A stretch of DNA of 62,727 nt, counting the filler, from Kipferlia bialata (taxonomy: Eukaryota): NCBI GenBank assembly GCA_003568945.1. It is 4 parts of 4 records of this genome, joined end to end, with 100 filler letters (N's around TTAATTAATTAA, not from the genome) between each part and the next. Parts side by side here need not be neighbours in the genome. Positions count along the whole stretch, not along the records: positions 58,744 to 62,727 come from BDIP01000289.1; 3 more parts are not named here. One strand, written 5' to 3'. Under the pieces are notes generated by a model. That model had not been told where the DNA came from. It was given only the letters and a program-made list of their open reading frames with translations, and made no database searches. The translations under genes and the position numbers were made by a program. This document shows positions 1 through 62,727 of the stretch, in pieces; the stretch's first letter is position 1; the number at the start of each line of letters is the position of its first letter.

Positions 1-105
1 GAGGCTGAGAGACTTGAGGCTGAGAGGCTTGAGGCTGAGAGACTTGAGGCTGAGAAGCTTGAGGCTGACAGACTAGAGGCTGAGAGGCTTGAGGCTGAGA
101 GAGTA
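1..105 (+). repeat. 15-nt coding tandem repeat, 7 units (EAERL)
   Basis: gaggctgagagactt / gaggctgagaggctt units seen directly. Confidence 0.9.
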
Positions 106-3100
106 GAGGCGGATGATGATGATGATGATCAGAGCTTTGTCGTGGGATTCACCCCATCAGGAGCAGGGCCAACGGATAGTGACCCAGACGGTCTGGAGGG
201 TACTCTGTCCAAGGTCGATAGTGGTGCCCACGCCACAGAGGTGATGGACAGTGTGGGCACTAGCAGTCTCCCTGTGCCAGTGCCACTACCTTTACCATAT
301 ATAGAGCAGCACCAGGCAGAGCCGTCCTCGGAGAGTGAGTCTGGTCTCTACACAGAGACAGAGACAGACGGGGAAGAGGAGGTGCTCGAAGCACCTGAGA
401 CTATCCATGTGGTCCCATCAAGACGTGCCAGGAAGGCAGCCAGGGCCGCCCTCACCCCTGTCACCCCCATGCTCCTACCCCCTGCCCCACCCACCACTCT
501 AGCTGGGTGTGTGATGGTATTCACTGGTGTGCTGCCTGGTGTATCGAGGGACAGGGCTGTGCACTACGTCAAGGAACTGGGGGCAACTGTGAAGAGAAGG
601 GTCTCTAGTAGTGTGACACATGTTGTAGTGGGTGCAGTGCCTGGGCCTGACAAGGTGAACAAGGCAAGGCTGGTGGGGGTGCCCTTCCTAGATACAGAGG
701 GTCTACTCTCACTAGTGGCAGAGAGGGTGCGTGTGCTGAGTAAAGTACGCACAAAGGATGGTACTGCTGATGACGATGGTGTGGTAGACACAGGGATTAC
801 CACTCAGAGTCTAGATCAGATGGAGTCCCCTACTCCTCTTGACCGTACAGTCCAGCCACAGGAGCACCCGACACCCCAGAGGGCGTCCCCTGCCTCCCCT
901 CTTCCTACCCCTGTCAATCGTGTAGATACCCCTGTCAATCGCGTAGATGACAGTGAGGGGTATGTGCAGTCTGTACTCATGCTGGGCACAGAGGAAGGGG
1001 AGACAGTTACCAGCCAAGCTAACCTCGCCAGTGGTATGGCCCCAGTCGCAGCTGTTGCAGGAGCTACTCTCGCAGGAGCCTCCTCCTCTTCCAAGGGTCC
1101 AGCGCCAGTCTCTGCATCCGGTCCAGACACAGTGGTGCGCACAGTTGCTAAGGGTGTAGTAGGACAGGTGACAGAGGAGGAGTGCTCTCAGTCAGAGTCC
1201 TCTCTGATTCACGGGTCACCCCTGTCGCCATACCTACACCCCATAGGTGGTGACCACACATCACACACTGTAGACCCTCTAGTCCCTCTCGACACCCACC
1301 CTGACAGTCCCATCCTAGTACATGCCATGCCCCAGGTCCAGACAGCCAGGTCCCAGCCACCCAGTGCCACCCTAGGGCCTTCTGATGCATCACCTTCTAT
1401 ACCCACGGCTCCGGTAGATGTGGACAAGACTGCTACCAAGGGAAATCCCGGTGAGTATGCCACTCCCTCCTTCATCTTCAGCCGTACAGTGTACGTTCAG
1501 CGTGACCTCGAGTTACGCACCGAGTTGGTGCAGTCTGTGGCCTCCCTAGGGGGCATTCTGGTGACTGACCCCTCAGATGCAGTGTATGTCGTGACAGACA
1601 ACCCTAGGCCTATACACAGAGCAGACCAGGTATATATAGTCTACCTTTAAACTGTCTGGTATAATTATACGTGGCGTCTCCGCTTAATCCCTCTCATATA
1701 GGTGGTTATGCTCCCAGAGGCCTTCGGCGCCTTATGTCGTGCTGTACTCCAGACAGATAGTCTCCCTGAGGTGTCTGTATCAGAGGCCTCCTCGTCAGAG
1801 GGCGAGAGAGAGACAGAGGCATCTGTGGCAGAGGGTGGATCAGAGCAAGACTCACCAGCTGTGCCTATGTATAGGGAGGGAGAGTCCACAGTGCAGGAGA
1901 TGAAGTCCACAGGCAGCCTAGACACACCTGGGATAGGGGCACCGGAGGAGAGAGAGAGAGAGAGGGAGGGCTCTGACACTGCCATCCCCCTCTCCAAGAC
2001 TGTCTCTCCCTCTGAGGATAGCTGCATACAGGGTGCTACACCCTCTGTCACCCTCAGAGTCTCTGGTCTCCCTGTCAGTAGGGGTAGAGTGGAGATTGGC
2101 ATACTACCCTATGCCCAGACTGAGAGTGTGCTGGAGGTGGCATACCTAGCACCCTCTGGGGAGGATTGTACTGGGGCACCACCCCCTGGCTCATGCACTC
2201 ACCAGTCCGTGTACAGAGGGGTCAGACAGGTAGGAGCAGTACCATCGCATTTATATACATCAATACTGCAGCTGATTCTGGGTGCAGAGGTAGTATAGTT
2301 AAGTACATTATTTCTTTAGTAAGCTTACATGCCAGGTCAGATTCAACCTCCAGCTTGCCCATGTAGGGAGGAGTCTGGCCCTCAGGCTGTACCAGCCAAA
2401 CATCAGTGGGGCACCTCGATCACCACCCACTACATTCGACAGGTCACTGTACAGGTAAGACTCACTTGTAGATACTATATACTTATAATGTGTACTGGTG
2501 TGTGTCCATAGTGTGGGTATTGGCCCTTACCCCCAGGTGTGTGGCCACTGCCTCCTGTGGCCCCATCTCCCTCTCCCCCAGTGTGGCTGCCTCTGTCAAC
2601 AAGTACCTCAGGAGGGGCAGCTGTGCCTTTGAGGCATCCAGTCTCATGGGCAGTGCATTCACTATACACGTCAACAGGTGGGGGGTCTCCTACATATAGG
2701 GACTATGTCATGTATATTTCCCATGTTGAGTGACACACTGTATAGACGTTCTGTTTAGCTCTCATTCTTACTCGATAGACAGCGTGTCAAGGTCAAGTCC
2801 GACCAACGGGTACTGGTTGCCAAGGGGTCATTCTCAAACGTCTCTGTCGCATTGTTGCCAGGTACTCCTGCATCCATATATACATCTGGATGCATTGGAG
2901 ATCACACATCCAGTGCATTTGTCAGTAAATCCTACCATGCTACCATCCGCCGAGAATATGTATATGTATATATATGTGTGTGTATGTGTGTGTATCCATC
3001 TGACCCCCCAGGCATCCGCCCTGTGCGTCGTGCCATGCTGCTCCATGTGTCAGGCACCCACCTCAAGCTGATGTTTGGCACGGAGGACATGCGGGACCTG

Positions 3101-3208
3101 CTCTTCCTGCTCATCCAGTGCCGCAAACAGGGTGTACAGTGCTCGACTGACATACCGACTGTGAGGGCCATGATACAGGGTGGGGAGGACAGTACTATAG
3201 GGGTCTGA
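1..3208 (+). CDS. BRCT-domain protein with N-terminal (EAERL)n repeat and C-terminal Ig/PH-like module; 5'-partial, about 6 exons
   Basis: Frame 1 is open from base 1. LAGCVMVFTGVLPGVSRDRA...LGATVKRRVSSSVTHVVVGAVPGPDKVNKARLVGVPFLD is a DNA-ligase/RFC1-type BRCT. A second BRCT-like segment lies near 1470-1740. GT-AG introns join in frame to TGA at 3206-3208. Confidence 0.75.
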
Positions 3209-3624
3209 GACTCATCACATGCTACCAGATACAGCCATTAGTTGGCTGGGATACCACCAATATATGCAATGTGTTGGCCGTTGTTGGACAGTCAATATTA
3301 CTATATAGTGACACGACAGTGTTGTTGTCGTGAAATGCAGTATATCCCACCCAATTGCAAGCATAGTATAATGTGTATCACGCCAAGGTAATGATGATTG
3401 TCAACCACAACCATCTATTGAACAGTTCATCATGGCGATGGACTGATGAATGATACCATCCAAGTTACAATACAATGCCTTCCGGTCTCCTTCCTCGGGA
3501 CAAGACCAGATGCCAAATGAGAGTACACGTGTCTTCTCTCCTACCAGAAGTCTCAACGAGAGAACACATGCCTCTCTACTCTCCCAACAGAAGAGTCTAC
3601 TAGATCCCTGTGCAAGGTCCCACC

Positions 3625-4826
3625 TTACAGAGTGATGCATCTGACCCTGCTCCAGTCCTCACCGTTGGCAGGCCAGATCCAGATGGCTGGAGGTGAGACG
3701 TGACGGTGTATAGAGACTCACGTATACATACATGTATACTTGGGTCTATATGTACTCAAGTGTGATACGTTATGCATATACCGTACCCTCTACTGTGCAT
3801 GTGGGGTACTTCTCCTTGAGGTATGCCTTGGCACGCAGGAGCTGCACCTTCTGCAGGGTGAGATATTGAGATAGAGATATTGAGTATATATAGAGAGAGA
3901 GAGTACATATAGATGAATAGAGAGAGATATGTCCAAACCTGCTTGTCGTCCTCCACGACATTGCCTGCACAGTCGGGGTGGGCAGTCACGTTGATGACCC
4001 TGGGAGTGAGATGAGAGAGAGTAGTAAAGAGACCAAAGACGACCCAGTCAATTAGATGTAAGCTGATTAGTAATGCCTACTGATTCACTTGTTGCCGTGG
4101 TAGTGGACACCATAGGCTTCCTGGTATATGACTTTCAGGTGTAAAGAGAGTATTGAATCACTCATCCACTCACTTGCTGCCGTGGTGGTGGACACTGATG
4201 TCGACACGGGCCATCATGTTGGTGAAGGTGTCACTGGGGTGAGACAGAGAGAGGTCATGGTTTATGCAATGTTTACAACAGGGGAGAGGTAGTTGAGAGA
4301 GAGAAATGAGCACCCACCGGTCTGTCTGTGGGGCGTCCTCCGGCATGTTGAAGTAGCGGACAGGGCCGGCCTCGGTGATCTGGTCGATGAAGGCACACTG
4401 AGGGTGAGAAGAGAGAGAGGGAAGACAAAAGGGAGGTGAGGTGAAGAGAAGGCAGGGTCACATACGTTGTAGGTGGACCTCATGTGGTTCACAAGGGGCA
4501 GCTGGACCCTGGGGTGAGCAAGAAGGTGAGCACGGAGGTGAACGTCTCGGATAAACACGTCTCCAAATCTATATAGCACAGACGGTTCACTGATAAGCTT
4601 ACCTAAACGCACCAGAAGCCTCGATCTCAGCCATATTAATATCATGTTGCACAATACAACATGAAGAATGCAGATGATCACCCCAATCCTGCCAAAATTC
4701 CACAAATACCTGAGAATACCAAATTCTACACACGTACCTTCCGTCCATACAGTTGATTCCAGTGGCAAATCCCTCAGCTGGTGCCTGAATATCAGTGTGA
4801 ATACGTGTGAAGGAGAGAACAACCAT
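3625..4826 (-). CDS. Small prokaryote-type putative carbonic anhydrase (beta-CA-like CxDGR...HxDC family), about 141 aa, 8 exons
   Basis: Spliced: MAPAEGFATGINCMDGRVQLPLVNHMRSTYNCAFIDQITEAGPVRYF...MMARVDISVHHHGSKVINVTAHPDCAGNVVEDDKQKVQLLRAKAYLKEKYPTCTVEAIWIWPANGEDWSRVRCITL*. All intron phases are consistent. Candidate Zn ligands Cys, His and Cys are present. Confidence 0.8.
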
Positions 4827-5208
4827 TATATGCGTGCAACTTCATATATTACGGAGAACATATCTGACACTCAAATCTGACTCTCAAATTGCATAGTGAA
4901 AAAGATCCCTGGTAGAAACTCGTACCGCAGCTACTGGAACGGGGTTAGACATCTTGCTAGTGTCTGTGCAACCGAAGAAACCTGGCATACTTGACTGGAA
5001 ATGTACTATATCACTGAGAGAAGGCTGAGAGATCCAATTCGAATCAATTTGTTTCAAGGACAAAAACAATAAGGGTGTAGATACCCAGTCATTGACATCC
5101 ATGATGACCCTACACTTCTTTCCACACTAGGTCCAGGTCTCTGTCTTCTTTGACTGACTGTGGTACCTCTAGCGGGTGGAGCAACCCCACCCCAGCTAGT
5201 GTGTGTGT

Positions 5209-5580
5209 ATGTCTGTCTCTGACGACTACTCTACCGAGGAGGATGTGTCTCTGACTGAGGACCCTTCGATTGAGATACAGGTGGTGTCCACACCGGCACG
5301 CAGCCTGAGCCGGTCCCACTCCCTAACGCATGTAGCTGCAAAGGAGACACCACCCATTGCGGCTCTCAGCCCCCGCAGTCCCGGCAGCCCTGGGCGTGGA
5401 CTGGCCCACTCTTCCTCACTCAGCAGAGGCCTCTCTCAGTCTGGGTCACTGAGGAGCCTCTCCCTCTCCCGGGTGATGTCCTCCCCCCACATATGGACCC
5501 TGGACATGCAGGACCCCCCTCTCTCTGAGTTGGAAGGGGTTGAACTGATGGGGGCATGTCATCGGATAGTGGCAGTCACG
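5209..5580 (+). CDS. First exon of a Ser-rich hypothetical protein; continuation not found
   Basis: ATG at 5209, open to a phase-0 donor gtatgt at 5581. The next exon beyond the poly-C run is out of phase. Confidence 0.5.
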
Positions 5581-5693
5581 GTATGTCATGTGTATATATG
5601 CAATACCAACATGTTTGCATCTGTCCTAGGAGTGTAGCAATAGCGTTGTCAATGGTTATTTAGCGCTCTTGTCATATCAATCTGTCACTTGAA

Positions 5694-5776
5694 CCCCCCC
5701 CCCCCCCCCCCCCCCCCCCCTCTTCTCCTTTTTTTTTTTTTTGTTTTATTTTTTCTCCCCCCCCCCCCCCCCCCCC
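5694..5776. repeat. Poly-C/poly-T low-complexity run, suspected misjoin
   Basis: Homopolymers seen directly; exon phase breaks across the run. Confidence 0.8.
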
Positions 5777-5892
5777 TTCTTCTCCCTATTCTCCCCCTAT
5801 TCATAGGCCTAAGCCCTCCCCCACCCTACTATATGCCGCTAGGGCAGACTCTCTCTCTCTCTATCTATCTACCCCCCCCCCCTCACTCCCAG

Positions 5893-6462
5893 GCCCAAGC
5901 CCTCCTCCGCCCTCCTAGATGCAGCAAGGGCTGAGTTCCAGAGGGAGTGCGAGGAGAGGAACATAGGGACACCCAGCAAGAAGGAGACAGAGAGGGTAGA
6001 TGGTGGTTGGGATGGAGAGGCTGGTGCCACCCCAGAGGTAGACAGTGCATATGCCTCCTCTGCCTCCCCCTCTGCCCCACCTCCCGTTGCTCTCCCTCTC
6101 TCTCTCTCTCTCTCCATCGAGGGAGAGCGTGATGTGCCAGAGTACCCTGAGGGAGAGTCCTCTCTCTCGAAGAGGAGGTACAATATACCCTAGATACATT
6201 ATTTATGTTTTCTATATACTCTATATATACTAACCTGTAGGAGACCCACCGCTCTGTTCCTGTCCTCCACTATATCAATGTACTATATTCACAATATATA
6301 TACTAGATACCCAATATTCATGCTACGCTATATTCTGTGCATTCTAACCAGCAGGAGACCCACCGCTCTGTTCCTGTCATCCACTGAGTCTCCCGGGCGC
6401 TTCTCCACATCGCCATCCAGGGGGAGCCACTTCTCACCCTCACCCACACTCAGCTCGGCTAG
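5893..6462 (+). CDS. Two internal exons of a low-complexity hypothetical protein, flanked by poly-C runs
   Basis: Exons 5893-6177 and 6354-6462 join in phase 2 (PKPSSALLDAARAEFQ...RRPTALFLSSTESPG) but do not join either neighbour. Confidence 0.45.
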
Positions 6463-6467
6463 GTATG

Positions 6468-6498
<31 letters not shown>

Positions 6499-6547
6499 AC
6501 TTCTCACCCTCACCCACACTCAGTTCGGCTAGGTATGTTTGTGTGTA

Positions 6548-6570
6548 CCCCCCCCCCCCCCCCCCCCCCC
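6548..6570. repeat. Poly-C run, suspected misjoin
   Basis: 23 C; a phase-2 donor is followed by a phase-0 exon. Confidence 0.8.
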
Positions 6571-6646
6571 ACTTTTCCCGCGTTCCTTGTTTTGTCTTAC
6601 TCTCTCTCTCTCTCTCTCTCTTCCAATGTCTCTCTCTACCCCCCAG

Positions 6647-9600
6647 ATTGCTGGTAACCCAGTCTCCATCCTGTTGAGTGGGCCTCCATCCTGTGGCAAG
6701 ACAACCCTCGCTAGGTATATATACAGTTGTATTTATATATATATATATATATGTGTGGGTGGGTGTGGGTGTGTATGTAAGGTATATATAGGTATTTAGG
6801 TATGTATATATCCTGTTGAGTGGGCCTCCATCGTGTGCAATATTATAAGACAACCCTTGCCAGGTGTGGATGGATATTTCTTACCTGGATACTAGTGTGT
6901 CCCCTATACTCACCCAGGCTATTCATATGTATGTGTATTACTTCTCTCGTATACACACTCACCCCCCAGGCTCTATGTGTCCATGCTGGAGCTGGTGTCA
7001 CCGGGGGCAGATGTGCAGGTATAGTAGTATACTGATATATATACCTTTGTGAGTATATATATGCGAAAAAGTATTCATATATATATTTGTATATATACAT
7101 ATACTGGTGCAAGTGTCACCTGGGACAGGTGTGCAGGAGATGAGACATGAATGTATGAGGGTACAGGTGTATTTGTGTGTTCCCCTCCTTCACCTCTCAC
7201 ACCCCAGCTCTTTGATGAGGCCCACCGGCTGAGCAAAGTGAAGCAGACCAAGGTGAGTATGATATGCCACATTACACTCCATATGTCATGTGTACTATGC
7301 GATGAGTTATACCAAGAACATCACACTATATTGAGCAAAGTGAGGCAGACCAAGGTACATTAGAGTGGAGTATATATATATAGAGTATATAGTATATATA
7401 TCTATTCATTGACTAATGTATATATTTGTGCTATGAGGTATATAGTGAAGCACTCACAGCCAGCTGACCAATCTGGTTGAGGCCGGTCACATCACTATTG
7501 TGCTATGCACCACAGAGCCTAGGAAGCTGGGGGAGAGGTAAGAGGATATAGTAGTATATATATTATTAGTAGTTGACTATGTTTATATGTGTAGTATCAG
7601 ACAGTTGTGCTATGTGCCACAGAGCCTAGGAAGCTGGGGGAGAGGTGGGTATCTGTATATGTCCAGTGGTAGTGTATATAGATAGAGAGTGTCTGGAAGC
7701 AATGCAACACACTGTTCTGATCACATTACAAGGAGTACCTACTGTAGATATGTACATCCCCTCACCCCCAGCCTCATCCACTGCTGCACCCACTTCCCGA
7801 TGGAGGCACCCACGCCCAAGGATACACTAGGTACATTGATATATAATGTATATGTACAGAGAGTATATAGTGTAAGGGGTAAAGTGTCTTATCATCTATA
7901 TATGTCGTATACCCACTTCCCGATGGAGGCACCCACGCCCAAGGATACACTAGGTGTGTATACACGTAGTATATACATAGTATATATGGTGTAGTATTGT
8001 GACGGACATTTATCAGTGTACCACACACCTATGTTGTGTAAATGGAGTCGTGTTGAGATACTCCCTATCTCATAGAGATCCAGATATGTGCTGCTATATC
8101 AAGTAAGGTGTATCTATATATATACATACATATATATATATCTGTGTGTATATATACACAAATTGAAATGGCCCCTAACTCATAGAGATCCTGATCCGTG
8201 CTGCCTCTATCCTCCAGACTGAGGGTGTGCAGACAGAGGACACCACCACCACAGCTGCACCCACTAGGGAGGGGGATGCCAACAGCCATACTCTGTTGAC
8301 TAAGGTGTGTGTATATATATATAGTATATTTACAGTTAGAGTATATGATCTATTAGGTGTCAGTAGCCATACTCTCTTGACTAAGTTATGTGTATATGTG
8401 CACCCATGTATACTGCTTAACAGACTGTAGCACTCATATTGTTGTTATACAATACTTATTATTACTATCCCAGTAGATGGCGGCAGGTGTTCGTACCTAT
8501 ATATTACTAAACTACTGTATAGTTTATACAGTGTACACATACTTATACTCGTATTGTGAATGGGTATTGTGTCAAGGCATATACTCCTCTCACCCACCAG
8601 ATGGAGCAAGGTATATATGTATGTATGCAGTGTGAGCACAGTGTTTTTGGTATATATGCGCAAGTGTATGCTCCACTCACCCCTCAGATGGAGCAAGGTG
8701 GTCGCACCGAGCCCCTCACTCACACCCCCTGTCTACCACCCCTGCCACCCAGGGTCATCGCATCACTCGCTATGCTGCCCCCACGGTGAGTGAATATATA
8801 TGCATCTACCTATATATGTGTGTACACGTTGGAAGTATTGAGTATAGTGTGAATGACTCTCTGTGTTGTCTCACCCTCAGAAAGGCCCTCCAGGCTCTCT
8901 ATAGGCATCACATAGCCAGGGCCACGGTTGGACCAGGTATGCTGTGTATACTATATATATATATATGTATGTTTAACCCACATACACTGTGTTGTTCGGT
9001 AGTAGTAGGACTTAGCCCTACGACTCTCTGACCCCTAGGTGGCAAGAGACCCCGGGTGGATGACATGGACACGGCATCCCTGGCAGGGTTTGTGAGGCAG
9101 AAGGTACACATATGCACATATGTATATACCTTCCCTGATAGCCATAGTAGAGAGAATCTGTATCTCTGGAAGGGTTTGTTAGACAGAAGGTGGGTAAAGC
9201 ATGGTATCTATATCCTTCTTTGTAGAAGGTGTGTAGGGAGTAGCACTAGTTCGTGTCTTGATAATAGTAAGCACTAGGTATTCTTATATTTTTGATACCA
9301 GAAATTGTTATAATTGTTCACTATTACATTGAGCATTTGGGAATCACCGTGGTATTACATATAGTGTTGTGTACAGTGCTGTTGTGTCCTTATGTCTAGG
9401 GTGAAATTGAGCACCACAGGGCTCGGCCTAGTCAACTAAAATTTAATGTTTACATGTATATGTGCGATATTACCACCAGGGTGAGATTGAGCACGACAGG
9501 GCCGGTGACCACCATTATGACGGTGCCAGTTGTCTGATCAAGAGCATGAGGGCATCGGACAGAGACGCAACGGCATTGTATGCAGCTAGGTATGGGTATG

Positions 9601-9850
9601 CATATATACACTTTCTTATGAGTAGTGATGTAGTAATTATATAGTTATACAATGTAGTAGCAAATAACAAATTTTTATATATATATATATCGCATCGTCA
9701 TTGTGTGTCGGTAGAAGTCTTCCCCATGTTCATTGTTCTCTGTATGTATGTACAGGATCATGCCCCCTCACCCCCCAGGATGATAGCCGGTAACGACACC
9801 CCAATGGTGTGTAGACGAGTAGGTACAGATGTATTCACATACACACACAC

Positions 9851-9881
<31 letters not shown>

Positions 9882-11708
9882 TATATACATATACTATACA
9901 AGTGACACCCCAATGGTGTGTAGACGAGTAGGTACAAATGTTTCCCTACGTATTTACCAATGTACACTATATTCATATTCGGGATGTGGGGACTGGCGAG
10001 TGTCATACATACAAGAATATACAGAATCCATTTGTAGATCTGTATATATTTATGTCAAGTGCGTTGTACTACACGTCCATGTATATTCTAACACCTTACC
10101 CCAGCCATCCACGCTGCTGAGGATGTGGGCACAGGTGACTGGCAGTGCATACAGAGGGTGGCAGCGATGACGGGAAGAGGAAAGAAGGTATATCCATAAG
10201 AGAATAGGCATCTATAGGATATGTGGGGAACGGACATGTGTATTAATTGTAGTACCTACACGCAGATATTCAGTATATGTGTTAAAATATATACTAATAC
10301 CCAGATCGATGCGTCCAACCCCCTCCTAGCCTTTGGGGCATGTCTAGAGGTCAGCACAGCGCCCAAGGCACACACAGTCATAGGTAGTGTATAGAGCATT
10401 TCTTGATATTTATATATATGAATAATTAATGTGTATGTCGGCCTAGTATTGTTTACAATCAATGTCTAGGTGTCAGCACAGCTCAAGGCACACACGGTGA
10501 TAGGTGTGAGTGCATGTGGCTTGATATTGTCTGCTTTTCTGTATCTCACCCACGTGTATACACATACCCGTATGCATACTTGTATGTATTCATAGTGACT
10601 TACACTTCATTCACTTTCTCATTGGTGTACATATATATACATATATTTAATACCTCATCCTAGACTATGCCTCTGGTGCCCGACTGGCTGTGTATACACA
10701 TACCCATATGCATATTTGTATATATGTATATATATCGTACTACATATACCTATATAGATAGCACTTACTCCAGACTATGCCTCTGGTGCCCGACTGGCTG
10801 TTGAGGACATATACACATTCTTAACATACTCATTGATATTCATGTATATATGTGTGTGCATGTATATTATCTCATCCCAGACTATACCTCCGGTGCCCGA
10901 CTGGCTGTTGAAGACATATACATATTCACATAATTATTGTCTATACACTAGATATATATGTACTATAATTATTGTCTTTCGTTATATGTTATATATGTAA
11001 TCTCATCCTAGACTATGCCTCCGGTGCCCGACTGGCCGTTGAGGACATATATATACATATTCACATAATAATTGGTGTCTTTCGATATATACATACATAT
11101 AATCTCCCACCCTAGACTATGCCTCTGGTGCCCGACTGACCGTTAATGACATATACACATTCACATACTCATTGTCGTCTTTCGATATATCTTATATATT
11201 CATATATGTGTAATATCCCACCCCCAGACTATGCCTCTGGTGCCCGACTGGCTGTAGAGGACTACCTGGCCCAGACCCACCCAGTCATACCCATAGGGGC
11301 ACTGATGCCTGTGGATATACAGGTAGATAGTATATAGTATATGTATTTACATATATATATATATTTATATACATATAGAGAGAGAGAGAGAGAGTATCTG
11401 GCCCAGACCCACCCAGTCATACCCATAGGGGCACTGATGCCAGTGGATATACAGGTATATATAGTGTATATATGTAGAGAGAGAGAGATCTTGATGATTG
11501 GATTACGAGTAAGGGTATTTGTAAGTTGTATACAAATAGTTCATTGTAATATATATAGTGTATGTATTGGTGTCTTATCCTAGGCAGACACTAAGGAGGA
11601 GAGAGAGAGGGAGAGAGACAACCTGATACCAGAAGGAGTGCCAGACTTCGAGATACCCCAGCTTCCATACAGGAGACCAGGAGCCCTGGGGTAGACACAT
11701 CCGAGTGA
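6647..11708 (+). CDS. WRNIP1: RarA/MgsA/WRNIP1-family AAA+ ATPase, divergent, 5'-partial
   Basis: Walker A SILLSGPPSCGKTTLAR; Walker B LFDEAHRLSK; LVEAGHITIVLCTTE; MgsA C-terminal signature HDRAGDHHYDGASCLIKSMRASDRDATALYAARMIAG...RRVAIHAAEDVG; stop TGA 11706-11708. Confidence 0.8.
10651..11260 (+). repeat. Six tandem copies of a 3' splice site plus exon start (ag|actatgcctctggtgcccgactggctgt), period about 105-130 nt
   Basis: Copies start at 10664, 10774, 10881, 11012, 11116 and 11228; only the last continues as a full exon. Confidence 0.9.
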
Positions 11709-12539
11709 TATGTGGGTATACTATGGATACACGTCTTGGGCGTACCATAGTATGTTGCCCATAGAGGGTTTTGGGTTAAGCATCTAGGTCTAGTAGTGGT
11801 ACTAGTAGTGGTCTGGCATGCATGGAGGGCCACCCTCTCTCTTGCTTAGAGCAGACTGTATGCAGCTAGTGCCAGATGGCCATCTCACCAGACCACTGGT
11901 GTTGCACTCCCTACACTGTTCTGAGGCTCGTTAGTGACAGAGGGTCATGGGTGTCACAGATCTTGGGACATGGACCAGTCCCTCCTACTGCCAATGCTAG
12001 CTGAGTCCCATACATCGATTCGTTTACTGTGTGTATCGATTCAGGGCCCACACTTGCCTCTTGCCTTGGGTGTACCACAGACCCTGAGGTACCTAACTCT
12101 GAGTAGGGTCATAGTGTTAAGGCGTGTGTGTGTATCGGGTGTCGATGCTCTGTCAGTAGGAGTGCCAATTACTGTGGTCTAACATGGTTTCATTGGGATT
12201 GGGCAATTGAATCGATGATATAGCACTCTAACCTCTGTTCTCTATACCCAGAAAGTGACATCGTTGGAATCGTGCAAATGCTCTATTCTATCAATAGACC
12301 ACTCAAACACAATATAATAATTTCGTGAATGTTCAATCAATCTTCGCACACTGTGTCACACAGTCTGTTAAGAACCGTCCTTTAAGAGAAGGTGTACTGC
12401 TGCAGACTGCATCCTGCAGTAACTGCACGACGGGTACATTAATCCATATATTTATCTAAGTACGAACGCCAATACATCTAGCTGCATCCAAAGGTGCTAC
12501 GCTGTGGTCTGTATTCGTCCCACTCTCATTTACTTCCAC

Positions 12540-13381
12540 TCACTGTGCTGGGTGCACCCAGTGCTTGCCCTTGGTGGCGCCACCGGGGGCGTCGATGGCC
12601 TCATCTCTCTGGTACTGGGCGCCGGACCTCGTGGACTCGTGGTGCCTGTGGTGAGTGGGGACCCTATACATTATGTAGAGACTATACATATAGTAACACT
12701 CCCCCGGTAGATATATGGTCACACTGTGACCGTCACAGTATTTTGGGGTATAAGATAGAAGTAATTGTGTATGTCTTGACTCTACCTGCTGTCCCCTGTG
12801 CCAGTGTACATGTTGAGCTCGTAGTATAGATTGTGGCTGGTGCAAATGAAGTTCTTGAAGGAGTTGGCCCTGCGGTACCCAGAGGTTGATGGCACAGTCT
12901 CGAACCCAGACCCGGTGTATCTGTGTGAGAGGGACGGTACTGCTAGTACTCGTCTCATAGTATGAGTCATACTCGAGTTTTTGGAATGGATCCTACCTGT
13001 AGCATGTGGTGGAGACTACAGGTCCGAAGTTCTGCTGCTTGACAGCCTGGGGAATAGAAGACGATATGACGAACAGTACACTTACACGTACAAAGAATGA
13101 ACCAGACTGCGCCGTGTAACACGGCGTGCTACCTGCACGAGGAAGTCACCTAGGCCGGTAGGTACGGCATCACCACGCTCAAAGGCGAGGAAGGCATTAA
13201 ACTTGCCTGATGTGAGACAAGGCAGAACTGGTTAGTGTCACACATGAGAATTACACAGAGAGGTTAGTGGTGTAGTCATATGTAATGGATGGCTCGTATT
13301 CTCGTAGCACACACCTTCATAGTCCGTGCGACGTGGCTTGTAAGCACGGACCGAAGAGCAGCAGAGAACACAGTGGGACAT
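12540..13381 (-). CDS. Hypothetical protein, about 145 aa, 5 exons
   Basis: Spliced MSHCVLCCSSVRAYKPRRTDYEGKFNAFLAFERGDAVPTGLGDFLVQAVKQQNFGPVVSTTCYRYTGSGFETVPSTSGYRRANSFKNFICTSHNLYYELNMYTGTGDSRHHE...GKHWVHPAQ*. Phases are consistent; no family recognised. Confidence 0.6.
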
Positions 13382-14669
13382 AGTTGTCACTGAGACTGGA
13401 AGAGAGTGACGATGGATAGAATTCCCCCAGCGAGAGATCATGGGAGGGGCTGCGAACTCCGCAAATTGTTAGCGAGTCTCATTTTTCCCCTCAGAGAGAC
13501 TACTATACCTGCCTGATTAAGTCTTCGCGAAACCAAGAAGACATCCTACAAAACGAGTAGAATGAAAACTTGCCGAAAATAGTCGGAGAGAAGTTCTCTC
13601 TGAGAGAGAACAGTCCTATCATAGATCTTGTATTAGGAACACGCATTTCGAAAGTAAGAATTGCTGTGGTCGCTGTGGCTGCGTATCGCAGCCTGCAATA
13701 CACACCGACTGCTCCACATGTCCGTGGGTCCTTAGTCTGCTAAATTGTGCTGAACCATCTGTACTTGGGGGTTGTACAGTACAACTTGTACCAAGTGATA
13801 GTATCAATCAGTACCGTAAGATACCCTTCTGGCCCAGAAGTTCTGGGTGAATCTCTCTCTATACAGCTAACTTCCAATCATCCACAGTGGAGTATCCAGT
13901 GTATACTCCTTGACCAGCGATCCCTGTACTGCGTTGAGAGAGTTCAGGTTCTCTGCCTTGCAACTCCTAGGCTTGGAGTACGAGAGAGAGAGATTATTGT
14001 GTCTGGAGTGAGGCAATGTAATAATTGTATGGCAAAGACACAGTGCTCAGGAGGCGACTGTAATAGAGATATTTAACTGTGTCCTGGTCACCTGTATCAT
14101 ATTGGCTCCACGTAATTTTCATTGTTACCACGTGTTTTACTAAGACTTTTAGCTGGCATCACGTCAGATGCATATATTCGCATCGTGTCAGTGTCATCGT
14201 ATCCAACATATTGTTGGACCAACAATAGCCTTGTTACAAGTTGTGACTTGCAATGTCGTTGAACATGACTCGGGACACTGTGTTTCTGTTTCTGTTTCTG
14301 TTTCTGTTCGGCAATGGTAAAGCCTCCACCGTAGAGTGTATAGATACTAGATGGATATATGAGTGGGCTGTCCTTGAATATACATTGGTCAGCGTACGTA
14401 TACACTTGAAATGGGTATAAGAGAGTGATTGATGGATTGGTGACTCAGGAAAAACAATAGCAACATACTACGGATTCATCCATTTCATTCCAACATATCC
14501 GCAACACCCCATCTTCCTTGGTATTGGGTTATAATCATCCACACTTGAGTGGCACAGTGTCACACACCCCATCTCACTCACTCACACACACTCACACACT
14601 CACTCACACCACCTCTTCCCTTTAGCCTGCCACAGCGACAAGCATACATCTCTCTCTCTCTCTCTACCT

Positions 14670-17506
14670 TTACCCTATGACAGCCACTAAGGTGGTTGCC
14701 ACCACGTCTGTGCCCTGTCCCACCCCTAGCTCAGACACCACTCCGTCAGTGGGGGCGGAGATGGAGACCTGGAGGGTGAGGTGTGTAGGGTGCGAGAGAA
14801 AACAAGAATACCATGTAAAAGTTGACCACGTCTCTTTACATGCACACACGTGTTCAGCTTTATCTTTTGGCCCCTCGACATGCACACCCTATGGGATGTA
14901 TATAACACCAATTTCTACTATACAATCATTACTCCATCTTCATATTCTATATATATTCATATATACATATACATACCTTAATCTTTGGCCCCTCGACTCT
15001 GACCAGCGCATACCCTATGTATATAACATATATCTCTACACCAATCCTTAATATATATATATACATACATATTTATACCTTGATCTTTGGCCTCTCGACA
15101 CTGACCAGGGCATACACTATGTTTATAACATATATCTCTACACCAATCCTTAATTTATATATACATACATATTTATACCTTGATCTTTGGCCCCTCGACA
15201 CTGACCAGGGCATCTCCCTTCCTAACCCTCTGGCCCTGGGTCACATGCAGCTCAGTCACAGTGCCTGGGGGTTACGGTTGTATATACACAATAATATATA
15301 TACTAACAGCAGGAAACTAAGACTCTAGTGTATATCCATGTAGACATGCAGCTCAGTCACAGCGCCTGGGGGTGAGGGATACTATTCACCATATATACTA
15401 CTGACTACAAGGCCTATAACACAGCGTGAAAATGAGACTCATATGTATACACACGTAGCTCAGTCACAGTGCCTGGGGGTCAGGGTATTGACTTCATATG
15501 TACTATCATAGAGTAATATACACACATACACTTACACAGACATATAGATGTACAGGATACATCCCACCTGACACTGTAGCAGGGATGTCCCCCTTCTTGG
15601 CGGGGTCTGCATTGGGCAAGGGGCATGATGTGACAGGTGGCTCAGGCTCAGTCACCCTGGTGCTGTATGTAGTAGACGCACCATCTGCACCTGCATATGC
15701 CACAGTCACCGCCCTGTCACCCTGTATACTCACACCAGTCACTCTGATACACTCCAGGGTGGCTGGAGTGTCACTCTCCCTCAGGCACAGCAGGGGGGTG
15801 GAGTCACCAGGACGCAGGCCAAACCTGGGGTGAGTCATGCTTAACAAACAATATGGAGTGTCCATGTATGTATAAGTGCATACCTGAACACCGGGCATGG
15901 CAGTCTGGTTGTGTCCACCCCGTACTTGGAGACATGGGTCAGGTAGTCATCGTAGACCTGGGGTCAGAGGTGTATATACATACATGTACATGTATGTTTA
16001 GACAGTATATATACTCTAGACATGGGTCAGGTAGTCATCATAGACCCGATGAACATGGTTACAGGTGCATAATTGTATGTAGTAATGTATAATGGAAGCT
16101 ATTGACACGTATTATGCTTGGATAGAAGTCGTACCTGCTTGTACAAGAGACTGCTGAGCACGTCTGTGTCTCTGACCTCGCTCTCTATGCCCTTGTCACT
16201 GAACACTTCTACCAGTCTCTCTCTCTCTGCCCCCATGTCAGCAGGGGGCAGCATGTCACCTGGCCTCACATAGGGGGGGACGCTGTCTAGTGTTAGTATA
16301 TACATGGATGTAATGCATACATACATGCATACTTATGATGAGGGGAGGATGTAACCCGGTCTGACATAGGGGTGGGGGCAGAGTCTGGGGTGACACAACT
16401 ATTTACATTATAATACAAGTATATACACCTATCTTGAGCACCCTCTTGCACACCGCACTGGGCAGTCCATGGTGGGGCATGCCTAGCTTGCCACCAAAGA
16501 GGTTGCTGGGGTTAAGGACGGTGCAAAACACACGCTGATACAAGTAATTAGTCTGTCTCTCTCAATATATATATACTATATACATATATATATACTCACC
16601 GCACTGATAGGGGGAAGTCTATACAGACTGACTCATCCAGTATGTCCTCTGGGGACAGACCACTGGAGACTAGGAGGAGGGCCATGTCACCCACAACCTT
16701 GGAAGAAGGAGTAACCTTAGGGTCAGTTGGAGCATATATACAAATAGAGAGAGAGAAAAGAGCACCAATGCCACAGAATCCTCAATCACTGGAGAAGGGG
16801 GTGACCCGGAGAAGACGCTCGTAAAAGAAATCCACACAGCGACACCATGAGAACAGCATATGTACACTCATTTGGACACTATATCAGCTCTATATAGGGT
16901 CTCTCTTTATAGCATTACCTTGATGAGGTTGCCGAACACCCTATTGACACCGGCATAGACCTGGGGGTGAGGGTATACAATAGAGTATTCTTTGAGGGGA
17001 AATGAACACTCAACATACACATAGCATGCATCATTCCACACCTCCAGCAACATAACCATCTGTTGAGTGTTGGCATGTGTGTAGATGAATATATATATAT
17101 ACCTCCAACAGCCTGTCCCATCTGTTGAGCATCCCCAGTCCCTTGCACTGCTGATAGAGGTTGGAGTACTGGCCTCCAGGGATCTGGAGTAAGGCGGGTG
17201 AGTATATACATATACTATACATTGAATTTACACGTCTCTGAGTGTTGACATAAACGATACACATATTACCTGATGCTGGTACACATTGGCACTTGGTGCC
17301 ATGATGCCTGACTCAGTGTCAGAGTAGACAGCACGCACACCACGCCAGTAGCTGAGAGGTGAGGAAGGGCTAGGTGTACTCACACATAGATGCATATAGT
17401 GTGTGTTGACACATACATACCTGTCATATGCCTCCAGCACCGTGGGGTCTATGCAGGTGAAGTGGGGGGTGCCAGACAGAGAGTGCAGCAGGGACTGGGG
17501 TTAGAC

Positions 17507-17538
<32 letters not shown>

Positions 17539-17968
17539 TGCAGCAGGGACTGGGGTTAGGTGTATATATGTATACATATGGTCATATATATACATTGAGG
17601 GTGTGTGTCAGACAGAGAGTGCAGCAGGGACTGGGGTGAGGAAGAACAAATATATAAACAATTAGTTGTATCTGTATATGTACTACCTGCATCGGTGGCT
17701 GGCTGGTGAGTCCCGACAGAGCACATGTGGCCACATCCACCACTGCACACCCGGCATCGACCATGGCTACACAGGTGACAAGGGCTGACCCGCCTGTACT
17801 GATGTTAGAGAGAGAGAGAGAGAGAGAGACAGGTGACAAGGGCTGACCCGCCTGTGCTAGACGTAAGCAGATAGTATTTACATACATACATGGTATATAT
17901 AAGTGTATATACTGGCAGTGCATAATAGAGACACAGGTGACAAGGGCTGACCCGCCTGTACTAACTGT

Positions 17969-18000
<32 letters not shown>

Positions 18001-19442
18001 CACAGGTGACAAGGGCAGAGCCTCCAGTGCTGATGTTAAGTTATATATATGATATATATATGTGTATATACTAGTAGTGCATCATGGACACACACGTCAC
18101 AAGGGCTGACCCGACTGTACTAGACGTAAGTAGTTAGTATATATTCATGGTCATGTGTACAGGGAGAGCGATGACAATGTCAATAGACATAACACATATG
18201 CCCTACCTGTGCGTGTGGAAGTGCACTGGCAGCCTTGTCTATACGATTGACTACAAAGAAGTTCATACAGAGGATATGCAAGCAGAGGGAACAAGCATTG
18301 CAGAGATACATGCCTGTGTGATGCACTACTTGTATATATACATATAGATCCGTATGTGCACCTGTGTGTGTGGAAGTGCACTGGCAGCCCTGTCTCCTGT
18401 CTGATACACTGTACAAGAGGCACAGCCATCTGGGGCTTGACAAGGCCCGCCATGTCCTTGATGGCTGATGTTAAATGCATATACATAATGGTACATATAC
18501 TGCAGTATATATACATATACTCCTACAGTGATACATGTATAGTATATGTATCTGGGGCTTGACTAGACCGGCCATGTCCTTGATGGCTGGGGGTCAGCCT
18601 GAATACATGTTTCTCGTAAATACACATATATGAGTATATATGCGTAAACCAGGATAATATAGACCGGCCGGGTCCTTGATGGCTGGGGGGATAGGTGTGA
18701 TGGTAGATACACTGGGATAAATGCATTGAATACCTATGATATGTGCCCCAGCCTCCTTGGCCTCCCTGGCCCTGTCTCTGTAGTAGTCCAGGGTGTAGAT
18801 GGTCTCAGCCTCACTCAGGAAGTCTCCACTGAAGCAGAGGCACACCTCGGCAACCTGGGGTCAGGTATACATAGATGTTTACATACAAAAAAGACAGAGA
18901 CAGAAAGAGAACGACTGACTAGTTAATAGACGTACATTGTCACACATTCTGAATAGTATATACAGGTAATAGTATATGTACCCACCTTGTTGCACTCTCT
19001 GACTGCGTCTATGGCCATATCACTACACCACCGTTCCACATATGAATGTAGTTATATATATATATATCTATTAAATATATCAGACACAATAGTATATATC
19101 TACATATATACCTTGTTGCACTCTCTGACTGCGTCTATGGCCACTCTCATCTGGTCAATCTTGTTGAAGGCATCGAAGATCCTGGGAGTTAAAGGAACGA
19201 TATTAGTATATATATTGGTAGAATGATAGAAACTATGGGAGACATACGACATTTGGTTGATATATAGTGTACCTCAACACATCAACGCCCTGGCTGCCAA
19301 TGTGACAAACTCACGGTTACATATTCTTAACATCATTGTACAATACAATACATCAATATGTATAGATTACCTGAATACATCTATGCCCTCCCTGGCTGCC
19401 ACCTTGACAAACTCATGGATGACATTGTCAGGGTAGCCTGGG

Positions 19443-19485
<43 letters not shown>

Positions 19486-22400
19486 AGGCCAAGACATATA
19501 GAGAGGGAGAGAGACACTCATGGATGACATTGTCGGGGTAGCCTGGGTGTGAGAGAGGGAGGGAGGGAGAGAGAGAGAGATACTCGTGGGTGAGTGACTA
19601 TAGACATGTAAACACATATAGTACCTGTGTACCCCACTGCATAGTCTATAGTTACATATATACATATTAATGTATCCATACATACATATACCTGTGTACC
19701 CCACTGCATTGCTGCCTCTGAACAGCATCTGCAGACAGGTGTCTGGCAGGGCCTGGGGGTGGGGGTCGAGATGCGATGGGTAATGATGACAATGACCATT
19801 AGCAGTACAGTGCTACACTGTGCCCAAAACACACACTCCCCTCGAGTCCAGTGTTGACACATATATACCAGAAAACACCAGACACACCTTCCTCAGCACC
19901 CTCAGTCTCTCCCAGGGGCTCTCCTTGAGGAACCTGGGGTGAGTACAATGAAAGCATTGATAGTATCACACAGAGAAGCTTGCTAAAGTACCACAATCCG
20001 AATGCCATTCATGTATTCCACCCACCTCATTGTCACAAACCATCCGAGTGTACCATATATATCTAAAACTTACCTCATTGACACATCAAATATATACATC
20101 AACACCCATAGTGACACACATTTATGACCACCAACGATCAAGTACATAGTACATATGCATTCACCCACCTCATTGACACATCAAATGTGGCCCCACCCCA
20201 GCACTCCACGCTGAACAGAGAGGGGGAGGCAGAGACCTGGGGGTCAGGGGTTTTACTAATACATTCAAATACAAAGGGAGATTGATGAGAGATAGAGGTG
20301 AGAGAGGGGGAGGCAGAGACCTGGGGGTGAGGGGACGGTTGACATACTAGTACATGCATCCAAATACATAGAGTGTTGGATGAAATATATAGAGGTGGAG
20401 AGGATGAAGGTATGTATGTAACTCACCCCGGCGTCTCTCAGGTGGACTGCTCCACCGTAGAGCTCAGCGGTCCTGATCCTGGGGTCATATAGGAAGAGTA
20501 GATGCAGTACCTATATATAGAGAGAGAGAGAAACACTATATACACGGATCACATACGAGTACGTATAACAATATTACATAGCAGCCAATAGGTACTGTCA
20601 TACTCCAAATAGCACTAGGCCTAGTACACATTATTGTCTTTACCTTGTAGCCACAAGTGACTGATGGGCGTCTCTGAAGTCCGTTGTTGTGATGCCCACC
20701 CGCCCTGCCTCTGCCTCTACAGACAGCCACTTGGACAGTGCCTCGGGTCCATCCCTATCCAGCACCCGCTTGGCATTGTCGGGTGTAGCATCAATACTAG
20801 AGGTAGTAGGGGCAGTAGGGGCAGTAGATGGACTCTCTCCCTGCTGCTCAGAGACGTGTCTGTACACACTGGGTGGGTATGATGGTGTGGGGTGGGCAGA
20901 GTCTCTCCTGTATGCTGACCCCAGTGCCACTGTCTGTGCCGCTATGTAGTCTGTCAGGGGCAGGCTAGGGGGTGTGGGCCTAGTCTTGGGGGCAGAGGGT
21001 GTGTCTGCGCACTCTCCCCTACTCTGTCTGAGCCTAATGACCTCACCTCTCTCTCTCTCCCCTCCCTGGTATGTCCCATACTCACCCAGGGCATTGAACC
21101 TGTCCCACCTATCCTGGCGCACTCTCTCTCCCTCTCTCCCTCTGTCTCCCTCCCCCACCGCTGCTATATCCCCCAGCATGCAGTGTAGGAAGGAGAGCAC
21201 TCTGGATACTAGGACAGGGCACTCACCCCAGGGTTCCCTCTCCCCATCCACACTCTCACTCACCACCCTGTCTACCACACCCAGCTCCAGCAACTGCTCT
21301 GGGTATGCATGCTGCAGTGCCGCCAGAGCTGTGCAGTCAGCATGGTCCACACCCATCTCATGCCGCACCACAGGCTCCCCCCGCTGTCTTCTCTGTCTGT
21401 CCAGCTTGGACTGCATGATGGAAGCTGCGCCCTCTGGAGTGATAACCGAGTAGAAGGCACCGCTCAGGATACCTACGCGGTTGGCACCGGCTATAGCCAG
21501 GGCACCTGGGGGTTAGGGTATATAGCGAACACATAGTACATGACTACGCTTTACGTACCTCCGCTCCCCCCCTCCCCCACTACCAGTGACACCACAGGTA
21601 CAGTGAGGGTCTGGTAGTAGCAGAGACATGCTGCGATGTGTCTGGCTTGGCCCTATAGGGTGAGTCTCAACCCAATAGGAGTATCTACACGATACACATA
21701 TGTCACGTACCGTAGCCTCTGCGTAGAATGAGGGCAGGACTCTCTCTCTCGCTCTATATATACATATACAAAAATATGTACTGATAATACACGTACCGTA
21801 GCCTCTGCCTCGAATGAGGGCAATGCCCCGGCTGTGTCTACAAAGGTCAGCAGGGGGAGACGGAGCCTCTCGGCCAGCTTAGCTGCCCTAGGGTGAGAGA
21901 GACTGTATATATATATATCATATCGAGGGGGGCAACTTATGTACAATCAGTAACTCAGGGCCAAACTGAACCTAGTATTGATAAGGCATCTACAGATACA
22001 TATGCTTGAGTATGTACACAAATACATACATAGTCAAACAAACCTCAGAGCCAGACTGAACCCAGCAGGCAGGCCACACCCGTACTCTCTCTCAGAGGCC
22101 TGTTCAACAGAGTGGCCTGGGGTTAAGGCAGGTATCCACATGCACACAGTATCACATAAATTACCATACACATATATATACGCCTAGATATGGTATCATG
22201 AGCCTGTTCAACAGAGTAGCCTTGAGGTTAAGTAACACATAGTCTGAGTTACACACATGCACGTATACATCTACATCTGCCGTACCCTTGTGGTGGTATG
22301 TGACTATGCATGGGAGTGCCACACCCCCTGGGGCACCTGGCAGCATAGCTAGACCTGCCCTGATGAGGCGGTTCTTGCCAGCAGCACCGCCACCTGGGGT

Positions 22401-24623
22401 AAGGATCTATAAATACATATATAGGGATGGAGAGAGAGAAATACAGTGATCTGACCAGGCTCCTCTTGCCAGCCCTCAAAGTAAGGATACTTATATGTAC
22501 ATATACACATGCACGCATATACCCCTTATATATGTATATGTGTATATATGTACCACAAATTACCCGGTACCACTAATCTCCACAACGTGCTCTCCAAAGA
22601 TACATTGAAATTAAATGATATGTACTACTATATGAGAATACATACATACACCAACATATGATGATACAGTGTACCGTACCACTGATCTCCACAAAGTGCT
22701 GTCCAAAGAGTTGGTGCACGATGTCCTGGGGCTGCACCCTGTCCAGGGACCTGATATTGGATATATGTATGTATGTATATAGGAATAGATATACATATAT
22801 ATGAATTATTGAGCATGCTATAACAGTGTAATGTCCTGGGGCTGCACCCTGTCTAGGGACCTGACGTTAGGTACATGAATGTAGATATACTACTATATAT
22901 AGATGTAGTAACTATTATGATATTATATATAATAATAACTATTATATTATACATGTCCTGGGGCTGCACCCTGTCCAGGGACCTAGGGGGTGAGTGGCAT
23001 TAATGTAAGTATATATATAGGAATAGATAGACATATCGTATATATGTATTTTAGGACATGCTATATTAGTATGTCCTGGGGCACTCTGTCAAGGGACCTG
23101 ACGTTAGAGGGGGTGAGTGGCATATAGAGAGAGATAGTGCCTCCAAGTCGACCTCTACAGGGGAATGATACTTGCGATGAATATATATATTTGTACCTAG
23201 TCTCTGTATAGTCTGGTCTAGCCTCTGTGTCTGTCTCCTCTGGGCCAGGGGATGCCTCGCTCTCTAGGTCAGTCTGGCCTGGGGTTAGGGTGAGTGAATA
23301 TGTATTGTATCTGAAGTACACAATATGCATAAATACAGGAAATATTTGGTTACCTGTCTCACTCACATGATAAGTGAGTTCGAACTAGTATATATAGTAT
23401 GTTTATATACTCTACCTGACGAGGTGTCTGTCTCCGGCATCCCCATTGGGTCAGGAGAGGACAGAGAGGACACACTAAGTGCAGGGTCGGCACCCTGCCT
23501 CTCCCTCTCCTCTCTCTCTCTCTCCCTCTGTGCAGCATATGCCATCTCCCCCACCCTCTCTGCCATGTCCATGTCCAGGCCTAGCCGGCCTATGCCGGCG
23601 GCAGTGTCAATAGGACCGCCTGGGTATTAGGCTATAATCACCATCATATCCACGTATATATACTAGTCTGCCTCTTCTGCAGCACTGTCTACCACTCCAC
23701 TAGTCGTGAGGGTATATACTGTCCATACTATACTGCGTATGTATACTTATCAGTCGGGATATGCCAGTGGCACTGTCAATAGAGCCACCATGTGTATGTT
23801 CACTTATGCAGATGGAGTGCCATTCAGTGTCACCCACCTCTGCTGGCCAGGGCCTCTGCCTCCACTCTCTCCCTCTCTCTCTCTCCCTCGTGCACACCAG
23901 CCTTGCCTGGAGGGGTTAGAGACAGGGGGCATATATGCACAATTGTCTACACACATTGCTATGGATCCCTGTCTTATGTGGTCAGGATCTATCACCTGTA
24001 CACACACCAACAACTATATACAGACTAATACATCTGTATACAACCTAATATGAAGAAGAGACCTGGAGGGGTTAGAGGCAGTGAATACGAATATACACGT
24101 GAGTAAGTGTAAGTGTTTGCAAACAAAGATGTATAGAAGTATTGTCAATAATACCACCACTGTTACTGATCCCTACAGATGTGCTACCTGCTACAATGCC
24201 AGTATCCGGATCATATAAATGCATATGTACTTGTACTTGTAGGTATAGTACAATCTTACCTGCCACTATGGCCAGTATGTGTGCCACGAGTGCCTCTGCC
24301 TCAGGGTATGTGTCACACACACAGTCACAGTGGCCATTCTCATACAGGAACTGGCCTGGGGTCAGTGTGTACTAGGCATATATCAATTAGTATATAAACA
24401 TATACACAAACACCTAACTACATACACAAACACCTAATATACACTAGTTATATGTGTACATCTTTTCATTACTACATTCCAGTCAACCAGGACTACTATC
24501 GAGCGAGCCCACCCTATGACATACAATGTATATAAGTATACGTTCAAAAACAACATACCTGTCTGGAATGCCTCCGGTGTCTCTCTGTCATACACACTGG
24601 CAGACCCACGGCACATGGTGTTC
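14670..24623 (-). CDS. Acetyl-CoA carboxylase carboxyltransferase (AccD/AccA) / pyruvate carboxyltransferase / biotin-carrier fusion (Giardia-type transcarboxylase), 5'-partial
   Basis: Motifs in order: AccD tail ETPEAFQTGQFLYENGHCD; AccA motifs LAERLRLPLLTFVDTAGALP and VVGEGGSGGALAI...FYSVITPEGAASIM; pyruvate carboxyltransferase motifs RDAHQSL, WGGATFD, QMLFRGSNAVGY, IKDMAG, HFHTH, IPGGQYSNL, IKVTPSSKVVGD; C-terminal biotinyl/lipoyl domain. Confidence 0.9.
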
Positions 24624-24649
24624 CTGGGGGTTAATACATAGACAAATAT

Positions 24650-24700
<51 letters not shown>

Positions 24701-24800
24701 NNNNNNNNNNNNNNNNNNNNNNNNNNNNNNNNNNNNNNNNNNNNTTAATTAATTAANNNNNNNNNNNNNNNNNNNNNNNNNNNNNNNNNNNNNNNNNNNN
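24701..24800. other. Artificial contig linker N44-TTAATTAATTAA-N44
   Basis: Six-frame stop cassette centred in Ns, identical at three sites. Confidence 0.97.
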
Positions 24801-25067
24801 AGAGAGAGAGAGAGGGAAAGGGGGGGGGGGGGGCATATATAATATCTAGAGCGGGGAGGTATAAAGAATGACTCTACCTTGGGCCAGCCTTTGTGACTAT
24901 GGATGGGTCAATTTCCAGTGACTATGACAAATAAGAATATATATATATATATATTGATATCCATATATTGCATTGCAATACCTTGGGTCAGCCTTTGTGA
25001 CTATGGATGAGTCAGTGTCCAGCGACTATATTACATATATATATATATGCACAACACACTACTATAC

Positions 25068-25360
25068 CTTGGGTCAGCCTTTGTGACTATGCTGGGGTCG
25101 ATGTCCAGTCCGATGGGCTTGACAGCTGCCCTGTTGCGGTGGGTCCGGCCAACAAGTCTAGGGGTTAGAGACAATATAATCAAATATCAATTACTAATAC
25201 ATACTCTAATACATACTCTCTCTGGTGATCTATATATCTATTTATCTATATATACATTACCTTGGCCTGTCACTGAGCACATAGTCCAGGTGCTCCACTG
25301 CACCCTGGCCCACAACAGTGCCCTGGGGTAAGGGAATTTATATATATATATATATACATG

Positions 25361-25391
<31 letters not shown>

Positions 25392-25396
25392 CTATG

Positions 25397-25429
<33 letters not shown>

Positions 25430-26513
25430 AGAGAGAGAGGGAGGGAAGAAGATGTATATATATATAAATCTACTGTACCCAGGCCCACAACAGTGCCCTG
25501 CGGTGAAGATGGGATATGCATTTAGGGATAAGGGGGGGGGAGAGAGAGAGAGGGAGAGAGAATTGTATGTCTATACCTTTATTCTCCTTGCTGGTGCTGT
25601 GGCTGTGTCCCAGTGGGCAAGGGTCTCTCTGGAGGGTCAGAACAAATGAATATCCATTCTCTCTCTCTCTATACACATATAGTTCATACCTTGTGAATGT
25701 GCTGAGGGATGGGAAGGGCAGGTGCTGCATGGATGGCTCAAACTCAACATCATCGGGGATGGCTGGGGGGTTAGAGTGGGATATCTTTGGTTATGAGGTG
25801 GACGAGTGTGTAATTGTAGGGGAGTAGGGGGGGGGGGTATATCAACTTGCAAATACTACCCAGCATCGCCTGTGCATTAACAGTGGACTATATATGATGG
25901 TACAAGTGAAAGAAGGGTAGGATACGATATGGACACTTCTCATTATGTCTCACCTCTAGGCCTTGGGATGCCTGGGTGTGCTGTCTCTGTCACCCTGCCC
26001 TGAAGGGCAAGTGTCTCTGACACAAGAGCTAGGTGTGAGGAGAAGAAGTCAAACACCATACGAGAGCAGACCAGCCATAGGGAGAGGCATTGAGTAAGGG
26101 TCTGATATACATGCATGTACGTATGAGAATACTTGACATCAGGCAACAGAGAGCTAGGGTAATGTACATGTATATGCCTGGGGCCATATACAGCTGCTAC
26201 GGACCTACCACCACACTATATGGGTGTATATGAATTGAAGAGAGGAATACCCACCTGCGGTCTCATCGGCCAGAGCCTTGTACGCCACAGACACTGCACT
26301 CTTGGGGTTCTGGGTGAACACAGAGTGGGCCTTAGTGGCTGGGAGGCGGTTCATGGCATCCAGCACGCTCTGGAACTTGATCCTAGCCTCAAAAACACTG
26401 CTTCCAATCTCTCTCTGGGCCGATATGCCCCTTCCCTCGTCTGCCAGGCTCACCTGGGCCTGGAATATGGACTCAATGCCCATTGGGGCATCCGACTCCG
26501 ACCCTTCTGACAT
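25068..26513 (-). CDS. AATF: AATF/Che-1/Bfr2 ribosome-biogenesis factor, 3'-partial (TRAUB domain cut off at contig edge)
   Basis: ADEGRGISAQREIGSSVFEARIKFQSVLDAMNRLP matches the KGxAVKxQ...RIKLQK...NQLP motif. Later ETLAHWD...VEHLDYVLSDRPRLVGRTHRNR matches the TLxKW...IDHILMDKERLLRRT motif. Confidence 0.75.
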
Positions 26514-26824
26514 AGCGCTCTCTATATGCCGGGATAGGTGCTCAAGAACGATATGATCAAAGCAGCCTGCGTTTTTGCCTTTAGAAGCTACACCCTTATG
26601 TCATCGTGCTCATAGCCTCGGTCAGGTGTTTCTTCGTGTCCTAGTGTAGCCTACACCAGCGGACAGAACCTGGTACGTGTTGTAATGGGTTGCGTTACTG
26701 TGTGCTGTCCGTGGTAGGGGTGAAGTTGCGTGCAGCGTCAGTAGGATAATGCGCACATAGACTATCTGGTATCCCACCCTTCTCCCCCCACACATACAGG
26801 TTCTTACTAATACGCTTATCCCAG

Positions 26825-26880
26825 CTTCCTTCCGTCCTGTCTTGTCTGTGAGCAGAGAGACGAGCGGATAGGTCGACTGC

Positions 26881-26915
<35 letters not shown>

Positions 26916-27027
26916 GTGACGGTAGCTCCAATGTGGGAGCTGTGTACACAGAGCTGAGGTATATGTGGAATACATATACCTTGTCAATATACTCTATACT
27001 ATATCTTGATCTCTATTTGCATGCGAG

Positions 27028-27073
<46 letters not shown>

Positions 27074-30000
27074 CTCTCTTTTTTCCCCCCCCCCCCCCCC
27101 CCCCCCCCCCCCTTCCTCCTCACTCTACTGCAGTCACATTCAAGAGTTGCCCTCCTTCTGACCCCTAGTATTAAGGCCCCCGAGTTCTTGAGCCTGCAGG
27201 ACCTTATTGCCAGCCACCAGAACAGGACGCCAGAGGGAGCCCTGTCCAGAGACTGGCTCAGGTGAATATACACCATATTCATTACTATGTATACTCAGTC
27301 CCTCTTACCTAACACCCAGGAAGCACTCAGAGGAGATTCCTGCCACTCTGATTGCCCTGTACGCATACGACCCCTTCAGTGAGACACAGCAACAGCTAGG
27401 TGAGAGCTGAAGGTTTCTGATATATACCTCAATATTCAATCTGATCTGAGAGTGACAAGAGGTATTGTCTCTACACATGTATCCTTCCTCACTCTCAGAG
27501 ACACGCATCCTGGCTTCGATGACTGCCATTCACGGTCAAACAGGACCCAGGGGCATCCCAGGTATAAAACTCTAGCCACAATACTCTTTCAACCCTGTTG
27601 CCATATATATATGTACTCACCCCCAGAGTACGTTGTTGTCATGCAGACCCTTCCCAAGGAGGAAGACGCTGAGGCAGCTGTGGAGGGGTCATCAGAGGAC
27701 GCCGCATTCGAAGAGGTGTGTTCATATTTTGTAGTGATGTTGTGTAGAAGAGCATTAGCCACGTGTTGGTAAATGCAGTCTATAGTCTCACGTACTCACG
27801 TCCAGGACGCGAGGGAGGCCGCTGTCCCTGAGGCAGCAGAGACCCCCTTGTCAGCCGTGACTGTATCCATAGGGGAGGAAGTGAGGTACACATCCCTAAT
27901 CTGTCCAACATGTTGTCTCTTTGTATGCATGTATACCAGTGGACCAGTTGTAGGTATCGTGTATATGTATAGGGAGTACATGCCAGCCTCTCACCCCCAG
28001 CTCAGCCGATGCCCCTCTGTCCAGTGTGTCGGACCACTCTGCAGCAGAGCCTAGCGCCACATGTGGGTGGTACACTATGTATATATACTATCATATCACT
28101 GTTACGCCGTGATCTCTGTCTCTTCCTTGCGCCTGCCCTTGGCCTTACCTTCAGCTGTCTCCGACCCCATAGCCAATGAGTACGACTATGACAGCACACT
28201 AATGGGTATGTATGGTGGTATAGTATGCTGGATAGCGTAGAGTATGGCCCCATCAGTGAGAACCCCCCCCTCTCTCATTCCTCAGTGTCTGATGACCTCG
28301 ATAGGGACAGGGACCAGGACTATGCTGCCCCTCCCCCTCCCAGTGTCACAATGTCCAGGGGGGGGATGTCAGGTATGGGTTAGTATATGTGTATTGGTAT
28401 TCAAAAAGTGGGATTTACTCATATATATGCCTCACCCCCAGGCACCAGACCAGACTATGTCCTGTCCTCTCTCAAGAGGGCTCTGTCCAACGTGGCACAC
28501 AAGGTCAGGATTGTCATACCATACCTAGTACTGCTGAGTATGTACATGTACACTGTTGCCTCACCCAGGTTGAGTATGTCCCTCTGTCCGCTGAGCAGCT
28601 GGATGAGCTGGTGGGAGATGCTGAGGGAGAGAGAGAGAGGGACAAGGTGACCATGGGAGGGGCATTCAGGTAGCGGCAGCGGCATTTGTATGAGTGTTTT
28701 ATTGAATGACACCCCAATACTTCCAGTATATGTATTGTTGTTTGACCCACCCCAGACACCTGTTTGAGAGTGTGCAGAACGGTGCCCATGCCTACTACAC
28801 CTCTAAGCTCAAGAGAGAGTCCAAGATCAGAGCCTCTCTGCCCCTAGCTGCCACACCTATCCCTGCGGACAAGAAGGTACATGGAGAGTGTGGTCAAATG
28901 AGTGTATAGGATCTAGATTCTCAGAACATCCCTCTCTCTCCGTCCACCCCCCCCCCCCTATATCTCTCTCTGTTGACCTCAGGGCAAGGACGCCTCCGCC
29001 CAGACAGCCACTCTGGCCCACCTCCACTCCAACATCAAGGGCCTCTACTACGCAGCATTCGCAGGTACAACTATATGTTCATATATAACCTTATGTCGGT
29101 GTCGTGTATATTAATGGGTACTGTAATGTCCCTTGCCTCCTGGCTGGTGTTATATATACCTCTCACCCCAGTGTCCTGTGTGTGGTCCTCTGTCCCAGCC
29201 AACATCCACAACCAGATAGAGTCTGTGGTTCCCAGGGGTAGCGGAAGTGGGTACGTTGAGGTTGAGCCGACTGATACATATGGATATATTGTGAGTTCAA
29301 GTGTCCCATTACTCACTGTTCAGATGGCCCTGGAACCCACCCACAGCCACCCTGCTGACAGAGAGGGAGAGAGAGAGAATGAGACAGTCCCACAACAGGT
29401 GCGTTGTGTTGATTCACACCAATGCGTATCTCTAGTGACTCTTCTATCTCCTCTGTGTCACCCTCACCCCTTCAGAGGTCTCAAGTTCCTAGTCGCTGCC
29501 TCCTTTGACAAGCTGGGCCAGAGACACAGGAACCTGCAGCGGAGCCTGTCCCACTTCAGCATAGAGGTCAACAGGTATACTCAGTCATATGCCTCTATGA
29601 TCTCTTATTACTATCCGTTGCTAGACGTCCTTTGAAGTCTCACCCCAAGGGTCCAGGGCACTGCTGAAAACATCCTTCGGTACCAGTCCTCAACAGGGTA
29701 AGAGCGTGTGGTATTATATCGTATGCATGTCTACTAGTGATCCCCTCTCACCTCCCAGTGTGTTTGAGTCCTTCCTGTTCCTGTCCTGCTGCTGTCTGTT
29801 GAGGGCATCTGCCGTGGCAGCATCGGTCAAGCTCAACGAGCTACTGAACCAGGTATGGTCATGAATTGGTGTCTATATCAGACTTATGAACCATCTTAGC
29901 GTTGCCTGTTTAGGCCAGTACTCACTCTCAGGCCACACTGATAGACCAAGATACCAGAATCAAGCTGGTGCTGGATGGTACTCTTCTGGCAGGGCAGCCT

Positions 30001-33000
30001 CTCATTAGGTACCCACAAACCTATTAGTTGTTGGCCAACACCTATTATCGCTATATATATATGTTGACCAACATACTATTGCTTTTCTTTTTTTTTCTCT
30101 CTCACATCCAGGTGCATCCACCTGACCAAGGGCCTCATTGGGCTCAGTGACCCATCACGCACATTCTCCCACTCCTCTCTCCACGGAGCCGTCTACGCTC
30201 TGTTGCAGACTGGCGTGGCAAAGGTATGGTAGAGCATCCCTGGTTACTCATGTCCAGTTGTATTCTCTCTCTGACCCCAGTGTCTGCACACCCTGGCCAA
30301 CATCCTGTCGTCATCTGTCCTCCCCCTCTGTGATCAGCGTCGCATTGTTGACCAGACCAGACCCACCAAGACCGCTGGAGACTTCACCCCCCTCGAGATG
30401 GGTAGGGTGGGGCTGTCTGAGATGGTATCTATGGCAGAGACACTTTGCCAAGGGGGGGCTGGACCCTCAATGAAGAACTCAGAGACAGCCAGGCACCTCT
30501 GGCTGCTGTACAGGTATGGGGTGGTGTGTGGTCCGCTTATATATCATTTGTATTACATCCTGACCCTAGCGAGGCTGCTACCTACTACAAGACGTCCCTG
30601 GGTAGACTGCTGGCCAGTGCCGCCGCCTACAAGGACAGTCAGGTACTCAGACATATGGAGTGTGGGAGTGAATGGATGACTGCGACATTCCAATCTATGT
30701 GTATATATATATACAAGGTTGTCTCACTGTCAGGACCCCTCCCAGGACCACTCCAGGGTCCTGGCTGTCACACCCCAGTGGTCTCCAAAGTGGACACCCA
30801 CAGGTACATGTAGATATGTACATCGTTACGAGGGGGTAAATATTTTGATACTCTTTTGAATTGTGTCTATTCTTACCTCAGTGATCGGCTCCCAGGACAG
30901 CAAGGAGACCACTGGCGTTCAGGTATCTAGATATCTCGATGGGACATACGTTAATATCATGTACCCACTCCCCTCTCATCCTAGTATGTGGGTGCCGAGG
31001 ACCGCACAGCTGGTATCCTGGTGGGGGCTGTGCTGGACGCTGACACAGGTGAGTGATTGTGGATGGGTTGCTATAATGCTGGGGCATTACCCCTCTCACC
31101 CCTCTCACCCCTTCAGAGGAGTACTCCCACATGCTGGACCAGTTCCAGCTCTGCTCCGCCAGTGCCGTCCTCATGGCCATGCTCACATCACCCCGCACCA
31201 CTGTCCCACCCTCCACAACTGGGTCCCTACCCGCTGCAGGCACCACCGAGATGCTCTTTGCCAGACTCAGTATGGCCAGACACTGGATGCATGCCAAGGT
31301 CGAGGACCACCACTTGGCATCCCCGTGGCCAGAGATGCAGTGCGCACTGCAGGTGGGGGATTCCTGGATTTATATTTATGTATGAATACACGTCCATGAG
31401 AACCAGGCTGTTGTTTTTCTCTCACCCCAGGAGCTTGTCCCCCTGCATGTATCCATTGGGTGCAGGTGCACTCCTGCGGCTGGGGATGTGGCTGGGGATG
31501 AGCTGCTGCCCTCTCATAAGGACACCCTGGCCGCAGACATCAGGGTGTTCCTGGCACAGGTACAGTATGTTACATGGTCTATCTAGTGTCATATTGTGAT
31601 ACCCCGCTGCATATCCTCACCCCAGGCCCCCCCTGCCCTGTCTCTGGCCATGCACTCCCTCGACACGTTCACACTCACAGCGCACAGACGGTACGGGGGT
31701 TCAGTTCATACATACATATTCAGATATGTTTGATGATGCTTCTAAGTCCCTCCTCTTCTCACTCCCAGGGTGGCCCTTCTGGAGCGCCTAGCTGTTGTAG
31801 TGGAGACTAAGTGCTCTGCTGAGTCGCCCTCTGTTGATGCTGACAGGGCCGTGTCACTGGACACCATGCGCTCTGTCCTGAGCACTGCAGTCACACATGT
31901 ATACTCCATCCTATCAGTGGTCGCCCTGGCAGCTGCAAGGAGGTCTCCATTCACCCTCCTTGGAAACAGAGTCCCAGCTGGGTATGTGTGGTACAGCAAT
32001 ACAGGATTAGAACTCTATTTAGTGTTGGTTCTGACACCCAGGTCTGCCGTTAAGCTCTCTTCTGCGGCTAAGGAGAGTATCCAGCACATACTCCGGATAC
32101 ACACTTCGCTTACAGGTAAATGTCCCTTAGTTCTCTTGGCTAAAGATTGATTCTCCATCAGTAATTGTGCCATTACCCTCCGCCCCCACCACAGGCGAAG
32201 GTGCCACCGCTGCTACTGGCTCCCCAGTCTCTCTTCCACTGGTACTGGCTCCCTCTGCCCTCCCCTTAAGACTCTCCTGGGCCCCAACAGAGAGCAAGGG
32301 AAGTGCGACGTCTACCGGTACCTCGTGCTCTGCCCCTCTCTGCTACACCCCTGATGCCCACCTGGACAGAGTGATGCAGAGGGTGGGGGGTATAGACACA
32401 GAGGGGGCGCACATCTTGCAGCCATCCCAGTGTGGCAAGCTCCACGGGCCCCAGGTGCCTGCTAGGGGGGCGTCTGCCATGACAGGTGGGTAGAGGGGTG
32501 TGGCCACTATGACTGCACTACATGTATATCTTCTCTCACATCAGGCGACACTGTCTCTCTGTCTGTCTCTGGACACCTGCCGGGCATGGCATCGCTCAAG
32601 GTCAGACACACTAGACACTGTACACACCTCTCTCTCTCTCTTTATATCTCTTTGATATAGAGAGTCTCACCCCAGGAGCTCCTGTCCACCCCTGACCAGC
32701 CCCTCTCTGCATCGCTCTCTGTCCCCCTGTCTGTGTCCATGGCCCAGTGGCAGTGGAGCGGGGAGGTACCACATACATACACTTGATGTTGATGGTATGC
32801 ATACCTGTATTGGTGTATATACGATGGTATCCCATCATCATACAGTGTACTGACTGTAGGAGTTTGTCCAGAAGTGGCGCAAGTTCACTCCGATCAACCC
32901 CGGGATGGACACCCCCCCTGCCCTCACTACCCAGTCTACACTGTCTCTGACACACCTCAGGGAGAAGGAGAGAGAGGCTGAGAAGGTACATACTTGTCGT

Positions 33001-35969
33001 CTTCGGATGCAAGTAATAGCGTATGTGACGTGTCGTGTAATGCACTAACCCCAGGCTGCCGGTCTTACATGGCAGACCGTGGGAAGGGTCACACTGGAGG
33101 GTAGGGTCTCGACAATCGATGGAGAGAGCGACTCTGACCTCTCGTCGCGTGTGCTGCAGTCCCTGTCCCTCACCCGGGAGGCCCTCTCTGTCTCTATGCC
33201 CTCTGACTCATCCGCCACCTTCCCAGGCTGCTGCTTCAGACTGACCCCCTCCTCAGCCCCTGTCATCACATTCTCCCTCCCCTCTGGGCCTGTCTTCTCC
33301 ATGGAACTCTCGGGGTCTCAGCCTGCTGTGCCCTCTCTGGATGTCCTGCCAGCCCTGGCATACTCTACAGGTATGGGATATGGAGTTACACCCATTCGTA
33401 TCTTGTATAAATGACTCTCGCTCAACTCCAGGTTACCTTGTGTCCCCCTCATCAGCCTCTGCTGTCAAGGGGCCAGGGTCCCTTGGCGCCAGTATCAGGT
33501 AGAGCGAACACCGGACCAGTGTATGTGTTTGATATCTCAAACCTACTAACCCACAGGGGTAGCAAGAGATTTGTGCAGCCTGCGGGTTCCTGCACCTCTG
33601 CTCTTCTCTCCCTCTGCGTCCCACCCATTGCATCCACCATCTCTGCTGATGAGGATACCCCCTCAGAGCCTGTGTCTAACCCGCCCTGTCTGCTGGTGGT
33701 GGCTGCCAAGTCTAACGAGTCGGCCCAGGTACTGTGCGCTGTTCTCTCTCTCTCTTTCTTTCCATCTCACCACCACATCTCACACCAGGATGTGCCACGT
33801 GTGTCAGGTAGCCTTGTGGGTGAGGACGGGTCCCGTCTGTCTCTGTTCCCGGAGGCCGACTCCTCGGTCAAGTTTGTGGACACACTCGTCAACCCCACAG
33901 ACTCGGGGGATATCGACAGGTACTATTTTGAGTCTACTTTGGTTTCCTGTGACCCTATTCCTGTTACTTATCCCACCCTTAGGTTGATGCTACTGAGAAG
34001 TGGTGCAACCTGTACCGTTGGGTTCCGCGCCTTCCTCGTTGCCCCCCATGCACCTGTCTTCCTCAGCCTGGCAGCCAACTTTGTGTTTATCCCTCCTTTC
34101 AAGACCAGCGTTCTCCAGGTATGAATGTGTAGCGTTAGAGAGCATTCCCTGTTTTCTTCTCTTTCCTGACACTCACTCCTCAGGTTCCTGGTCTTCTCTC
34201 CCCCTCTCTGCGTCAGGACATCATCAAGGTGTCCAACAACGTGGCCCAGGTATAGTCTGATGGTTTTCTCTTGTGAATTTCGGTTGCTGTTTAACGCTGA
34301 CCCCAGACCCTTGGCTCCCCTCAGACCCCTGTCCACGAGGAGGCAACATCTAGTAGACTGGTGGACCCAGTCAGATACACCACAAAGCCGCTAGGTACGT
34401 ACGCCACTTCGCTATTGATAACGGACGTGTTTGTTCTGACCCCAGGTGTCCAGCTGTTGGTTTCCCTTGGAGATGAGACTCCTGGGACACGCGGTGTGTT
34501 CAGTTACAATGGAAAGTCGCCCTATCTGCTCCCAGGACTTGGGAAGAGCAAGTACGGCGTCATTTTTCATCCCTTTTCGCACTAGTATCCACTCCTCTCC
34601 TTCCAACCGCAGGTCTGGTCTCGATGACTCTCGGTTCGTGACCCCTACTGAGATCACCAGTCTCTCTGCCGGCACAGCTGGGGAGGAGAGTACTGCTGCT
34701 AACCTCGCCCTTGTTGGCGGAGAGCCCCTGGTCTCAGCCCGTACCATGGTGGGCACAGGCTCAGACCCAGGTATTGGTTCTACACGATATGGTTGGTACT
34801 TTAGGCTACGTACTATGCACTATGTTTATGCCTAATACCAGTTGGCAAGTTCCTTGTCAAGTGCGATGCCGACTTCTTCAAGGGAGAGGGAGACACAGAG
34901 GGAGAAGATAGTGAGAAGGGTCGGGAGTCTGTTCCACCTGTTAAGCCTCAGGACCCCAGGATGCCCTACCAGTTACAGTATCCATTCATGCCACAGGTTG
35001 GGATGCACGGTGTATTATTATCTAGCATTTGGTGTCCACACTTAGTCTACTCCCAGAGCAAGACTCCGTCCCCCAAGCCCTTGTTCGATGTTGGCTACAC
35101 TTTGCCTTCCCTTCGTACTGCCGCAGCCCTCGTCGGTGCCCTGCACCCCTCTCTCAAGGCAGAGTGCGGTGATGAGGGAAGGATCCAGGTGAGTCAAGGT
35201 CACGATGATGTATGTAGATAGGCACAATATTGTGATGTCTCATTTCCAGGTTCTGGCCACCCCACATGCCAGCGTTGATCAGACGCCGTCTTCCAAGGGT
35301 GTAGAGAGAACTGATGTGGAGATTGGAGTGGAGTTTGGAGAGCTTCCGGAGAGGATTCACGTCCATGACACATTCACACTCGAAGTGACACTGACATGTA
35401 AGGTGGGGGTTGGCGGGAGTTCTGAGTGTGTCCAATTGTCACTGACTCTGATACTAAATGGATGTGTGTACTGACCCTCACCCTCAGGGCCTGCCTGCCC
35501 CAAGGCAGTACAGCATGGTGGTGGATGACCCCAGTGGGCACCTGCGTGTGTCAGGGGCCAAGGCTAGGTACTGGGGCGTTGTTTATTCTGGCAGATAGAT
35601 ATGTTTGACGGTTACATGTGCTTGTGGGATACGACTCACCCTCCAGACTTGTGACCCTGACCCCGTATACCCCATCCTACACTGCATGCATACACGTGTC
35701 CCCTGTGGTGCAGGGTGTCATACCTCTGCCAGTTGTGCATGTACAGTCCATCCTGCCCGCCGCTGACCTCATGCTAGATGACGAGGTGGGTGGCTACTAC
35801 TGAAGCTCTAGTCTGATACGTTATATGTATGTATCGATTCCCTCACTGACAGGATGTGGAGCTTGAGGATGAAATGGCAGTCGAGGGAGTGGCATTTAGG
35901 ACCTACGGGGCCTTCAACCAGCCCCCTAGAAGGGGAGAGGGAGTGGCCAGAAGCATCTTTGTGATCTGA
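26825..35969 (+). CDS. TRAPPC11: TRAPP complex subunit 11 (gryzun/foie gras); start codon uncertain
   Basis: PEGALSRDWLRKHSEEIPATLIALY (cf. PKGILKxxWMNKH...PALVVVFY); GAHAYYTSKLKRESK; C-terminal gryzun Ig-like LPERIHVHDTFTLEVTL...VSPVVQGVIPLPVVHVQ; stop TGA 35967-35969. Confidence 0.7.
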
Positions 35970-36550
35970 TTCAGTTAGTTTAGTGTCGAGAGGTTGTTGT
36001 CAATAGAGACTGCTATTTGTGTGCTGTAACGTTCTGCTGGTGTCTCCGAAATTTGGAGTCCGAATGGGACTCTACTATTCACCATCTTGGAGTCTCTGTG
36101 CCCTACAGTGTAGGCCAATACTGTATCATTGACTGCCGGTCTTCCTTGCTCTGATACCCACCCACCCACGTGAGGATTCTGAGGTGGACTGTCAAAGATG
36201 ACTCAAGCTACATATTCCTCTTAGCAGTGCTAAGTTAGCACCCATGTAGCTTTCATATGTCACATATGAATCTTATGTGTCTTCCACCTAATATGTGCTA
36301 TGACATCTACAGTAAATTCTACCACACACATCACATCCAACCATAGTCCTAAGCCACAGACAAGGCTATTAGTACGTTGCGCTAAACACTATTCAGTTAA
36401 TACTATTAACTAAATAGCATGGATGACACCAGTATTACTACTCTATTAGTAAAGCTCTTTTGTCCAACTTGAACTCTGACAACAAAGCGCCGTCGCTATG
36501 TGACAAGAACTGTTCCCATCTGGGATGGTCCATTCTCCACCCCGAGTGAA

Positions 36551-38277
36551 TCACTCCCATACAAACACCTCCAGTCTCATGGCTGGGTGGCCTCTGTACT
36601 GACGCACCACCACTCTCATCTGGGGGTTAGGTCTCCAATAGGTTCCCATCGCACAAGGCAACTGTTGTACAGAGGAAAGATGTTCGTGGGATAAGTGGAG
36701 GACAAGTCCTAGTTCATTGTGGGACTGACTCCAGAAATGAATTACTGTATATATTAGTCATGTGTTGCATCATACAGTATTATACGCCAGACTACATGGA
36801 CCACTTACGGTACGTGCCGTACCTGCTTGACCACCACAGGCCTCGCCAGTGCATGCAGCACAGCAGTGGTGTGATCGTGGTTGCCATCATATATTGGGCA
36901 TGTCTTGTCGACGGGTACCCACTGCCGTGTCTGAGTGTAAGGATAGGGAAACAGGTTATATTTCTATGGTCATTTCAGACAACGACTGTTCCAAACCACA
37001 ATACTGATACCTCGGGCACATATGTCTCTATGGCCAGCTTCTCTGTCCTGTGGTCACAGCACTGTCTGCCCATGGTGGCTACCCCTACAAGGGCAACGGG
37101 CCTCTCAAATGTGAATGAGATATACTCTCCCTCCTTCCTCTCCAAAGCCTTCCAGCAAGCTACGATGTCCGCATGGTGATAGAGAGAGAAGCTGTTGACA
37201 AAGTCCCGGTTGTCATTGTAGCATGCAGAGGAGAACCCTACACGGGCTGCATTGTCCTCGACTGTCTGATGTCAATATATATGAGTCGTACGTCGTAAAA
37301 TTCACAGCATAACACCGGACCCAAGAACACTTCGGAAGTGTTCTGGAAGTGACTTCCACATTAACAGATATGAATAGACACCTGGACGATGTGCCTCCCT
37401 GGGTACCACCCCTCCATCTTGTGGAGACAGTCAGAGGCCGCAGATGCACCTGTGGAGAGATGTCAGTACTATGTAGCATGAATCCACTCTTCAGTACAAT
37501 AGTACTGCAATTTGCAGTGCAATGACTCTACCTGTGAAGCAGACCCTGGTGTATGTGGAAATCCCACCCACGTTGCCCCCGACCATCTGACCTCTTGCAT
37601 CCTGTACCTGGGGAACCTGGCCACAGGGGATTGCTTCCTCCACTGCCGCCAACTTGGAAAGCACTGTCTGAAGCTGAGTCTGCAACTGCTCATTGATTCT
37701 CTGCTGTCTCATGTTGGCCTGGGCCTGGTGTTAGACTCTAACTCATTCGGTCCAAGTTGGACTCCAACTAAATACATATCATATGTATGTAACATATGTG
37801 TGAGTATACTAGTAAGTGATAAATTCTCTCCTCCAGAGCTGTATTGATGATATACACTCTCGACTGGCTAGAGTCCAAACCCCAATACAGTGTCCTCCAC
37901 ACTGTGGAGTTCTCAGATACAAATAATTGTATGCTACAGACGAGAAAGGGTCTTCTATAAGGACTCTAGCGATCAGAGTGCCCATTACTATGAGCTATAC
38001 GATAAGGCTTGACCTTGACAAGTCTACAGTATAGCTACACGGTACTGGAATACATGTTATCCACTCCCATAGGTCACTAGAAGCATACTATAGGAGACAT
38101 ATATGAACATACCATGCTCATGACCAGGCTGTTCAGGTCCTCAACCTTCTTGGCCAGTGCCTGCTCCCTGGCTGTGGGATCTGACCCATCATACTCGGGA
38201 GGCACATTGGTCATGAGACCGACGTTGTCAAGGTGGGTTGGCTCTGCACGCATGATTTCTCCGTCATTCTCAGGCAT
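36551..38277 (-). CDS. Coiled-coil protein with C-terminal F5/8 type C (discoidin) domain
   Basis: ACWKALERKEGEYISFTFERPVALVGVATMGRQ...IYDGNHDHTTAVLHALARPVVVKQMRVVVRQYRGHPAMRLEVFVWE*; N-terminal heptads LAKKVEDLNSLV and INEQLQTQLQTVL. Confidence 0.75.
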
Positions 38278-38469
38278 TGTCTTGTGATAGCAGTTTCCAG
38301 GGGAATAGAAAGAGTGGCAGTGTGACTGTGACCAGTAACAGAGACTGCACCCCTAGCGCAAAAAGTATTTCCACACCCTTTTGAACAAAAAACAGTTTTT
38401 TGTGACGACCACCTGATAAGGGGCCAGGTGTGCGCTCGAGCTTCCGGCTGTCTAGGTCTGTGTGACGTG
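38278..38469. promoter_or_regulatory. Short divergent, probably bidirectional promoter region
   Basis: 192 nt between head-to-head ATGs, with A/T tracts; inferred from geometry only. Confidence 0.4.
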
Positions 38470-40206
38470 ATGAACCCTAACCAGCTGCTCGGAATCCTCC
38501 AGGCTGCGGCCGGTGGTCAGCAGAGTACGTGTGAGACGTTTTGGCTGTGTTGTGGTGTCTGTTGTCCTCCGGGAGTATAACTATGTCCTATACTCGTCCT
38601 CTACGCATCTTACCCAAGGTGAGGCAGGCAGCCAGGCTCTTGCATCCCTCACAGCGGCCAGGACCAATGATTTCGTACGTTATTATTCTCTTTCAAAAGT
38701 TTTCGCCTGTAATCTTCTTGCGGCAGTTGAGTTGACGTCGCGGCTATTTGTTGTATTGACCGCGGATGGGAGCGTATATGGTTATTGGTCACCCAGTTGT
38801 TGATGTGGTGGATTGGTGGGGATGTGGCTGTGTTTGTCGTCTGATTACTTCTTTCACATTTCGCTATGCACCTTCCATGATACTCCTCCTGACATCCATT
38901 ACCAGTGTGTTTTTACAGTGTTGTGTGTCTTGACTGTTTTGTTCTTGTGCTGATCACATTAGAGTGATAGTAATCAGTGTTTCTATGTTTCATCGTTGTC
39001 ACTCATGTCCCTATGATGTATACTGTTTCGTACTACTGCCATTCCTTTTCCTGCCCCTCACCCCCCAGCCGAACCTGGTCAGCTCCCTGGCCGACATCAT
39101 CGGATCTCCTCAGGCACACATCCAGATGAGGCAGCTGGCCTGTCTGGAGCTCAAGAACACAGTCAGGAGCCACTCCAAGAAGAGGTATGAATCTCTTGGT
39201 TTATCCCTTGTTCATGTGGCATATGACCATTGTATATACTTCAGTACACCACAGTGAGTCATAGCCCCCCCCCCCTCCCTCTTCAATTTAATCCCACTAC
39301 CTGGTCCCTCCCCCTCACCCCAGGCTCAACTCCATGGCTGCCCGGTGGCTCAGTCTGCCCCAGGAGCTCAGGGAGAAGGCCAAGGCCGTGCTGCTGCAGG
39401 TGGGTCACGGTTATAGTATATATCTTCATTTGTTACGTTACTTACTATTCACCGTACACCTCATCAACTCGGATGTCCCCTATGACCTCTCTGATACCAG
39501 GCCCTTGGTGCCCCCGAGGCCCCCATTTCTACAGCAGCCTCATACGCTGTGGCCCAGATTGCTCTCATTGAGATCCCAAGGTAATATGCTCTGTGCACTC
39601 TCTCTCTATTTAGCCATTATTGTTCTCAATCACCATACTACATATTACACCAACCTTTCTCCAATGTCTCCCCGTCTCCCCCCCTCACCCCCAGAGGTGC
39701 CTGGAACAACATCCTGAGTGAGATGTGCAACCAGGCTGCCACCAACCAGTCCCCACACATCAGGTGTGTAATATCCACGGTTATCTCTCTGTGTGTATCT
39801 ATCCCGAGTAATCATTATGTGGATATGTCTAGAGTCTGTCTATGAGTACGTGCCGCCATATCCACCATGTATATATTGATTTGCATGTATATCCACACTC
39901 TCACCCCCCCCCCTCTGTCTCTCACCCCCAGGAGGGCTGCCATGTCCACCGTGACTGAGATCTGCCACGAGCTCTTCTCCAAGGACGGACAGTTCAAGGT
40001 CCCCGACTCAGAGGTATGGGTATCTGCGTATCTATATGTATCTCTCCCCCTCCCCACCCTTCTTCCATCTCTTAGCCTGCGATCTGTTTAGTAAATAACT
40101 CCAACCTTGTTGTTGTATCCCTTATCCCAGGTCAACATTGTGCTCCAGGCTGTGTTTGCCAACATTGACAACCAGAACCTGGCTGGCATGGCCGTCAAGA
40201 CACTAG
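38470..40206 (+). CDS. KPNB1: Importin beta-1 (Kap95), N-terminal part only
   Basis: MRQLACLELKNTV...ARWLSLPQELREKAKAVLLQALG...AASYAVAQIALIEIPRGAWNNIL is the IBN_N domain plus the first HEAT repeats; breaks off at a poly-C run. Confidence 0.85.
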
Positions 40207-40268
40207 GTATATGCACATGGATATATATATATATATATATGGTAATGTATCTGTTCCAAGCAATCCTG

Positions 40269-40299
<31 letters not shown>

Positions 40300-40422
40300 C
40301 CCCCCCCCCCCCCCCCCCCCCCCCGCTCCCTTCCACACCCATCCACCCCAAGATCATAGATCACTACCTGGGCTCTCTCTCCCCCCTCTCTCCCTCTCTC
40401 TCTCCCCCCCTCTCTGACCCAG

Positions 40423-40526
40423 GACATCCCCAGGGGCACATGCATTCTAACTGAGGCACCCATGCTGGAGTACAGGGTGGGCATGAGTGAGGAACAGGTC
40501 CTGGGGGGCCTCTCGCAGGAGGACAG
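40423..40526 (+). CDS. Isolated exon resembling a SET-domain N-terminus
   Basis: DIPRGTCILTEAPML...LGGLSQEDR, with a good acceptor and donor; lies between poly-C runs at 40269-40324 and 40619-40671. Confidence 0.45.
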
Positions 40527-40617
40527 GTATGATGTATATATATATATATACGTATATACACTGTATCCTCTATATCATGCTGATACTGACACTGATTCAG
40601 GGATATAGTTCTGTCCT

Positions 40618-40662
<45 letters not shown>

Positions 40663-40712
40663 CCCCCTCCCAACACGATATGTATCCAGGTGTATCTGGC
40701 CCTCACCTGCAG

Positions 40713-43700
40713 ATGTGTGTCTCGATGAGGTAGAGCACAGTGCACCTCATACCTCACAGAGTGTATCTGAGGGAGGTGTATTGGATGTACTAGTGGATGT
40801 GGAGTGTCTGAAGGAGGGAGAGATAGAGATAGTGGAGGAGAGATCCGAGCATTCGGTGTCGTATGATGCAGAGAGTGGGGAGAGGGAGGGAGGTGACCTA
40901 GAGGCTGGATCTGCAAGTGGTGTTGATACACCTGTTGATACCCCTGCCTCAGGTCATAAGGCCAAGCTCGCGTTCCTAGGGACAGAGGAGGTATGGGTAT
41001 ATATCGTATATGCATTATGACACTTTGATACTCTCTCTCTCTCTCTCTCTCTCTCTCCCCCCCCCCCACTATTGTCTCCCTGTTTCTCATGCATAGGTTC
41101 CAGGCTTGTCTGCTACTATTCTACCTTCCTCATCTTATCGATAAGGTCTATTAGCTTGTCCTCAAGATATCTATTCTCTCTCTCACTCCTTCAGGTGTAC
41201 AAGCTTGTGCTCAAGATTGGCATCCCAAGCATGGTGTCCTTTGCAATCATGGGAATGTATGTGCCTACTCTCTCTCTCTCTCTCTCTCTCTTTCCCTCTC
41301 TCATCCCAGCTATGGTGTCGTTGACTCCATCTTCATAGGCAGGATGGTGGGGGCAGAGGTATGGGACGTATACCTATATATATATATATATGTATATGTA
41401 TATATATATATGTGTATAGTGTGTGTTTCATATATCTATATAGGACTCCATCTTCATAGGCAGGATGGTGGGGGCAGAGGTATGTGCTATATATACATTC
41501 ATACACATATATAGTGTGTGCATCTCATCAATTAATGACATATGTCTGTATATGACTCCATTTTCATAGGCAGGATGGTCATGGCATGGGGGCAGAGGTA
41601 AGAGATGTACTACTACTATAGTTATACTCGTGATAAGTAACCCCAGGTCCTCACAGCCATCAGTGTCTTCTTTGTGATAGAGAAATCAGTCATATATAGA
41701 TGTATATTACTATATATGTTTCATATACCTATGTTAAGATACATTGATGGTTGGAGTATCTGACACTAGGCTCTCACAGCCATCAGTGTCTTCTTTGTCA
41801 TTGAGAACTCAGTCATCAATGGACCCATGATGACACTGTGCCAGGGGGTGGCTCCAATGATGTCTAGGTATATATAGATATACACACACATATGTATGTA
41901 ATTGTTAGTGTGATATGTAGTATATATGCATATACTCTGTCATTAATGGGCCCATGATGACTGTGGCACCCATGATGTCGAGGTACTTCTCTCTCTCCCT
42001 CTCAATATATATATATATATGTTTGTACTAATTCACATTACTCCCCTGTCTGACCCCCAGGGCCCTCGGTGCTGGAGACAAGGCCAAAGCGAACATGGTG
42101 GGTTATCCATTCCCTTACAATTCTCTCCTTCTGTGTCTACGTAGTCGACCTCTGTCCTCTTTGTGGCTACCTATCCATTTCTCTGGCTCTCTCTCTCTCT
42201 CTTTCTATCATTCGATATCAAGGAGTCCAACCTCAGATGATTCCATCTGTGTTTGTGGCTGCTATCTTACCACTCTCTCTCTCTGCCTCTCTCTCTCTCT
42301 CTGTCATTCGACAATATTGACATCCAACCTCAGATGCTGACCTCTGTGTTTGTGGCTGCCTTCCTCTGGGCTGTGCTGTGTCCACTCATACTCCTGCCAT
42401 TCCTGCCAAGGTAGTTAAACTACTATACTTGGGCAGCATACTTGAATGTGGACATATGCATATATGTCCACTCCTACTTCTGCAATTCTTGTCAAGGTGG
42501 GCATTCGCACTCACTCACACACACACACCCGTATATATATATATAGTGTGAGCTGCTTACACCAGCATCTGCAGAGCCATTGGTGTCTCTGACACTGTTG
42601 TGCCTTATCGTATGGCAGGGTCATATGTCTACCTCTCCATATATATATATATATATATATACATAACACATGCACTGACATCAGGATATGTACCCTCATT
42701 GGTGTCTCCGATACCGTTATGCCCTATGCCTTACAGTATGGCAGGGTCATATGCGGACTGGGGTCAGGGGCATTCTGGCTCATGAATGGATCAGGGCCAT
42801 TGCTGAGGTATATGAATGTATATGCATAAGGACAATAATATATATGGTCTCAGGGAGTGAGACATGATTCTGTATAGTTTCATTTCACTGATGTGAGATT
42901 TCTGTGAATACTTACACGATAGGGTTGAGAACCGCGCCTCTCTCAGCATGGTCAGACTCATTGTGTCATCGTGTATGAATGCAGCACTGGACGCACTCTT
43001 CATGGGTGGGTGTATGTATATATGTATCTATACATATATCCGCATATACTATATTTCATTAGAGTTACATTGATGCAGCACTGGACGCACTCTTCATGGG
43101 TGGGTATATGTACATGTGTTTATGCACTAGTATATCATGATAAGGACAATAATATTGCATACGTAGTGCTATATGCATCTATATCTAATAGTGCAAGTGC
43201 GTTCAAGCGTGCCATCGCACCACTCCTGTATCTAAGCTGTGTGTTAGTATTGCATGTGTATATAAATATTTGTTGTCTCACTGTCCAGGTGTGTTCAAGT
43301 GGGGCATCACGGGTGCCGCCCTGGCCACAGTGTGTGCACAGTACACAGTGGGGGGGTACCTGCTGTGGTTCTATGCATCGCCTAGAAGTAGCTCTCAGGT
43401 AGGGGGGTGCATTAGCTCTAACAGAATACATTATATATAGTTTCTGAATGATAATGTAGATGAATGAAATCATGAATATATGATTCTCCCAAGATTGGGT
43501 CCATGTATCACCCAGGACCTGCTCTCAAGTATTAGGGTATTGCATGTTCGTTTATATGGCTAGCTGTTCATTGTTCGACATCTGTAGTCCTCTGACCCCC
43601 AGCTGCAACTGATGTGGACGCATGTACGGCACTTCCAGGCCAGGTGTGTGTTCATCTATCGTGTATTCACGTATATGTTACCACTGAGTGTTCCATCTCT

Positions 43701-46700
43701 CGGTATCTACACATCTATCTGCCTATCTGTCTTCATATTCGTCCTTACCCCTAGGGTGGCAGGACGGGCACTGGTCGTGGGGTCACCCCACATGATAACA
43801 CTGGTATGCACCTGTTTGTTTGAGTATTGTGTCTATCTACTGTACTGTGTCACTTTGGGTTTGACTAACAATATCATACTGTGCCTGAAGTAAATATACG
43901 AGATATACGACAGACCCCAGGCCATCAACGGTGCCATCCAGATTGGAGTTGGAATATGTATATACCTCTTTATATACAAATATGTGTATAGATCCATATA
44001 ACCCCAGGCCATCAACGGTGCCGTCCAGATTGGAGTTGGAATATGTATATACCTCTATATATATACATATATGTGTATGGAGATGCATATAACCCCAGGC
44101 CATCAACGGTGCCATCCAGATTGGCATCAATACTATGCTGCAGAGGACAATGGACAACCCTGATGCGGCTCAGGTATGTATATACATATGTAGGGATACA
44201 TATAGTATATATGTGTATTTGCATATAGTGATGTATGTGTGTCCTTAGATATATCATGCTGCAGAGAACAATGGATGACCTAGACGCTGCTCAGGTACTG
44301 TATTCATGGATTATGACAGATATATATATACAGATAGATGAGTATATATACCTCATACATCCTCTGCTCCATCTGACTATATTTGTATGAATGATATTGA
44401 GACTTCCTGTTACTGATACTACGGCTTGGTATTGCAATGGAGTGGTATTATGTATTCTACTCATCTTACATATATGTGAATATGACAGTACCCATACAGT
44501 GATCAATCTTGCATCTGACCTTAGGCTGGCTATGGGCTTGGTCTTAGGGTGTTCTTCATGGTGTTCTATGGAGTGATGGGCATGGAACAGGGTATGGACT
44601 GAGAGGCTATACAAGTATACATGTATTTTTGTACTGAGGATACTTTTTAGGGTAAGGACTAACTATTTTCATGCCAACTTGGTAATGATCTACTATGTCA
44701 AGTGAGTTGAACCATGTTTATCTCTCTTACCCTCAGCCATGGTATATATGTGTATATATGTATGTGTGTCCATATGAGTCTGAAGCATCTGTCTTACCCA
44801 TAGCCATGGTGCCTGTGGCTGGCTTCAACAGAGGCGCCAAGCAGTACAGACGGGTGGTGGACGCTATTAGGTGATTATACACATATGTATCATTTTCTGT
44901 ATATATGTATATATGAGTATAAGTATATATATTTTCTACCGAGGGGCCAAGCAGTACAGACGGGTGGTGGAGGCGATCAGGTACATATACATACACATTT
45001 CTATTGTTTCCTGTATGTGTCTATGTGTCTATGTGTCTATGTGTCCGTGCCACATTGTCTCTATAATTTTTTGATATAATCCTGTAGCATCAACGACATA
45101 CTATTTATGCGATCACGTATGCGTACACACTTTGACACAAGGACCACCCTGACCTACTCCTGTGTCATAGCTGTAGTGTCAGGCCTGGGTTGTGTCCTGG
45201 CCTCCGAGTCCATAGCAGGTCAGTATAGTCGGTATATATAGAGTTACTGTTACTCATACTGATACTGACACTGACTAGTATCTATACTGACAGTTATAAT
45301 TATGCAGCATCTATACTGTTACTCATACTGATACTAATAACAGGTCTCTTTTCATCAGACCCAGAGACCATCCAGTATGGCAGCACCGTAATCAAATACG
45401 TGAGTACTATTAATTGTATGGGATATCATGATATGCTTGCCTTCTCCATATAACTAGAGACCGTCCAGTGTGGCAGCACAGTCATCAGATACGTGAGTGT
45501 CTGTCTACATCAATATATGTTATTGGCGTTGTCAATTGGTCATATATCCAGCCCTTCAGAGTCTGTCCCCTATCTTACTCACAGTCATTTCAATGTATTC
45601 TGCCTCATGACATTTCCATGGGTGTTCAATGTATAGAATAAATCCTTCACTTACCTCTCTCTCTGACTGTTTAGATCCTGTCCCCTGTGTTCCTCACAGC
45701 CATCACAGAGGGCACCGTCCTGCTCTTCCAGATAGAGGTATGTATATCGGTCATTATACCCGGTGTATACACATGGTATATATATACATGCAGGAATCGT
45801 TTGCTCTCTATATCACAGCCACCAAGTACTATGTGTTGTGTGTGTGTACCGCTCACTGGAGTAAGGTGCCAGCCTGAGTCTCGGGATGCTCCTAGTCCAA
45901 GTAACTCTCTCTTTATCGTTTGCTCTCTCTACATATCCTATAATCTCATGCCCAGGGCAATGGCCGGACTGCCATCCTGCTCAAGCTCTTCAAGACGTGT
46001 GGGATGCTGGTCTTTGCATACATAGTCCCATGGACGCTGGAGAGGTAAGGGCAATGTTACATACTATACATAACTCGTATTCATACACATATACTATGCA
46101 TGTGAGTGGGTATTCATATATATGTTTAGTCCCATGGGCCCTGGATAGGTGGGTCAATCGTCGTCCAATGGGACCCAATGTTCACTATAGCTAACCGCAG
46201 ACGCTCTGCCTCCCAGACCACCATCTTCAGATAGTACCAGATACCTCATATATATATACATATGTATGTACGCAAGTATATGGTTTTCCAGTATATGTGA
46301 CCAACCTCACCCCAGCCGGTCTGCCTCCCAGTCCACCATCTTCCACTCCACACTCCTGATGTTCCCTGTCACAGACATACTCACGGGGAGTATCAGCATA
46401 GGCCTACTCATAGTGCAGTGCAGGTTGGGTTTTAGTAGGATTGTATATATTCATGTAATCACATGCTGTATATAATATCTCCACAGTATATACATGTATA
46501 TAGTCACATGGAGTGTCTGGAGGGGACTATTCTTCAGTCTTTGTCTAGTCATCCTTCACTTACATTAGAAAGATCCTTGCCCTGTGCTCCCATGTCACTG
46601 TAGAGTCTGACCCGGTTGGCGCTAGTACTGGCACTGACACTGTTGGGAAGGCGTCTGGGGAGGGAGAGAGACACACACACATGGTCAATGCTCCAGAGTC

Positions 46701-46734
46701 TACTAGCGGTGTTGATGACGGAACACCAGTGTGA
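40713..46734 (+). CDS. MATE-family efflux transporter (MepA-like), 5'-partial
   Basis: LGTEEVYKLVLKIGIPSMVSFAIMGIYGVVDSIFIGRMVGAEALTAIS...MSRALGAGDKAKA; MVPVAGFNRGAKQYRRV; many hydrophobic helices; stop TGA 46732-46734. Confidence 0.85.
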
Positions 46735-47199
46735 GGCTAGTGGCCTGACGACTTGGTGGCAACCCTCAGTTTCTTTAGCTGTGCTTATATATCGTACCGA
46801 AGTGTCCCGTTCCTGATAGTTACTGAAGCATGTACTTGTGTAATAGAGTTGGTGTGCAGGTAGTAAGTGATTAGCCTACATTGGCTTACAAATGCGTACT
46901 GCTAGAGGCAAACTTCATGATACATGCATGACTTGTGCACACTCTTGTCTCTTGAACTGTTAACCACAGACATCAAAGATGTTCTATTGTTACCTCAACA
47001 ACGCTACCATTAGTAATGGTAACCATTACCCAATCAGTGATTTAGTCACTACACCTTATGTTGTTCTTCTCTATAAAGATGGCAGATACTATACATTATT
47101 CGTGGTCCCAAATGATTCCATAAGGCTAGAATACCCATAGATCTACCAGTCGAACATGGAGGTGCAGTACAGTATGTCTTTGATACGTGTAGACAGCAG

Positions 47200-49146
47200 T
47201 CACCGCCTTGCGCTTTCTATAAGCGCCACGATGTGCCGGAGGGGGTCGGTGCTTCTGTCCTTGACCTCTAAAGGTACAGCAGATAGAGCCCATCCCATGT
47301 CATGGTGGGGGTACTCCAGGGAAGGACCAACCTCAGGTTGGTACCAGGTTGGCAACCTGGTACAGATCAGCGGTTGAAGGTATGGCTTCATAATCTCTAG
47401 TCTCTGTAGGAACCCATGTATGCATAATGCAGAGAGCAGGGGCAAAACACAGACTCTGAGGCAGACGTCTTGCGCCTACAAGCGATCCAAGTACTCGCCA
47501 TTCCTGCGGTGAATACAGTTACCCTCGAACCCTCACTTGAAGACTCCAGGTATATGTATTACGAGGAAACACGTTACCTGCGACAGGATGTCATATGCAC
47601 CCACCACACGGACTCTTGGATCATCACATAGGACACAGGGTGACATTACTATGAGACGCCCCACCATGTAGGATACACCACCCTTCTGCAGACGCATTGG
47701 AGGTATAGCAATGTCAAATGGCTGCCAGCCTTCGGTTACTCTCTAGACAGTAGGGATTTAAGCAATACTGGCAATACCAGTATTCTATACCAGTCTGGTA
47801 AAGTACCCTTAGACTGACAACCAACTCACAGATATAGAAGCGTAGGCGATGTACCTTGTGGGTATGAGAATGTGTACCAGCCCTCGTCTCCGGGTTCGTG
47901 ACTGATGGCGTATGCGATGTTGTCACTCACCACCACCCCGTTCTTTCTGATGTGGGGTGTCCAGGAGCCATTGAGACCACCGCCGGCCTCAGCCTCCGGG
48001 TGGTAGTAACAAGTGCGATCTGGTGTCAATGTATGGAAGTTGATTGTCAAACTAAGGCGAGTTCATTCATGTACAGACATAACCTAACAGGTAGTGGTTT
48101 CTACTTCTCTATACCGGTTGAAGGACAGCCCTCGCAGTCACCTGATATTGTATTAGACAGACTGTCTAATTTGACAGTACAGTAGAACTATGACTCGCTC
48201 TAGAAGACCCTTTTCCAAACGTTGTGTACAAAGGAAATATGGGACCCACAACGTGTTGTATATGTTTATGCGTACTTGTAGTTCTGGTCCTTGTTGGTGG
48301 GGTCTCCAGCTGGGCTGTCAGATACCGCGAATACTGTGAACCCGGTCTCCAGAATGGTGAAGTTGGCGACGGGAATGGAGTCAGACGACCTGGGTAAGTG
48401 TGTCAACTGTACACATCTATTACACATCAACTATATCAATTATATCAACTATATACATATATCGATTTGTTACCCGAACAACCATGACAGAAGATCAATT
48501 GAGTATATTCAGCATGGGCCGCTTTGTTGAGGCCGTACCTAAACCACCCACAGTCCATAGAGACTACTCGACTGGTCATAGTGTCTTCGGATATGGCGAG
48601 AATTCTGCCACCTATCATGTTAGACACCAGTTGAGACTCTATATACACACTAGTCTTCAGGGTAGGGGTAGCCGTATCTACTAGATTATTGATGTGGTCA
48701 TCAGAGAATAGAAGATTATCATTTGACTATCATTGCGTCTCGGCAAAAGATGTATAATGTACCGCAAGGGATAGGGGATCCCCAAACACACTTCACTGGA
48801 GTCTACAGTACGTACCTGGGGATGGATGAGAGTAGAGACACCCCCCTATTCTAGCCATGGGGAGACTGTTGGTGGAGAGAACCAGGTCAGGGAGGGGCTC
48901 GTGAGAGAGGCTAGGGGAGGCGGAGTCAGCCCCTAGCAGTGACACCACCATTCCCATCCCGCAATCAGATACACACAGGGTCTGGTTGTGCCCTATCTGG
49001 ACAGGAGGTGGACGTCTCCTGATGCCAAATGGCACGGCCTTGACAGCGATGTGTCTCATGGACATTGACGTGAATGGCATGGTAGAGTATAGAGATACCT
49101 CTTTCAGTTTGGGGTGCTCTTCACAATTGAGGCCATCCAGTATCAA
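47200..49146 (-). pseudogene. Decayed kelch/beta-propeller-like gene remnant
   Basis: Exon-like pieces MARIGGCLY, VVVSDNIAYAI, MVGRLIV...GAYDILS and SLEYPHHDMGWA, interrupted by in-frame stops; family call is weak. Confidence 0.3.
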
Positions 49147-49447
49147 CTTGGGTATTATTTTTGTTCTACAGTACAGGTACCCAGATAACTATTGAAACCA
49201 TCAAGCACTGAGTATATCAACAGTATGTATGGCCTCTCGACCGATTATCTTACTATTCAGCCACCTTCAAAGGCCAATCAAGCCTTTGGAAGACCAGTAA
49301 CAGAACACCGGCACAATATACAATGTGTAACCCACCAGAGGTGGAACTGATTCCGGTGCGTAGTGCACCCCAGCCACGTGATCCCAATCAGGCTGTAGAG
49401 GGAGTGAGACATGGGCCTGAGACAGACATAGATGGAGAGCTGGTGGA

Positions 49448-49547
49448 NNNNNNNNNNNNNNNNNNNNNNNNNNNNNNNNNNNNNNNNNNNNTTAATTAAT
49501 TAANNNNNNNNNNNNNNNNNNNNNNNNNNNNNNNNNNNNNNNNNNNN
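49448..49547. other. Artificial contig linker
   Basis: N44-TTAATTAATTAA-N44. Confidence 0.97.
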
Positions 49548-49596
<49 letters not shown>

Positions 49597-49677
49597 GATA
49601 GGGGAGGTTGTTGATCACACAGGGACTGAATTAATGCGGGAAGGCATCCCAGATCATTCTCACCTCCTCTGTTGCAG

Positions 49678-49825
49678 ATGGGCGAGAGCACAGGGCAGAG
49701 CAAGGAGGCATGCCAAGGTGGACACAGACGACACAAGCTGGTGGGTGGCCGTCAATGACACAGTCAGTGACTCTGCAGCACGCTGCATGGTAACATATGA
49801 CGATATAGGCCTCTCTGAGAGATGA
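49678..49825 (+). CDS. Probable terminal exon of an unidentified gene
   Basis: Acceptor ctcacctcctctgttgcag, then WARAQGRARRHAKVDTDDTSWWVAVND...LSER*; convergent with RUVBL2. Confidence 0.3.
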
Positions 49826-50349
49826 TTCAGGGCGTCATTGATGCAGAGAAGGGAGGAGGTCACAGAGGGACTGGCAAAACTCACTCCGAGGCTCTCAATA
49901 CTCGGGATCTCTGGCAAAGCGAGCTGCCAAATCGATGGGAACACTTCCAAAGGGACTACGAACGCGGTAGGGCCTGAGAGGTAGTCTAGAGATGTCTTTC
50001 TAGCTCGAACTCTCGGTGATACCCGACCATGCCCACTTCTGGCCTTGGGGACATCTCGTGGGTCCATAATATGCATCACCACGGGCCCAGAGGCCCTAGA
50101 TTAGCCCCTACTGTGGCTGTGTTTAGCACAGTGACTCAGGCTGAAAAGGCTAGAAGTCCAACTCCAATTCTTCACATTCCAGACGTTTAGCCGTTATCTA
50201 AGTACACTAATCACATGGATACTTCCTATGACGCCACAGCCACCACTATCCTCGCTGTGTTCACAGCCCAGACATATATTAGAAACACACGGAGCCAATA
50301 ACATAATGCTGGCAATTGCAAATCTATTGCTATATATGTGTTACAAAAC

Positions 50350-50733
50350 TCACTCCTCATCGGAGTCACTCATGGCTACGTCTCCGTCGTCGTCGTCCTC
50401 TGCCTCTGGGGCAGGGGCATCCACGTCCACAGCCATGCCACCCCGGCCAAGCTGCAGGGCAACACTGTCCTTGGACGCCTGGGTGCTGTCGTGGAACATG
50501 TACTCGGCCTCGTGCTGCTCGAGGTAGTCACAGCTCCTACGCACATCGAGGAACAGGGAGTACACCCTCTTGATGTCCTCCACACCCACCTCCTCCACCC
50601 CTCTGCGCTGGGCAGCCAGGGAGGCAGTGGTGATCAGCTGGATGGCGTATCTCAGGGAGGCCTCCTTGGCAATGCGCACAAGCAGGGCCATGGCATTGGC
50701 AGCCAGCTCCACATCCTCCTCCTCGGCACGCAC
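50350..50733 (-). CDS. RUVBL2: RuvB-like 2 (reptin/Rvb2), last exon only
   Basis: RAEEEDVEL...EASLRYAIQLITTASL...EVGVEDIKRVYSLFLDVRRSCDYLEQHEAEYMF; acceptor ctaactcgcag. Confidence 0.9.
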   Translation of the reverse strand: MRAEEEDVELAANAMALLVRIAKEASLRYAIQLITTASLAAQRRGVEEVGVEDIKRVYSLFLDVRRSCDYLEQHEAEYMFHDSTQASKDSVALQLGRGGMAVDVDAPAPEAEDDDDGDVAMSDSDEE

Positions 50734-50759
50734 CTGCGAGTTAGAGACAGAGGTGGAAA

Positions 50760-50802
50760 GGGGGGGGGGGGGGGGGGGGGAGGGGGGGGGGGGGGGGGGG
50801 GG
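50760..50802. repeat. Poly-G run at the dynein/RUVBL2 junction
   Basis: About 42 G seen directly. Confidence 0.85.
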
Positions 50803-50883
50803 TTGGAGGGGGAAGGTTGAGGGGGGAGGAGAGAAGAGAGGACAGCTGGGTCATCACTCCACAGCTGCCCCCTCTCCTACCAG

Positions 50884-50919
<36 letters not shown>

Positions 50920-51049
50920 CACAGGGGAGGGTGGGCAGAGAGAGGGTCATCACTCCTCCTCCACCCACTCTCCCCCTTACGCACTACCACGTACCTTGGC
51001 ACCTACCTATCCACAAGGACAAAGAGACACAGAGAGTATCACGTCTTAC

Positions 51050-54000
51050 GTATCATAGCGACAGTACGGAACAGGGCCTTGAGGTTCTCAGGAAGCTCCT
51101 GACGACCGGCATATCCTGCAGTGAGATGATGGCACTAACAATAATGACTCTAAAGGGCACCAATAGACACACTGCGTACCGGGGTTCATTGTGATGAAGA
51201 AGGAACACATCTTGTTGAGGGGCACAGTCTCTCCGTCAGTGAAGACAAACTGCTTCTTGCGCTCCTGGGAGTGAGGGCCACAACCAATAATGAGTCAATT
51301 GTACTACTAAGTACACACCTTGAGAGCGGTCAGCACACACTGCAGCTGCTGGGCTGCGACAGACAGCACCTCCAGCTCAATGCGGTTGAACTCATCTGGG
51401 GTCAGGCAAGGATACACTTTGAATCTACATAGGGAATTGTGTCAATGTGAATGAGATAATTGTTGAACACGTACCGAAATCTCCCCAGCAACCGGCCTGG
51501 GCGAGACCTCTGAAGATCTTCCCGAGTCCCTTGTAGTCCATCTGATCGGAGCAGTTGAACACAACAACGAGCATTCCGAGGGACTTTCCCATATCCTTGA
51601 CAGTCTCAGTCTTGCCTGTTCCTGGGGGTTAGGAGGGTGAGAGAATATGAGAGAGAGAGAGAGAGAGAGACCACTCACCGGCAGGTCCAGCGGGGGCACC
51701 TCCGAGGAACATACCGATAGCCTGGGCAAGGGTGATGTAGCATCTGGGATGAGTAGATATCATAGAGAGTGCCATAAACAATGGAAGTCGAATGATCCCT
51801 CACACACTGCATCCACTCCACTCACCTATCAGTGAGGGGTGTGATAACCAGACGCTCCTGGGTTCCCAGGTACTCGTAGTTGTAGCGGAAGTCAATATCT
51901 GGGGTGGGACATCATCGGTACAAGGGAGAGAGAGATGCAATAGAGATATGTACAACGCACCAGTGATCTGGATTCTGCAGAAGTCTCTGTCGACGTCCCA
52001 GTAGGCTCTGGTCTGCTTGAGCCACTCAAAGTCAACGGGGGAGCGGATGCGCTGCTTCACTGTCGGTAAGACGAGTCATAGAAAGAGACTGAGAGAGATA
52101 ATGTGTGTGTGTAAGGAGAGAAGGTAGAAAGAAAATGAACTCACGCACCGAGCTGCTCAAAGACATCCCTCTGGTGAACCTGGATGGTCACAAGGGTCTC
52201 AACAGTCATCCTCTGGCGCTTGGTGAGCTCCTGAGGGTGAGAGAGGGATGGGCTTGAGTATAATATACTACATCATTGAGTGAATTGCACGCACCGTGGT
52301 TGTGAGGACAATCATGGTGTCGAGCACGTCGTTGACCCTCTTGAGGGTGGCGCCCATGATGGACTTGTCGGTCTTGGCCATCTTGAGGGCCTGCTCACAG
52401 ACGGCAGTCCACAGGAGCTGGATGCCGAACAGGGAAACCTGGGCGGGGAAGGACTCGATGAAGGCGGGCAGGTCCTGGGTGAGCACGTCTGCCGAGGCCG
52501 AGCGCATGACGTCCTTGATGGACCTCTGCATGGCGCCAATGAGGTCGTTGAGCCAGTCCTCGATGTTGCCCTTGGCCTCGACGGGCTTGGAGAGCTCGAC
52601 GTACTCGCCGAGCCTGTCGTTGAGTCCGACAACCAGGCCACGCTTGACCCTGTCGAAGGTGATCCTGTTGACAGAGTCGAAGATGGAGGACAGATGGGGC
52701 TGGACGGCCTGGGGTGAGGGAAGGGGGGGGGGCGGGGAGGGGCATAGTATATGAACCCATTGCTTAAAGGGTTACCTTGGGGTCAGACTGCTGTCCGAGG
52801 ATCTCGAGCAGTACGGGGTCAGACACAAAGTAGAACCTAGGGAACAGGTTTCTCTTCTGCTCGAGGTATCCGGACAGGGACTTCTGGCAGATCTCTAGCT
52901 GCTGAGGGTGAGTGGCTGGACCACAGTGTGAGATTGACAATAGACAGAAGAATACTAACTATTGTTAGTATACACGTACCTCCAGGAGGTAGGGCAGCAC
53001 CGACTTGAGGGTGTCGTCTGAGTTTGTGAGGTGGACGACATTGGGGGACTGGACAGCGGTGCCCATGATGTTGATCCACTTGGAGTCAATGTTGGAGAAC
53101 CTCTTGGCCTCCTGGGGCAGCTGCAGCCTGATGTCTCCACCGGAGAACACAGCCTCGAGGTACAGCCAGGACTGCTGCACCTGGAGCCACAGGTTGAGGA
53201 TCTCCTCAACGGTGGACAGGGCCTTGACCCACCACACAATCTTCTCCTTGAAGAAGGCGTTGTACCTGTTGGACACGAGGGATCCAAGGATCATCTGAAG
53301 GTGAGGAGTTATAGTAATAGAAAGGGTAGTTATAAACATCAATCCCCCTAACCTGTGTATCCTCGAGGAGTGCAATGAGCTCACTGGTCTCAGATGGAGC
53401 CAGGAGCAGGAGGCCACGGGTCTTGAACTGCTCAAAGTTGAACACCTGGTCCTGCCAGTCGACAGACACCACACGCAGCTTCTCCTCGATGTCAAGCTCC
53501 TTGACGGCGCTGTTGCAGATATCCTCGATGTCCTCCTTGTTGTCGAGGAGGGGGGCAGCCAGAAGGGCCTTCAGCTTGAAGTTCTCGACATCGTCAAACT
53601 CGAGCTTGGTGCCGCACAGGCTGGAGATGGTCTCCCAGTGCCTGGGGGTGAGTATAAGAAACAAGGTATAAAAAGGGAAACAAGAAATAGTGATATTGTA
53701 CCTTGGCTTGACGGCGTCGTTAGAGAGGAGCTGGAAGATGGGGAGGGACTCGCCAAAGTCCTCAATCTTCTGCTTCAGCTCGTCATAGGCCTGCCAGGAA
53801 CGCATGGCCTTGGGGAGCCTGTTGCACCTGGACTGGTAGTCACTCATCTGCTCGGCAATGACGTCGAAGTCAAGGTCGACCCACAGCACATCGCCATAGC
53901 CTAGTGGGTTAGTAAGAATAGACACACGCAATGGAGACTGGTCATCACATACCGTCGACAGTGGTCAGAACGTCAGTGTACAGGCCGTACAGAGCGTTGA

Positions 54001-57000
54001 GCAGCTTGAGCTCCTTCTTCATCTGGACCATCTCTGAGGGGTGAGAGATGGTGGGGTACAAAGAGGCAACTATGACCACAATAACACACCTGGGTAGGGG
54101 GTGACTGTCAGTCCGAACAGCTCCTCTCCACCGCTGTAGGTCTGCCACTTCCTCTCCCTCTCGGAGAAGCCTGGGGGTTAACAATTCAACTCGCGTAGAG
54201 AGAGAGAAAAGAAAGAGAGATACCAAATACCCGTACCAGCCTGGTACTTCTTGAGTCTGATCACAGCCTCCTGGGGGGCAATACCAGCAATGTTGGGACC
54301 GTTCCTGTTGTAAGAAGAGGACAAATGAAGAGTAGGGATACACAATAGGGATAGCGATACCTGTCGTAGTCTGCCTTAAACTCAGCCACGTCCACAACAA
54401 ACTCCTTGACGTTGCGGATGAGGTCGGTCTTGAAGCCCGGCTGGAGCTTCTTGAGGTTGTCCTGCACACCGACAGCCCTGGTCTGCAGCTGCCTGAGTCT
54501 GTAGCGGAGCTGGTCCACGAGCTCCGACTCGTCGGAGGAGACCCTCACGACGTACTTGGACAGAATGGCGTAGGTATCCTCGATGGGGATGATCCTGTGG
54601 TCGATCTTGGACTCGACCTCTCTCAGCTCAGCCATGTACGTCATGGTGGTCCGGACATCCTCCAGGTCGTCAACCTCCTGGGGGTCAGGGGCGGTATTCA
54701 GTCAGGATGTTAGAACTTGTGATGTAGACTGACCTTGGAGAGAGCCCTGTCGGTCTCGTCGATGAACTCGTGCAGCTTTATAAGGTCGCTCTTGGCCCTC
54801 TCGTTGAGCTGGGCGCCAAAGGTCTGCTTCCAGGCCCTGGCCTGACAGTGAGAGGGAAGGTATAGGAGATAGACATGGAATAGAAACCGTAATCTGAGGC
54901 ATTACCTCACTGAGGAGTGCGTTGATGAGGGGGGACGTGTTGATCTGGATGATACCGTACTGGGTCAGGGTCTCAAGGTCTGGGGTGAGTGGGTGTATAC
55001 ATAGACGCTGGATGGTATGTACACAAACATACTCACCCTGGAGCTGCTGCTCGATCTGGCCGTACTTCTCAATCTCGGCAGAGAAGTCCTCGAGGGTGGG
55101 CTCCTGACATGAGATGCATCCGAGGTTAAACATAATGTTTGTGAATCTGGGAGCGGTGTACCTTGCTCTGGAACTCGGCGTACACCTTGGCCTTGTCTCC
55201 AGACCACAGTTCGCTGTACTCACTGGCCTAGGGGTGAGGGACACACTGAAACCAAACATGGAAATATTGTGTGATGCATAGCGTGTACCTGTCCGAGCTG
55301 GTTGTTGACCCTCTTCTGGCAGGACTCAAACACTCCGCACAGGGTGATGATGGTCTTGAGGATGTTGCGAGACCTGGACAGCACGGGGTAGAAGGTGTCG
55401 GTGGGGTCGAGGTTCTCAGCCAGGGCCCATAGGGTCACGGGCTTCTCACTCTGGGGGTAAGGAGATGGTATTTCCAAGAGAGTCTACAAAAATAATAATG
55501 ATGCTCACCTTCTTGACCCTGGAGTTCTCCATCGGCCTGTCTCCTCCCTCCCTGTCCTTTCCCTCCTGCTCCTCCCTGGCCTGCTGCACAGCTGGGGGTG
55601 AGAGGCATGCAAAGTATGATAGATGACGAATTAGCGTATAGGGTATTTAACACATACATACCTCCGAGGATGGTGTCGAGCTTGTTCTTCTTGGGCACGT
55701 GTCTGGACACAGACAGCACGCTCTTGATCAGCTCGTGCAGGGTCCTCCTGAGGGTGTCCCAGGTGGGGGAGAGGCGGATCCTGGGGGTGAGCACTCAGAT
55801 CATATTCTGTTATGGATAATGATACATACAGGGTCAGTGAATATATATATCTATACCTTGGGACCACCAGCTCCACGTCGACAGAGATGAAGGGGGCGGG
55901 TGCCACAATGAGGCCTGTGGTGGGGTCCTTGTACATGTTGCCACTGGCGGAGGTGGCCGAGGAGGACTTGAGGGAGGTGGCGGTGGCCATGAGCTCGGCC
56001 CTGCCCACCTTCTCGGCCCTGATGCGGAAGAGGATGGCCCTGAAGGTCCTGTCAGATGCGTCAAAGATGGCGGCACCGATGGCCTCGTGATACTTGAGCA
56101 GGAACTCGGTGGTGGGGTTCACCTCCTGGTCCTTGGTGGTCAGGGAGGCCAGAGACAGCTTGGAGCGGGTCTGGGGGTGAGGACGGAGAGGTGAGAGGAC
56201 GGAGAGGTGAAAGGAAGTACAGGCTCAGAACATGGCGAGATATGGGTTAATGGAGCAGTATGTACCTTGGCAATCTGGTTCATGACCTCCTCGTTGAACA
56301 CACTGTTCTGGCGCACCATGCCCTTCTGGAGGGTAAGAACGTGTTGCATACCCAGATACTTGTATATTGTATGATACCCACTGCCCCTACCTTTGGTGTG
56401 GAGACCTCAGAGGGGGCGGATGGCTTGGTCCTCTTGACCCTGGAGTCGATGAGCCTGACAACGTCACAGACGGCAGAGTGCACAAGCTGGGAGTGGAGGG
56501 AGATGGCGGTGGCGGCGTTGCGGACGTGTGCCTGCTGCTTCCTCAGGTACTCGTGGTGTGTCATGCTGGGGGTGAGACTACACGTACACATGGAATGGAC
56601 ATTACATACAGATGATGGGGGTAGATTGAGAGGTTGAGATACCTCTCGTAGTCGATCTCCATCTCCTCCTCGGAGGTGTCGATGGTGTAGACAGGCAGCA
56701 CACACAGGCAGGTGTCAGCGATGGACTGGAGGGCAGACCTCACTCTCACGCTGAGGATGTCAGCCACAGCCTTGCAGGTCTCCTCGAGCCTGTCGCACAG
56801 ACGGTGGCAGGCCTGGGAGTAAGAGGGAGACTGGACACTTCAGATACAAAGGAGATATCGAATATATATAGCATATGTACCTGTGTGTATGACCCGATGT
56901 TGAGGGATGTCCAGCAGAGGGTGCGGAGACCCAGGGACAGGCGGCGGTCAAGCTGTCCGACCAGGGGTGCCACCATGTCTGTGACAGGGGCAGGGATGGT

Positions 57001-58593
57001 GGTGGTGACCTGCTCAACACGGTCCAGGAGGTGCTCGAGAGCGGCCCTGGTGTCAAAGAATGTATAACCAATCACTTTCATAACAGGTAGATATAATGAT
57101 GTATATGTCTGTACCTGTGCTTGAACAGACTGGCCTCGTGGATGGTCACGGCCTTGGCGGTGTCAGGGACAGAGAGACCTGACATGAGGGGAGAAAACAA
57201 ACACATACATAGAGAATAGTCCACACATACATACACTCACTCACCCATCTTGGCGAAGTGCCTGGCCTCAGCACAGAGGGACACAATGGTCTGGTCGAAG
57301 TTGACGTAGAGCTTGCCGGTGGTGGGGTGCTTGACCAGAACAGTGGCCTGGAGGGCGTGCCTGGCCTGGTCCACGGCCTGCAGCCAGGACTCGTGCCAGA
57401 GGCCCTCGAACTGGACAAGGGCCCTGCTCAGCTTGTTGTAGATCTTGACGGCCTTCCTGCCAGCCTGGGGGTGAGACAGAAGCAAATACAAGTGATCACT
57501 ATGTAATGTACATATAATAATAGTACGAACCTTGGAGGTCAGGAGGTGAGGGGCTGTCCTGAAGTGGGACATGGGCTCCTCGATCCTCTGCAACAGCAGT
57601 CTGGACCAGGCAATGGGACCGGCGAAGGGGGTCATGTCTCTGGGCACAGGGGGGCTGTTCTTGTAGACCTCATAGAGTCTGGTGATGGTGACACACTCCT
57701 GGTAGAAGCGGGTCAGGATCACGTCGTACTTGGCCCTCAGCATCTGGCGCAGAGAGTCCCTGGGGGGTCAGCACAGAAGAAAAAATGTTTAGGCCCAAAT
57801 GTATATTACAATAGCTACAGTACCTGGAGAGGAGCTTGTGGAGCTCCCTGAAGACTGTGAGCAGCTCAACGGATCTGACAGGCCTGTTGAAGGTCTGGTC
57901 GATGAAGACGCGCAGCTTCTCCTCGAGCTCAGCTACACCCTTCATGAACACAGCGTAGTCTGGGGGTGAGGGAATGGCAGATGGACTTATACATTGGTAT
58001 ATACATTAACACATGTCCCGTACCCTTGGAGAAGTGCTCTCCCTGCCTGTGGTCCAGGAGGTCGTAGTTCTTGCGCAGCTTGAGGCTGTTCAGGAGCTTT
58101 GTGAAGTAAGCCATGATCTCGTCCAGGCCAGAGAGCTGGCACTGCTGGAGGTTGCTGAACTGGAGGGCGGTGCTGAACACGTTGATGAGCTTCTTGATCC
58201 TGCCGCAGAACAGGTCAAAGTTGCCAAAGATGGCAGCCTGGGAGATAAGGACAAAAGAACTATATCTTCAATTGGAACATATAATAATCAGATCATAAAT
58301 GGTGATACCTGGCTGAAGTTGAACTGCTTGCTGCTGGGCTTGGCAGCCAGCCTCTCGGAGATGGCGTGGTACTCCCTGAAGGGTGAGAGGGTCAGTCATA
58401 CCCATACACATATATAGACATATCATTAAAGAATGTGTAATTAGAAGTACCTCTGGTATGTCTCGTTGAGTGCGAGACAGTCCACCATGCGCTGGACCAG
58501 GCCAGCCCAGTCCATGTCCCACAGGGTCCTGTCCCCGTCATCGTATGCAACCATGTTGTCGTCATCGTCATCACCGTCCTTCTTGGCCTTGGC
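51050..58593 (-). CDS. DNAH5: Axonemal outer-arm dynein heavy chain, gamma type (DNAH5/8-like): tail, linker and most of AAA1; partial at both ends
   Basis: [117 protein letters not shown]. Confidence 0.9.
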
Positions 58594-58643
58594 CTAGTGG
58601 GTAAGGGGGGGGGGGGGGGGGGGGTTGCCCCACAAAAATAAAA

Positions 58644-58743
58644 NNNNNNNNNNNNNNNNNNNNNNNNNNNNNNNNNNNNNNNNNNNNTTAATTAATTAAN
58701 NNNNNNNNNNNNNNNNNNNNNNNNNNNNNNNNNNNNNNNNNNN
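58644..58743. other. Artificial contig linker
   Basis: N44-TTAATTAATTAA-N44. Confidence 0.97.
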
Positions 58744-58769
58744 CTCCCAGGATCAGTGCTGCCATCATT

Positions 58770-58816
<47 letters not shown>

Positions 58817-58840
58817 TTATACCCCCAACTGATCTCCCAG

Positions 58841-59308
58841 GATCAGTGCTGCCATCATCGGTCTGTGCAAGCCAATCAGCGTAGGTATGATGTATGGTAT
58901 ATATATATGTATATAGAACTATGTATATATGTGAATGTGTATCATTGGTCTGTGCAAGCCAGTCAGCGTAGGTAAGATGTATGATGTATGTATATAGTAG
59001 TTCTATATAGTAGTTCTATATATGATCCTGCACGCCGCTCTGCGTAGGTACATCTCCATCTATGTATTAGTGTGAGTGTGTATATCTATCTCAACATGTG
59101 TATCATCTGTGCAAGCCAATCAGCGTTGCTAGTGGTACACACAGATGCGCTGACTACTCTCCTGATCTTCTGACTGTCTCTCTCTCTCTCTCTCTCTCTC
59201 CCCCTACTTAGTTGTTGCCAGGCCTTCCCCATTTTCACGACCCCACTTTATGTGTATCCTCTCTCTCTATAAATATTTGTATATCCTCACCCCAGAGGAC
59301 GACCGTAT

Positions 59309-59340
<32 letters not shown>

Positions 59341-62136
59341 TCTGTGTGTATATATACGTATATACCCTCACCCCAGAGGATGACCGAGCTGACCAGGATG
59401 ACATCCCGCTGGAGTTTGATGAGGTATGTATTCACAGATTTATAGTATACATTACATTATAGTGTATATATGGTATTTATATATATGTATATATAAACAT
59501 ATACTATGTATATCACCGAGCTGACCAGGATGACATCCCACTGGAGTTTGACGAGGTATATACATATATATACACAGATATACAAAAACACATATATATG
59601 ATATGTGTGTAGTGTGTGTCCCACTGGAGTTTGATGAGGTGTGGATGGGTAATATACCCTACATACACTATATATACCACTCTAACACCCTAGGAGGCCC
59701 CATTTCTCTATTGGGAGGGTGACAGGACAAGAGACATATACATATACCATATACATACACTCACATTTATAACACTCTCTCTAACACTCTAGGAGGCACC
59801 ATTTCTGTACTGGGAGGGTGACAGGACTAGGAGACCGATCCAGCGCAACAACAATGTGCCAGTGGACAGGATACTCAGGGGAATGGAGAAGGTACGACGA
59901 CTCTATCTATATTCATTACTATGGACGTATATACGTTTACATATACCATATTATCTGTATACATTAGTATCAACAATGTGCCTGTGGACAGGATACTCAG
60001 GGGGATGGAGAAGGTGGGTGTACGGACATGCATTTGGAAGTATTAGTGGTGTTTCGCGTATGTCTAACCCCCTCAGGACCACCAGTTTGTGAAGCGGCAC
60101 ATCCGCATATATATTTACTATATCTCGCGTATCTAACCCCAGGACCACCAGTTTGTGAAGCGGCACATCCTGAATGACCTGGATAGCATGGACAAGGGAG
60201 AGGGACTGGATGTCAATGGAGTGGTAGAGGTATGATACACTTATCTATATGTATATGTATATGTATGGAGAGGGGCTGGATGTCAATGGAGTGGTGGAGG
60301 TATGTATGTATATAGTATATATAGTATATATATATATATATCCTGAATGACCTGGATAGCATGGACAAGGGGGAGGGACTGGATGTGAATGGAGTGGTTG
60401 AGGTATATATAGTATATGTATATTGTATATAAATATATACATGAGTGTGACCTGACCAGCCTGGACAAGAGGGGCTTGTGTCGAAGGATACCCCATCTCT
60501 CTCTCTCTCTCTCTCGCTCTCTCCTTTTACACATACATAGATCCATACTCACCCCTAGTCTCAATCTTCCATCCCCTCTGAGCGTGCCATTGCCACATAC
60601 AGAGACTTCACCAGAAGGCCCAATGACAGTCCAAGCATAAGGTACACACACACACACACATATATATATGTCAGTGATAGGACAAGTACCAGTTACTCAT
60701 TTACTCCATCGAGAGTCTCTCTCTCTCTCCCTCTACACCCTCATTCCAGGCTGATTGGATCCATCAACTCAGACAGGTGTCCAGAGGAGAAGCCACCACC
60801 GGAGGTACACACTATATATTCTAGTCTCCCGATATATACCACACTAACTCGCTAGATTGCCCCTCTGTCTGAGGGTGTGGATGTCACAGAGGCACTGCAC
60901 CAGAGGAAGAGAGAGAGAGAGGCAGAGAGGGAGAGGGAGAGGGAGAGGGAGAGGAGAGCATGCGCCAACGCCAAGAGGTATCAATAATCATTCCGTACTC
61001 TATTCACCCTTGTTGCTTTTACTTTTTGGTTGTACCAATAGTGTTGCCAAAATGTAGTCCTTACTATCTCTCTTAGCTTTCTCTCCCCCTCTACACCCTC
61101 AATACAGGGACAGACTAGCAGAGGAGGAGAGAGAGAGAGAGAAGCACAAGTTCAACCCCATTGCTGTACTGGACTGGACAAAGCAGGTGTGTATTTATAT
61201 ATATATATAGAGAGAGAGAAATTCATTCTCACATAGATCTGTCTATGTATGATTTTTCTGGGTATACACGTACCCCCACGTCTCCTTCCTCTTTCTCTCT
61301 CTCTCTCTCTTTCTCTCTCTCTATATATATACTCGTTGTCTTACCCCAGGTCTCCTTCCGCCGTGCCACAGCATGCATCTATATATATATATGTCTACAC
61401 TATATGAGACTAGACATCGCATATGTCTGTATCTACCCTTATCCTCAGGTCTCCTTCCGCCGTACTATAGATGCATTTGTATATGTATATATCTATATAT
61501 ACTATACCAGACATACTATCCCATGTATATGTGCCCTTATTCCCAGGTCTCCTTCCGCCGTGCTATGGGCAGTGTCAGAGGGGAGAAGCAGGAGGTATGT
61601 GAAGATTAAGCATCCATATGTCTAGTCACTTAGAGAGTGAGAGCATGTGTGTACAGAAGTGTATCCACGACTGCATCACTCTCTCTCTCTCTCTCTACCC
61701 CTCTCTCTCTCTCCCTCTTACCCTCAGGCAGCTGAGGACGACTCTGCCGCTAGCAGTCCAGAGACAGAGGAACAGGCAAAGGTATACATGTGTATATATA
61801 TGTATATGTATATATATTGAGAGAGAGAGATAGAGGGGAAGAGGACACCAGCTCTCCAGAGACAGAGGAACAGGCAAAGGTATATATATATATATATGTA
61901 TTAGTATATATTAGTTATATTATATATTAGTATGTATATGTATATATATAGAGAGAGAGAGGGGTGGACACCAGCTCTCCAGAGACAGAGGAACAGGCAA
62001 AGGTATACATGTATAGACACATATACATGGATATATATGTATATATTTATATTAAGAGAGAGAGAGATGGGAGGAGGACACCAGCTCTCCAGAGACACAG
62101 GAGTAGGCAAAAGTATATATACATGCATATGAATAC

Positions 62137-62170
<34 letters not shown>

Positions 62171-62650
62171 CAGGAGCAGCAGAGGGAGAGGGACACCCGC
62201 CCTCAGCTGTTTCGATTCCTACAGTATACACATATATATATATATATATGTATTAGCCTAGTGATACCCCTTACTCACCCCCAGGAGCAGCAGCGGGAGA
62301 GAGACAGAGGACCAAATATCATATATATACAAATGTATATACATGTGTTTAGATACATTCGGATTGGCTCTCTCCATGTATATATGTCTATACCCTTTAT
62401 GCACTCACCCCCAGGAGCAGCAGAGGGAGAGAGACAGGGAGAGAGAGGCCGAGGAGGAGAGGGAGAGGGAGAGGGTGGCCGAAGAGGTATGTGAGACGGC
62501 ATGGTTATTTCTATACTCTACTCGTTTACGACAGGATTGTCTGAATATATAATATATATTTAATATTATATATAGTGTGCATGACTATGCGTATCCCGCC
62601 TAACCATCCAGGAGAGAGAGAGGGTGGCCAAGGAGAAGAAGCCGAAGAAG
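58841..62650 (+). CDS. Hypothetical protein with Glu/Arg-rich coiled coil; internal fragment with many short exons
   Basis: Spliced ISAAIIGLCKPISVEDDRADQDDIPLEFDEEAPFLYWEGDRTRRPIQRNNNVPVDRILRGMEKDHQFVKRHILNDLDSMDKGEGLDVNGVVE...KHKFNPIAVLDWTKQVSFRRAMGSVRGEKQE. Confidence 0.65.
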
Positions 62651-62662
62651 GTATGGAGATAG

Positions 62663-62693
<31 letters not shown>

Positions 62694-62727
62694 GGGGGGG
62701 GGGGGGGGGGGGGGGGAAAAAAAAAAC

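Follow-up and report, generated by a model that had tools for sequence, protein, structure and literature searches.

Introduction

Tandem duplication of exons is known to place exon-like copies in introns. Mutually exclusive duplicated exons need both of their splice sites, and their copies diverge under coding constraint; in intron gain by tandem duplication, the intron is made of duplicated exon sequence. The introns of the free-living protist Kipferlia bialata that we describe here share with these systems the presence of exon-like copies, which we call echoes; an echo is a non-functional half-exon plus its splice site, in tandem with its own exon. In contrast to mutually exclusive exons, echoes have one splice site only (81 of the 81 that are anchored, that is, that retain a splice site; two possible exceptions were found by eye), and 11 are frameshifted.

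A second comparison is with the minisatellites described at exon–intron boundaries of human genes (F7 IVS7, 6-16, CBS, LMNB2, and PDGF) (PMC1557585). In the F7 type, as in the echoes, splicing proceeds from the most upstream donor, and the additional donors downstream of it remain silent. However, the F7-type units are described as near-identical, including their intron part, and are found at single loci; the intron parts of the echoes are mostly unrelated and are alike in only a few arrays, their differences from the exon are biased toward synonymous changes, and they occur in both donor and acceptor forms gene-wide.

A third comparison is with tandem duplications that result from interrupted repair: failed SDSA closed by Pol theta yields tandem duplications in C. 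elegans helq-1 (PMC8654963), and aborted SDSA does likewise in Drosophila (PMC8951532). Like these SDSA/TMEJ duplications, an echo and its exon form a head-to-tail direct repeat with one non-homologous junction. However, SDSA/TMEJ duplications are reported to span 0.1–10 kb, in repair mutants and with no tie to exon ends, whereas echoes contain 17–67 nt of exon with the splice site and occur in approximately half of the introns in some genes. Also, SDSA/TMEJ copies, made from a sister template, are identical at birth; the intron flanks of the echoes are unrelated to those of the true sites in 65/80 cases and the splice signals have diverged, so a diverged template would be needed.

In Schizophyllum commune, crossovers concentrate in exons in crosses between parents that are 14% apart (PMC4209137), and synonymous diversity is given as 0.20 (PMC4576712). 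The pS between echo and exon, ~0.2, matches this diversity, the K. bialata value being an echo–exon and not a population value. The S. commune work reports crossover positions, and the word 'duplication' is absent from its text (PMC4209137).

Results

Echoes are widespread in the window

The window, 62,727 nucleotides of the K. bialata assembly GCA_003568945.1, consists of four contig pieces with N spacers between them. Except for P0121 and P0122, its exon models come from our own small gene finder and hand curation, with frames assigned from open reading across exons; many echoes were called as micro-exons by the gene finder. An initial annotation of positions 58744–60402 had described truncated, splice-site-bearing copies of exon ends in the introns and had proposed aligning exon ends to their flanking introns and computing codon-position spectra. 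We find the echoes at all of the places that it named, ungapped from the splice site; extending the alignment of each exon end to its flanking introns to the whole window identifies 94 echoes (Table 1). This number is above chance, since the same alignment with foreign introns gives one match in 1116 exon-by-intron tests. The echo phenomenon is widespread in this window, which is surprising.

The layout of the echoes is regular. The splice site is retained in 81/94, invariably on the expected side: upstream echoes keep the AG (39/45) and never a GT (0/45), downstream echoes keep the GT (42/49) and never an AG (0/49), and no anchored echo has both (0/81). In the introns with both kinds, the donor echoes are located 5' of the acceptor echoes (11/11). 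The exon part measures 17–67 nt (median 30), with a median of 69 nt for the nearest spacer between echo and exon. The 13 matches without a splice site are excluded from the statistics for anchored echoes.

Echoes are found in 44 of the 84 introns of the echo-rich genes and in 0/90 introns of four other genes, these two groups having been drawn up after a first repeat scan. The introns of the echo-rich genes are longer and more TATA-rich; the median length is 271 nt for introns with echoes and 131 nt for the remaining introns of these genes, compared with 68 nt in the echo-free genes.

In the focal gene, the exon chain translates to the first 275 residues of P0121, a K. bialata TPR-repeat protein (TPR families are matched). 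The carboxylase gene matches P0122 over 1214 residues, with ACCA, HMGL-like, PYC_OADA, and biotin domains, and the AAA+ region contains an array of five acceptor echoes at 10659–11150. From the look of their sequences, we take the gene at 40434..46423 to be MATE-like, the region at 5805..11690 to be MgsA/WRNIP1-like, and the gene at 51508..58581 to encode a dynein heavy chain; the importin label that we use in the window is likewise an assumption. Pfam searches with 11 single exons returned nothing for nine, including all of the MATE-like ones, and confirmed two. One RuvB-like exon shares 99% identity with a K. bialata protein, and the next matches are at ≤63%; the idea of a second RuvBL2 copy was dropped, as P0001 is the window's own locus.

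Table 1. Genes, true exons, and echoes in the window.
Feature	Position	Strand	Basis or remarks
AAA+ ATPase region	5805..11690	+	22 script matches; AAA_assoc_2 and AAA hits
Carboxylase fusion gene, P0122	14669..24623	-	31 echoes; anchored ones in 15/30 introns
Control gene	26926..35960	+	echoes in 0/48 introns
Membrane-protein gene	40434..46423	+	19 echoes; anchored ones in 12/19 introns
Dynein heavy chain (presumed), control gene	51508..58581	-	echoes in 0/32 introns
Acceptor echo of exon 1	58744..58774	+	1 synonymous difference
True exon 1, focal gene (in this contig piece)	58841..58884	+	translation to P0121
Donor echo of exon 1	58941..58979	+	1 synonymous difference and Ile>Val
Decayed donor echo of exon 1	59029..59050	+	1 synonymous, 3 nonsynonymous; absent from the initial annotation
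Decayed echo of exon 1	59106..59131	+	donor lost; short upstream deletion visible; absent from the initial annotation
Short acceptor echo of exon 2	59281..59305	+	1 firm synonymous, 1 at ragged end; below script length threshold
True exon 2	59377..59423	+	loose end of RNA contig has the exon allele, not the echo allele
Donor echo of exon 2	59515..59562	+	2 synonymous
Second donor echo of exon 2	59619..59646	+	1 synonymous; one synonymous variant common to first donor echo
Acceptor echo of exon 3	59682..59742	+	3 firm synonymous, 2 ambiguous
True exon 3	59793..59891	+	present in RNA contig with 0 other letters; identical (100%) to P0121 residues 31–63
Donor echo of exon 3	59971..60015	+	2 synonymous; intron flank unrelated to true donor flank
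Acceptor echo of exon 4	60063..60104	+	exon part identical; echo, spacer, and exon on one DNA unitig
True exon 4	60143..60229	+	RNA contig spliced GT..AG over 251 nt, two echoes skipped
Donor echo of exon 4	60267..60304	+	2 synonymous
Long donor echo of exon 4	60340..60406	+	3 synonymous; TA-rich spacer junction in DNA unitig, depth 250
Six further focal-gene echoes	61345..62307	+	three have a common AGT/TCT serine codon switch

Codon pattern of the differences

The initial annotation stated that echo and exon differ almost only at synonymous sites. For individual echoes in its span our counts largely agree: those near 59520, 59975, and 60267 have two of two and that at 60340 has three of three synonymous differences, and the Ile>Val change near 58945 is found together with one synonymous difference. 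For two echoes the counts are trimmed: at 59694, three of the five synonymous differences are firm and for the last two, at a ragged end, an alignment with a 1-nt gap and a substitution is also possible, and near 59295 one is firm and the other is located at a ragged end. In the span as a whole (Sd 18.5 and Nd 7.5 over the 11 echoes that the script detects) pN/pS is 0.14, so the description holds there, but as the extreme case; it fails across the window, where 54% of the differences in the 81 anchored echoes are synonymous. The window-wide pN/pS is 0.31 for all anchored echoes, 0.34 outside the span, 0.34 when the matches without a splice site are included, and 0.30 when each variant is counted once per exon end (bootstrap CI 0.23–0.39, 59 exon ends).

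The initial annotation reasoned that a dead copy should differ without regard to codon position. That null is too simple: a dead identical copy next to an exon that changes only synonymously already yields a ratio of ~0.5 and ~50% of the differences at position 3. This corrected null belongs to the reading in which echoes arise as ordinary tandem duplications in cis, are identical to the exon at birth, and come to differ by synonymous change in the exon, slippage in the TA-rich flanks, and occasional gene conversion. The codon-position spectrum in the 81 anchored echoes is not even (59/41/135 for positions 1/2/3); however, the position 3 share of 57% is only modestly above the 50% that the null predicts (p=0.013), and in the two protein-anchored genes taken by themselves the difference is not significant (p=0.18). 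A stronger test is the comparison of synonymous with nonsynonymous changes, since the confidence interval for pN/pS excludes 0.5 (P(pN/pS ≥0.5)=0.0004).

Several further observations address what has shaped these differences. At carboxylase codons invariant in two homologs, 18 differences are synonymous and 10 are nonsynonymous (p=0.019); these 10, of 32 nonsynonymous changes in the gene, strike invariant residues, so part of the signal is plain decay. Among the nonsynonymous changes, conservative replacements are not favored over random ones (BLOSUM −0.33 vs −0.55, p=0.15), the gaps are frameshifting in 11 cases and in-frame in two, and there are two stop codons; the echoes are now decaying. 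Serine AGY/TCN switches are seen, as are three synonymous states at one codon. Among the variants 'private' to single echoes, 23/39 are synonymous (p=0.03 against a serial-birth null); serial birth from a changing exon can imitate a synonymous excess of such variants. The echoes are fairly uniform in their synonymous divergence (overdispersion p=0.12); very diverged echoes are few, for example, that at 18038, with four consecutive whole codons synonymous, and that at 42556, with five synonymous and several amino-acid changes. Echo–exon divergence is not ordered by distance from the exon, and no age order is visible along the arrays. Two other causes were considered: exon-specific hypermutation was rejected, because the flanks diverge more than the synonymous sites, and GC-biased conversion was provisionally set aside (45 synonymous sites with exon strong/echo weak vs 32 of the reverse). 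The codon signal is real but moderate, that is, constrained divergence overlaid by decay; the conclusion of the initial annotation that the copies diverged under coding constraint stands, although its argument was incomplete.

Intron flanks and splice signals

The tests that bear the most weight for constrained divergence are those of the intron flanks and the splice signals. If an echo arose by duplication in cis, the intron flank next to its splice site should be a copy of the flank at the true site. In simulations, a cis copy at 12% divergence is detected 90% of the time; however, the flank is detectably similar in only 15/80 echoes and is unrelated in 65/80. Even for the 14 of 81 anchored echoes in which the exon part is identical to the exon, as would be expected of cis copies, the flank is similar in only three and unrelated in 11. 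The divergence is 6% at codon positions 1+2, 17% at position 3, and, estimated by simulation, ~30–35% in the flanks. Enrichment of TA at the echo junctions is weak (0.31 vs 0.27, p=0.04).

The acceptors of the echoes differ from the true acceptors at 4.5 of 10 positions, partly by register shifts, and their identity to the true acceptors (0.52) is near that between unrelated acceptors (0.43). With 45% of its positions changed, a dead acceptor should no longer fit the consensus, yet the fit is retained: the echo acceptors score 3.9 bits (true acceptors, 5.8 bits), the expectation from random change is −2.8 ± 0.7, and 0/2000 simulations reach the echo score. A branch-point motif is present in 31/39 echo acceptors, and the echo donors are as strong as the true donors. 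Protein sites that have changed least, synonymous sites that have changed more, introns that have changed most, and splice signals that are changed yet intact are the marks of two working versions of a gene. The serine AGY/TCN switches and the codons with three synonymous states agree with this.

The in-cis reading does account for part of the data. Splice-boundary minisatellites such as that in F7 IVS7 are known (PMC1557585), spacer pairs within an intron are homologous in 17/140 cases, so some arrays are clearly amplified in cis, and the differences are clustered (p=0.002), as they would be under conversion. Against it, in addition to the flanks, acceptors, and pN/pS, duplicates confined to the intron are rare (3/140 spacers, vs 81 anchored echoes); by eye, one of the three looks like a missed acceptor echo. 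We consider in-cis duplication unlikely as the general origin of the echoes. The related suggestion in the initial annotation, repeat turnover in which echo and exon swap roles in cis, leaves unrelated flanks with intact splice signals unexplained.

The echoes are real DNA and are skipped in a spliced contig at the tested locus

The initial annotation had also listed an assembly mosaic, that is, two haplotypes stitched end to end by the assembler at low-complexity sequence. Elsewhere in the window there are simple repeats at which the assembly indeed looks misjoined, and X1, the DNA run that we used, may be the source run of the assembly. However, X1 contains 94% of 415 words sampled from 58744–62700, and words that straddle junctions make up 10–15% of positions; because of this 94% share, ~40–60% of the junction words must be present even if every missing word is a junction word. 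A unitig at 60075–60169 runs from echo through spacer to exon at a depth of 385, with only 30 letters on the echo side, and the 31-mers common to echo and exon have a depth of 800–850, vs 385–455 for those that are unique. The junction from the TA spacer to mid-exon at echo 60340 is also present in a read-derived unitig (depth 250), and such mid-exon junctions would offer an assembler no usable overlap. Since read-derived words are independent of the joins made by the assembler, this support stands even if X1 is the source run; support from read contigs is confined to 59600–60236 (X1 contigs in 7/29 bins). At the tested locus the echoes are real DNA, and for the window stitching is scarcely credible.

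In a spliced contig from a second run, X2, which we guess to be RNA, exon 4 directly follows exon 3; the 251 nt between them, bounded by GT..AG, are missing, other letters are absent, and the contig's loose ends correspond to the neighboring true exons. The tested intron is spliced from its first donor to its last acceptor and the extra splice sites are silent, as seen directly for one intron and through the loose ends for the neighboring exons. These results bear on the suggestion that the echoes are in present use (alternative or recursive splicing, or programmed deletion between direct repeats), so that selection keeps them coding. Their strong splice signals would agree with use, as would two observations by eye, a nearly complete exon copy that has an AG and a GT of its own, both in the same phase (45458–45492) and one doubled micro-exon (8601/8688). 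However, the frameshifts and stop codons, the lack of a second splice site in each echo, the RNA contig, which contains exon letters only, and the match of both P0121 and P0122 to exon chains free of echoes argue against it. Contigs drop rare isoforms, so minor use may remain; as the explanation for the echoes, we regard present use as very improbable.

A second allele was sought in several ways. In the part of the locus covered by X1 contigs (7/29 bins), no other letters are found at 82% likeness; the three proteins found for one carboxylase exon include no second K. bialata copy; a protein search with a focal exon gave one match; and a metagenome scan with P0121 gave, among 307 candidate stretches, two loci at 25–28% identity and no relative. 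The donor might instead be a homeologue or foreign conspecific DNA (from an ancient hybrid, a long-lived asexual diploid, or uptake by feeding), captured by the same repair chemistry that we propose below. The even synonymous divergence, as if from one hybridization, the lack of visible heterozygosity in the covered part, and the few very diverged echoes agree with such a donor. However, several exon ends have at least three distinct acceptor types or three synonymous states, which is more than two subgenomes can supply; we judge this source distinctly doubtful.

Discussion

We propose that the echoes probably derive from a working, diverged allele of the same gene by break repair that uses exon homology and is closed by microhomology joining. 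Among the four mechanisms listed in the initial annotation, unequal recombination between diverged alleles is the best fit, although the second allele was not found.

The recombining alleles would be ~20% different at synonymous sites and at least 30% different in their TA-rich introns, so that only the exons would be alike. A break, made by Spo11 or by a nuclease at TA repeats, would be resected, and one end would invade the other allele through exon homology; synthesis would then pass the splice site and halt 17–67 nt (median 30) into the exon. The extended strand would fail to anneal, as the second end would be mismatched and tipped with non-homologous intron, and, with annealing failed, polymerase-theta end joining would seal the break. 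The product would contain the exon end, splice site, and partial intron of one allele, followed by the half-exon, splice site, and intron of the other. The survivors would be those products in which the outer splice sites stay in use; whole-exon copies would be purged, and the echo would decay. Unequal exchange between echo and exon could occasionally build arrays (e.g., 10659–11226). Two other origins were rejected: cDNA, with the donor echoes seen by eye to run into GT and intron and not into the next exon, and intron gain by proto-splice-site duplication, which has the wrong geometry.

In the supplement of PMC8516963, K. bialata is listed with Spo11, Dmc1, Hap2, PolQ, Mus81, Rad52, XPF, Msh2, and Msh3 and without Ku70 or Rad51A (the table does not name HELQ); the same source describes fornicates as lacking NHEJ and Rad51A and using Dmc1. 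Second-end capture is reported to be impaired by limited homology (PMC7407515). As far as gene content can tell, this list fits the proposed route.

The homologues may have been brought together by outcrossing sex, in a hybrid, or within a diploid of long standing. More specifically, and more tentatively, K. bialata could be a hyperdiverse outcrosser with a synonymous diversity near 0.2, in which repair that relies on Dmc1 alone and lacks NHEJ regularly takes up parts of the mate's allele at the ends of exons; this is a serious possibility that we would stop short of calling probable. The implied divergence between alleles is at the top of the known range (0.20 at synonymous sites in S. commune; PMC4576712), which counts against our proposal.

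The initial annotation knew of no description of such a pattern, and our literature search, mostly outside subscription journals, likewise found none. The K. bialata genome paper (PMC5874029) reports 124,912 introns; the strings 'duplicat', 'heterozyg', and 'ploid' are absent from its main text, in which we also found no mention of the echo pattern, and the K. bialata passages of PMC6679479 concern spliceosome proteins only. The route of repair itself is not new. What appears to be undescribed is a form of it that is anchored at exons, operates between alleles, occurs gene-wide, and leaves foreign splice sites in place.

The echoes have consequences for annotation and for splicing. In practice, they mislead gene finders. 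The K. bialata spliceosome is reported as reduced (87/174 proteins; PMC6679479), and the echoes imply that it passes over consensus-strength sites whose median distance from the real sites is 69 nt; this provides a natural test of exon definition vs scanning.

To our knowledge, sex has not been observed in the group to which K. bialata belongs. If the echoes do come from other alleles, they would be a genomic trace of mating and would show how introns lengthen, and from a single genome it would be possible to test whether homologues exchange DNA and to estimate how far alleles have diverged, with no need to sample populations. If the outcrossing reading is also true, inter-allelic recombination would be a route of intron growth, the introns of each genome would hold tens of thousands of datable allele samples, and together these would document sex and population diversity in a metamonad in the manner of a fossil record.

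Echo Variants and Duplicated Exons

The acceptor echoes (truncated exon copies that lie in the neighboring intron and retain its AG) that are arrayed at window 10659–11226 represent one event that was secondarily amplified. The introns without echoes have a median length of 131 nt in the echo-rich genes vs 68 nt in the echo-free genes, that is, they are approximately twice as long; the former may contain intron-only captures that are invisible as echoes. In the MATE-like gene, one exon and its near-whole copy (41 vs 35 nt) differ by two synonymous and three nonsynonymous changes; the copy is a candidate mutually exclusive exon.

Features in the window
Feature	Position	Strand	Description
Acceptor echo array, n=5	10659–11226		Spacers related, acceptors differ
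Very diverged echo	18001–18038	−	Consecutive synonymous codons beside acceptor, identity beyond
Very diverged echo	42556–42627		Several amino-acid changes, 7-nt deletion
Carboxylase fusion gene	14669–24623	−	ACCA + HMGL-like + PYC_OADA + biotin domain
Coding tandem repeat	1–110		15-nt unit, ~7 copies varying synonymously
Near-whole exon copy	45359–45400 and 45458–45492		Own AG and GT, phase unchanged
Doubled micro-exon, 10 nt	8601–8610 and 8688–8697		AG and GT on both copies
Gene break	50350–51000		(TG)n/poly-C stretch between presumed dynein heavy chain gene and RuvB-like last exon
Gene break	40206–40434		Poly-C run; presumed importin-beta-like gene cut off abruptly ahead of MATE-like gene
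Frame break	6540–6640		Poly-C run; exons 5893–6462 out of frame with 6647
Spacers between contig pieces	24701–24800, 49448–49547, 58644–58743		N44 + 12-nt + N44, all three identical

Breaks at Simple Repeats

The (TG)n/poly-C stretch terminates a gene that we take to encode dynein heavy chain, and the last exon of the RuvB-like gene comes next; the database model of the RuvB-like protein (P0001) starts within this repeat. The junction looks like an assembly misjoin. The poly-C runs mark two further frame or gene breaks, one of them in what is presumably an importin-beta-like gene. The sequences on either side of the spacers are separate contig pieces with no linkage.

Carboxylase Fusion Protein

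In the biotin motif of the fusion protein, EGPKIK stands at the site at which two homologs with 46% identity carry AMKM. Biotinylation of the protein may therefore have been lost or altered.
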